DNA of 64,000 bases, taken from Vitrella brassicaformis CCMP3155 (taxonomy: Eukaryota; Protista; Chromerida). Position numbers and translations under genes: made by a program. Below the pieces are notes generated by a model. That model was not told the DNA's origin, searched no databases, and saw only the letters and a program-made list of their open reading frames with translations. Shown piece after piece: positions 1 to 64,000 of the stretch (position 1 is its first letter; each line of letters begins with the position of its first letter). The stretch spans positions 1-64,000 of the forward strand of contig CDMY01000427.1 in NCBI GenBank assembly GCA_001179505.1, written 5' to 3'.

Positions 1-137
1 TGGCGTGTGTGCGACGCTGTGTGCCTGCTTGTATGTGGCCGTCGTTCGCAGCGCATTGCATATCCTCCTGTCTGCTGCATCTGCCCTCTGCGTGCTGCGT
101 GTTTCGTGTCCGGGTTGCATGTTAGGGTGCCTGTTTC

Positions 138-2620
138 ATGTTGGACAGACCGACAGGGGACTTGGCCGTCAGGCCACCTAGGGTGCTCCCTGAAACCGCT
201 GCGCAGATCGCGGCTTTGGCGTGCATCTCCCTTCACTCGATTCATCGCATCATGCAGAGCCTCACAGAGCGAAACATCAGCGTGCGGTTTGCCGAGGATG
301 GCGAAGAAGATGCGCCTCTGGCCGTAGGGGATTTGATCGCTCGACAGTACAAGTACTTGCAGAACGTCAGGAAGGAAGCACACACACAAGGCAGACGAAA
401 GAATGACAGATGACTCATCGGCTGCTGTCTTGCTTTGCTTGTGTTGTGTTTGTGCTTCAACCAACAGGTGCTGGATGGTGCGTTTGAGGAGTCACAGCAG
501 CGTGAGGTCCGCCTCGAGAGCATCACTCGAGCCGTCGGTGTGGTGGTGCTCCAACATGAGCTTGACATAGTGGATTCGCTGACCAAGGACAACCTGCTGG
601 ACGCGATGATCGCACTCGACTACCTCCAATTTGACACTGACAAGATCTTCACGCCGGGCAGCACACAGAGTCTCCTCTGGCGCATCCACCGACATGTGAG
701 TGGGCGGTGGGGAAGAGGGTGCCGTTTCTTGTTTGCCTGCTGAAGGGTCTTTGCTTTGGTTCAGGTGGTTCTCAGCGCCTGGCTCGCTGACGATCAGCTT
801 GCCACCACCCTGCTGGACAGCTTCGGCCGCTACGCCTTCATCGCCCGCTTCATCCACCGCCACAAGGACATTCGCACCGGCCTGCTGCCCTGTCTGCTCA
901 AGGCGCCTCAGCACATCGGGGCGCAGTGGCGTCGGTGCGAGAGAGGGGAGGCAGAGGATGACGCGAGCAAGGCGGCCTTGAGCCTGGTGGGCACCCTCGG
1001 GGACGAGCTCTCGTATGGGCGCATCGACATGCCCCGCCACGAGCTGGGCAGCTTCATCACGGAGGCAACGGGAAGGTCATCGCTTGCTCACGCACAGAGT
1101 GAGACGAACACCAACGGGGAGTCATCCATCAACCTTTGACACCCTTTGTTGTCTTGTTTGCAGGTGCCGTATTCGAGCAGGACATCTTCACCTCATCTGC
1201 TTCGTATACGACACAGCCCTTTGACGACAACGACGGGGGATCCATCCAGCTCGACCCCGTCGGCGGGACCATCGGCGTCCAGGTAGCTGGGCTGAGTCAC
1301 GGCCCTCCCTTTCCCATGGACCCTCCTGCCAATGCCGTGCGCGATGGTGATGAGAAGGTGTCCGACCTTCGCGGCTGGTATGTCCGGTTCCTGTTGCTTC
1401 TGCCCGACGACCCGCCTGGATCAAAGGCCAGCGAGACATTTGTGTCGTGTTTCGGCGCCGACTTCTCATTGGAGATCCCCTGTGGTGCTGCTGGTGGCAC
1501 GGCAGCGACGCAGGCGGCAGCTGGCGACTCCCAGACCCCCTCCTCCGTCCAGCTGGTTGATCCCTTTTCCGGTGAGGGAATCAAGATGGGTGAGGAGGGC
1601 CCTTTTGTTGACAACTTCTCGTTCGGTCTGCTTGGGGGAGAGGTGCCGTTGTATGTCAACAAGGCCAACATATCGGCTGAGGCGCTGGCGCAACACGGCA
1701 AGGGGGACGCCAGGCTGAAGGAGGTGCAGATGAAGGTGACGGTGCAGTTCTTCCCCATGCGCACCCTGGCCCTCCACTACCTCAGGCTATGCGCCCAGGA
1801 CGGATACTGGGAGGGCGTGACAAAGATGGCCAGGTATGTCGGAAAGCAAGCCGACACGTACAGCGCAAAATCGCCTGTTGTGTGTGCTGTGTGCGCAGGT
1901 CGACTGATCGTAAGATTGCCATCAGCATGGTCCCCGGCCTGGCACACGCGTCGCGCTACAGGATCCCCCTCAGCCTCTCCTTCGTTGCTGGTATCCAGGA
2001 TGTGCCCCAGTCTAAATATAATGCCGTTACCACAAACTTGACGGCCAACACCATTCGCGAGAGCTTCAGTGTGCTTTCTGCCGTCCTTCCCATCGTGCCC
2101 ACCCTCCCCACAGTCATCCAGGAGGCCTTTGAGGACGCACTCAAGGAGGCGGTCGAAGCACAGGAGGACGGCCACTTCAATCAGCTCTACAACGCCCTCA
2201 TCAAGGTCAGCCCAAGTCATCTGGGTGTGCCGCGTCTGTGGGCGGTGTGAGCACGTCTGTCTGTATGTTCTGTTCATGGCAAAGGAGGCGGCCAATCGGC
2301 GGCGTTTGGAGGCCGAGCTCGAGCGCCTTTGTGAGGAAAACGCCATTCTCAAGGAACAGGTATGCTTCTCGGTCAGTCAGTGAGTGACATGTGAGTCCTG
2401 ATGATGGCGCATTGTCGAAACAAGTGGCATGTGCACGTCCTGCTAACGCCTGTGTGTCTGTGTGTGTTGGATCGTCGCTGTTCAGGTGCGCCGCGGTACG
2501 AAGCGGCCCCGAGACGAGATGGATGGCCACCAGCAGCAGCAGCAGCATCAGGATGGCGAGGGCGGGGCTGACCAGCAGGACAAGAGGCCGAGAGGGGAGG
2601 ACACCAAAACGACCACATGA
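138..2620 (+). CDS. BTB/POZ-domain protein with C-terminal coiled coil, multi-exon (paralog A)
   Basis: Spliced ORF pieces give YKYLQN|VLDGAFEESQQREVRLESI...LTKDNLLDAMIALDYLQ, matching the BTB pattern (SxYFxAMFxGxFxESxxxEIxL; LTxxNVxxLLxAADYLQ). Later exons are 1164-1832, 1900-2206, KEAANRRRLEAELERLCEENAILKEQ and a last exon ending TGA at 2618-2620. Boundaries inferred manually. Confidence 0.72.
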
Positions 2621-3899
2621 GTGAGGGGATGGATGGACTAGTGAGAGCTGGTCGTGTGATGGTAGTCTTGATATCCCAGACAGACAGACAGGTAGCCTGC
2701 CTTCCTGCCTGCCTGATGTCTGAACGAATGTGTACACACATACACACGCATACGTTGATTGTTCCCTGTCTCCCTCCCTCCCTGCCTGCCCGCCTGTCTG
2801 TCTGCCTGGCGGTCAGAAGTGAGTGGTTTTGACTCCTCTGCTCACTAAGTCTTTGCTGCCCGCCCACTGTCTGCCCGTCTTCTCTTCATGTATGAGGCCG
2901 GGGGTGGCCACAGTTTTGGTCTCAAGGCTGCGATTGCATGACTGACCACGTGCGTGTTGCATGAATGAATGGTGCAATGCGATTGATGCATGGAGAATGC
3001 AAGGTCTGCACACGCACTCACACGGGTTCATGCAGACCGACCGAATCCACACATACACTGTAAGTAATGCATACACATCATACGCACATGTGTCCGCCTA
3101 GCAATCCACCAACACAAAGCAAGCTACGACCCCTCTACAAACTGCCTCCCAGAGCGTGCGGCTCAATAATTAAAAACCTGCTGCAGAGTTACCGCAAAGG
3201 AACAGGTCGATCCGACTGGACGTCCTGTTGATGGAAACGGGCACAGCAAGACAGACATCTCGTTCGGTCCCCACACACCAGAAAGACGGTCAATGGACGA
3301 AATGTGGCGCCAAGGCAGGCGTGCATGGTGTACATGTGGCAGACCCTCGTGTTTTTATGATCGCACATTGATGATACGTGAATGCATCCGTGCGTTGCTA
3401 GCCCTGAGTGTGACAGCATAAACATCGTTCACCGCCAATGGTCCTTCCACCCACGCACCCATGACGCACAAAGCAAACTCAATCGGTCTGTATCGACACA
3501 GCCCGCCACCATACCCACATCCGGCCTCACAGCCCTTCGCGTCAGAACGGGCGCAATGCCCCACCAAACCACGCATGTCTCTCCATCCTCCCCTACTCCC
3601 TCCTCCCTCTCCCCCTGTCCAGCCATCCCACCTATCCAGCCCCCCCCCTTTGTCACCAGCTGGCAACTTAGAGCCGCTGAAGGCCATCTCCACATACGCC
3701 CACCGTGCAAATGCCGCCCCGCCGGCCGAGTTGCTCCACGCAGACATCCGCACTGACACCTCAGAGGGACGACCAGCAAGGCAATTCTCACTCTTTTCAC
3801 TCTTCCCGCAGACACAACGGCTCGGCGGAAAGTAAACCACGAGCAGGCCGCCAGATTGATGATCCCCCCCGTCTCACGAGAGCTCGATAAACGACGAAT

Positions 3900-6150
3900 T
3901 GCCAGCCCCCCGTGCTGAGACACCGGCATGGCGGTGCGATTGTCCCCCCGTCATTGCCAACACGGCGCCGCCAAGGCCACACCCGACCGGCCGCAAGGGC
4001 CGTCACTCCTTCGCGCCTCTCGCGAGAACATGGTCAGCGACGAGCTGCCTGGCCGGCTGCTGACGATCGCAAGCCGCCCTCGACGCATCGATGGCCGTCA
4101 TGGACAGGTCGAGGTCGGTGCACCGGCACACCCCACAGCTCAACATCTGCACAAGGAACATGACAAGATCGACACATTGACAATATGAAGACGTATCGGC
4201 CGCCGACTCTCCCTGCGCACCTGACAGCGCTGGCAGACCTCATCCGGGGCTCCCCGAGGACTATAAAATGGAAGTCGCTGCGTATGGATGGATGGATGGC
4301 TGCATGCTTCGACGAATGAAGGGACGGTCGGGTGGGTGGATGGCTGACATCCCCACCGAATGAGCGGGCGACGACTTGCACACCCCGCACCCATGGACGA
4401 CAATACACACCTACAGCCACGACACCCAACATACACAAAGATACGCAAGTGTCGAATGGAAGTGTCCAATGCACCTTTCCCTCGCTCATGGTGCTTTCAT
4501 GCAGTCTGCTCATCGCTCTTCGATGCACGCCATCATCACGGCTGCGGCGCATGAACCGGAAGCCCCTCAATGGCCGACGATGCGGCCAATCGTAACAACC
4601 AGCCCTCGCCCCGCCCCGATGCGGCGCCGCGCCCTCGCCCCGCCCCGATGCGGCGCCGCGGCGCTTGGGACGATTCCCAACCCCCTCGTTGCCCACGCGG
4701 CGCTGCCAAGGCCACCCCCAACTGGCAGCCAGGTCCAGCATTGCTTCCCCACTCCTCGCGAGAAGTTGGTGAGCGACGAACTTGTCTTTGTGGGTCTTCC
4801 TGGCTGCCTTTCGGATCGCGGGCCGCCCTCCATCCGCCGCCGGGCGAGTAGAGGACGGCAGCAGGCCGTTTAACCAGCCGACGGACCTCACCCCACCATA
4901 ACGGGCGGCACTGGGGCACACATCGACACACCCAGCAACGGACGAAAGGTGGATGCATCCTCAAACGAAGGCCCATCCTGGGCCCATCGGCGGCCGACTC
5001 TGCGCACCTGCGCGTGCGCCCCCCAGTGATTCGCCGGCAGACCTCATCCACGGCGCTGCGAGGACCATACTAGGGACGATAAGTGGGGGCCGCCGCCGAT
5101 GAAGGACGGCTGGATGCTTGGACGAATGAACGGACGGACGGACCGATCGGCGGACGGATGGGGGGTGGATGGAGTGAGCTGTGCACCGAATGCAGCACCC
5201 CAATTTTGCCCCAATTGCAGCATCCCGACTCGGAGAACTTGGGGGCTGGTCCGGGGAGGCTGAGAACGGCCGCGACTTGACGCACCCCACTGCCAGCGCA
5301 CACCCTTGGACGGCAACGCACCTACAGTCATCACAGTCTCAATGGAAGCGTCAAATGCACCCTTCCGTCGCGCAGCCCATTACCGCATATGGTTTCCCTT
5401 CCCAATTGTCCCTTCCGAGGCGCCTCGGCCGCCGACTAAGCGAGCCTAAAGTTGTTACGCACGACAGACATTCACGCACAGACAGATGATAAACGAATGC
5501 ACTCCCCGCGATGCTGTGCTTGTGCGTGCAGCGTGCTTGCGGCCTACCTCACCGCCACGTGACCGCCACATCATCACGGCTGTCGATGCATCATCTGGAG
5601 ACACCCCCCCGATGGCCGATGACCACCCCCATCGTCCGTGAGGGTGCCCCGAGCCCCTTGGACGGTAACACACCTCCAGTCACCCAGTTTCAATGACACG
5701 GAAGGCTCGAATGCACCCTCTAGTTGCCCGTGGAGGTGTACTCATCGGCCGCCGACGAAGCAAACCTGAAGTTATGACGCACCACACACACACACATACC
5801 AACAGATGACGAACAAATGGACCCCCCGCGATACTGTGTGCGTGTGCGTGCCTGCAGCCTCGCGAGGCATCCGTCCTCGACTGCCGTCCAGAGGAAGGGA
5901 ATGTACCTGCACCGCACCAACGACAGACAGACAGCACCAGCCATCCCATCGATGGCATGGAGGTGAGATGAGCAGCCAGCCAGTGGCAGTGCCTGTCAGT
6001 TACCCTCCCCAGTAGCATAGCGACGAGGATCTTGAGGATGTTCAAACCTCACTGGTGCACATTTATCACGGCTGTCGGTGCAGCATCTGCAGGACATCAA
6101 TGGCCACCTCCCCGATGGCCGACGACCACCCCATCGTCACCACCACCGTC
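3900..6150. repeat. Degenerate tandem repeat region, roughly 750-850 bp units
   Basis: Same-order blocks recur. GCCAAGGCCAC...CGCGAGAA...GTCAGCGACGA appears at about 3965 and 4700. CGCCGACTCT..GCGCACCTG..GGCAGACCTCATCC appears at about 4200 and 4990. ATCACGGCTG...ATGGCCGA appears at about 4533, 5572 and 6065. Confidence 0.6.
4602..4659. repeat. Perfect 29-bp direct repeat, 2 copies (GCCCTCGCCCCGCCCCGATGCGGCGCCGC)
   Basis: Read directly: 4602-4630 and 4631-4659 are identical. Confidence 0.9.
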
Positions 6151-6699
6151 CGCAGCATCGTGCAACGGGCGTTGTTCAGCGTTTCGAGTTAGAGATCACA
6201 GCAGCTGAGCTTGCAAGCCTTCCCGAAGTGCGGCCTTTCGGCGATGGGGAGAAGGGCGTCGATCACGTCAACACCGACCCCCGGCGCACCTGACGTGGCC
6301 TGCCGCTGTGCTTGCAGACTGCTCGCCGCTGTCCTCCACCCCGCCGCCTCTATCTGCCAGCAGCTGAGCAGCAGTAGGCAACCACCACATCGCTGCGGCT
6401 GGTGCGCCATCTGACGAAGACAAAGAGAGGGAGAGGAGCCGCTGCGGCGGCGAATGGCGGTGTTTCTCGCTGCCTGGCGGCTGGCTGGCGTGTCCGCGGC
6501 TGCCCGCACCCTCCAGACGGCAAATCCAGTGGTTCTCAGCACTTTTAATTTCTTGGCTGTCTCGGGAGAATTCCACCACGGCTTAGCTCGCAAATTTTTT
6601 CAGCACAGAGAGGGCAGAGCAGGCACAGCAGAGGATATGCAAGTGTGTGGTTGGCCTCTGTGTGTGCAGGAACGGACCTGTAGAAGGAGAAATCCACTC

Positions 6700-7035
6700 G
6701 TTCGGCGGTTTCTGCTGAAGGCCGCTGGGCGTTTCTGGGGCATTGCAGAGGTCACGAGGACCATGGATGGCCTCATTCCCAGGTACAGATGAGCCACAAA
6801 CCATTACAGTGAACATCAATTGCATCGCTTGCGGGCTTTGGTTCAGGCGAGATCGCCGCCCCCACGACCGAGCCCCCACAGAATTGCCAGGCGATGCCGA
6901 CGAGGTTATTGCTGCAGCACACGAGGCACACTTGGCTCACAACGACCGGCCCTACCCATCGACGCCTACGGGCAGTTTGAGTCCGACAAGATGGTCTGTC
7001 CCTTCCCTTGGTTCTGAGCAACGATGCCTCAGCAA
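6700..7035 (+). repeat. Leader cassette copy (GCATTGCAGAGGTCACGAGGACC exon, short GTACAG...TTCAG intron, ACGATGCCTCAG start context)
   Basis: Highly similar to minus-strand copies at about 33400-33620, 34730-34870, 40200-40340 and 43280-43450. Confidence 0.75.
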
Positions 7036-10000
7036 AAGTACGTCAAGAAGACAACCGCCTCACACACGCAGGCGTCACCGAGTCAATCCTCGCGCCTCGT
7101 CCCGTCTACACCACGGGAGAGACGCCCGCCGCACAACGACGGGCCAGCAAGCGACGCGGGAGCCTTTGCGGAGCAGCGGAGAGGAGACGACGGTCGTCGG
7201 CTGGCGATGGAGCCAGGCATGCCCGCCACCAATGAAGAAATGGCAAGGTGAGGCGGGAACCGGGGAGGCACATACACATGGCGACTGACTGACACGTAGA
7301 AGGACAGGAGGGTGTCAACGGGTGGCTGTTTGGTGTCTGTGTGTGTGGCGTGCAGGTACGTACAGTCGCGCGTGAGGTCTCACGTCGAGGAGTTGGTACG
7401 TACCAACGGCAAGAGGGTGGTTGACTTGAGCTCTGAAGTTGTGAGGAGACTCCCACCGGGCGCACACGACATCAGCCAGATCATGGTAAGACGACGGCAC
7501 GGCCACTGAGAGAGACAAGACGGGGAGGGAAGGCTCTCATCTGTGTGTGTGTATCTTGTTGTGTCTGCAGAACGATGTGCTGCCTGATATCTTGATTGAG
7601 GGGCTCCCGAAGTTCATCATGGTAACACCGACACTCCCAATCACACAGAAACACACACCCCTCCTTGCGCCAACATGAAACCGGTTGATGCCGTGTGTGA
7701 TGCGCTTTGTCTACCAGATTGGCTTCACCACGGCCATGCAGCTGACGACCAAGGACTTCTGCCTCGACAGCCGCGTGCAGCAGCTCACCAACGCTTTCAG
7801 CAACTTGGGGTTCAATCTCGCCATCAGTCTCGCACACGCCAACATCACAACCACATGGGTCGAACACACTACTGGTACGCACAGTCACACACCACACACA
7901 CACAGCCCAACGGACGCACAGACGCTCACTTGTGGTCTGTCCCTGCTGTTTGTGCGTCTGGTCATTCAGAGGCGTTGGCGGCGCGTCAGCGGCCTCCCAT
8001 GGGCATGTCGGCTGGGCGGCTGGAGGACGCCATCAGAGCCGCCGTGGCCGACAACATCCCTGCCGTGATGGACACGTGCTCCAGTATCATGACTAGCGTC
8101 GTGTCGGCCCCGGAATGGACCGATGCGCATCTCCACCGCTCCCTGTTCGCCCGTCATCACCATGACCCCCACCTCACAGCCACCCGCAGCGGCACAGTGG
8201 GGAGGGGCGTCCGGCGGCGCGAGGAGCGGTCGATCAACACGGTGGTCAACGGGCACTTCTGCGACCCTTTCGGCGTCGGGTTCACCAACTACAAGCGCAT
8301 CACCGAGCTGGGCGGGGCCATCCGACCGGCCATGCAGCTCAGCGTCCAGGACAGCCGCATGAAGGGACTCATCTACTTCAACCGCACAGTCACCGAGGCG
8401 GCCGTGCAGAGGCCATCCGCTCCCCTCGTCTCCCCCGGCACCACCAAGTGGCAAGGCTGGCACAAGCGAGCAGCACCCGATTCAGCAGCAGACCAGCACG
8501 GCGGGCGTGAGGTGGACAACAACCCACTGCCGGCTGCGTGTGTGGAGGCCGCCTTGAGGGAGACCAGGGAGACCAGCGCGGCAGGGGGAGGGCACAGCCG
8601 GCCTCCCTTCCACCGGCCGTATCCCTGCCCGCCATGGCAGCGCAGAGACCAGCCGCAGTACGAGAGGAGGGGGTTCGTGCCCACTCTGGAAACTTCCCTT
8701 TTCGAGACTCGTGCGTCCAGATGGTCGACAGCCGTGCCGCCATCGACGGGCCCGCTCCTCCCTCCCCCCGCCCCCTCCTCTTCTCACAAGTGGTCACCAT
8801 CAACCCGTCTGTGCAGCGGCACCGCAATGGGCGGCATCCACACCCGCCAACCGCGTGACGAGCAGTCCCCTTCCTCGTCTGGCAGTTTCTGCCCTCAGGG
8901 AGGTCGGCATCCTTCCCCTCGAGCGACCAGCCGGTGGCTGCGGCTGAAGAGGACAAGACAGGCATGCCTGTGCCGAGGGGTGAGGTGCGGGGAGGTGAGG
9001 AGGACAGTGGAGGGGGGCGGGATGGCGAGACTGACGATCGCATGAGCACGCTGGAGAACGTGTACGAGTCAGAGGTCGCGCCACCGCCGAGCGACCGGTC
9101 GTGTTCGGCCATCTCGAGCGACGCTGCACCCCCGGCGCCCCCCGTCGCCCCTCCCCTCTCGTCAGCCCCAACACGCGACCTGCCCCCTCTTCATCTGAGC
9201 CAGTACGCCGCAGCAGAGCACCAGTACGGCGAGGCCAGCGAAGACGAGACCCCAATGCCCGCCAATGCGGTCCCGTCGATCGGCTTTGCGCCAGTGCTGC
9301 AGCAGACCAGCCAGCTGCCCAGTCCCAGCAGCGGCGCTGAGCCAACGCCTTGTGCAGGACTGCGAGATGGCGTCAAGGCAACCGACGCGCCGGCAGGGAC
9401 AGACAAGGGTGAGGAGGGGGATGGCGTCGACGCTGGGAAGGGCCGAGAGGAGTACCGGGATGAGTTGGATGACACCAGCGGCCCGGTGTCGCCGGGATAC
9501 AAGGGCGCCACAATGGCCGAGCTGGCGAAAAGGGCGGCTGCTATGGTCAAGGAGGCCGTACACAAGAACAAGGAGGAGCGGAAGCCGCTGCTCGTGGCAC
9601 AGAAAATCAAGCCGCCGTTCACGTCCCTTCGCAGCACCCTCAGCCAAGAAGCCCGGAGAGAGATCGACCGCCGACCGCTTGTTCGGCCCCCGCAGCAACC
9701 AAGCAACGAAACAGCCGAGTGGCCATCTGGTCCTAGTGAGGCATCGGGAAGCTTCCAGCAGCGGCTGTTGGGCGAGGTCCCCCGCTTTGACAAGATGCCT
9801 GAGACGTTGCGCGTTATCTGCGAGGTGGAGCGGGAGGGAATGCCGCCATCCCCCCCGCCCGAGTATGACTGGGCGTATCTGAAGGCTGCTGGGGGTGTGC
9901 GGCGTCTGGCTGGGGCGGGCATGCCCTGGCGACCGACATCTGCTGCCACTGCTGCACCACCGGCACCACCCTTGATGAATCCGCCGCTGCCATCGTCTGG

Positions 10001-12866
10001 GGCGGCTGGAGCTGAGATGCGTCTGTCGTCTGCCCCCATCCCTGCGGCCATGCCGAGCGAGGGTCGAGGACCTCTGCCAATCGTGGCCAACGGAAGCCAG
10101 GGGGGCGAGGTCAACCTCAATGAAGACCGTGTGGTGACCGTTATAGTACCCCAGCCCCTCCTGCCGTCCCCCGCTGCTGCGCCTGCATCCGTTGGAGTGC
10201 CGATTGCGGCGATCGGTGTGCCGACCGCTATGCCGCCACCCAGCATGTTGTCGTCATCGCACGAGGGAATACTGCCCACACCGACTTTTGGTGTGCCGAC
10301 TCCGGCTTTCGGCTCGCCACCGGCGACTCCGGCGACTCCGGTGGTCGGCCCGCCCGACGTGTTTGGAGGTCCTGTGGTGGCCAACGGGGCGGTCGGCCCG
10401 CCCGACGTGTTTGGAAGTCCTGTGGTGGCCAACGGGGCTGGTGCTGCTGCTGCTGCTGCTGCTATGGAGATATCCGAGCGTCCCCCTGTCTTCGCGTCAG
10501 CACACGCCCACGGCCACTCCATTCCGCCGCCCCCGCGTGAGCCGCCAACGTACATTGGTCAGCCAGGCGCTTACGACCACCCCCACATGGGCCCACGTCT
10601 GCCGCTGACATCTGTCGGTGCGCCTCCAGCACTGCTCGCCCACCGCCCTCCCATCCCCCAAGCCAGCAGGGCGTTGATTCCCCCTCTGATGATCCCTGAG
10701 CAGCTGCCCGGGATCCTCCCTCCCCCACTACCCAGGAGCGGCGGGAGCCTACCGCCAACTCAAATGCAGCCACCTCACCCTCACCCACTCCCACCCCAGC
10801 CCCCACCACCACCACTCTCACCCGAGATGGTGGACAACGCCAGGAGTCCGACTGCATTTCCGAGAGGTGGTGGGATGCCCCGCTACGGGCCTGGCAGCAT
10901 GGACATGTCGGCGGGGCTGCTGCAGACGCCACCCAAGCGGGCTGAGGTCATCATGAGCACGATTCCGAGCCAGCCGCCGCCCGCAATTGATGCTGGACGA
11001 ATGGTGATGATGCAGCAACAGTTCAACCACCACAACCACCACCACAACCACAACCACCACCACCAGCACCAGCAGGGTGGCGGCAGACCGGCCGGGGCGG
11101 CCACTGTGGCATCTTCACAGACGTCATCAGCCCATCGTCAGGTGCGCCAGACCGACACCCGCCCTCCGGTCACCCGAGAGCAAGCAGCAGAGAGCCATGC
11201 TGCTGGACCAAGTCGCCAGCGGGCCGTCGGCCGAGGGCTGGGCATCCCACCGCCGCCAGCAAGCATTTCGCCATCTCGACCGCACATTCCACACGGTTCT
11301 GCTGGCACACCCTCACAAAGCCCTTACAACGACAGCTATGGGCCCGACTCGTCCCCCAGTCCGTCTCCCCTCGCTCAAAGCGCACCCAGCGGCGCCCAGC
11401 CTACACACCCGACGCAGGCGAGGCAGGACGTGTGCAGCGGCAGTCGCCACACACTCGGCCAGCAATACGGGCCTGACTTGGGAGCGGAGAGGGGGAGGGA
11501 GGGGGAGAGAGACAAGCCCGTGACCCCCAACACCGACAGAGATGCAGCCCACCAGCCCCCTCACCACCACCAGCACCACCACCGAGGTTCGCCGCCCCCA
11601 CGACGAGGCCGAGGGGGCCGCCCACCGCTCCGCTCTCACTGGCGGCCTGTGCGTGAGGGAGGAGACGACAGCCCCCAACAAGCCGACCGAGAGGAGCCCA
11701 GCAGCAGCGGCTACGGGCATGTCAAGCGAGGCACGGGGCGGGGCGGCCAGCAGCAGCCATCCGAGGCTCCACAAGAGGCCGGCGAAGAGGCCAAGCCAGA
11801 CAACGAGACGTCAGCGGCATCAGCAGCCCCGCTCTCTGCCAGTGAGAGCATCACCATCGAGGCTCCGACCAAGAATGAGCTCTCATCGTCGGCCGACCTG
11901 ACGTCGACGGGCGAGGCGGCCAAGGCAGCCGACGAGAGCTCCCCTGGCCCCCTGGCCAAGCCTGAGGAGCCGCCCGAGAAGGGCAGCTCATCAACCACCA
12001 CAACCACCGATAGGAAGGAGACGGCTGAGAGGCCCGCCCCGGCCGCCGCGCGTGATCGTCGCCCCTCAGCCCCTCTGTCGTCGTCACTGCCGTCCATCCC
12101 GCTGGCTGCAGGGCAGCGCCCGGTGCGGTACGACTATGGGTCGCGGGCGAGCCAGGCGTCACTGGACTATGGCTACGAGATGGACTACGAGGACGCTTTC
12201 CAGACGAGAAACATCATGCGCGACCTCGGGCAGCGGGGAGTGACGGTGAAGGTGCACGGGGCAGCGTCGGTGTCCTCACCAACCAATGACAGCTGGAGCC
12301 GCAGCGTCGGATCCGACCCTGTCGAGCCCCAGCCCCTCACACCCTCTCTCCCTCGGGATCGACACTTCCAGCAGTCGATGCGTCACGACGAGGCCGTCCG
12401 CGCCTTCTACGCCTCGGCCACCACCACCCCACCGTCCGTCGATGCCGCATCATCCCGCGGCAACCACATCAGCAACCCGTCACGGACAACAGCGGCTGAC
12501 ACAGCTGCGGCGGGATCGACGTGCGCGTTGAAGGAGGTGCATGGCGGCAGCCTCAGCAGCAGAGAGCTGATGGACGACAGGGCATACAGAGACCGGGAGA
12601 GGTCGCCGTCCACCCCCGACGCACCTGCAGAGAGGGAGATGGAGCGGCTTAGCGGTTCGCGAGACGGCCTCCCCTTCCCTACGCCAGCCACCTCAGACAC
12701 ACCCACACCACGCACGCCAAAAACACCTGGCGAGAGCAACAGTGCGGGCAGCCAGGACCGCGGGGTAAGTATCCACACACGCAACGGACGATGTGTGTGT
12801 CACTTATCATTATTCCGATCGTGTGTTGATTTGATCAGTGTGCGTCCGGCTTCTGTTGGGTTCTGA
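7024..12866 (+). CDS. Large protein: divergent CNOT1 DUF3819 (CNOT9-binding)-like domain followed by a very long Pro/Ser/Gln/His-rich disordered region; the 3' end may extend further
   Basis: In-frame GT-AG exons 7024-7248, 7356-7485, 7571-7621, 7718-7874 and 7970 onward give IGFTTAMQLTTKDFCLDS...NLAISLAHA...LEDAIRAAVADNIPAVMDTC...HFCDP. The frame changes between ORF 7675-9045 and ORF 8934-12766, so an unidentified intron or a frameshift lies at about 8680-8930. Donor GTAAGT at 12764. Confidence 0.68.
10344..10439 (+). repeat. 48-bp coding tandem duplication (VGPPDVFG[G/S]PVVANGA x2)
   Basis: Two near-identical 48-bp units read directly. Confidence 0.9.
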
Positions 12867-14089
12867 AGAAGTTGCGTGTCTTTTTGTTTCCTAACATCGC
12901 TGCAGCCCCGCACTTTCCCTTGAACGACCTTGATATTTGAGCGGTGTGTGTGGGTGGGTGGGTGAGTGTGTCTGTATGTGTGTTGCATACATTTTCTTTA
13001 GGGTTGTAGGGTTGGTGGGTTTCTTTCGGCTTTGCCAGCGATGTGTGTTTTCGGGACATTTTCTCTTCGTGTGCGTGTGCACCATACCATACACACCACA
13101 CCACACGACACGACATACACACCTCGGCTGCCATACACACAGATCGTCGGCAAGCTAAGCCACGCTACGCACGCTTCACACCCAATGCGCACACACACCC
13201 ATCCGCCCACATGACATGCTGTGGTGTGTTTTGTACTGTATCCGCCCTGTCTGGCTGCTCGCCTGCCTGCCTGCCTGCCTGCCTGTCTGTGTGCGCATGC
13301 ACTAGTATACACTGACGGATTGTTCGTCTGTCTGTTTGTCTGATCCTTTGAGAGAGGGATGGGTGGCGAGAGAGAGAGGTCTTGACGGACAGAACGTACT
13401 CGGATGGATGGACGGAGACACAATGTGTTCGGGACTTATGGGGTCATTCGCCCTGCACGTGAAGAGCTGCCCCGATGGTGAATGCATCGATTTGCACACG
13501 TCAATCATTCCTTGAATTCCTCGGTTCAGTCAGAACTCAATGTCTTTCAACGTGCCTCGTGTGAAGAGACATTGACACATAGCGTAACAACAAACATGAA
13601 AACGGCAACAAGCAAGTGGTCTCTGTACGCCCACGGCGACGGGTCGCCAGCCGCAAGCGGCAAGTCCATTCCATAAGCGGCCGGGAACATCTGCACACAC
13701 TTGGACGGAAGACGGATGCATTGTGAAGACGCCCCAGCGGCCAGGCCCGCCAGCCTTCGCGCATCGGCCTCCAATTCTGCCTGCCCCTCCTTCTTGTCCA
13801 TCTCATGACGGCGCTTCGATGACCATCTGGTAGCGACCGTTGCAGACGGATGAATGGATCTGCAGTGCAACAAACAGAATGCACGCACATCCGTAAGCAT
13901 ACAGCAAGCATGTTTGTGGCACACACGTGCACCTGTGGTGAGAGATTCTTCATCTGTCATGGCACCATGACCGTCGCAGGGTGTTCTGTCAAACTGGGAG
14001 GGAGAAAGAACGAGAAGGGACATGTGACGAGAAGAGGCCCGTCGAGAAATCGGAGACAAGGGACAGAGAGAAAAAGATTTCAACTGTCA

Positions 14090-15340
14090 TCTGAAACGGT
14101 TCCCCCTCCCTTCCGTTCTCCACTTGCTCGCCAGCCACAGCAAGAGCAGCAACAGGAGGGCGAGGGCGAGGGCGCACAAGAACCAACAGAGGAGGAGCCC
14201 AAAGAGGGAGACGGCCTGGAGGTCCTGGCGGCCAAGCTCGTGTCTGACGTCATGGACACAGTCGAGGCCCGCAGCTCGTGGCGGCGTCTGTGGCGGAGGA
14301 TCCCTCCAAGTCGTCCACGGTGCCCCCGCCCGCCCCTGCTGCTCCCACCCATCCGGCCGCTCGCCTTTCGCCATCTCCAGTGCACGCCAAGGCCCCCAGC
14401 GCCATGTTACGAAAGTGTCATGGTGCGGATGTCCTCTCTCTGGTAACGGTCAAACCCACACGCGAAGCATACCAGCCATCCATACGCGCAGCCAAACACA
14501 ATGCGTCCACACTTCCAGTCATCTGAGCCGAGCGCCTTCATCAGGGCCACAGACAGGGGCGAAGGGCATCGTGAGCACTTCGCAACAGCCATCACCACCA
14601 CAACCACTGAGAGGGAGAAGACGACCAAGAGGCCCCTGCCGCCGCGTCTGATTCTCATCCCTCAGCATCTCTGTCGTCGTCACTGCCGTCCATCCCGCCA
14701 GCTGCAGGGGAGCGCCAGTCACGGTGCGGCTTTGGGTCGCGGGCGAGCCAGGAGGGGAGGGGCATCTGCAGTGGAGCGAGGACGCTCTCGAAGAGATGCT
14801 CAAGATCGTCGATCCCAAGAAACCTGACAGCCCGGTGGTAAAGCGAACAGACAGCCACTGAAACAGACGGCAGACAGGCAGGCACATGGGTGGTCGTGAT
14901 GTGCGTGGTGTGGATCAGGTGGGCAAGGCCTTGGTAGATGCGTGATAGCAAGTGCGACGGCCACCACGAGGTGTATGGCTGGTCCCTCGCTGCTCTCCGG
15001 TATTCACGCACAGAAGACACCCCACACACCAACACCATTCCTCTGGCTAATTCTCTCCTCTGTGCTGCATTGCAGAGCAATGGCGAGCGGCGAGAGGGCC
15101 TCGGCCACCACCTATGGGATGATCTCACGTGGCGCCCTCCGAATCATCCAGCGCAGGCTCGCCACCGCCCTCACCACCACGCCCCCGCCCGTGGATGACG
15201 AGAGGCGGTGGGGCGGGATGCGCCTGTGTGTCGAGCATGCCATGGGGCTGCTGGGCGACATCCAACAGAACTGCAGGAGGTCTCATTGCGACTCACACAC
15301 ATGCCAGCCACACCCATCGGCGCGTGCCTGTCAGTGCTCA
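14090..15340 (+). pseudogene. Truncated, decayed sibling of the upstream gene and module family
   Basis: 14140-14210 (QQEGEGEGAQEPTEEEPKE) matches the minus-strand copy at about 46400-46460. 14570-14760 matches 11985-12160 (ACCACCACAACCAC...CTCTGTCGTCGTCACTGCCGTCCATCCCGC...GGGTCGCGGGCGAGCCAGG). Frames are broken by stops. Confidence 0.6.
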
Positions 15341-15436
15341 ACTATGATCAATCTGATCGTGTTTTGTGTTGTGCAGTCCTCGTCAGTCGAGGGTTCTCTT
15401 GATGACGGTGATGAATGTGATGCGCGATGCATACAA

Positions 15437-15612
15437 CCGCTGCCTATATTTTATATCCTGACGGTTGGTTAAGCGTTCTCTCTGCCTATCATCCGTGTAG
15501 ACCAGGTGTGCCTGCAGATCATGTCTCTGCCGGTCTCTGCCTATCTCTGCCTACATTTTATGTATATCCTGACGATCCGTTAACCGTAGCTCCCTCTCTC
15601 TTCCTCTCTGCC
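15437..15612 (+). repeat. Local amplification of the cassette motif (CGCTGCCTATATTTTATAT plus about 5 CTCTGCC(TA) sub-repeats)
   Basis: TTTTATAT at 15449-15456. A second copy CTCTGCCTACATTTTATGTATATCCTGACG lies at about 15545-15575. Confidence 0.75.
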
Positions 15613-15820
15613 TACGTAGTGGCAACGACAGGCTGCATATCACGAAGGTGGTCACTGATGGTGCGGAACTCCTTGAAGCTCGGACTTGCATTGCCACCAC
15701 TGAGTCGATCCTCCCCACGCACAGCCAGCACTAGCTGTCAGGTCTTGGCATACAACACACTGAAAAACCGACCAGCAGAGGCACTCATCAGTACGTGCAG
15801 TCTCTCACACGGACATCATG

Positions 15821-16747
15821 CTATGTGTCCACAGATTGGGCAGTGGATGCACGAGTGATCTTGACGTCAAACAAAGGCCTGAAGCCAACAACACGCACTT
15901 AACACATGTCGGGGACGTTCAGCCACCTCAGTCGTCTGCTCACTTGTCTGTGGCCGATGTCTTGACGTTGCCCATCTTCTGCACACACAAAGAAAGGGCC
16001 GTCCTCCGCGCCCTGGACTTACGCTATGGCTTACTTACCTGGACGACGCTCATGCCCTTGCACACGCGCCCAAAGATGGAGTGCTTGCCTACCAGGCAGC
16101 AACCCAACGCACACACGAATGCAGGAATGCCGCTGCAGTCAGCCTCGGTGCGCGTGTGTATACCGTCAAGGAAGGGGCATGGCGCCAGGGTGATGAAGAA
16201 CTGACTCTTGTTGGTGTTCGGACCTGAATTGGCCATCGACACAATGCCCTGCACACACATACACCGATGACCGACAGCTCCTCACGGTGCTGGCATGCTC
16301 ACCGCCCCTGTGTGCCTCAGCTGTGGGTGGATTTCGTCTTCGAAAGCGCCGCCATAGATTGACTCCCCTCCCCTCCCCGTCCCAGTGGGATCACCACCCT
16401 GGATCATGAAATCCTGACCAGCGCAACACGCAGCCAGATACACCAGACCCCTTCACATACAGCTGTGTGGCTGCCTCACCCTGATGATTCGATGGAAGAT
16501 GGTGTTGTCATAGTAGCCCCTCGACGCCAGGCCAGCAAAGTTGGCGCACGTCCGTGGCGCATGCTTCCAGTACAGCTCTATCTCGATGTCACCCTGAACA
16601 GAGAGGTAATCAAGCACCAGCGAGAATCAAACAGTTGCCGAGTGCTTTGTTGATACACTTGCTGGTGCGTTTCCTTCCTTACGTCATCATGGCACCTACC
16701 ATGCTTGTGACGAGCAGCACATTCCCGCTGCCTTCCTCTTGTTCCAT
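15821..16747 (-). CDS. PPIL1: Peptidyl-prolyl cis-trans isomerase-like 1 (spliceosomal cyclophilin)
   Basis: Spliced product [16 protein letters not shown]|[38 protein letters not shown]|[37 protein letters not shown]|[29 protein letters not shown]|[16 protein letters not shown]|[12 protein letters not shown]|[10 protein letters not shown]...*. The LYWKHAP motif is typical of PPIL1. Confidence 0.93.
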
Positions 16748-16912
16748 CGAATCAATGATCTTCCGCCAAACACACAGATCAATGCAATACGGACAAGGAC
16801 CTCTGCAGGCACACCTTTGTCACGTGGTTTCCTTTTTTTTTTGAAGAGCTGCGAGCTCAGCTTCGTCGACCCTCTAAGCTCGCACACTGATGGACGAGAT
16901 CTGAGCATTATC

Positions 16913-19900
16913 ATGGCTACATTCCTGCGCAGCTGTCGCCCCAGTGGCGGCCTGATCAATTCCAACTTGACGCGGCACTCAAGACGATGCATGGCATCGA
17001 CTTATACGGCCGTGACGCGTCGGCGGGAGAAGGAGACCGCCCAGCAGATGGAAGGCGACAAGGGCAGGCAACAGCGGCTCCTTGAGGATCTCGAGAGGGA
17101 CAAGCAGATACAGAGGCAGGCGGCCGCAAGAGCAGCTCCGATGGGCGGCAAGGGGGTTGTGGCGAGCGAGGCCTTCCGCAAGAAGGCTGCACGGGTCGGC
17201 CGCATGGGCACCGGTCAGCTGCTGGACTTCCTGGGCGAGACTTCAAGAGCCAAAGTGGCCGACCCTGTGGTTTGGGAGCGGATCATCGAACATATCGGTC
17301 TTCACCACCGGCAGCAGGGCATTGCCACCACGGAGGGAGAAAGGCCAACAGTCGGAGAGGAGGCAGAGGCGGAAGAAGAGATCGAGGGGGAAGAGCCGTC
17401 GGCCCAGAGGTTTGCGTTGAGTGTGGATGTGGAGGACGGCTTCGTCGGCCAGCTGCGGCAGCTCTCTCACGAGCAGTTCATCTCGATGCTCGAAGCCCTC
17501 AACTCAACCACCGCCTTCGTCGCAATGGACCCCCGGCTGTCGGCACTGATCAGCAAGGCCTTCTGCGAGCGGCCGTTCGAGCACAGTGATCTTCGCCATC
17601 TATCCAACGTGGTGTGTTTTGTCCCGCTGCGGCAAGATGCATGCCGCCGAGAAATGATGCAGTACCTAGGGCAGCTGTTCCGCAAGGGCCGCTACAGGAA
17701 ACGGCTTATGGATGACCAGCTGTATGTCAAGACGGCCATTGCACTGCTGCCGTGCCTCAACTCACATCTGCTGTCGGCATTCCTGAGGACAGTGGGGCCT
17801 TCCTCTTACCCCTCTGCAGTCATGGCGATGGGCGGCGACGATCTGCGGCTCATCCTGCGGGCGCTGTCGACCTTCAAAGTGCGGGATGGGTCGCTGGTCA
17901 GTGCTGTCGCGCATGCCGTCAGTGTGCAGCCTCAGAGGTGAGCCAATGAGTGCACGGAAAACGTCCGTGATTCAGCTGTATGTCATCTCGTCTTTGTTTC
18001 TCTCAGGTTTGGCTCACCTGTCAATCTGACCGGTCTTGCCACAGGTGAGCGGATCATCATCCGCAGTATGCAGAGGCACTCTTGTGGCCCCCTTTTCCTT
18101 GTGTGTGTACAGATTTCCTCGACTGTCGGTTGATGGAGCCCGGAGTGCCCTCGCCGATCGACCAGCTGCTGGCAGAGATCAGGTGCCGATACTTGAATAG
18201 CTGAATTCACTCCGTATGCGTTGGATTATGTCATGTCAGGCGCCAGGCCCCCTCCTACAACTTGCAGGATCTGACCATCGTCGCAGGTGGGTTTCCAGCG
18301 AAGAAGACGCAGAATGACATCGGAAGATAGACCACAATGTGATTGCCTGGGTTCAGGAGGGTTGGCTCGGGCGCCGTGGGGTGGCTTGTCCGAGAAGCAT
18401 GGCCTGCGGCTGACAGTGGACACTCTACGGGGACGATGTCGCGATCTCATAGGTACCGGCGAAGATGAAGCAAAGCCAAACGACCAGGTCAGTGGCAGAC
18501 TCAAGAGTACCAGCTCTCGACTCGTGTGCATCTGTCCTCTGTCTGTCCCCCAGTTGCTGGCCCTGTTGTCATCCTTCGCTGCCTTCGAGTGGATCCCCGA
18601 CGGCGCCACGCCACTCCCGACATCGGCCGACCTCCCCGTCACACCATGCTACAAGTCCACACGAGGCGAACAGACGCTGACTGACACCCTTGCCCAGGCA
18701 GCCAAGAAGGCCCTTCTCTCACCCCCAAGTGAACAGGGAGAGGGATCAGCGGAGGACCGGTCGGCTGCATTCATGGCCCTGTCAGCCACCCTGCAAACCG
18801 CCCTCCACTCGTCCTCCCAGACCATCTCAGCCCTGGTTGACGAGCTTCGGCCGTTCCTGTCATCTCAGGCCGGGCAGGCATATGAGGAGGCATCCTTCAA
18901 GACCCTCCTGGAGCACTGCAGCCACACTCTACTTTCGGCTACGGCAGAGTATGTCGGCAGAGCAACGAGAGACCCATCCAGCGCGGCTAGTAGCTATCAT
19001 GCTGCCCTCAACGGAGCCGCGGAGACCTTGCGAGTGGTGCGGCTGTTCCTATCGGTCCCTCTGGCCAGACAGACCTTCGATGTGGCCGTGTCTTCCTTCC
19101 GCGCCCTGGCCGTTGCGTCCCACTGCACCACATCCATCCAACCCCATCTTGAGGACCACCAAGAGGCTAAGAAACGGCTTGATGGGCTCCGGCAGCAGGC
19201 CGATGACACAACGGCGGCCCTCGACAAGGCCTTATCTTCACTGCTGACATCGCCAGATGTTGCGGTGGAGGTGACACCCGGCGACCTGACGGCCCTCGCT
19301 TCCCTGCCGTGTCCCACCACGTTTGCGGTGGTCGTCCGCCGTCTGCAGAAGGACCTCATCCCCCAGCTGACCCTCTCGGAGGCCCCCCTGTTCGTGCGGC
19401 TGTTCGCTCTCGCCCAGCTGGGCCACATGCCCCTCTCTCTCCCGGCCACTGCACCCATCACCGTTGGTGGTGATGAGGTGGTCGAGACCTCACCACCAGC
19501 AGCGACTGCTACAGCCCCTGCAGGCGAATCATTTACGTCGCATTTCGGTCCGGCGAAAGGCGCATCTTCCGAGGCACCGGCAGCTGCTCGTCAGGCTATC
19601 TCGGGTGGTGGCCCCAGGGGCACTCTGGAGGGCTTCGAATCCCTCAGCCGCCGCAAGCTGGCGACCGGCGCCCCTTCACTACTGGAGGAGCGGCCACTAA
19701 CGCGTGAGGAGGAGATCGCGAGCCTGGAATGGATGGAGGGGCTGCTTGATGACGCGCAGCCGTCGCTCTCGACCCACCCCTTCGGCCATGGGGTGCGTCT
19801 CTACGACGAGCTGATGATTCATGCCGGCCACAACGGCACGGAGCCCGACAGCCCCCTCCCTGAAGACACGGTGGACCGGGACGAGGCAAGGAGGCGGCTG

Positions 19901-20191
19901 CGGTCATTGGCGTGTTTCGTGACGCTGCATGCCGACCCCATGCACACCGGGCAGCCTTCCCAGGGGGCCGTCGACCACCTCACTGAGTCGATCAAGACGC
20001 AACAGGCCAAGAAACAGCTGGAAGGAAAGACCGCGGGCGAGCAGGCAGAAAGAGGCGAAGGCGATCCGCCGTCTGTACGTGCGGTGATGCCCTCGGCTGG
20101 TCGGGACGAGGCGGGGCCCTCGGTAACTGCTCGACATGTGCCGTGGGACTTGCTGAAGAAGAGAAGGCCGTCTGTGCGGCTGCAGGAGTGA
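16913..20191 (+). CDS. Putative organelle (mitochondrion)-targeted helical-repeat protein, HPR/OPR/FASTK-like
   Basis: Arg/Ser-rich, acid-free N-terminus (MATFLRSCRPSGGLINSNLTRHSRRCM). Repeat-like helices such as MGGDDLRLILRALSTFKVRDGSLVSAVAHAV. Two long GC3-rich ORFs (16913-17937 and about 18530-20191) are joined by short exons. Family assignment is tentative. Confidence 0.55.
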
Positions 20192-20417
20192 GGAGCCAGT
20201 GGCCCAAGGTGCTGTATTGATGTGTGTATTGATGTGTCTGTGAGGTTTGCGAGATGGCTGGCCGTTGTCGATTTGTGCAAGTCGTATGTGAGCAAGACAG
20301 ATGGACGACAGGTCGATGGACATCCCATGTGTACATCACATCGTATAAATGGTCTTTCCAGTTGTCTGTCTGTATACACACAGTCGGCTCACACGCACAT
20401 CCACAGGCACACACGCG

Positions 20418-22858
20418 TCATACAGTCCGTCTCTCCTTCTGACATGGTCGCTCTCGACGGCATTTGAGCCGCAACCAGACATGCAGCAGAGTCATGTCGA
20501 AAGCATCACCCCTCGTGTTGCTGAGGTGATACATCATGAACCCCCTCACCTCATGAAGCATCCTCTGCTTGGCTCGAATCTCCCTCTCGCTCATCGCATT
20601 CAGCACATCGAACGTTTGATGCGACTCCTTCTTCGGAATGATCACAGCAAAGGATGTCCAGTCGAAGAAACAGCTGTGTGGCAGCCAGTATGAGTCAGCG
20701 ATGACCACGGGGATGCATAAGTACCACAGAAGACTGCATTAAGCGGGGGCTGAACACTCGCGAGCCGGCAGGGCACAAGCAGAATGTGCTCTCGCGGTTG
20801 TACTGCGAGTATCTCGCCCTCGAGACACGGCCGCTGACAATCCTCGTGGCATTCTTTCGCTTCGCCGCTGACGGCTCATCGGATGCATTGGGCTCGAATG
20901 ACGCAAAGACGGCAGAGCGAAGGTTCCCTCTACCCCCGCCCTTCCTACCAGCACGGCCTGACGACAGGGGACACATGCAGGAGAAGCATCTGTAGGTGTG
21001 TGTATTGTGTCTCTCATATTGTCATGTGTTTCACCTGCAAAGAAGGCGAAGATTGGCCGATGGCCTAATTGCAGCCCTCGACTCGCCTTGCCCACCAGCT
21101 TGGCCATCTTGGTCCTCACGGCACTGTCCTGCCTTGACAGCGTCAAAGGGACCCGCTGCACTGCCTGAGCTCTATCACAGGCGAGGAACTGCTCGAAAGC
21201 AGCGAGAAAGGGCCCGTGAGAGGCAAATGAGAGGTTGGACGCATTGGGGAAGGAGAAGATGAAGCTGGCGATGCTGTTGCCATCCGTGTACTTCACCCAG
21301 CGTGCGACCTTGGGTGGGAGGTCATCTTTCGGGTTGCTTTGTAGGGGCAAACTCAATGCGAAATTCGCGTTTTCTGCAAACAGAGAAGAATGAAGATACA
21401 GATGAACCAAATTGACTTTGTCTGATAAGTTCGCTTTACGTATGTCGACAGAGCACGGCGCAGAGACATCATTGGCTACGGAAAAAGCGTATGGCGTGGC
21501 AGGCTTGACTGGAGCAGTCCGATTGAAGAGCGCAGCCAACACCGAAGGTGTGATCGACGACGGCATAGGGTCGTTGTGTCTCGAGTCGTTGCGAACACGT
21601 ATGCGGTGGTTGTCCTTTGGGTCGCGATGCATGGAGCCTCCGTCGCAAGCTTTGGGTGAGCGATCGACGCATACTCACCTTTCCCGCCGTCATGCGAAGA
21701 TACCCAGAAGTGTGGCCGCGAATCTGACACGCAGACAGACAATGATAAGGCATTTCTCCTGGCAGAGGCATACCGTTGAAATAGGGGTATCTGGTCGATA
21801 TCCAGGCGACAAGCATGGCGACCATTGTAGACACAATCAAGGCCTCTGTAATGCCGGCCTTTGAGGCCGTGAACCTGGGACGCCGCCTGTGTGCCCTTCA
21901 TGCGCTTTCTCGCCTTCTGCGCCGACTTGGACCACTGAGATGTGAAAATGGGAAGAAAGAAGGCGTCGGCTTCTTCAGGGCGCTTCGTCGCGTAGACAGA
22001 TCGCTGCATCTGATACCACACGACACTGCAAGGATTGAAGGGATAGGAAGTCGCCCATTTGTGTATCTCTGACTTCTGCGTAACTCTCCACACCATAAGC
22101 GCTATTCGTGTCTGCTCTTTGGCACCATGTGCAGAGGTAAAGGAGAACAGCAATCCATTCACAGCACGCACACGCCTCCTTGCTTTCCTCACCTTTCTTG
22201 ACCATGACCTTTCCCGAGAGCATTGGCGGCAGCTTCAGCCGTATAATCGCCGACTCGTTGTGAACACGCCGTTGGACAGCATCCAACTCCGCATTGGTTG
22301 GAATCGGATACTGATACACCCTGAATGACTCCCGCATATCATCGATGACCTCCTTCACCGCACATAGAGCCAGCACATACTCAGGGTCGGCCAGGCTCGT
22401 CCCGTAGTGAGTGGTCCTGTCGATGAAGTCCTCAAGAATGGTCTCCGCCCGGCTGGACCGCAGCAGACACTCACACTTGTCACATAGATACTTGCTGAAG
22501 TACTCGCCGTAATGAAACGGCCGTCGCTTCTGCTGACGGTACGGCCATAATTGGGAGAGATGGTGGCTTCTGTGCTGGATGTTTGGGACAGTTCCAGCAG
22601 GTGCATCTTGTGAAGTAGCTGACAAGGGCGATGTGATGCTCAGAAGTGTCCCAACCACCTGAAAACTTACCACAAAAGAAGAGAGCTTGTCCGAGCACCT
22701 TGGATGGTCAGTCTGCCTTTTGGATGGTTTCTTAACAGTGTGACGAAGCATGCGAGTGTCGGTAGCGTCGGCAGGATGACAACCGTCCTCCACAAGCCAC
22801 CATCTTCGGCAGGATCCTTAATAAGCTCCGTCGTTCCAGCAGCTGATGACGAGGGCAT
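20418..22858 (-). CDS. Exostosin family (GT47) glycosyltransferase, multi-exon
   Basis: Motifs FRVYQYPIP, EEADAFFLPIF, RPHFWVSSHD, RPIFAFFAG, STFCLCPAGSRVFSPRL and VVIADSYWLP...FDWTSFAVII...RAKQ. Start codon uncertain. Confidence 0.85.
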
Positions 22859-23260
22859 ATTCTTGCTGTTGTTTTCTGCTGACGAATCGTGTAAGTACGT
22901 GCCTCCCTCGTCCATCCATAGAAGCAATCAAACACCAAAGATATTCATTCCGCGCAACAAACACTCCGATCGCTGCGAGCTTTGAGATTGCCAGATGGAG
23001 CCGAACGGCGTTGGCGGAGGTGAGGAGGGGTCGGAAATGGGAAGCAAAGCAGCCATCGAGCCATACGTGTGTGGGATCTTCCAAAATATGTGGCGTCTGT
23101 TTATGTCCTGTCAGGCACAGCGCGATGGAGGTCGTATGAGTCCCGGCTGAGAGAAGAAGATCAACAAGGGCCCTATCATCGGTACACAGTATGAAAACTG
23201 CTCACATCCTTTCGCTGGTCGTCGAGGTCTCTGTGTCCCTCCCTCACAGGCAGCTGACAA

Positions 23261-24739
23261 ATGATGATTTGGCTGCTGCGGTGGTGGACGTCTGGCTTCT
23301 CTTATCGGCGAGTGGCCGACCACCGTCAGCTGCTGTCGACATCCACTGAGGAGGATGACTCCAGCACTCAGCTATCCGTCGTCATCGGTGGTGCTGGTGC
23401 TGACCAAGGGCTTCCTGCCGACGTCTTTGCCCGTGTGGTCATCCCTCTCCTGCCTGTCGACGATGCCGTGAGGCTTCGGGCGGTCGGCAAGGCTTACGGC
23501 GCTCAGCTGATCGATGAGGCGTTCCTTCTCAGTCGCATCAACAGCTGCCTGGCCCAGCAGCAGCTGACCGGCCTCATCGATGTGGAGAGGGACCGCGGCG
23601 CCGACCCCTCGGCCCCTCCCCTCCCACCATCCCTCTCGCGAATTGGGTATCTCGCTCGGTGTGCCTACGTCATCGAGCGGGCGGCTGAGTGGCGCCATAT
23701 GGCCACATTTATCAGGGTGGCAGGTGCCTGCGGTGTGGCTGGCCAGCTGCCTGTGGTGCTGTCGGCTGAGACTGTGGCGGCTCATGTGCCCGACAAGGCG
23801 ACTTTCCATCGGCTGCCTGCCACCATGGCCGTCTACAAGACACTTGGAGATCTGCTGGGCAGTGGCGCTGACAACGGCAGCCAACAGCTGCAGCTGACCG
23901 ACGGCGGCAGACGGGAGATCGATGTCTTTGTCGTGCCCACTAACATGCTGCTTCGAGTCGTGCACTTGGCTTCCTACTTTATCTATCTGCTGGCGCTCGG
24001 TTGGGCTGTCGTGCACGGGGTGCAATTCTTGGCGTGCGTCATCGTAGATGCCCTTGATCACCTGGAGAGGCTGGACATTACATATCGTGTCGTCTGCCAA
24101 ACCGGTATAGTGATCTTCTCTATGTTCCTGGGCGGGCTTATCGGCGTGTTGATCCGGAGAGTGACAAAAGCAATTTGGGTGTGGGTCCATGCGAGAAAGA
24201 GGATGGTCCAGCACTATGACGTCGGTGAGAGGACGCTTCGCATCATCGGCCGAGATGAGATGTTCTGCTTTTGCTCCTTCCTATGGCGGTGCTCTTCGAC
24301 ACACGGCGACCCGCCCATCCAAGCCTGGGTGGACATCTTCCCCACATTCAGCTCCTTTGCACTGCACACGCTGCTCGGTGCGCCATCCTCCAGCCTGAGG
24401 TTTGTGCTCAAGGCCACGGTGAGCGGAAGGCATGCCGGCTATCGTCGTCTCCGTACTGACAACTTGAGCAGCGGCCGAAGGGATGTCGTCGTTATCGACT
24501 GGCGGTGGGACTTCAAGTTCTGGGAAGCAATCCGTATGGTGGTGCTGTTGGTCGGTGGCGGCTCTGTGGCGGCATCCGTGCTCCTCAGTGATGGCGGGCG
24601 CATAATGGTCGGAACCACCGAGGTGGCAGTGGCGGATGGATATGTCGACGAGGACTTCCCTGCCACCACAGCTGCCGTGCGAGAGCTGCTGCGGCCATAT
24701 GGTCTGGGAGATTTGACGTTCCGCCCGTGGTATTGGTGA
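23261..24739 (+). CDS. Lineage-expanded F-box-like hypothetical protein (Vitrella-type), intronless, with internal hydrophobic helices
   Basis: 492-aa ORF. LPADVFARVVIPLLPVDDAVRLRAV is F-box-like. C-terminal RRDVVVIDW...LLSDGGRIMVGTTE...EDFPATTAAVRELL resembles the expanded chromerid family as recalled. Confidence 0.75.
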   Translation: MMIWLLRWWTSGFSYRRVADHRQLLSTSTEEDDSSTQLSVVIGGAGADQGLPADVFARVVIPLLPVDDAVRLRAVGKAYGAQLIDEAFLLSRINSCLAQQQLTGLIDVERDRGADPSAPPLPPSLSRIGYLARCAYVIERAAEWRHMATFIRVAGACGVAGQLPVVLSAETVAAHVPDKATFHRLPATMAVYKTLGDLLGSGADNGSQQLQLTDGGRREIDVFVVPTNMLLRVVHLASYFIYLLALGWAVVHGVQFLACVIVDALDHLERLDITYRVVCQTGIVIFSMFLGGLIGVLIRRVTKAIWVWVHARKRMVQHYDVGERTLRIIGRDEMFCFCSFLWRCSSTHGDPPIQAWVDIFPTFSSFALHTLLGAPSSSLRFVLKATVSGRHAGYRRLRTDNLSSGRRDVVVIDWRWDFKFWEAIRMVVLLVGGGSVAASVLLSDGGRIMVGTTEVAVADGYVDEDFPATTAAVRELLRPYGLGDLTFRPWYW

Positions 24740-25462
24740 CGGACCTCGCTTGCTTTGCCTTATTGCGACTGCTCTAGCGAACCAAGGTCTCACTCGGTGT
24801 GTCAGCGAGACGACATCTGGTGGGTGGAAGGACGGTAGCAAGCACAATATTCGACGACGTGTATCGTTATTGATGGAACACATGGATGGGGTCATTCCGA
24901 CAGGCACTCATGGACTCGCATGCAGACAGACATGAAGTGAAAAACCAAAGTCATCACCCCCCCCTCCCTCTCCACTCTGACCAATCTCTCTCGGACTCAT
25001 CCATCTCTCCGTGAGGTGTGGGCGTCATGGATGTGAGGTATGCTGCGCACTGAACCGATTCCGGTCAGTGAGTGTCATACATCGCCGTACACAGCCGCCT
25101 AGCCCTTCCTTCTCATCCTCTTGTCTGCCTGTCTGTCGGATGACTCGCATGTCCCGATCGGGAAAGCCAGCCATGCGTCTTCTTCTCTCAAAATCTCCAC
25201 TTCATGCGCCAGGCCAACCACACACACACACACACACACACGCGCGCACAAGCACATCCACGCAACACAAGTCAAGTACAGGCGAAGACACACGAGAGAC
25301 GGCAGGCAGGCAGCTGCATCGTGCGCACCACATGCTCTCGTCGGCCGTCAGGGGCCACGATTGACTGGTCGAGTCGATCATTCGCAGAGCCCAACGACGT
25401 CGATCTCCAGTGGTGATCACTCAGCAACGCCCGCCCGCCCGCCCGGAGCGGGTTCCATGCAT

Positions 25463-27816
<2,354 letters not shown>

Positions 27817-28007
27817 CGTCGAGCAGAACGAGAACAGAAAAGGGCGGAGCTGTCAACAAAAGAGCCGCTTGCCGCGTGTTCATTCGATGCCCTAACTCAC
27901 TTTTGGGTCGACTCAGAGCTTGCAAAGGGTTTGCGAGCTGTAGCTGCGAGAGTGGACAGAAGAGGCGGAGGGCTTTGGGTGTTTGAAAGGACTGCCAGGT
28001 CACCACC

Positions 28008-30155
28008 ATGGCGGAGGTAGGCAGAAAACAGCCAGATCTTGAAGGCTGAAAAACACGGAGATCAGCCAGATGATGCCAGAAGCAAAGGACACTAAGCGAA
28101 TCACTGCTGTGCCTTATCTGTGCCTTATTTGTGCCCTGCTGTGTGTGTGTGTGGCAATGTGTTTTCAGGCAAAGCCAGCAGTTGACAAGAAGGTGCTGCA
28201 CAAGGCGTTGAACAAGCGCGGCAAGACCAAGAAGGACAAGTATGGCGTCATGAGCTACGCCATCTGGATCGGCGCCGTCATCGCCCTCATCGTCGGCGGC
28301 GTCGTCATTCTCATCATCAACCCAGAGAAGAAACCACACCAGGTCTGCCTGCTGCAGACATGGCAGACGACATCCAATGGCATGCACACACACGCGTCGG
28401 CTCGTGTATGTATGTGTGTGTAATCTCTGCAGATGGCTGTGAACGATGACCTGCTGATAGCTCAGATCAACTCGGTGTCAACATTGTTTAAGGCTGGCGC
28501 GTCGGCTTTCTTTGAGGTGAGCATCCAATCAACCACACATCCGTCCATCCATCCATCCATGTGTGTGTGTCCATTTCTCTGTACTACAGAATTGGTCGAT
28601 AGGCGACGTCAAGAAGCGTGCCGGCATTGGGCTCACCAACCGGGTCAACCCACACCAGTGCAACGTCAACACCAAGATGAAAATGCCGGCGGAATTCGAC
28701 GCCAGGGAGAAATGGCCGGCGTGCTTCAAGCACCCGGTAGGGAGAGGGAGATGGGCACACAGACGGACGGCACGGATGCCTCTGCGTCTGTGTGTATGTA
28801 ATGTCAGGTGTATGACGCCGGCAACTGCACAAGCACCTGGGCCATCATGGGTGCCTCGACGGTGTCCAACCGGTTCTGCATCCAAGACCCTAACACCTAC
28901 TCGGCACTCAGACTCAGCCCACAGGTAGGCGGCCACCCATCCAATTTGCAATGCGTGTCTATCACGCGCCCTGAGTGAGTGTGGGTGTATTGTGTGTGTG
29001 CAGACATCGCTGTCTTGTGACACGCTGAACCGAGGGTGCGATGGAGGGGACCTGGACACAATGTGGTTCCACTATGAGAAGGAGGGGCTCGTCACCGAGA
29101 AGTGCTTCCCGTAAGACAACCAACCACACACACACCACACACACACACACGGGCCACGGTGTGTGTAAACGGGTGCGTCCGTCAGTTATACTGCCGATCC
29201 TGATGTGGGCTGCGAGGAGAAGTGCAACGACGAGCAGCCGCTCAAGATTGTCGCCCACTGTCTCGTCCACTCAGAGGACGGAATCAAACGGTACACCCAC
29301 TCAACACACAACAACACAGCTTCGTTCGTGTGTGTCATTTAATGACTGACTGACAGTGAGGTGCTGCAGAACGGCCCAGTTGTGGCGCCAGTGACGCTCA
29401 ACGACGACCTCCTCGTATACAAACAGGGCATCTACAAGGTGAGTGAGGCGGAGCCACCCGCGGACGCACGCAGTGCAGTGGACGGATGCATCATCATCAT
29501 GTGTGTCTGTCTGTGTGCTGTTGTTGATTTAGCCGCTGGCCACGGCCAAGAGGCTGGTGACGGACAGGCGGTACCCCGTCATACACGCCGTCAAAATCAT
29601 CGGTGGACCCTACACACATACACACACAAGACATACCAGAGAGAGAGAGACGGCTGGATGTCTGTCTCTCTCTCTGTGTGTGTTGTGTGCGTTGTGTGTG
29701 CCGTCACACAGGTTGGGGCGAGAAGAACCGTCAGCCGTATTGGCTTGTGGAGAATGCCTGGGGCGAGGACTGGGGTGAGGGCGGCTACGCCAAGATCGCC
29801 ATCGAGAGGGACACCAAAGACAAAGACGACCACACCAAATCGGTCGTACTCAGCTACTGCTTCGCACGTGAGTGAGACCCCATCCATCCCCCCTCTCTCC
29901 CCACCAATATCAGACGCATCTCAATGCGTGTGTGTGTGTGTGTGTGCAGCCACGCCATCAAACAAGGTGATGGAAGAGCAGAGCACCGCTGGCCGAGGAG
30001 GGGACGAGGCCAAGTATGAGGCCGACCTGGACTTGGCGGCCGACGACCTGCTGGCCGAAGATGAAGAGGAGGAAGATGAGGAAGAGGCAGATGAGGGTGC
30101 CGAGGGGGACGATGATGAGGAACACGCTGAGGAGGATGTCGCACTGGATGAGTGA
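28008..30155 (+). CDS. Cathepsin B-like papain-family (C1A) protein with catalytic Cys replaced by Thr, an N-terminal TM anchor and an acidic tail
   Basis: MPAEFDAREKWPAC, VYDAGNCTSTWAI, SCDTLNRGCDGG, NGPV, YKQGIY, HAVKIIGWG and YWLVENAWGEDWGEGGY. TM segment YAIWIGAVIALIVGGVVILII. Confidence 0.9.
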
Positions 30156-31218
30156 ATAGGCAGGCAGGCAGGCAGGATGGTCAGCAGCGAGCCTGTCGGC
30201 CGATGTCATGGTATGTATGTTTTTCGTGTCTCGCTGTTCGGCTTTTTACTTTTTTCTCGGTGTTTTTCCTTTCCTTTCCTTCTTGCCTCCTTTCTCTCCA
30301 TGTGTGTGTCCATGTGTGTGTAATGGTGAATCCCCCTTGTAGAGCCCTGTGTGTGGGGGTATCACTCACCCACTGTGTGTGTGCGTGTCTGTCGTCGGCT
30401 GGCTACTGCCGGGCGGCACTTCGGACAAGGACAGGCAGGCCAGCCATTTATGTGTCCGTAAGCTCTTAGGGGTCGTGCTGCCTGTGTGCATGATAATTAA
30501 CCATGTCTGCGCGCGCGTGTCGATGCGACGATTCTGCATTGTGATGGATGGATGGATGGATGGACGGATGGGTGATAATTGAAGGCTGTGATGGTGAACG
30601 TGAGTGAGACATGCACCAGAGACATCAGCTCCATCCATCCATCCATCTATCCGCCCATCGTCCACGAGAGCATACCGGTGGCTTCCCGCTGTCACAGTGT
30701 TGTGTGTGGGTATTGTTGACACCTTGATTGGATGCAATTGGCTTTCATTCGATGTGCAGGCAACACGACACGGAAAGAATGTGGTACGCTGGAACAGTAA
30801 GAGCAGCCAGAAGGGACGCCGGCATTGCAGGGGGAGGCAAAGAAGAGAAGAGCAAAAGGCCATCGCACAATGGGGTGGGTGTGAGTCGGCTTGTCTGTCT
30901 TGGGTTCAAAAATCGAGGCATTCCAGACGGTTACAACACAACACGGAAAGAAACAACATTGTACCCGGCATGGCCAGAAGAAGACGACCAATATAAAACG
31001 TAGGCAGCAATTGAACGAACGCCCCCTCCTCCTCTTCTCCTCTTGAGGGGCATCCAAAGGAATAGGCTGGGTGGTGGATGCTTTGTGTGCGTGTGTGGCG
31101 GAGAAATGCTTAGAAAAGTCAGGCGTCGCCTCCAATGCTAAACCGTACGCACCACTCAGTACTAGATTTGTCTATCTTCCTCCCTCCCTCCTCGCTCCCC
31201 GCCTGCCGCTGACTTCCC

Positions 31219-31992
31219 TTACACCCTCCTCACGATGTATCCCTTCTTCGTCGTGCGCACACCCGCTCCCGTGTCGAGGGAGGGGTTGTGGTTGCCGGTG
31301 GTGAGCTCGTCCTCGCCCCTTGTCGGTCCCTGCCGGCACGTCAGTCGCCTTGACGCCATCACGCAGCCCTGCACAAGGCGTTGCACCACCACTGGGACTG
31401 GCCTGCTGCACCACTGGGGGCCTGGACCTGCCTCCATCACTGCCTCCAGGCGGCAGCTGACGACTCGACAGGCCGCCGCCAGACTGAGGTGTCGTGCGCT
31501 CTGATGCGGGGCTGCTGCCGCCCGACTGGCGATCTGCGCGAGGGGGGATGTGGCCACCACGGTGTGTGGGGCCGCCCGATATGTCCTTGTCGAGAGGGCC
31601 CAGGTTGATGGGTCCTGGTGGAAATGTGGGCGATGCGCCGTTGGACACCTTTGTGCAGGGGGACGAGGGCTGCTGGTTCCCATGCCGCTCCATGGCGTGG
31701 GGTCACTGCTCCCACCGGGGCTGGGCAGCGGGCTGGTCTGCCGCACCACTGGGGCGAAGCCGAGCGACGGGACGGCGTTGGCGGGCATTGATGTCTCGTC
31801 TTCACTGGCCTCGCCATACTGGTGCTCTGCTGCGGCAGACTGGGTGAGATGGGGAGGAGGCAGATCGCGTGTGGGGGCGGACGAGAGGGGAGGGGCGACG
31901 GGGACGTCCTCGCGCGACATGGGACGGGATGCGCCACCTCCACATCCGCACCGACAGTAGGTGGCATCGGTCGGCTCGGCCCGCCGACCCAC
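31219..31992 (-). pseudogene. Inverted, rearranged copy of the 9140-9410 module (SSAPTRDLPP...EHQYGEASEDET.MPANAVPS.GFAPV..QTS.LPSP...TPCAGLRDGVKATD)
   Basis: High nucleotide and peptide similarity to 9140-9410. An insertion splits the module and the second half is in another frame. Confidence 0.8.
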
Positions 31993-32442
31993 GTCCTACC
32001 CCGGCCGCGGAAGTAGGTCTCGGGTGATAGTCTTCAGGACATCAGACGTGTAGTTCTTGTAGGGATCATAGCTGACAGAGAAGTCGCAGCAGAGGGCGGA
32101 CACGTGTATGGGCGTGTGGTGACGTCCCTCCCTCCCTCCCTCCCTACCTCGTCACGGGAATGAAGTGTGAAACATAGCGCCCGATAGCGTGGCACCCGAA
32201 CAGCACGTAGTCCTGACCACCCACACCATCAGGCGCACTCATCTGTATAACCTCCCTCCATCCATTTCCCCCCTATGTGCTTTGCGCGGCTACATACCTC
32301 GTGGAACAGAACGGGAAATTCCATGTCGTTTGGGCCCATTCAAACTTGACTCCGTACTGATTGATGCATTCATGCCGACACACAAGAACACGCATCCATG
32401 TGTGACTGCATAAGTGTGTATGTGTGTGTGTGACGTGTGTAC

Positions 32443-32543
32443 CTTTTGGTAGATGGCGAAGGCCTCCTCGAACAGCTGGTACTGCAATTGCGGTACTGCT
32501 CGTCCTCATTGTTCAAGTCGACGAACTCCTCCGCCGGGTCTGA
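32443..32543 (-). pseudogene. Decayed clathrin heavy chain fragment
   Basis: SDPAEEFVDLNNED (frameshift) QYQLFEEAFAIYQK resembles CHC (SDPSRVMEYINRLDNYD...EYxLFEEAFxIYKK, recalled). Ends at donor AAG|GTACAC. Confidence 0.55.
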
Positions 32544-34284
32544 AGTTTGTATGGTGCGGATACGGTTGTGGTCACTGCCGTCGACATATAAAATGTAGGA
32601 GGCGATGCAGACAGGCGACTGAAGTGAGGAGGGAAGTGACAGAGACACGACACTATACGAGAAGAGCAGTGTATGTGTGTGCGTATACCTCTGCCTCTCC
32701 TTCTCCCTCTTCAAGTCCCTCTCCTTGGCCCGCACGTGGCGCGGCACATACACCCCCGTCGGACCACCAGCACCAGCACTGGTCGGCGAGTCCTTGCCTG
32801 TCGCCGATGTGGCGGGCTTGGCCGGGCCTGCTATTGACACCTCAGGGGCGATGGAGTGGGCGAGGGGGCGGGTGACCGGGTTCGTCGTCTCAGGGGCAGC
32901 AAACGGCTGGGACGTCACACCATTCGCATCGGCAGGAGACCCAGACACTTGCGGCCTCTCACAGGCGGCAAGCAGCAGGCCAGGGGGGCGATGGCGATGG
33001 CGATGGCGATGGCTGGGGCGAGGGGTCATCCGTCTTGGCCTCCTTGGCTTCATTCAGCCGCTGCTGCGACTTCTTGGGAGGGGTCTCGTGAGCGCAGACG
33101 GGCTTGCCAAGACCCTTGGCCGATGTGGTGGTGTTTCGTCCGGTGAGTTAGAATTGCCCTTGCCGACGAGCGATATGGTGGCCCTCTTGCCCTTGGGGGG
33201 ACGGCTGGTCTTGGCCGCTCCTCGCTGGTACAGCTCTCTCCGATGTCGGGCTTGGCCCTCCCACCCCTCTCCCTCTCCTCATCCCTCACGCTAGAAGTAG
33301 ATTTCTTCTGCACCTTCGGCTGCTGCTGCTGCGGCTGGGCCTCAGCACCGTGACGGTATTTGGTCGCCATATCAATGGTCGGTTGAATTCTGCTGAGGCA
33401 TCGTCACTTAGAAGTTAGAACCAAGGGAAGGGACAGTCCATCTCGTCGGACGACAACGTCGGTTCGTCGGGGGCTCGCACCAAATGGGGGCCACGCGATC
33501 GCCTGAAACCAAGCCCGCAAGCGATTCAATGGATGTTCAGTGTGATGTTTGGTGGCCCTTCTGTACCTGGATGAGGCCGTCCATCGGTCATCGTGACGTC
33601 TGCAATGCTCCACACACGCCCAGACAAACATCCTTGGGTTTCTCTCTTCTGCTTTTTGTTTTCTGTGGCAAAGGCCCGCACCCCCCGTGGCTTGCTTACG
33701 TCGGACAGAGATAGGATGACATTGGTGTGCGGACATCCGATTGGCCACTTGCGACAAAATATAAAATGGAGGCAGCGATGGATTGGCTGCAGTGAACAGA
33801 CACACACAGAGGGGAATGTGTGTTAATGAGAACTGACAAGGCGGTCATTTCTTACCTCATCTCACCGAGACACAGCCCGTTGCCTGATAGCTGACTTTAG
33901 GCGAGTGAGACACGACAATCCTTCCATGAGGATGTCGACGTGTATGTGTGCGTCGGTGTAGGTCCCTGGGTGTGTGACGCCTGGGACTTTTGTTGCGGCA
34001 TCGTCGACGACTCAGAAGCAGCGGTCAGGGAAGTACATCATGCTGTTGGGGGGGTGGGGGGGTTCAGGCCTTGACGCTAGTGGCAACGAATGAGCGAACA
34101 GACGAATGAGCGAGCACCCGCCCTCCCTCGGGATGGTAGTGGTGGGGTGGCCCTTGCTCCATCTCACGGTTCATCCCCGCCGGCACAGGGGACTAGCGTG
34201 GCGATGGCGACGGCGGCAACTGATGCTGACAAGTGGCGTTGTAGCTGGTGTACTGCTGCTGATGATGCTGCTGGTGTTGGTGTT

Positions 34285-34900
34285 GGTGTTGGTGCCGCTG
34301 GATGGGTGGCGAGGGGATGAACTGTTCGTGAGGGCCGGAAAAGGGGCTGAGTGGCTGGAAGAAGGGCCCCCGTCCTCCTCTGAACGCCGTCATGTCCACC
34401 ACCGGCTGCACGAACGCGTTGCGAGTGGTCTGATGGGAGGGGGGAGGGGGGAGTGGAGGGGCGCGTGAGGGAGGGGGGGGAGGCTGCCACGCGCTGTCAC
34501 GCCGACCTTGTCCGGCCTGACAGGACACACAGACACCACGGGATGAGCGAAATGCGTCCTCCTGACCCCATGGATGGCCGAGAGGCACTCCCGACCTCCC
34601 CATCGGTGCATGAGCCCTGTGCGTGCGGTGTGCACCCCCTCACCATCGGGTGAGAGCCATGCGGCAGCTGTGCAGCATCTGAGCGAGGTCCCTGACCTCC
34701 GTGGGAATGCATCGGTCAATTCGTTGGGGGCTCGCACCAAATGGGGGCCACGCAATCCACCTAACCAAGCCGCAAGCGATTCAGTTGATGTTAAGTGGGA
34801 TGGTTCGTGGCCCTTCTGTACCTGAATCCATCGGTCCTCGTGACCTCTGCAATGCTCCACACGCTTTAGCAGACAGCCACAAACTTTGTGTGGTGCGGTT
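34285..34900. repeat. Segmental duplication, copy 1 (partner at about 42490-43450)
   Basis: Near-identical runs such as TGGTGCCGCTGGATGGGTGGCGAGGGGATGAACTG...CCTGACAGGACACACAGACACCACGGGATGAGCGAAATGCG...GCATCGGTCAATTCGTTGGGGGCTCGCACCA. Confidence 0.85.
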
Positions 34901-35437
34901 GTGATTGTGGTCACTTTCTGTCGACATATAAAACGTAGGCGGCGATGCAGATAGGCGACTGAAATGAGAGAGACACATAGAGACACGAAAGTGAATAAGA
35001 GGAGCAAGGTTTGTGTGTGTGTGTGTGTGCCCCTCCTGTTTTCGTGTGTGCTCACCTGCAAGCGCCTGTGTGGAGAAAGGGCAAGCGACACATGCGCTGC
35101 GACACACCATACAGGGGGGAATTGTGCACCGACGCCCTCAGACACAGCGGGACATCCCAATGACACAGCCAACAGCCGTCCAGCCCGTCAGCAGAAGAAA
35201 GTGGCCATCCATCCAGACCGACACCCACGCAGGCAGGCGGGCAGGCAGGCAGGCAGGCAGGCAGAGAGAGAGAGAGAGAGATGAAGAGAGACCGGCAGCA
35301 GACCCACACAATAGTGCCCCCCGCTCACACAAGATGCCACCCAGACGATACGGATCCCCTCAGGCAGACACACAGACACAGATGCAGATGCAGATGCATG
35401 CATGGAGCCACCCACCCCCCACGCACCCACACGTCGA

Positions 35438-37740
35438 TCATGCCCCCCATATACTGTGCCAGAGGTCCCTGCCAGCTTGGCATGTCGCCGCCCATCCCAC
35501 TTTCGCCCTCATCCACCTGTCCTGGTCTGCCGCCCTGACCGCCCACATGGCCTCTTGGGCATCCCACTCCCAGAGGTCATGGCGCTGCGGTTGCTCACTC
35601 CAGTACCAGCCCCCGTGGATGTTGTTGTGCACCACGTCGTGCACGACGGCCATCGGGGCCATCTCGGCGGGGACCAGCACCTTCGTGAAGCAACTCACCA
35701 TGTTCTCCAGGCCTGGGGCGGGCACATAGGGAGGCTCTGGGTGGCGCTGCGGGGAGGAGCTCGGTGGTGGCGGCGATGAGGGAGTCGTCGTCTGCTGCCG
35801 GTGCTGCCAGTGCTGCTGGTGCTGCTGGTGCTGAGTCATGGCCGGTGCTGCTGTGGCGCCACCGGGCACGAAGTCCTTGGCGAACGGGTTGAGCTGGTGC
35901 TCCCGGCTGGTTGCGGTGCTGGTGGCTGCCTGAGTGACTGCTACCGTGTGTGGGATGGCGGGGACGGCCTGGGGGGTCAGGGGTGAGTCCGGCAACGCAT
36001 CATAGGACGCTGGGGACCCACCAGGCGACCCTGACCCCGTCTCGGCACCAGAGTCGTCGCCTGAACCAGACAGACAGACAGACAGATCAATGAAGTGAGA
36101 TACCATCCATCACCATGCTAGATGCCTTCCTCTGGTGTGTATTTCTTTGCCCACCCTCAGTCTGCACTCTCTTGAGAGCCGGCGATGCCGCCGCACTGCA
36201 GGAGTAGGGGATGCCGGACTCCACAGCCTGGCGCACAGCTGCCGACTCCAGCAGCTCCAGCCCTCTAAACAGCCGCTCCTCCATCTCTCGCAGCGACGCC
36301 CTCTCCCTCTGCTTGGTTCGCAGCCCCCCTGCTGCCGTGGCCCCCAACAGGTCCACCCAGCTCTTCGTCCACTCCACGCCGGGCGTGGCGAAGAAGGCGG
36401 CGAGTGGGCATGTGGGATGCCCATGGTGGAGGGGGTGGTGGGTGTGGCCGTCGATGAGCTTGGGCATGTGCTCCTCCCACTGCAGGGCCATCTGCTGCTC
36501 CCTCCTCAGCTTGACGTGCTGCCACTCTGCACCCGTAGGAGGGACGGGGAGCCCCGCCATGATGGTTTCGAAGACGGGGCGGCCTCGGAGGGCGGCAAGG
36601 TAGCTCATGCCGACTCCCCACGAGAGGCTCGGCTCACCGACGAGCACGGCCTCCTCCTTGCCTCTCCCCGTCAGCATGCCCTCCGACCGCAACTCCTTGC
36701 GCTGCTCCTGCCACCCCGCGAAGATGGCGTCGGTCGTCGGGTCGCCACTGGTCGACGCGGCGTCTTGGTCGGCATCCTCGTCCTCCTCATCATCCGGCCC
36801 CATCATCACCACGAAGTGCTCGGGCGACATGTACCAGTTGGTCCCCTCCGGTGGCGCCTCCTGTGCCTCGGTGTCGAGGGGAATGCGAGCGGCTCTCGGG
36901 CCCAGAAAGGCGGGGTGTGCGTATGGGCGGGGCGACGGGGGCGCTGCGTGGGCCTTGGCGAGGTCGATCATGACGGTGCCGTTGACGGAGGGGTGGCGCT
37001 CCAGGGTGTGGTCTCGGCCGCGGAGGGCCTCCCAGGGCAGCATGATGTTGTTGACAAACCCATCCAGGCAGTACACGCCGTTCAGACGCGCAAGCCCGGT
37101 GGGCCTGTGTGGCCAGGACGAGGGCCTTCTGGATGACCTTGACGGCATCCAGCACCTTGGTCCACGCCTCTCTGGTGTTGCTGCCCTGCAGAAAATCCCT
37201 CACGACCGCCACGAGGTTGTACTTGAGCCGCTCCTGCCTCTCCTTCTTCGTCCACCCCAACAAGACCGACAGCTCGACGTAGACCTCATCTGCACGCACG
37301 AACAGCACACACAGCCACACACACAAAGGTGTTCGTGCTCTGATGGTCCTTCCTGTCCCTTCTCCCCAACACATGCAGTGACACTCTCAGAATCTGCCCT
37401 CTTATCGCTCACCGAGCAGCGGCGGCATGGCTATGCACAGGATGTCTACAGTGCTGCCGTCAGGGCGGGCGGTGTCGGCCGCGAGCAGTCGCAGAAAGGG
37501 GGGCCGGCCTCGCCGCTCCTGCATCCGCCTCACCTCAGCCTCCATCTCGCTCCTCGCCCTCGTCTTCTCTGCCGCCGTCAGCCCCCCCAGCTCCCTTGTC
37601 TTGATGGCTACATCGTCGGTGTCCTCTGGGGGGCTGTAATGTCGTCGCGGCAGCCTCCCTCTCAGCGTGGCGCTCCTCTCGTTATCAAATGTGACGGTAC
37701 GGCCGTCGATCCACTTGAGCTGTGACGCAGACATGCTCAT
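35438..37740 (-). pseudogene. Divergent protein kinase with C-terminal PAM2 motif and Trp-rich tail; one frameshift at about 37080-37095
   Basis: Kinase motifs in order: DVAIK, EAEVRRMQ, GVYCLDGFVNNIML, MIDLAKA, GTNWYMSPE, SWGVGMSYLAALRGRPVF and ERASLREM. The last exon contains LNPFAKDFVP (35864-35893). Exons join in frame except at the frameshift. Confidence 0.72.
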
Positions 37741-38579
37741 CTCCTCTTGCTAGTTTGATCTCCTGCCGGCAGCCGTCCCACTCTTCTGCGGCTGTGGGAG
37801 TGGCTGCATACTTGCAGCAGCATCTGAGCCAGTACGTGACGAGCTCTTGTTCACGGATCTGAGAGCCGCACCCTGATGGAATGAAGAGACACGTGTGCTT
37901 GCTTCTTTCTTTGTTTGTATGTTTGTTTGTTTGTTGGCGTGGTGTGCGTACCCGACAGGGTGGAATCGTGAGGACCGATTCTCGCCACAAGACCACCAAA
38001 CACCTCCGCCGCCCCATATCCGAAACCCGTGATAAGAGGGACGCTCAAATATAAAATGTAAGCAGCAATTGAGGCGCCTGACAATGAGAGAGAGAGAGAG
38101 AGAGAGGGAGACGTGATAGAGAATGACGTATGTCCTCATTGTGTGCTCACGCTCGAGCCGCCTCTTCGCCTCTCTTCCGCGCGAGGACGACCCTTCTGCA
38201 TCTTGGCTGCTCCGCATCCTCGCCAATCTGAGCAGGTGGCTCGGTCTCACTCGCCGCGGCAGCCTCACCCTCGTCCTTGCCCTCAGTCTCTTGTGGCGAG
38301 TCTACTGTGTGTGGTGGATTCACGTGGGTTCTTGTGTGGTGTCTTCACGTGGGTTTTTACATCGGCCGCATCGACAAGGCGTTGCTCCTGCTCCTCGTCG
38401 TGATCTGAGTGCACCCACACAAGGCAGACCGAGAGACGGACAATGAGATGAGATGCATCATTGTGTGGCAGGCCCGCCCACCGTATGTATCTCTCCTACC
38501 GCGGTAGTCTCCTCCTGCCGGGGCCCGTGCTGTGTCGTGTCGCGTGCTGTGTCGTGATGGTATGGATGGTACAGCACAG

Positions 38580-39375
38580 CGGCTCTCTAGCTGTCTGTCT
38601 GTATGTTTGTGTATGTGTGTATGATCAATCGACATATATGACATCCATCCATCCATCCATTCATCCATCCATCCGGACAGACAGACAGACAGACAGACAG
38701 ACACACAGACAGACAGACAGACACACAGACAGACAGACACACAGACAGACACCAGGGAGGCAGACAGACGGACACAGCACACACCACACCACACCACACC
38801 CCACTACACAGTGATGTTGGGCGCCCCAACCCAATGAACCCTACACCCACACAGAAATAAAAATGTACAGAAACGCACGACACCTACGTACAGACACCCA
38901 CCCCTCTCCCTTCCCCCCTGCCCCCTCGCCCCCATCCCCCGTGCCACAGCATCGAGCCATCAGCACCGAACCCCTCCCGCGGATCCCCGCTGTGTGTAAA
39001 CGGGTATGCAGACATCCATGTGTGTGTCGGTCGTGTGCGTGTGACCAAGACAAGACGCCTCCATTGTGCCCATCTACAACTGACGCACACCCTCCCAGCG
39101 TGAGGCCGTGTCGGACTTACAGCGGCTCTGTCTGTATGTCTGTGTGCGTATGATCAATCGATATGACATCCATCCATCCATCCATCCAGACAGACAGACA
39201 GGCAGGCAGGAGGGCGGACAGACAGACAGACAGACGGACAAACCACACACCACAACCACTACACACTCATGCCCAAAAAAAAAAAACAGATGCCCGAAAC
39301 CCCATGGACCCTACACCCACACAAAAAGAGAAATGTAGGAAATGCACGACACCCACGCACAGACACCGTCCCCTC

Positions 39376-39410
<35 letters not shown>

Positions 39411-39412
39411 CC
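38580..39412. repeat. Tandem duplication of a ~350-500 bp microsatellite-rich intronic block
   Basis: 38581-38940 and 39121-39412 share TATGATCAATCGA..ATGACATCCATCC...ACCCTACACCCACACA...AATGTA..AAA.GCACGACACC. A related block occurs inverted at about 12960-13030. Confidence 0.75.
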
Positions 39413-39712
39413 NNNNNNNNNNNNNNNNNNNNNNNNNNNNNNNNNNNNNNNNNNNNNNNNNNNNNNNNNNNNNNNNNNNNNNNNNNNNNNNNNNNNNNNN
39501 NNNNNNNNNNNNNNNNNNNNNNNNNNNNNNNNNNNNNNNNNNNNNNNNNNNNNNNNNNNNNNNNNNNNNNNNNNNNNNNNNNNNNNNNNNNNNNNNNNNN
39601 NNNNNNNNNNNNNNNNNNNNNNNNNNNNNNNNNNNNNNNNNNNNNNNNNNNNNNNNNNNNNNNNNNNNNNNNNNNNNNNNNNNNNNNNNNNNNNNNNNNN
39701 NNNNNNNNNNNN
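39413..39712. other. Assembly gap (300 N) after a poly-C run
   Basis: Read directly. Confidence 0.99.
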
Positions 39713-39731
39713 CCATCCCCTTCCAGCAAGT

Positions 39732-42700
39732 TCACGATTGCCATGGCCACTTCCATGGCCACGTAAAGCACCAGCAGCAGCGGCGATCCTTCGGGGTCTG
39801 GACCTGGACCTGCTGCCTCTGCTGTGTGCCGGAGGCCGTCCCCGCTCGGCGAGCCCGCCACTGCCTCCGCTGCTCCTCCGCCACCTCGTCACACAGCAGC
39901 AGGTCCATCAGGTCGTCCCCCCCGTCGCGGCGAGTGGTGGGAACCTGATTGATGCATTCACCGAAAGGAAACACCGAGTACATGCCTTCTCGATTCGGCT
40001 CGTCAGTCTCACCCACCTCTTGCTGCTGTCGGCCCGTGCCTCGCTGTCGGTCCATGAGGCCGCCATGGGGCGGACCCTCACCCTCCTCATCGCCAGCCGC
40101 GTCGCCGTCGCGCCTCATTGGGTGTCCGTGGGGCGGCGCCATCTTGGGGACGTGATGGCCGACGAACGGGGAGGACATCGTGGAATGCCGACGAACCGAA
40201 CCAACGTGGGGGTCTCTCGCTCGCACCAAATGGGGGCCACGCGATCCACTGAACCAGGCCAGCAAGCGATTCCGTGGCTCCTCTGTACCTGAGTGAGGCC
40301 ATCCATCGGTCCTCGTGACGTCTGCAATGCTCCACCAGGGCTTTGAAGGGTTGCCAACGGCCAACGCGTTGAGTGGATAATCACTTGCAGCCGATATAAA
40401 ATGCAGGCGGCGATTGAGACACCTGACGAGCAAAGACACACAGAGCACCAGCGAGACACGTCTTGGATGAATGTCTCCTCATGTCTCTCCTTCTCTCGTG
40501 CTCACTCTATAAACGCCTCTCCATCGCTGATGGGGCGGGGCGTTGCGATGGGATTGCAACACTATCAGATGGTCCACCAGATATGTCGCCTGCAGCTGGA
40601 AGAGGCCGTTCTTGTTGGTCACCCTGGACACCTCGTCCGGGGCACCGTGGAAGACTCAAACAGCCCATACTCAGCACGCGGATATCCCCCAACTGCACCA
40701 ACAACCATCATACACACACACACACACACACCCCCATCCGCCCCTCCCTCCTCTGTCATGTGTGCTGCGGCTTACTCTTGAACGAGCTCGACTCGATGGT
40801 CTTCAGCTCAAAATGCCTCTCCCGCACGGCAGACCCCACACCGTCACTCGGCTGCTGCCGGGACTCTCGGGAAGGCAATGGCGGCAGGGACTCACCAGAG
40901 CTGCTCTGATGGGACGACGCCTCGGGAGTCTGCTGGGTGACGAATCTCGACGCAGCTGCAGCGAAGCCAGCCCGGTGATGCTGCAGATAACACACACACC
41001 ACACACGCAACACACTTATGAGAGAGTTCATTGCTGCCTGTGTGCCGTGCGTCGTATTCCCACCGGCCCTCTCGCGTGACCAAACTCGCGGTTCATCCCC
41101 GCCGCCGCAGAGGCGTCGCCCTCCCCAGGTATAGTGTATGCGACGCCCTCTCTCGGCATCATGTAGGACGTCACAGGATGATAGCCACCATAGCCCGGTT
41201 GTGGCGGCAACTGCTGCGGGTGTGAGTGCGGTTGGTATTGGTGGTGCGCCGGGCTGGGGGCACCGTAGATATCTGCTGGCAGATAATGTGGCTGTGTGGC
41301 GGCAATGGCATTCAACCACGGCGGCGGGAGGGCGTCGTTGCGGGGGCCGTGCTGCAGGTGCGGTGCGCCCATGTGGGCACGAAACGCATTCATGCCTTCG
41401 GGGCGTATTCTCACGGCATAACGCGGGAATGGAGACTGGGATGAAGTTGTGTCGCGTGCACCTTGGCTGGCCGTCATGCCGCCCCGATAGAGATTCCACT
41501 GCCCCTCTCTGCCGCCGCCGTGAAAGCCGTTGAACGCACCCTGACAACAAACAGGCCATCCAACGACACACACATAAGCACATCCATGCCATGCATCAAT
41601 GACATGTCCCATGGTGTGGGGGTGGGTGCGTGTGTGCAGTTGTTCTGTGCCATACCTGTTGGTGGCGGTAGTTGTTGTATTGGTTGAAGTAGTTGCTGAA
41701 GTTCTCTGGCGACTGGCGTCCCCGGTAGCTATAAGGCGCGGCGTCGCCCTCCCGCTGCTGCTGCCCATCCCGCCAGATGCCATGACCACCAGCCTCGTGC
41801 CACTGATGCTGTTGGCCCATACTTACACCGCCGGCACCCCCTCCCTGACCCCCGGCAAGCACCGGCCCTCTCTCGGGATGGTCGCTTCCCGACTGGCGCA
41901 GGCCGATGTCCATGAGCTGCTGCGGCACGTTGGGCGGATGTCGGGTGTCCCTGCGGGGAGGGGCATCGGCGCGATTCAGAGTGCGCGGGCCGCCCTGGTC
42001 CTGCGGGTCGTAGGTGTCGTAGAACGGACGGCCTCCTCGGTGGCCACCGGGGCCGCCGTATGGCCAATCTGACAGTGAGTTCAACACACACCAACCCACA
42101 AACAACAAATTGCAAGACGGACCCACTGAATGTCCTTGTCTGTCGAGTCTGCCTCTCGTTTGTCTCCCCTACCCATGGTTCTGTTTCGGTCGCGGGCGCG
42201 TGCAGCGGCGTTGGTCTCCAACTCGGTCTCGAGGTCGGTCTGGAAGCCTGCACCCGGCATGCCGGGCGGGGCCCGATGCTGCGGCCCTGATGGAGGATTC
42301 AATGGCGCCACGGGCGGCGCGGGACGGCCGCCACGGTACGGCTGTCGGTCCCAGCGGCTGTCGTTGCGCTGGTTGCAGTAGCTGTCGGGGTTGGTGGCGT
42401 AGGCGGGTCGGATATTGGTGGGAGGAGGGTGGGGGGAGGGAGTCGGGCCGGTGGGTGAGCGTTCGTACGCCGGCTGGATGATCTGGCGTTGGTGTTGGTG
42501 CCGCTGGATGGGTGGCGAGGGGATGAACTGTCCGTGAGGGCCGGAAAAGGGGCTGAGTGGCTGGAAGAAGGGCCCCCCTTCTCCTCTGAACGCCGTGGAG
42601 CCCATCGGCGGCTGCCCAAACCCGTTGAGAATGGTCTGGTGGTGGGAGGGGGGATGGGGGAGTGGAGGGGCGGGGGGGGGGGGGGGGGGGGGGNNNNNNN

Positions 42701-42993
42701 NNNNNNNNNNNNNNNNNNNNNNNNNNNNNNNNNNNNNNNNNNNNNNNNNNNNNNNNNNNNNNNNNNNNNNNNNNNNNNNNNNNNNNNNNNNNNNNNNNNN
42801 NNNNNNNNNNNNNNNNNNNNNNNNNNNNNNNNNNNNNNNNNNNNNNNNNNNNNNNNNNNNNNNNNNNNNNNNNNNNNNNNNNNNNNNNNNNNNNNNNNNN
42901 NNNNNNNNNNNNNNNNNNNNNNNNNNNNNNNNNNNNNNNNNNNNNNNNNNNNNNNNNNNNNNNNNNNNNNNNNNNNNNNNNNNNNNNNNNNNN

Positions 42994-43031
<38 letters not shown>

Positions 43032-43090
43032 AGGCTGCCACGTGCCATCGCGACGACCTGTGCCGGCCTGACAGGACACACAGACACCAC
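39732..43090 (-). CDS. Low-complexity P/G/Q/N/R-rich protein or chimeric pseudogene, multi-exon, crossing a gap
   Basis: Exon-like ORFs: FQPLSPFSGPHGQFIP...RGGRPAPP; YGGPGGHRGGRPFYD...NFSNYFNQYNNYRHQQ; FHGGGREGQWNLYRGG...PGYGGYHP. These are flanked by GT/AG and CA-rich introns. No recognisable folded domain. Confidence 0.45.
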
Positions 43091-43450
43091 GGGATGAGCG
43101 AAATGCGCCCTCCTGACCCCATGGATGACCGAGAGGCACTCCCGACCTCCCCATCGGTGCATGAGCCCTGTGCGTGCGGTGTGCACCCCCTCACCATCGG
43201 GTGGGAGCCTTGAGGAAGCTGTGCAGCTCCTGAGGGAGGTCCCTGACCTCCGTTGGAATGCATCGGTCAATTCGTTGGGGGCTCGCACCATATGGGGGCC
43301 ACGAGATCGCCTGAACCAAGCCAGCAGGCGATTCAATTGATATTCACTGTGATGATTCGTGGCTCCTCTGTGCCTGAGTGAGGCCATCCATCGGTCCTCA
43401 TGACCTCTGCAATGCTCTCACACACGCCCAGCGGCCTTCAGCAGACAGCC
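42490..43450. repeat. Segmental duplication, copy 2 (partner at 34285-34900)
   Basis: See copy 1. Also 43380-43640 matches 40300-40520, and 43685-43880 matches 37960-38160. Confidence 0.85.
42694..42993. other. Assembly gap (300 N) between poly-G runs
   Basis: Read directly. Confidence 0.99.
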
Positions 43451-44139
43451 ACAGACTCAATCGACTCGGGCTTTGAAGGGTTGCCGACGGCCAACGCGTT
43501 GAGTGGATGATCACATGCAGCCGATATAAAATGCAGGCGGCGATTGAGACGCCTGACGAGCAAAGACATACAGAACACCAGCGAGACACGTCTTGGATGA
43601 ACGTCTCCTCATGTCTCTCCTTCTCTCGTGCTCACTCTGTGAACGCCTGGTGGAGTGAGTACCCGACTGGCATGCCGACTGGGTGGAATCGTGAGGACCG
43701 ATTCTCGCCACAAGACCACCAAACACCTCCGCCGCCCCATATCCGAAACCCGTGATAAGAGGGACGTTCAAATATAAAATGTAAGCAGCAATTGAGGCGC
43801 CTGACAACGAGAGAGAGAGAGAGAGTCAGATGTGATGGAGAATGACGTATGTCCTCATTATGTGCTCACGCTCAAGAAGCCTCTTCGCCTGTCTTCCTCG
43901 CTGCTGCTGGGAAGGGGCGGGAAGGGCGGGTGGGGACGCAGATGGGGGGACGGTGGATGTCGCATTGTTGGTGGCGTTGTTGGTGTCGTCGACCATATTG
44001 TACACCCTTCCTCTGTTGTCATCCCGCCCCTCAACGACGACGCCGTTGGCTGACGAAAGCAAAAAAGTAACGAAAGCAAAGAAGTAGCCAGATGCATGTG
44101 AGTACTGCATGGCGTCTGCTTTGCCTACTCATCACTTAC

Positions 44140-45560
44140 CAATCAACGCCTGCATCTCCGTCGTCAGGTCGCGCAGGCTCACCAAGTGGTAGACCTCCCC
44201 CTCTGCCCGCATGAGCTTGCCAAGTGCATCGGCGAGCTCGAAAAGGCCGAGGCCGTGTCCCCGAGAAAGCGAGGAAACGATCGCTTCCCTCAGGGACATG
44301 GCCTCGACCTGTCCAGGTGGTGCTGGCCTCCCTGGGCCCTCGCCCCCCTTGTGGCGATCCCTGATAGCCATGCATACAGAAGTGCCATGGTGGGTCACAC
44401 CCACTTGGACAAGCCTTCTGTCACCTGTCGCCGGTGCTGTCCCTTTTGGTTGGCGCACGCGATGAGCTCGACGGCACCGAGGGCGGCTTCGTCCCTGCGG
44501 AGCCTGCACAGAAACCACACAGAAACATAGAATGCGACGACCTGGTCATTCATAAGTCGCGTGTGTCTGTGAGGTGCCCGTGAGGGTGCTTGGGTGTGTT
44601 GGTATACAGACTTGACGAGGACGCCGCGCCACTTGAGGAGCTGCCACCGAGCTGGTTGGCCCTGATAGCCATTCACGTGTTAAGGTGAGCCACGCATCTT
44701 ATTCCTATCTGTCTTACCTCAGGAAGAGGTTGAGCAGCCTCTGCAGGAACTCCAGGCGAATGTCGTCTGGGAGCTCCGTCAGGTACTGCTCGTCCGCCCC
44801 AGCAAAGGACAGCACCTCCCTCTCTGAGACGCCCAGCGATCAAGCAATGGCGCTGAGCAGGTCCGACTGGAACGGCAAGGGCTCGTCCAGGTAGGCATCA
44901 TCCTCACCCTCTCCGCCGGCAGGACTCTCTTCGGCGGCTTCCTGACTCTCGGCGGGGGGCTGCGACTGCTCCTCTCCCTGCTGTGGTGCTTCTTGGTGGC
45001 GGCTGGTCGCGCTGCTCTGACGCGGAAGACGGCGACTGAGATGCAGGTGCTGCTGGTGGTGGTGGTGCTGGTGCTGGTGGTGGGCGCGGTACCGTCACGT
45101 CGGGTGGCGCAAAGGGTGGAGGCGCCGCAGAAGCGTCCTGTTGGGCCTCGCCTTCGCCCGTTGACCTCCCTGCCTGGCCGACAGCAGTGGGGCTGTGTTG
45201 GACAAAGTTGAGATCCAGCCGCACCTGTGGGGGCTGCTCCTGCGGCACCGGGCCAGGCGAGGGAGGAGCTGCCGACTGCATCGATAATGTCAGGGAGGCG
45301 ACGAGGCTGTCGAAGAGGTGCTGAGTGTCTTCAAGTTGGTGGATGGGCGATGGGAGAGTGAAGGCAGGCGGCTCCTCTTCACCGGTCGGCTGGCTTGCCT
45401 CGGCCTCGCTGGGCTCCTGTTGTAACGACTGGCCCTCTCCCTCCCCCTCCCCTGTGGCCTCCTCTCTGCCTGTGACCTCCGTGTCTTCCGCAGCGGCCAC
45501 CATATCGCCCTTCTGCACCTTTGGCTGCTCCGCCTCCTCGCCAATCTGAGCACGTGGCTC
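44140..45560 (-). pseudogene. Acidic low-complexity gene relic with a UBM/DUF4414-like motif and an in-frame TGA
   Basis: ...YLDEPLPFQSDLLSAIA*SLGVSEREVLSFAGADEQYLTELPDDIRLEFLQRLL. TGA at 44840-44842. Motif resembles xDxxFLxALPxDIRxEVL. Confidence 0.45.
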
Positions 45561-46304
45561 GTCCGGTCAGCAGATTGCAGATCACCGTCCAATATAAAAT
45601 GAAGGCAGCGATTGAGGCGCCTGAAGTAATGGAAGAGACACAGACACGGCGGCGAATCATGTGCGTGTCATGTTTGTGTGTGTGTCTCTCTCTCTCTGCT
45701 CACCCTGCAAGCGCCGTGCACATTGCCTGTGGGGGTCATGGAACGGGGCGGGCGTACACACAGCAGGGGGCGATGGGGGGCATCATCTCCTGGACAAGGG
45801 TATCAGCGTACGCTGCGGTCTAGAAGTCTTCGGCGGGGTCGTTCAGCGCCCTGCACATAAAGCAGACAACAGACAACACACAGTAGCTTCAAAGGCAGCT
45901 ATGTTGTGAGGTGTGCTTGTACCTATCGAGGAAGAGACGGGCACGATCCGCCCGCTGCTGCCGCGCGACGCGCTGGCGGTTCGCCCACACCTCGGCCGCA
46001 AACTCACGGCAGACTGTTCATGCAGCACGCACAAGAGACATTTGAGATGCACCCATCTACTCACTGGCTGACGACCTTACCCTCAGCTGCTCCATCGGCG
46101 ACATGTCGCAAGATGTTCCAGAAAAGATCCGGAGCGCAGAGCTGGGCGGACCAACGCGTTTGAATGGATAATCACTTGCCACCAATATAAAATGAAGGCA
46201 GCGATGTGCTGAGGCGCCTGACAAGGGGAGAGACACAGCGAGGGAGTCGCTCACGGGCGCATTGTGTCTCTGCTTCTCGTGTGCTCACTTGAATGTGCAG
46301 GACT

Positions 46305-46860
46305 TCACAGGCCAACCAAAACAGCAGTGGTGCTCCCGTTGGCCTCCTCGGGGCCGTGGTCGTTCATCTCCAGCACTGGGGCCTCTTCCTCTCTTTCTTC
46401 TTTAGACTCCTCCTCTGTTGGTTCTTGTGCGCCCTCGCCCTCCTGTTGCTGCTCTCGCTGTGGCTGCTCTTGCTGCTCCTTGGTGGTGGGCTCTTCTGGC
46501 TGCTGTGGCTGCTCGGCAGGGATGGCCTGCTCCGGTGGCTCGATGACGGTTGCGGCTGGAGGCGCCTCCTCTGTGGTTTTGGGCTGCTGCTCTCCTTCCT
46601 TCTCCTCAGCCTCATGCCGACGCGGTTGGATGGATGGACACAAACAAAGGAATGGATGGACACCCATATATGGGTGTGGGTGTGGGTGTTGGTGGGTGTT
46701 GGTGGGTGTTGGTGGGTGTTGGTGGGTGTTGATGTGTCGGATTGGATGGATGGATGGTTTAACCACCTACCTGTAGTCTGTGCAGGTTGGGGCGGAACTC
46801 CAGCCACATCTGGGGAGGCCATCTCCTCAAGACCACTCACAAAACTCTCAAACAGCGCCT
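46305..46860 (-). pseudogene. Glu/Gln/Pro-rich module exon related to 14140-14210
   Basis: EQQQEGEGAQEPTEEESKEE versus QQQEGEGEGAQEPTEEEPKEG. Confidence 0.55.
46682..46731. repeat. 10-bp minisatellite (GGTGGGTGTT) x5
   Basis: Read directly; the first unit is slightly imperfect. Confidence 0.85.
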
Positions 46861-48501
46861 AATTGCGGTACACGAGGCAAGAGAGACATGAGGACACAAT
46901 GTTATATCATCCGTTCCTCCCCATCCCTCTCACTCGGCTTCTCGGTCACGTTTGTCGAGCTCGGCCTGCATGACGGACACACACAAAGGGGGACGACACG
47001 TACATCACATGAATGAGATGAGTGGGCGCTTCGTTCGTGGTAGACACATACCAGCTGCTGTTGGGTGCAGTATCTGTAGAATCCCTTGCCGGCCTCGCTC
47101 TTGTGTCTGCACGGATGAAAATGCTCGGGCGTTGCACTTGGTGTCGCTGCAGCTTGCAGCCCGTAGATGGCCGCCGAGGCGGCCAAGAGGGCGTTGAAAA
47201 ACAGGGAAAACAGAGGAGACATGAGCAAATCCGTGCGGTATTCTCTTCCTTCTGTCTTGCTTACGTACCTGAGCGGCGTGCCGCCAGATGATAAGTAGGA
47301 CACACATCTGAAGTATGGCGCAGATCAAGGACTCATTGAACAGGATCGGTGATCATTCTTAACGTGCACGTGACGGGGGTACCGGCTCTCTCTGGTCGCG
47401 AGGCTGTGGTTGTTTTGTTGGACCAAAGCGTTGCCTTTCTGAAAGCAGCAACGAGAACACTGTTGCCAACAGCTCGACAGACGGCAGGGCACTACCAGTT
47501 GAGGCCTCCCGAGGAAGGTGACGTTCGGGCAGTCTGGGAGGGACACGATGGACCTCATAAGCCGATAAACAGCGAAATTCTCTCTACAGGACAACAGAAG
47601 GCCATAGAAGGCGAGCAGGTCAGACGATGGCTGCCTGCAGCAAGTGCTGTCAGATTACCTGGAGTCCGCTCACTTTAATGATGACTTTGCGCGGGCTCAT
47701 TGACGTCGTGCAGAAGAGGTGAATTCAGGAGTATGACAGATATAAAATGTAGGCACCGATCTGCAGGCGCACACAGAGGGGACGAGAGACATGAGTGTGC
47801 AGAGTGAGACTCGGGATCCTGCACACGGTGGGAGATGACCTTTCCTCTGTGTGTGTCCGTCACCCCTGATGTGATCGTTGCTTTCTGCCTTCTTCTCATC
47901 TCGCGGGGCGATGAGGGGGAATCTGACAGACGGCAGCAGAGGAATGCACTGTGTGTTGGCCCGAAATTATCATGTGCTCTCTCGCTCATTTGTTTCCCCT
48001 GTTGTGGTCTGCAGCATCGAGCGGCACCACGAGCATGACGGCGACACAACCTGACTGACACACCCACAAAGAGAGACAGAGAGACGCCATCACAAGTTCA
48101 TCCAAACATTGAAGGTCACGATTGGGCGCCATCGTATCGCTGTCATTTGGTGCTGTCCTGTTGCTGACTGTGTGTGAGGGGAGGACGCGCAGCATCCACA
48201 GAAGCCAGAGCCCCGAAGACGTTAAACGAGCACAGCGGTCTGCAGACACAAGATCGGAGAGACACCATCGTGCAAAGTTAGATGTATCGTGAGGCTTCCT
48301 CAAAGTACTTCGCAGCGCAGCGCAGCGCATCGGTCGATTTGGCGTAAAGAATCCGCCGAATATAAAGCGTAGGCAGCGATTCTGAACAAAACCAGACATG
48401 CACACACAGTTTCCATGTGACTTGTTCGAAGGCGGGCTGACCTCGTCAGAGTTGGACGTAATGATTGATGACGTGTGGGTATTTGCCTGAGACCAAATAC
48501 A

Positions 48502-48720
48502 CACACAAGTACGACGAGAAATCCCGAACGTGAGCGACTTTCCATTCTTTAATTAATGAATAGCTGAGCCAAACATGAAGGTCTCGGCGACCTTGGGGCT
48601 CTCCGTTGTCGGTGTCTTTTGGCCGCCGGGCGGGCTGAGCTCGTCGAGGATGACCTGGCAGTAGTCGACTTGGATGTCATGGGGTTGGGTGCTGATCACG
48701 TGGACGTATCTCCCTGCGAC

Positions 48721-48751
<31 letters not shown>

Positions 48752-48815
48752 GTAAGACGAAAAATCCCGAATGTGAGCGACTTTCCATCCCTTCTTAAAT
48801 TAATGAATACGTACC
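48502..48815. repeat. ~65-bp dispersed direct repeat (CACACACAAGTA.GACGA.AAATCCCGAA.GTGAGCGACTTTCCAT...AATTAATGAATA) x2
   Basis: Copies at about 48502-48565 and 48743-48810 flank a minus-strand exon-like ORF. Confidence 0.8.
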
Positions 48816-49289
48816 TGCTCCATTCATGAAGTTCTCGAGCTGAAACTGCGCGGTGGCCTCCGCCAACATATGAAACAGCTCCTGCCGCACACACACATCA
48901 CCATCAAGGAAGGGAATGGATGCAATCAGGAATGCATCTGTCTGTCTGATGTCGAGGAATGAACCGTCCCTTGTGTGGCTATTCTGCCCCTGGCCTGCAT
49001 GCATGGCCTCCCTCGATGCCTGCCTGCCCCTCCCTCACCTCATCCATCGTGTTGTGTCGCGTCGTGCTGTTCACCTGTGGCTCGGGTCTGGTGACCAACT
49101 GCAATAATCCTGGCCCAACTGCAATAGGATATGGTCCACGTGTCGATGTACGCATCAAGGTCACCGAAGCCTTGAGCTGTCCGGTCTGATATACACACAC
49201 AAGACAGAGACCGACATACACATTCATTGATGGTCGTTTTCCTCATGCAGCCAAGCTGCGAGGAGACATGTGCTCCTCTGTCTTACTTC

Positions 49290-50585
49290 AGCGGGTGCGA
49301 TGCATACGAATTGGACCGGCGTGGGAGTGTGTATGAGAGTCTCACAGATATAAAACGTAGGCAGCGATCTGTCTGCAGACACAGAACAGGAGAGACACAG
49401 CAGATTGTCTATTGGCCTCGCAGTGATCTCTCTGTGAACTGACCGAAACTACAGACAGAGAGGCAGACACATCGCTCCCCTCCACAGCAGCTCTCACTTA
49501 CCACCTGAGAAAGAAGGCTAGTGATCTCGACCCCGTTTGCCTCTTGACCGTTCCCCGCTCCCCTCCTGCTGCTGCTGCTGTTGAGCACCTGTCTCCCTGC
49601 AGGGCTGAGAGAATGGCACGGGCCGCCCAACGGGCCCCGCTCCCCCCGTTGCGGCGCGTCAGTCGACTTGACGCCATCACGCAGCCCTGAACACGGCGTG
49701 GGGTCACTGCTCCCACCGGGGCTGGGCAGCGGGCTGGTCTGCTGCACCACTGGGGCAAAGGTGAGCGACGGGAGGGCGTTGGCGGGCATGGGGGTCTCGT
49801 CTTCACTGGCCTCGCCGAACTCGGTGAGACGGAGAGGGGGCGGGACTGCACGAAAGACATCACAGATTAGACCAAAGACAAAAGGCACACAGATACATAC
49901 AGTAGGTCCGTCCATCTATCAGCCACGTGTGAGCCTGTGCATGTGTGTGTGAGACGTGAGGCAGAATGTACCGGCCTGGAACACCGTGGGCATGTCACGG
50001 GCAACATACCAGAGGATGCAGGCAGTCGACCCTAAAATAGATGCCATCCCATGCCATGAAAACTCACATGATTGGACAACTCGCCTGACGTCTCTCACAT
50101 GCGTACCCTTCAGCTGCCATTCGGGGATGTGGAGGCGAACTTCAGCGTCGTTGAACCGCACCCATGACAACGCACCGTTCACCACCGACTTGACGTCGCT
50201 GCACACACCACACAGACAGACAGACAGACAGACAGACATGTGCTCTGTGGATGCTCGCCCTGATGGTGTGTGAGTGTCAGTGTGTCGGGTGCTCACGCAA
50301 AGCAGTGCCCACTCGACAGACTGCCGCGCTGGTGGGTGACGGCGTACAGGTCGTACTCGCGGCGGATCGTCGGGCCCCCGAACCTGACACACACAGATGC
50401 ACACATATGGGCGAGTCTCTCTCTCTTGTTCTGCCACGTCCCCTCCCCGACCGACATAATACGTACCCTGCAGCTGTCCCTCAGGCTTGTTGTCCGGCAA
50501 AAACTTTGAGGTGAACTGGTCGTCGAAACGCACCCACGACTCGATGCCACCAACCATAATCTTGACCCAGCTGCACACGCACACA

Positions 50586-50620
<35 letters not shown>

Positions 50621-50762
50621 GGACCTACACACATGTCCGTCCCGCATTAATGCCCTGTCGATCGGTCGGTGTGTCTGTCTGTCTGTCTGTGTGGTGCGTC
50701 CAGGCCGCCGTCGTGGATTGTGACGGCGTAGAGATCGAACTCCCCGCTAATGGAGGGACCCT
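49290..50762 (-). pseudogene. Chimeric USP (peptidase C19) C-terminal fragment with duplicated His/Asp-box exons, spliced to shared modules
   Basis: EFDLYAVTIHDGG...DGHVC|SWVKI...SWVRFDDQ; EYDLYAVTHQRGSLSSGHCF|ADVK...SWVRFNDAEV; GSTACILWYVARD. These are followed in frame by the GEASEDETPMPAN module and the TDRCLRFI exon. No Cys box (GLxNxGNTC) was found upstream. Confidence 0.7.
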
Positions 50763-51753
50763 CTGAACACACAACACACACACGGAGAGGGGAAAGCTGA
50801 ACTGAAAGAGAAGGCAAGAGGGTAGATGTCGAGTGTTCGTCACGATATGAAGAGCTTTTGCTGACGGCTTACTTAGGAGCTCCGCTTTTATCTGAAGACA
50901 CAGCTCGCTTTGCTGCTGAATTTCTGAACACAGACTGCCTTTGTGGCTTCCATACGTGTTGTCGTCGTTGTGAAAACTTCTCGGCCGGCTGCAAGACACA
51001 AAGATGAATTACATAGTTTTTTCAGTCTGTCTCTTTTTCTCGCTTTTCTCCGTCGGACCAAGGGATCGCCTTTCTGGGAAGCAGCAGGCAGGGAATCCGA
51101 CGTGCACGTGAACACCAGACTCAAAGAGGCCGTCGCCCACCTCACCCACCTTAAGGGAAATGCGTCGAGAAAGAGAGACGGGAAAAAAGACAGAGCCACC
51201 ACTTCATGTGCACGTACAAACACGGCAAGAGAAGGCATCTGATCACACCCATGGCAACGAAATGCACCATGCGTTGATCCCTACACTTCATCCACACACC
51301 ACACCATCACCACACCCAAGAGACATGACGCACAAGGCCACACTCATATGTACTCGCCTGTTGGACATCGGTGTGTGCGAAAGAAGGCGCCTGGGCACTC
51401 AGCTGACGCCAGGCAGGCGCCAGCGGCTCCACAAAAGGCAGGGCGCCAGCAAACGAGGCCTCGCCCGGGGCACGGCGGTGGAGGAAAAAGTGGCGGATGA
51501 AATCCGGACGAGTTGGGAGGGGTACAGGGAGATGCGGCGGACAACACAAGCCAACAACCAGCCGAGAAGAGAAAGAAAAGGAGCAGATGTGGCCGAAACA
51601 AGGCTGGAAAGCCGAACGCGGCGAAAAAAGTGAAGAAACGGCTGCAGGCTCGTAAATATTTGTCTCCGTCTCAGCTCGCAAAATCTCGCCGCATTTGAAT
51701 TTCGCTTTCTGCGGACAACGGGAGGCCAGTAAAGGCAGACAGAGGCAGAGACG

Positions 51754-52510
51754 ATGGCTGCCGCCGCAGAAGAAGCCATGCAGAGATTGCGTGCGAAATC
51801 CGCGCACTTCTCTTTTTCGTCGGTTTGGTGGGACAAAGGTCTGACGTCTGAGATGCGCCTGTGTGGGTGCAGAGGTTCTTCATTTGACATCTAGTGGATC
51901 TTCAGCGAGGCAAAGTGTCACCGTCTCCTGAAATTCGCGAATGACTCCTACCTGCACGCATCGCGCACGGCCAGCATTTTGCCTGTGCTCCGTATGGCGG
52001 GTGAGGAGTGTGACACTATGCCGCTCACCATTGTCAATGACAACAGCAACACTGCCGGGGAGAGAGGCTGAACGAAGGAGCGTATTCGCTCATGCTCTCA
52101 GGCTTTCTCTCCGGGGGCTACTGTGGGCCGGATCGCAAGCATGTCGTTCGGAATCATGTCATTGCAACTTGAATGCATGCACGCTCATTTGTTGTCTGCT
52201 AACTCTACACCCATTCAACCCCTTTCCCCCCATTACACAGTCACAGCGGTGTGCAAAGATACAGATGGAAAAAAAAGAGTACATGGCACGCGAACTCATG
52301 CGGCGTCTCTGCTGCCTGTACACCCATCCCAACACATCTTGCTCTCGACATGCCGCAAAAACTCCTGAACGTCCTGCCACTGAACGTCTCGACACAGTGC
52401 AAGATGTCCAGGAGCTCAACCAGCGTATCGAGGACAAGACAGCGACTCATCCAGCCACCCCACCCCACCCCATCGCCCACCCATGTCTTAACTCCCCCCG
52501 TCCTTGTTGA
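51754..52510 (+). CDS. Possible small multi-exon hypothetical protein
   Basis: Exon-like segments MAAAAEEAMQRLRAK..., CHRLLKFANDSYLHAS... and QRCAKIQMEKKEYMARELMRRLCCLY. Splice phases not resolved. Confidence 0.3.
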
Positions 52511-53701
52511 TACCGATAACCTCGCACAGCAGGTGGTTCCACGGCCGCAGCGCGCGGAACGTGTCCACGGCGGCCTCCGCCAGCGCACTCGAGGAGTAGA
52601 AATCTATGTCCTTGCCCTCCACCTTGGTGCCCACGTGGAAGGACTTGAGCTGCAACAGCCTGACCGACGGGTGGTTCTTAGCGTAGCCCTTGGGCGCCGT
52701 CTTCAACCGGTCACAGCCCGCCAGTGGATCATCGCCTGCGCAATATGTGTCGACACAATCAGCAGCCAGCATTGTTCGTGAATGGTTCTGCTGCGCGTGT
52801 CGTGTGGCTGACTGACCGAATGTCTGCTTGAACGATGCGTCGTTTGTGACGGCTCCGATCTGCTTGTCGCCTCCGTCGTCGATGAACTTGCGGATGGTGT
52901 CGAGGTGGGTGGTCGACGGGCACCACATGCCGCCGCCAAACATGCTCTCGCCACTCGGATCAACACACACGTAGTACCCTGACACACCACCACACCACAG
53001 AGCACCACACCAAGAGCACACACACATGAGAATGCCTTCCTGTGCACAGATGGGTCATATGCCGGGTGCTCACCCGGTGAGGGTGTTTTCTTGTCCCCGG
53101 CGTACGATAGGAAGGCCGACATGGACGTCTTGTACGGCCGCTGGTCGGGGGTGAAACGCAAATCACCTGCATCAGGGAGGGACACACACGTGGGTGATTC
53201 TCGCACATCCATCGAACCTTCATTGTGTATGTTGTATCGTGCGTACGGTTCATCTTGAAGATGCAGTTTTTGGGGTCGAGGTCCTTGAGTGCCGGGTCGA
53301 ACTCCGCCACCTGGGCGATGATGCCCTTGACAAACTCCTGGAAATCGGCTCTCGCAGCGTCGTAGTGCTTCTTGTTGGACTTGACCCAGTCGCTACTGTT
53401 GTTGCTCGCCTGATGGGGGGATGCAACCAACGCACACAGCAGGGACACAGCACAAAACACATCCATCCATTGCTCGCCCTCCTCTCTTTGTTTCCCATGC
53501 ATCCTCGCCCACCAAATCATGCAGAAACGCTACAGTGGTCTCGTGCAGGCACGGCAGGCCACCGCCATCGCCAGCGGCAGCAGCGGCGGCAGCGCTATCG
53601 TCGGCTCTGGCTGGGCCGCTGGAGGTGCGGCAGGCCTTGAGCTGACGCACCTCATCGCCGAAGAACACGCCTCCGTATGGGGTGCCCTTCCTCTTAGACA
53701 T
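52488..53701 (-). CDS. DUF2461 (TIGR02453-like) family protein
   Basis: TVAFLHDL|ASNNSSDWVKSNKKHYD...IFKMNR|DLRFTPDQRPYKT...GYYVCVDPSGESMFGGGMWCP...LDTIRKFID...LKTAPKGYAKNHPSVRLLQLKSF. Confidence 0.88.
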
Positions 53702-53874
53702 GTCGCTTCTATTTCACCACACTCCGTTGCCTTCAAGCTCGCGCCTCGCGATGGTAGATCTCGCCTCACACACGAGTGCCTTCATCGATTGGAGCAAGAG
53801 GCGATTCATCCCATGGTGTTTTTCAGCGTGATCTGGCAACCGCCGTCTTGTATGTGACTTGTGACCATCTGACG

Positions 53875-55594
53875 ATGAGCTCTCCCGGTGTGGATCCGTC
53901 ACCGTCGCCTGACTCTCTGTCACGGCTGCAGTCGCCCTACAGTACGGTGTCTGAGCCGGGGCATGAAGGCATGGGAGAGCGGCGGAGAGGGAGCAACTCT
54001 TCCACCTCACGACCTGGGAGAAGGCCAAGGTCAGCAACTTTGCTTCAGACGCTGCTTCAGACGCTTCATTAATGGCATGTTTCTCTGTCTTTGTGTGTGC
54101 GTGTTTGCAGGTCACAGTCGCTTCACGAGCCGCTCCTCGACAAGGCGACCCTCTCCCTCCACTCCTTCTTGGCCGAAGACTTATATCGAGACCCCGATGC
54201 CGTTCCAGGACTGCCAGGTTCACTCGGCCCGCCGGTGCGCCGCCGCACGGCCCCTGGGAGTCGGCTGTCGTGGCCCCCTGGTGGCCGTGAGGTGCCGTCG
54301 TTTCTGCCGCCATCGCCCCTGCCTGGCGTCAAGGAGGAGGAAGTCATCGGGGAAGATGGTGAAGAGCTGATCGAGTATGAAGGGGTAAGCCGGATAGACA
54401 GGAGAGAGAGTGTGCATACACGTGCAGTGCACGCCTCTGTGTGTGTACGCCTCGGCAGGAGATGGTGGTATTGGTTCATCGGAAGAAGGCGAATGTGTTT
54501 GACACGGTGCTGACGATACTGAAGGCCTTCCTGGCCACCGCTGTCTTGTTCGTGCCCAGCGGTTTCCGCAATGGAGGCCTCTTGTTTAGTCCGCTGGTCA
54601 TGCTGGTGTCGGGCCTGTGCAACATCACATGCATGGTCAGACTCATCGAGTGCTGCCAACCAGGTGGGCGCCTACACCTAGCCACGTTCCTCTGCTGCAT
54701 TGTGTGTGTCCGGTGTGTAGATCGTGAGACGTTGGCAGAGATATCGCAGGCCGCCTTTGGCCATTGGGCGCGTGTGGCTGTCGACCTTTCCTTGCTGTTC
54801 AGCCAGGTGAGTGTGAGAGAGAGAAAGGTGGGAAGCGGCTGCATGACCATGTGTGTTGAACGTAGCTGGGATACTCGTGTGCATCACTCATATTTGTGGC
54901 GCAATGTCTGCAAGTGAGCTAACCAAAGGGGCTGGGAGGAAGAAGGAAACTAACGATGGGCTGTGTGTGTGTGTGTGTGTGTGTAGGATGTGTTGTTGAG
55001 TCTGACTGATTGTTCGCCGACCTTCAACGGCACGGTGGTGCTAGTGACCTTCATTTGGCTGCAGCTCTTCCTCTGCGTGCCCACTGCATGGGTGCGCAGA
55101 CTCAAGTAAGCCCGTGAACAGAGGAAATTCGTGGCCAACACACACGTGATTGGATCTCCATGCAGGTATTTGGCCCCGTCGTTTCTTCTCGCTGATGCTC
55201 TCATCGCACTCGGCCTCGCATCGATTGCCGGGTCACTGACACACACTGGACGTGTCTGCATATCGGTCTAATTCATGCAAATGTTGTGTGTGCAGTTATG
55301 CTGCGTATCATTTAGGCAGCTCGGGCACCACCAGTTCAGTGCAGCTTGTGAACAGGACACACTGGCCCGTCTTCCTCGGCTTTGCCGTCTACCTCTTCGA
55401 AGGTACGCAGCGACGAACACACGCAGATGTGCAACCAGCCGTGACACAGAGACTGCCTGGATAGGTGTCCCGGCGCTGCTTCCGATTCGCCATGCAATGG
55501 AACAGGACGACCAACACAAACTGCCGACCATACTTAGCAAGACGTGAGCAAGGCGGGCAGACTGAGACAAGGATGTGGTACCCTTGCTGCACAC

Positions 55595-55633
<39 letters not shown>

Positions 55634-56489
55634 AGGATGTGGGGGATAGTGCTCTTCGAAATCTTATTTGGGATGCTGGCCTACTCGGCATTCGGCGCAC
55701 AGACCAATCCCTTCATCCTGACCAATCTGCCCAACGTGCCCGTCACGTGGACACTGCAGGTAATTACCCATACACATGAATGAACCCATCAACGGGCCCA
55801 GTACCCTACCTCGTGTGTGTGTCTGTGTGTGTGTTTGTCAGTTTCTGTATGCCATGGCCTGTCTATTGACCTTCCCCATCATCTTGTGGCCGGTTACAAG
55901 GGCCTTGGAGGGCTGGCTATTCGAAGGCACGCCTTTCTCAATCGCGAGAAAGTGACTCACACGCAGACGTACACAGAGAGAGTGCAGCTGCCCTGGGTGC
56001 ACGCATCGATTTGTCATCTGTGCGTGCCCGTAGGTGGCGGAAGAACCTCCTTCGGACAGGTGTAGTTGTGTGTGGTGCGGTGGTCGCGACCATGGGCCAG
56101 AGTGACTTCAACTCATTCATCGCCATCGTGGGGTCCGTCTGCTGCGTCCCGCTGGGACTCATATACCCCGCTCTATTCCACCTCAAGTATGCAAACCATC
56201 TTACACGCACAGACGTTGCAGAACGCTCTTTTTCGCTTGCGTGGTCAGGCTGGTGTGTCTGCCTTCGTACTCTCCTGGTCTAATTGCGGGCCAGGACGGT
56301 GGCACGCTCAGTGGGGATGCACCACACGAGAAGGCGAGGCGAATGAAGGAGTGCTGGTGGGACAAGGGTGGTGTGCTCGACCTGGTGCTTATGGCGATTG
56401 GGGTGTGTGTGATGGTATTCACCGCCACGATGGCCATTCGGCTGTGGCGGAGCGAATCACCCATTAGCCATTGCGGAAAGCTTCAGTAG
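53875..56489 (+). CDS. Amino acid/auxin permease (AAAP, Aa_trans; SLC36/AVT3-like) transporter
   Basis: TILKAFLATAVLFVPSGFRNGGLLFS, FLGFAVYLFEG, LAYSAFG, TFPIILWPV and FIAIVGSVCCVPLGLIYPALFHLK. Many TM exons. Start codon approximate. Confidence 0.9.
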
Positions 56490-56694
56490 AGTGGTGCTCG
56501 TGTCTATTTGTGTGTTGATTGTGTGGACATTTCTGGACTGTGTGTGTTGATTCATAAAGCATTTCGTGGATGCAGCCCCGGCTCCACACATGAGAGACAT
56601 GAAGTAGAGTTGCTGGCTGACAAATACAAACAAATACCCCATACGACCCCCCACACACCACACCCACACGATGACACGACGGTTCCACGTCGCC

Positions 56695-58560
56695 TCATTT
56701 CTTCTTTTTGCCCTTTTTCTTTCCCTTCTTGGCCCTCTCCTCCTTCCGATCGTCGGCCTCCTGATGTGACAGCAACACACACACACATAACAACATACAC
56801 GGAGAGATGACGCCAGTGACTGTTGTGTGTGTGGGTGTTTGCCTGCATGAGTTGGTCCATGAGGTCCTTCTCCTTCTGCGCATCGTCCTCCGCCGCCCTC
56901 TGCCAGTCAGCCAAACGATCCTGAACGGAACACACGCGCACGCACACGGCAATAGCCAGTTGCCAGGCAGATTTTTGTGTCTCTTGTCGCCCTCCCTGCC
57001 TACCTTCATTCGGTGCAGCCGCCTTTCCTCCACAGCTTCAATCTCCAACCTGACACACACACCCATACAGTGACCGCCGGCCCACCTGTCACTGCGTGCT
57101 GAACTTACCTCATGGCCTCGAGAGCCATGTCATAGTGCTTCCTCCTGAGGTCCTCGGCATACATGGTGTGCCGCTCCATCTTCTCGCGACGCCGCAGCTC
57201 ACTCTGCCGCTCACTGTTGCGCGCCAGCAGGGCCTGCAGACGACGGTGCTGCGCCACCTCTGACACCACACACACAGGGGAGAGACACGGGTCAGAGTGG
57301 CCGGCCGGGTCGTGTGAACTCGTGTGTCTACCGAGCTCGTTGTTGCCCATGTCGATCTGCGTGATGTATTCATTTCGTTCGAGGGACTTCAGCAGCGCCT
57401 CACCTGATGCCTGATAGAGCAGAGAAGGAATGCACCTGACGACAGACAGAGACGTGGCCAGTGCATGTCTCGGCTACGGGAAGAATGTGGTTTTTGAAGA
57501 GGTTGAGGACTCTGATCCCCCGGTTGTGCTCCAGCCTCGTGAAAAACAGTGTCAGGCCGCTCTCGTCGTTGCCATTCGCAGTCAACAGGTTGTTGGACAG
57601 ATTGAGATACTTCAAGCTGGACGAAGCGACACACGCATACACATAGATGTTCACGTCTCCCTCGCTCCCTCTATCTGCAACACCCACCTGGTGTTCTCCT
57701 TGAGTGCCACTGCGAACGCCTTTGCCGATTCAACACCCAGATAGTTGCCCTCGAGGTCGAGCGCACCCAGGTACTTGTTCTGCCTGAGCATCTGCGCCAC
57801 CACCTCACCGTCCTGGTCAGTCAGGCCGCGACGAGACAGGTCCAGGCTGAAGAGGGACTTGTTGTTGGCCAGACCATCCTGCAAAGAGAAGAACGGGCAC
57901 GATGAGGTCAACCGAGGCGATGTTGTGATTGTCGTGGCTTGCCTGCATGAGCAGCCTGAGCCTGACGGGGTTGAGGTCGAGTCCGGAGAGGGCCACGTCT
58001 CTGTCTGACGTGTTGCTCTTGAGCTGATGGATCAGCTTCTCAAGACCTGACACAAGTGAATGGATGGAACAATCATCGATCGCATCTGTGTGTCCGTGGG
58101 GTCCTCACCTCCTTCCAGCCTGCTCCTCTGCTCCTCTTCCTCGCGCCTCTTCCTCTCCTCCTGCACACACACACAGGCAATCGTTGGTTATCGCCTGCCT
58201 CTCCGGAAGAATGAAAGACATGCAGTGGCGATTCGCTGACTGACCTCTTCCATTCGTTTCCTCCTCTCCTGCTGTCTCCTCTTCTCCTCCTGCTCTTTGA
58301 GGCGCCGCTCGGCCTCCTTCTGCTGCTGCTCCTTGATACGAGCTGCCTCCTCCTGCAGTGCACAGGCAACACACAACACAACAACACAGGTTTGCATGAT
58401 GCATCGGTCGGTTTGTGCGTCTTACCTCTTTCCTTCTGAGTTCCATTTCCCTCTTGCGTGCGAGCATGGCCTTGGTCCTCTCAGTCTGTGGCAGAATCTC
58501 CACCACAGGCTCGAAGACCAGCCCGCCACTCGCAGGCGCATCGTTGTCGGCGTCACCCAT
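56695..58560 (-). CDS. RNI-like leucine-rich-repeat protein with N- and C-terminal coiled coils (possibly ciliary)
   Basis: LFSLDLSRRGL, LGALDLEGNYLG, LKYLNLSNNLL, IRVLNLFKNHI and ITQIDMGNNEL. E/K/R-rich coils and a lysine-rich end (KKGKKKGKKKK*). Confidence 0.85.
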
Positions 58561-58813
58561 GACGGTGGAGGAATCAACGACAACAAGCAAAGAGCTGAAA
58601 CAAACAGTGGAAAGTGTCCGAACCAAAAAGAAGCAGCAACTTGAATTCACTTTCAGCCCCACTGCAAGGTAGGGTTTCGTACGTTTCATGCCCTATCCAC
58701 CCGATTCTTCTGTGTGCTGCAGATCTGCACCTTTGCTCAGCTGCAGGTGAAATAACACTGTGATTGATGATCACGTGACGTGTTGCTTCGTATTTCCTGG
58801 TGTTCTCTTGCAG

Positions 58814-61602
58814 ATGGATTCTCTCGAGCTTGCTCTCGGGTGGGATGCGGATCTCCCAGAGCCCGATGAGTCCCCTGTCTGTGAGGTGGTCTTCATCAAG
58901 AGGGGTGAAGATCCCGATAGCGTTGGCGAGGGCCGCAGACTGCGTGTCAGCAGAGAGATATTGATGGAGTTCGAGTACTTCAGAACGGTGAGCAAGGCGA
59001 GCACACAGCAAGGACGCAGGGAAGAAATACTTGAGGGCTCTCTTGTGCTTGCATTGGCTTCGTTCAGATGGAGTCGCTCTCTTTGTCGAGCCATCGAGTG
59101 CAGCCATCCAATCGCTTTGTCATTGTGGATGTAGACTCGCAAGTGGCGGCCATCGTCCTGCAGAGCGAGAGGGCGATGGTCAAGTCGCTGACCGAGGACA
59201 ACTTCATCGACGTGTTGGTGGCACTGGAGTACTTCACCGGTGGATGCTCTCATAGTGTCTTGAAATGTATCGCGACAAAGGTGGGAGCGACGGACACGTA
59301 ATTGATGCACACATACTCCAACCCAACCACACTTGTGGTGGGCAGAAGCTTTGTGTGTATGTGTGTGTGCAGATAGACCGCCAGTTCCTAGGCGACAGCG
59401 TGTGTGTCATGGCCCTTCTGCAGTCCCTCGACCAGCCTCCCATCGGCCGCCTCATCTCCGGCCACCTCCACCGGACTGCCCTCGCTGACATGGTGATCCA
59501 CCATCCCGAGTGCATCAAGCCGCTGTACAACAGGGTGCCCGGCGATGAGGCCAGACAGGCCGCTATCGTCCTCGTCGACAACATCGATCGGTCGTCCTGG
59601 TGGCCAGCGACACAGCAGATGGGGCACTTCCTCACCGAGGCCACCAACTCTCCTTCCCTCCGTGACGCACTACGTACGTGGCCGAGTCTCCCCATTTTTA
59701 CCCCTCCGTGCCTGCATCTGTTTTCTTGTCGTCTTGTAATCTTCAGATAAGGTGTCCGCTTCCCGCAAGCGCTCCCTGCACACCCATACGATCGAGCCCT
59801 TCCAGCCCTTTGGGACCACCGCCACCCCTGTCACCCTTCAGGACCTTCGCGTGACCATTCGACCCTGGAAGGTCTGTCGGTGTGCTCCAATGGACGATCA
59901 AGGCCACAAGGGTACGCCAATAGACTGATGTTCCGCATGCCACTCTCTTCATGCGTATGTGCTCTCTTCTGGGCGTCCATCAGGATTGGAGGACGAATCG
60001 GTTGACACGGCCAAGGCGCTGCACATGCGCATCGCCCAGAGCGGACACAAGGTGACGGAGGTGACCAAGTGGCAGGTTCTCACGGTGCCGGCGCCTGCAT
60101 TCCCCGGGACGGCGTGTCATTCGATCAGCGGCGTGCTAACAATCGAGAGGAAGGGCCAGCCCCCCGTGACCCTCCATAGCATCGATGACTTCGTGTCACC
60201 CATGTGTGTCACGATCGACGACGAGAAGTGTCAGACGTCGATGGAGGTGGCCAATCTGCCGGCCGACGAGCTGGTGCGACAGGGGGTGGGGGATGTGCGG
60301 CTGAAAAAGGTGACGCTGCGGCTGACGGTGACGCGCTACCCATACGCGACGGTCGCATTGCACTATCTGCGCGTTTGTATTGAGCAGCGGAAGTGGAGTG
60401 AGATCAACCAGATGTCTCAGTAAGCGGACGAGAGACCAAAAAAGAGAGAGGGAGAGGGAGAGGGCAGACACAAAGACACGTCCGCTTTTGCTGTCGGTGT
60501 GGTGTGCGTGTCAGTGCACTGGGCAAGGAGGCAAGGGAGACTGTGCTCGAGCAGCTGTGTCATTTGGAGCCGAGGACCACCTCACGGCTGGCGGCCGTGG
60601 TGGGCCACTGGTGCCGCGACGCCATCACCGAGCTCAGCCCAGAGCTGTCGGCAGCCGTGGCCCGAGTGCCCAGCCCGCCCGACACCAGGACATCAACCTG
60701 CCCCAACATCCTCTCGACGTATAGTGATGACATGCGTGTGTTCCTCGAGCACGTGCTACCGCTGATGCAGCCCTCGCACCAGCGGCAGTGGTGCGAAGAG
60801 GCACGCGCCGTTGGGCCACTCTGTCAGCTCCTGAAGGAAACCAAGGTGAGTTAGTGAGTACCTGAGCACCTACTTGCTCACAAGGATGTGACGTTGTCCT
60901 AATCGTGTGTCCAGGCTGACAGGGACTGCATTAAGGATCTCCGTCGCACCATCCAAAACCTGCAGACGTGACACACACACACAAACACACACACACACAC
61001 GCAGAGAGAGAGACAGAGAGAGAGGCGAAGCCATCCATGTATGTGGTCTCTACTTTTCTTCAGCGAGTCGGCATTGAAGGACGCTGAGATAGCACGCCTC
61101 AAGGCGAAACTTGGAGAGGCCTCACGCGACAGGTGAGGGGATAGAGGGGTCACGAAAGGTGGAAATTATAACCCCCCCNNNNNNNNNNNNNNNNNNNNNN
61201 NNNNNNNNNNNNNNNNNNNNNNNNNNNNNNNNNNNNNNNNNNNNNNNNNNNNNNNNNNNNNNNNNNNNNNNNNNNNNNNNNNNNNNNNNNNNNNNNNNNN
61301 NNNNNNNNNNNNNNNNNNNNNNNNNNNNNNNNNNNNNNNNNNNNNNNNNNNNNNNNNNNNNNNNNNNNNNNNNNNNNNNNNNNNNNNNNNNNNNNNNNNN
61401 NNNNNNNNNNNNNNNNNNNNNNNNNNNNNNNNNNNNNNNNNNNNNNNNNNNNNNNNNNNNNNNNNNNNNNNNNNNNNNCCCCCCCCCCCCCCCCCGACGG
61501 CTGTGCGATTTGTTTGTCTGCAGGAGTGGCGTGTCGTCGACTGACAAGGCATCCTCTCCGACCTCAACTCACGCAGACTGGTCAGCTTCTTATTTGCACT
61601 AG
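58814..61602 (+). CDS. BTB/POZ-domain protein with C-terminal coiled coil (paralog B); 3' end crosses a gap
   Basis: RLRVSREILMEFEYFRT...LTEDNFIDVLVALEYF. Shares FLTEAT and GDVRLKKVTLRLTV..YP..TVALHYLRVC with the gene at 138-2620. Confidence 0.72.
61179..61478. other. Assembly gap (300 N) between poly-C runs
   Basis: Read directly. Confidence 0.99.
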
Positions 61603-62341
61603 GCTGCCGCCGTTCGATGACATCGGTGCATTTCCCCTTGTGCTGTATTCCCTTTGATTTCAGCCAAGCCACCACGTCGACCACCACTACGTCGACCCCA
61701 GCTGCCGACAGCCAACGCGGTACGGGCGCGGATGCATGTACGGCACCCTGGCTGGCTTCGTGTGCGGTGCGCGAGCTGTCTGTCTGTGTGGTGTGTCTGC
61801 TATGCCGTCAGATGTTGCTCCATCGCCGCCAATCTTCATCTTTGGCCGGCAATATTGATTGAGAGACAGATAGACTGACAGATGATGCGCGGTGCGGTTC
61901 GTAGACAGATGATGCAATTCGACTCGATCGCGATGTGCATACGAGATGCGTCTGAGGTCCGTTCACGCATTCATAGCTTGATGGACGGCCCTTCTGTCGT
62001 GTGTGTGTTCGTCTGTGCATGAGACCCTTTCCCCCACCCTACTGTACAGCCTTACTATGCTATGCTATGCAATGCTCGTCTCAGACACGATTACACAATC
62101 ACTCGGCGAAGGCTTAGCTGTGTGGCGTCAACCATGACCAGATGCATCCATTGCTCCCCGCCTCATGAACACACGACTACACCAAGTAAGTAGACGATGT
62201 CACCCTCCTTGCAATGTCATCATCACCAGCGTCCGACTCGCATGTCATTGCCAGCTCAACACCCACTGCACAGACAGAGGCAAGGCGGAGACACCACGTC
62301 GCACATCTGGCATTTTGTCGCTGGACGTGTTCGTACCGTCG

Positions 62342-63649
62342 CTATCGGCCGAACATCCTGGCTGCGACGTCGGGTCCCAGCACAGCACGGGCCAGCCGAG
62401 TGGTCTGCGGGAAGCGGTTCTTGAAGGCAGCACCCACGCCCCACTCAGCCGCCTCGGTCGTGAAGAACCCAACACGCACTGCAGACCAGAAAACATGGCA
62501 ACAAGTACCCATGCTGTGGTTATGAGGATGCCGATTCTGCGCTGAGCTTACTCATCCCGGACATCCAGTAGTCCGGTCCGAGATGTCCATCCACGCGACG
62601 AATGAGTGGCTGGCGTCGGTCAGCACGAGACGATGACGACGGTCGCTGCCGGCTCCGCAGCAGAATGCGGTCGTGGTGCTGCATCCCTCCACTGGTACGT
62701 GGGGCGACTCCATCAGCAGGATGTGCAGCCGATTGTTCCCAGCATGCCTGAGAAATGACGTGCGCACACACACACATCGACTAAGAGACACACGTGGGGA
62801 CGGACTGCCTGTTCACCTATCGACTATGAAGACGCCAGCTTGATTCCACGCAGCGTTCGAATGAGTGCGCCCGAAGTGGCTGAGAAGGACTCTCTTGACG
62901 AGCGACGACATAGAGGAATCGGTGAATGCAGAATGAGACGGCACCGCCCCCCCGGAATGGGTAATTCTGCTACGAACGGGTGGGTCGTGCGGCTGTCTGT
63001 ACTGCTGGTATGAGTGGCCGGCAGGGAGGGATGGGTTCAACGTGAGCTCGAGTCTGTTATAGTCCTTGATGGCGCGCAGCCTCCCGCCACGCTGGAAAAT
63101 CCGCATCGTCAAGCCGTTACCCCAGTGGATGTGGCGGCCGACCATCTTGAGCTGAGCCAACACATGAGGAGTGGCCATGTACACCTGCACATACAATAAA
63201 CACAGCCAATATCAGTGAGCCATCCTGACCATCCCCTGCCTGCCTGCCTGCCTGCTGACCATCTTGTTTTTGTGTTGGTGTAGATCAGCAGCAGTGAGGA
63301 TGATGGGCAGCTGGCAGTAGCCCAACTGCATCGCCAGGTCAATCGCCTCAGCCATCTCGCCCCAGCCACCCAACTCAACTACACACACGGCCGTCAGCAG
63401 CTCCGCCACATCCATCTGCCGATCGTCGAATGACAGCAGCTGCTGTCCGGTGGCCGTCCGTCGCAGCCCCGCCTGTGTGCTGAGGGAATGGCTGAGCCGC
63501 TGTCGCAGCTCAGGCGCTTGAAAGAGGTCTCTCAGCCATGTACAAGTCGTTCTCAGCCGCAATATGTCTGCGAGGCTCAGCACGTAGAAGGTCCGAGGGC
63601 CGACGAAGTAATACAAAATGGGATGCTGCTGATGGTGCGTGTGCTGCAT
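62342..63649 (-). CDS. Lineage-expanded F-box-like hypothetical protein (Vitrella-type), multi-exon
   Basis: YFVGPRTFYVLSLADILRLRTTCTWLRDLF...GGWGEMAEAIDLA...LPIILTAADL|VYMATPHVLAQLKMVGRHIHWG...|...FKNRFPQTTRLARAVLG...MFGR*. Confidence 0.75.
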
Positions 63650-63937
63650 CACGGCGCCGGCGCAGCGGGATGAATCAACAGCACTCGGGACCAACCGGGT
63701 GGATTCCGGTGAGAAGGACGGGGCGAGAAGAGGCGATGGGTGAATCGCGATGCCGGGCAAGTTGAGGGCGAATGTGATGCGGGAAGCCCTCAAAAGAGCA
63801 ACACAAAAGAGGGGAGATCTGCAAATGAGCTCGCAGATCTTTGCGAGCTTAGCCGCTTCCCTTCCCTCTCACAGCCCCCTTCTCTCGCCTTTCCCACTTT
63901 TCCGTCGGTTGATTGAGGCGTATCCCCGGTCTTCGTG

Positions 63938-64000
63938 ATGAAGGAGGAGAAGCAGAAGTCCCCGCAGGCAGTGGGAGATGCCCTGGCGGCCGTGAAGGTG
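63938..64000 (+). CDS. Possible start of the next gene (MKEEKQKSPQAVGDALAAVKV...), truncated by the window
   Basis: ATG with an open GC3-rich frame to the window end, divergent from the gene at 63649. Confidence 0.35.
   Translation, partial: MKEEKQKSPQAVGDALAAVKV

Follow-up and report, generated by a model that had tools for sequence, protein, structure and literature searches.

A strand-oriented, non-coding 21-nt motif with the look of a gene-end or gene-boundary signal in Vitrella brassicaformis

The genome of Vitrella brassicaformis CCMP3155 contains, in high copy number, a motif consisting of an A and a 20-nt core. It has sharp edges, is non-coding, and invariably comes after a gene of its own strand; the gene beyond it can be on either strand, and neighbouring copies share the same orientation. 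No published description of it was found in the literature searched, and it has the appearance of a gene-end or gene-boundary signal that has yet to be described. The explanation we favour, tentatively and at somewhat less than even confidence, is that the motif is a selected, strand-oriented non-coding gene-end signal that belongs to the 3' UTR or termination region of tandem genes, most of them lineage-specific.

In the 64-kb stretch of DNA analysed (the window), a pattern scan of the minus strand recovered 13 copies in a single orientation, each with no more than one mismatch to the pattern, at the positions where a sequence-only reading had placed them. The expectation from shuffled sequence was zero (100 shuffles). 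Their spacing is irregular, as had been described, and ranges from 248 to 3,130 nt. The same reading had reported a splice acceptor in front of 12 of the 13, and this was also seen: a pyrimidine tract and a YAG acceptor occur 1–13 nt upstream of all copies except that at nt 30991, and in most cases a GTRAG donor is present 46–133 nt farther upstream of the acceptor. The copy at nt 49348–49368 matches the pattern perfectly and has its acceptor 1–5 nt upstream, and is followed by copies at nt 48360–48380 (one mismatch, YAG 2 nt upstream) and nt 47740–47760 (one mismatch, with G at core position 4). Upstream of the copy at nt 46185–46205 (no mismatches) a stop codon appears to be followed after 16 nt by a GTGAGC intron of about 80 nt that ends 13 nt before the motif, and an 83-nt intron ends 9 nt upstream of the copy at nt 45592–45612 (no mismatches). 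Next are two copies that belong to local duplications. That at nt 43772–43792 (one mismatch) duplicates the unit at nt 38049 (93% over 231 nt), and that at nt 43524–43544 (no mismatches) duplicates the unit at nt 40394 (77% over 368 nt). The flanks of the copies are otherwise dissimilar, so that the claim of diverging flanks applies in general but not to these two pairs. The copy at nt 40394–40414 has no mismatches, while that at nt 38049–38069 has one, begins 9 nt after the end of a 73-nt intron, and has the ATG of a kinase-like gene (CEM11872.1, 656 aa; coding exons within nt 35441–37734, minus strand) 315 nt downstream. This gene has motif copies on both sides, the other being at nt 34926–34946 (no mismatches), about 495 nt past its stop codon. 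The array continues with copies at nt 33759–33779 (no mismatches) and nt 32586–32606 (one mismatch; about 30 nt beyond the end of a sense coding block), and its last member, at nt 30991–31011 (no mismatches), is the only one that lacks an acceptor; a sense ORF ends 211 nt upstream of it.

Two assembly gaps are present, one at nt 39413–39712, preceded by a poly-C run, and one at nt 42694–42993, within a poly-G run and with flanks colinear with the paralogous sequence at nt 34278–34885. As no copy occurs within 500 nt of either gap, the motif count is independent of them. The plus strand of the window holds two additional, weaker copies (two mismatches each) at nt 15436–15456 and nt 15543–15563, the second being a tandem duplicate of the first. 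They lie roughly 120–220 nt past the final plus coding block of a gene at 7.6–15.3 kb (the first at about 120 nt), and 1.4 kb ahead of the next plus coding block. The motif is consequently not absent from the ordinary gene blocks, as had been stated.

Nor is it special to this tract. A scan of the whole genome found 1,023 copies at up to one mismatch, against 1 for a reversed control, and 1,508 at up to three mismatches, against 35, with equal shares on both strands. Sequence-logo, frame and context statistics were computed on 119 genome copies, and all that these have in common is ATYGBYGCCTNCRTTTTATAT (the A and the 20-nt core) plus a weak tail, YYG-N3-GTCTC. Information content is about 2 bits at positions -1 to +19 and about 0 from -2 outward, giving a razor-sharp 5' edge, while the weak tail reaches +32 (GTCTC at +26 in 21 of the 119). 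Position -1 is A in 116 copies, core position 0 is T in 118, and position 1 is C in 97 and T in 22. Upstream of the motif no conservation was found, even among tandem copies. Within the core, base variation is restricted to positions 1, 3, 4, 9 and 11, and because it is limited to about five positions it points to selection rather than to the decay of copies; the nucleotide-level constraint suspected by the sequence-only reading was right. Outside this genome there were three metagenome matches, on unrelated contigs (two of 34% GC and one of 51% GC), a result consistent with chance.

The average density, about one site per 50–70 kb, would suit a protein-bound chromosomal signal that acts at the DNA level and is not related to mRNA, such as a replication origin, a roadblock terminator or a chromatin boundary, as would an intergenic, strand-specific sequence with 20 invariant bp and no RNA structure. 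Such a role is improbable, however, as the copies are strongly clustered (13 in 18 kb here, with comparable runs on other contigs), which does not match the spacing of origins, and the acceptors just upstream give them an exon-like context.

The sequence-only reading had translated the motif in one frame, as (R/C)(C/R/L)L(H/R)FI. A short exon encoding a conserved peptide (RCLHFI or similar) can draw on the three sense frames of the core, all of which are open when the consensus is read, on core position 9, which is fourfold free and would be the third base of a Leu codon in the RCLHFI frame, and on the copy at nt 15436, which by hand translation enters that frame and meets a stop right past the motif. 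As a general reading it is nevertheless refuted, and we regard it as extremely improbable. Across the 119 copies there is no preference for a reading frame and no stop pattern, the variable core positions occupy all three codon phases, third-codon positions are otherwise invariant while first and second positions vary, and sequence directly upstream of motif-adjacent introns scores as non-coding (exons were joined only for frame reading). Between about -150 and +300 the sequence around the motif has next to no coding potential, a non-coding stretch of about 450 nt in which GC content also dips, and the first downstream ATG opens a median of 20 codons, compared with 35 in controls. There was no relevant Rfam match, the motif is not palindromic, and a common RNA fold is absent, since z-scores are about 0 or higher for 7 of the 8 copies folded, with an exception of -3.07 at nt 37995–38095.

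Several other candidates were rejected. A mini-exon does not fit, since donors just downstream are not enriched (16 of 119, compared with 18–35 in controls), and an introner does not fit because the motif begins 1–15 nt 3' of the acceptor, outside the intron, and there is no conservation of intron bodies between families. A TATA box on the plus reading (TATAAAA) was dismissed because on one side the flanking coding sequence runs opposite to the box in all 34 cases; the 12 letters adjoining the A/T run are also equally invariant. A stand-alone TTTTATAT as a general signal was likewise discarded, as every occurrence of this word in the window falls within the motif.

The link to the upstream gene emerges when the best-scoring coding ORF within 1.3 kb on either side of each copy is considered. 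Upstream, this ORF is sense in 34 cases and antisense in none, while downstream it is sense in 23 and antisense in 13 (Fisher p = 6.8e-5). With one copy per homology cluster the counts are 24/0 and 13/11, respectively (p = 2.2e-4). The convergent downstream neighbours with Pfam domains include an Nramp C-terminus, DUF4442 and a RING finger; the genes that carry the motif are mostly without a Pfam domain. In the cases listed, sense coding ORFs end 23–280 nt ahead of the motif, and at one locus (L044) a sense stop codon is found 96 nt ahead of it. Adjacent copies no more than 5 kb apart are on the same strand in 49 cases and on opposite strands in none.

A position downstream of same-strand stop codons (best upstream ORF sense in 34/34) is that expected of a poly(A) signal. 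The motif is not a general one, because other genes of the window lack it (e.g. DUF2461 at 52.5–53.5 kb), and its roughly 1,500 copies compare with 22,817 genes in V. brassicaformis (PMC4501334), so it is not present at most genes. Compared with 3'-UTR and 3'-end elements such as the poly(A) signal with its downstream element, or the histone stem-loop with its downstream element read by U7 snRNA, it is similarly non-coding and orientation-locked and lies behind a same-strand stop codon, with a T/C- and GT-rich stretch after it. It differs in having 20 invariant letters, far more than poly(A) hexamers, in serving only about 5% of genes, in forming no stem-loop, and in often occurring 4–15 nt past an acceptor.

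The same data can be read from the other side, with the motif as a 5' leader or start-site element that serves the gene downstream, i.e. an initiator or 5'-UTR control element at or just after the point where transcription or the mature mRNA begins. This is the chief competing explanation. We consider it unlikely, although more speaks for it than the razor-sharp 5' edge and the invariant A at -1. ATG is enriched at +24 (12 of 119 copies, compared with 2.8 per position), and in several paralog pairs homology begins at the 5' edge (within 1–5 nt) or 35–45 nt before it and continues through the first exon and a conserved intron. Among the kinase-like paralogs, the motif or a relic of it is upstream of the ATG in the window gene, in a second locus (L004) and in a spliced RNA-seq contig (L074, from Logan ERR558152), where a decayed relic is placed 17 nt ahead of the ATG. 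Against this, the transcript of L074 runs on to 107 nt upstream of the relic, and the best downstream ORF is antisense in the 13 of 36 cases given above (11 of 24 once redundant copies are removed), with Pfam support for some of these ORFs, while an antisense upstream ORF was not seen in any of 34. In addition, the 300 nt or so downstream of the motif are non-coding and the first ATG there seldom opens an ORF, and a real 3' splice site is present 4–15 nt upstream in 27% of copies (12 of 13 in the window). Transcripts were looked up for genes next to the motif, and none that crosses an intact copy was found; L074 and two JGI transcript contigs (L075, L076) are paralogs without an intact motif.

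A different question is whether the motif is a footprint of mobility or recombination. The sequence-only reading had suggested a Helitron-like or Pack-type element that captures gene fragments, or a recombination-prone exon module, and had named kinase-PAM2, clathrin, UBM-like and USP pieces as its neighbours. Of these, only the kinase-like gene (CEM11872.1) was upheld. In Pfam scans run on ORFs and exons singly, the UBM match was weak (E = 0.044), and neither clathrin nor USP had a Pfam match among the window ORFs scanned. The idea of a recombination-prone module joined to varied sequences fared better, in that several paralog pairs have homology that starts or stops exactly at the motif edges, in either direction, and the window is built as a mosaic from reshuffled patches; as an exon module it fails, there being no frame preference. 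A Helitron-like or Pack-type 5' terminus, or an integron-like site of site-specific recombination that joins cassettes, would be in keeping with these breakpoints, with co-oriented arrays that have one site per unit, and with a first dinucleotide of TC (or TT) next to a host A, the arrangement of Helitron 5' ends. Like a Helitron 5' terminus (A|TC...), the motif has a sharp left edge, variable 'cargo' to its right and tandem co-oriented copies. A mobile or recombination footprint is still improbable. Copies share only about 21–33 nt, with no terminal homology past about 33 nt; a second conserved end is lacking, the only shared 10-mers within 1.2 kb downstream being microsatellites; an inverted-repeat scan for TIRs or hairpins gave only homopolymer and N-run artefacts; neither a 3' hairpin-CTRR nor a TSD was found; and the sequence-only reading had itself noted no Rep/helicase in the window. 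The upstream side is unconserved even in tandem copies, variation is confined to a few positions, and the strict tie to the strand of the upstream gene would be unexpected of insertions. Integron attC sites resemble the motif in that one conserved site stands behind each co-oriented unit and cassette homology breaks there, but the motif has no imperfect palindrome or shared fold and belongs to intron-bearing nuclear genes of a eukaryote. We know of no integrase in Vitrella.

The length of about 21 nt, the sharp edges, the frequent AG acceptor immediately upstream and the co-oriented tandem arrays also recall the spliced leader of dinoflagellates and perkinsids, which are related alveolates, and its genomic relics. 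The dinoflagellate leader, which we take to contain GCC..ATTTT, bears a loose resemblance to the motif. Retroposed mRNAs could on this account have left a 21-nt leader before genes, a possibility we rate as very slight. Genome-wide, GTRAGT occurs within 8 nt after only 8 copies, which differ from one another, and because the donor-followed copies are so few and heterogeneous there is no SL RNA gene family (motif plus donor). Conservation also extends beyond +20, motif-adjacent genes retain their introns, the motif follows genes even where the neighbour is convergent, and no report of trans-splicing in chromerids was found in the literature searched. As neither a frame, a fold, a second terminus, a TIR nor a hairpin was detected, and a donor follows only 8 copies, the coding-exon, Helitron/Pack and spliced-leader explanations are unsupported.

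Returning to the gene-end signal, about 1,000–1,500 V. brassicaformis genes, mostly lineage-specific and arranged in head-to-tail arrays, would carry the motif in the short spacer behind them, most likely in the 3' UTR or in the 3'-end-processing or termination region of the upstream gene. Within the window a copy would terminate each of 13 small units on the minus strand, as well as one gene on the plus strand. At the gene end the motif may act either within the transcript or as DNA, and might be read by a factor that binds RNA or DNA sequence-specifically, or by a small RNA through base pairing; given the 20 invariant letters, base pairing or a multi-module binder would fit better than an ordinary poly(A) signal. 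During tandem duplication the motif would be carried along with the genes, and unequal or ectopic recombination could re-join units at the motif, which is the sole conserved stretch between diverged spacers, and such re-joining would produce the mosaic observed in the window.

Some observations run counter to this gene-end reading. In head-to-tail arrays the next gene start is about as near as the last stop (medians of about 414 nt and 314 nt, respectively). The paralog homology that begins near the 5' edge and runs downstream fits a 5' unit, and the motif or relic upstream of the ATG in the kinase-like paralogs and the ATG enrichment at +24 point the same way. A plain 3'-end signal would leave unexplained why 27% of copies have an acceptor 4–15 nt upstream. 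A 21-nt punctuation site that parts co-transcribed or tandem gene units, a type without a described counterpart among eukaryotic nuclear genes, is conceivable but improbable: cleavage at the invariant A|T edge would form one mRNA's 3' end together with the 5' end of its successor, or units would be cut and re-joined in DNA by a site-specific recombinase, in an integron-like shuffling of lineage-specific cassettes.

Chromerids are free-living algal relatives of the malaria and Toxoplasma parasites, and to our knowledge little is known of how their genes start, end or are co-regulated. If the gene-end reading is true, the motif would represent a new class of gene-end or gene-boundary signal; alternatively, it may label a large group of genes that are regulated together, or be the seam along which this lineage puts new genes together.

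A pattern search of the 64-kb window recovered all 13 copies that the sequence-only reading had placed on the minus strand between nt 30991 and 49365, each with at most one mismatch, and dinucleotide-preserving shuffles gave an expectation of zero, so the core observation of 13 copies in a single orientation stands. The spacing between these copies is 248 to 3,130 nt, and every occurrence of TTTTATAT in the window falls inside a motif copy. The reported position of 12 of the 13 copies close behind a pyrimidine-tract YAG acceptor was also reproduced: under a relaxed rule (YAG preceded by at least 9 pyrimidines in 15 nt), an acceptor lies 1–13 nt upstream of the motif in the same proportion, and most of these 12 have a GTRAG donor another 46–133 nt upstream. 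Two assembly gaps occur in the window, one at nt 39413–39712, preceded by a poly-C run (nt 39366–39412), and one at nt 42694–42993, inside a poly-G run (nt 42656–42693 and 42994–43034), with flanks that are colinear with a gap-free paralogous stretch at nt 34278–34885. Both look like homopolymer read failures, and all motif copies are more than 500 nt from either. The piece of about 3 kb that separates the two gaps has C and G runs in inverted arrangement at its ends, and its orientation in the scaffold is provisional. Since the duplicate pairs 38049/43772 and 40394/43524 (core start positions) are only 93% and 77% identical, they are diverged copies, not assembly doublets.

Across the assembly (72,700,666 bases in 1,064 contigs, in agreement with the published figures; PMC4501334) there are 1,023 copies with at most one mismatch (512 forward, 511 reverse), against a single match for a reversed control, and 1,508 against 35 with up to three mismatches. 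The copies are clustered, and runs resembling that of the window occur on several other contigs. At readable loci, neighbouring copies not more than 5 kb apart share the same strand in all 49 pairs. The JGI metagenome contigs scanned yielded three matches, on contigs that are unrelated (GC 34% in two and 51% in the third), and these are accounted for by chance. Literature searches on trans-splicing in chromerids, on motifs at start sites or poly(A) sites, on introners and on the motif sequence itself turned up no description of the motif.

In an alignment of 119 distinct copies (of about 1,500 genome-wide), taken from the window and 70 other loci, information content is close to 2 bits per position from −1 to +19, counting the core from 0, with A at −1 in 116 copies, and is essentially zero from −2 upstream. 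Past +19 there is a weak tail of Y, Y, G, three free letters and GTCTC(T)T; GTCTC lies exactly at +26 in 21 of the 119 copies, and the exact string CRTTTTATAT-N6-GTCTC occurs 80 times in the genome. The only variable core positions are 1 (C/T), 3 (C, with T or G in 146 further copies), 4 (T/C), 9 (any base) and 11 (A/G), and this restricted variation points to constraint rather than random decay of pasted copies. The 20 invariant letters suggest base-pairing, or a multi-module binding protein, as the recogniser. A signal acting on the chromosome at the DNA level, of which such constraint might also be a property, is improbable. GTCTC, found 6 nt past the motif end, also recurs (as GTCTC or GTGTCTC) about 15–30 nt before 3′ splice sites in the window (e.g. 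nt 37895–37880) and the other loci, where it may serve as a branch-site or splicing signal peculiar to this lineage. At many loci (L007, L043, L044 and others) motif copies have tetranucleotide microsatellites (GGAT/CATC, CAGA/GTCT) in both flanks.

Several readings were rejected. The coding frame assigned to the motif in the sequence-only reading did not survive, as the 119 copies show no preferred frame, no stop at a fixed place, and variable letters in all three codon phases; a coding peptide is the least credible of the alternatives. A structured RNA was dismissed because Rfam gave no relevant match and eight folded copies had no common fold (z-scores near zero or above in seven). A search for the shared termini of a Helitron or Pack-type element found no second conserved word within 1.2 kb downstream, no conservation upstream of the motif, even among tandem copies, and no terminal inverted repeat or hairpin. 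The A|TC left edge is the sole Helitron feature present, but Helitrons differ in having a hairpin and a conserved second end. The motif is therefore not recognisable as a transposon end, and a mobile or site-specific recombination system is unlikely. GTRAGT occurs within 8 nt of the motif end in only eight, mutually different copies genome-wide, and the adjoining genes retain introns, so that a spliced-leader gene was discarded and a relic of one is very doubtful. There is likewise no donor enrichment just downstream that would allow a mini-exon as a general reading.

A small codon model built for this analysis, with 13 long ORFs of the motif loci as its training set, underlies all coding-strand calls. 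The coding potential that it gives is close to zero between about −150 and +300 relative to the motif; GC drops to 0.50–0.54 directly past it, and the ORF from the first downstream ATG has a median of only 20 codons versus 35 in controls. When the best-scoring ORF within 1.3 kb is taken on each side, the upstream one shares the motif's strand in 34 of 34 copies, while downstream 23 are sense and 13 antisense (Fisher p = 6.8e-5); with one copy per homology cluster the values are 24/0 and 13/11 (p = 2.2e-4). The antisense neighbours include several genuine convergent genes with their 3′ ends toward the motif (an Nramp C-terminus, DUF4442, a RING finger). At many loci the sense coding ORF ends 23–280 nt before the motif. 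In the window, two plus-strand copies (nt 15437 and 15544, two mismatches each) lie about 120–220 nt past the last coding block of a plus-strand gene (7.6–15.3 kb), and the next gene is 1.4 kb further. By manual translation of nt 15290–15470 (plus strand), the last exon of this gene is predicted to be readable through the weak motif copy in the frame proposed earlier, giving …NRCLYFIS and a stop directly after the motif. Because the strand of the upstream ORF is fixed and that of the downstream one mixed, the motif associates with the end of the preceding gene. The preferred reading, a tentative one, is a putative gene-end signal, under selection and locked in orientation, that would lie in the 3′ UTR or termination region of about 5% of genes. 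Carrier genes mostly have no Pfam domains; database searches with coding sequence were run exon by exon. A conserved two-exon DUF2461-family gene (nt 52491–53529, minus strand; Pfam E = 1e-21 and 1e-11), situated upstream of the motif array, lacks a copy behind it. In two JGI transcript contigs (L075, L076) a kinase gene is joined to a Ras-family gene convergent with it, which suggests that convergent genes in Vitrella overlap at their 3′ ends or are subject to read-through.

If the motif belonged to the next gene, as a 5′ leader or start-site element, the strand asymmetry would be reversed; this reading is rather unlikely, although some loci favour it. ATG is over-represented at +24, partly via paralogs, and the motif precedes the ATG in paralogs of a divergent kinase-like family with Trp-rich tails (the window gene and L004). 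Carriers include this family, with CEM11872.1 of the tract (strain CCMP3155; 656 aa, coding exons nt 37734–35441, minus strand) as a member. Another paralog is represented by a spliced RNA-seq contig (L074, Logan ERR558152; lacking one 141-nt intron), in which a decayed motif relic stands 17 nt before the ATG and the transcript reaches 107 nt further upstream. This contig (G000:C255:199400-201018) is the cDNA of an annotated 297-aa product that may be truncated, as a second ORF carries on the kinase-like sequence. The family forms tandem arrays (L004, L016, L019, L060, L061, L067 and window nt 35441–37734) and is lineage-specific: only 16 relatives were found among 1.8 billion representative proteins, and all eight that were checked by name come from Vitrella.

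In 27% of copies, versus about 6% of control positions, the 25 nt directly upstream contain a strong 3′ splice site, and the sequence preceding those introns scores as non-coding, so that many copies sit just past an intron inside untranslated sequence. Homology between paralog pairs, a further point for a 5′ leader, frequently breaks off at the motif, on one side or the other: in some pairs hundreds of upstream bases are shared and homology ends 11–45 nt past the core, and in others it begins 1–5 nt or 35–45 nt before it and includes the downstream exon and intron. These breaks show the motif to be a joint at which upstream and downstream units that evolve independently meet. They partly support one alternative of the earlier proposal, a recombination-prone module joined to different sequences, but its transposon end and coding frame were not found. 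Under the gene-end reading, tandem duplications would take the motif with them and, as the sole conserved stretch in diverged spacers, it would be where units are re-joined by unequal or ectopic recombination. Such re-joining would explain both the mosaic of the window and the appearance of a single cassette on different gene pieces.
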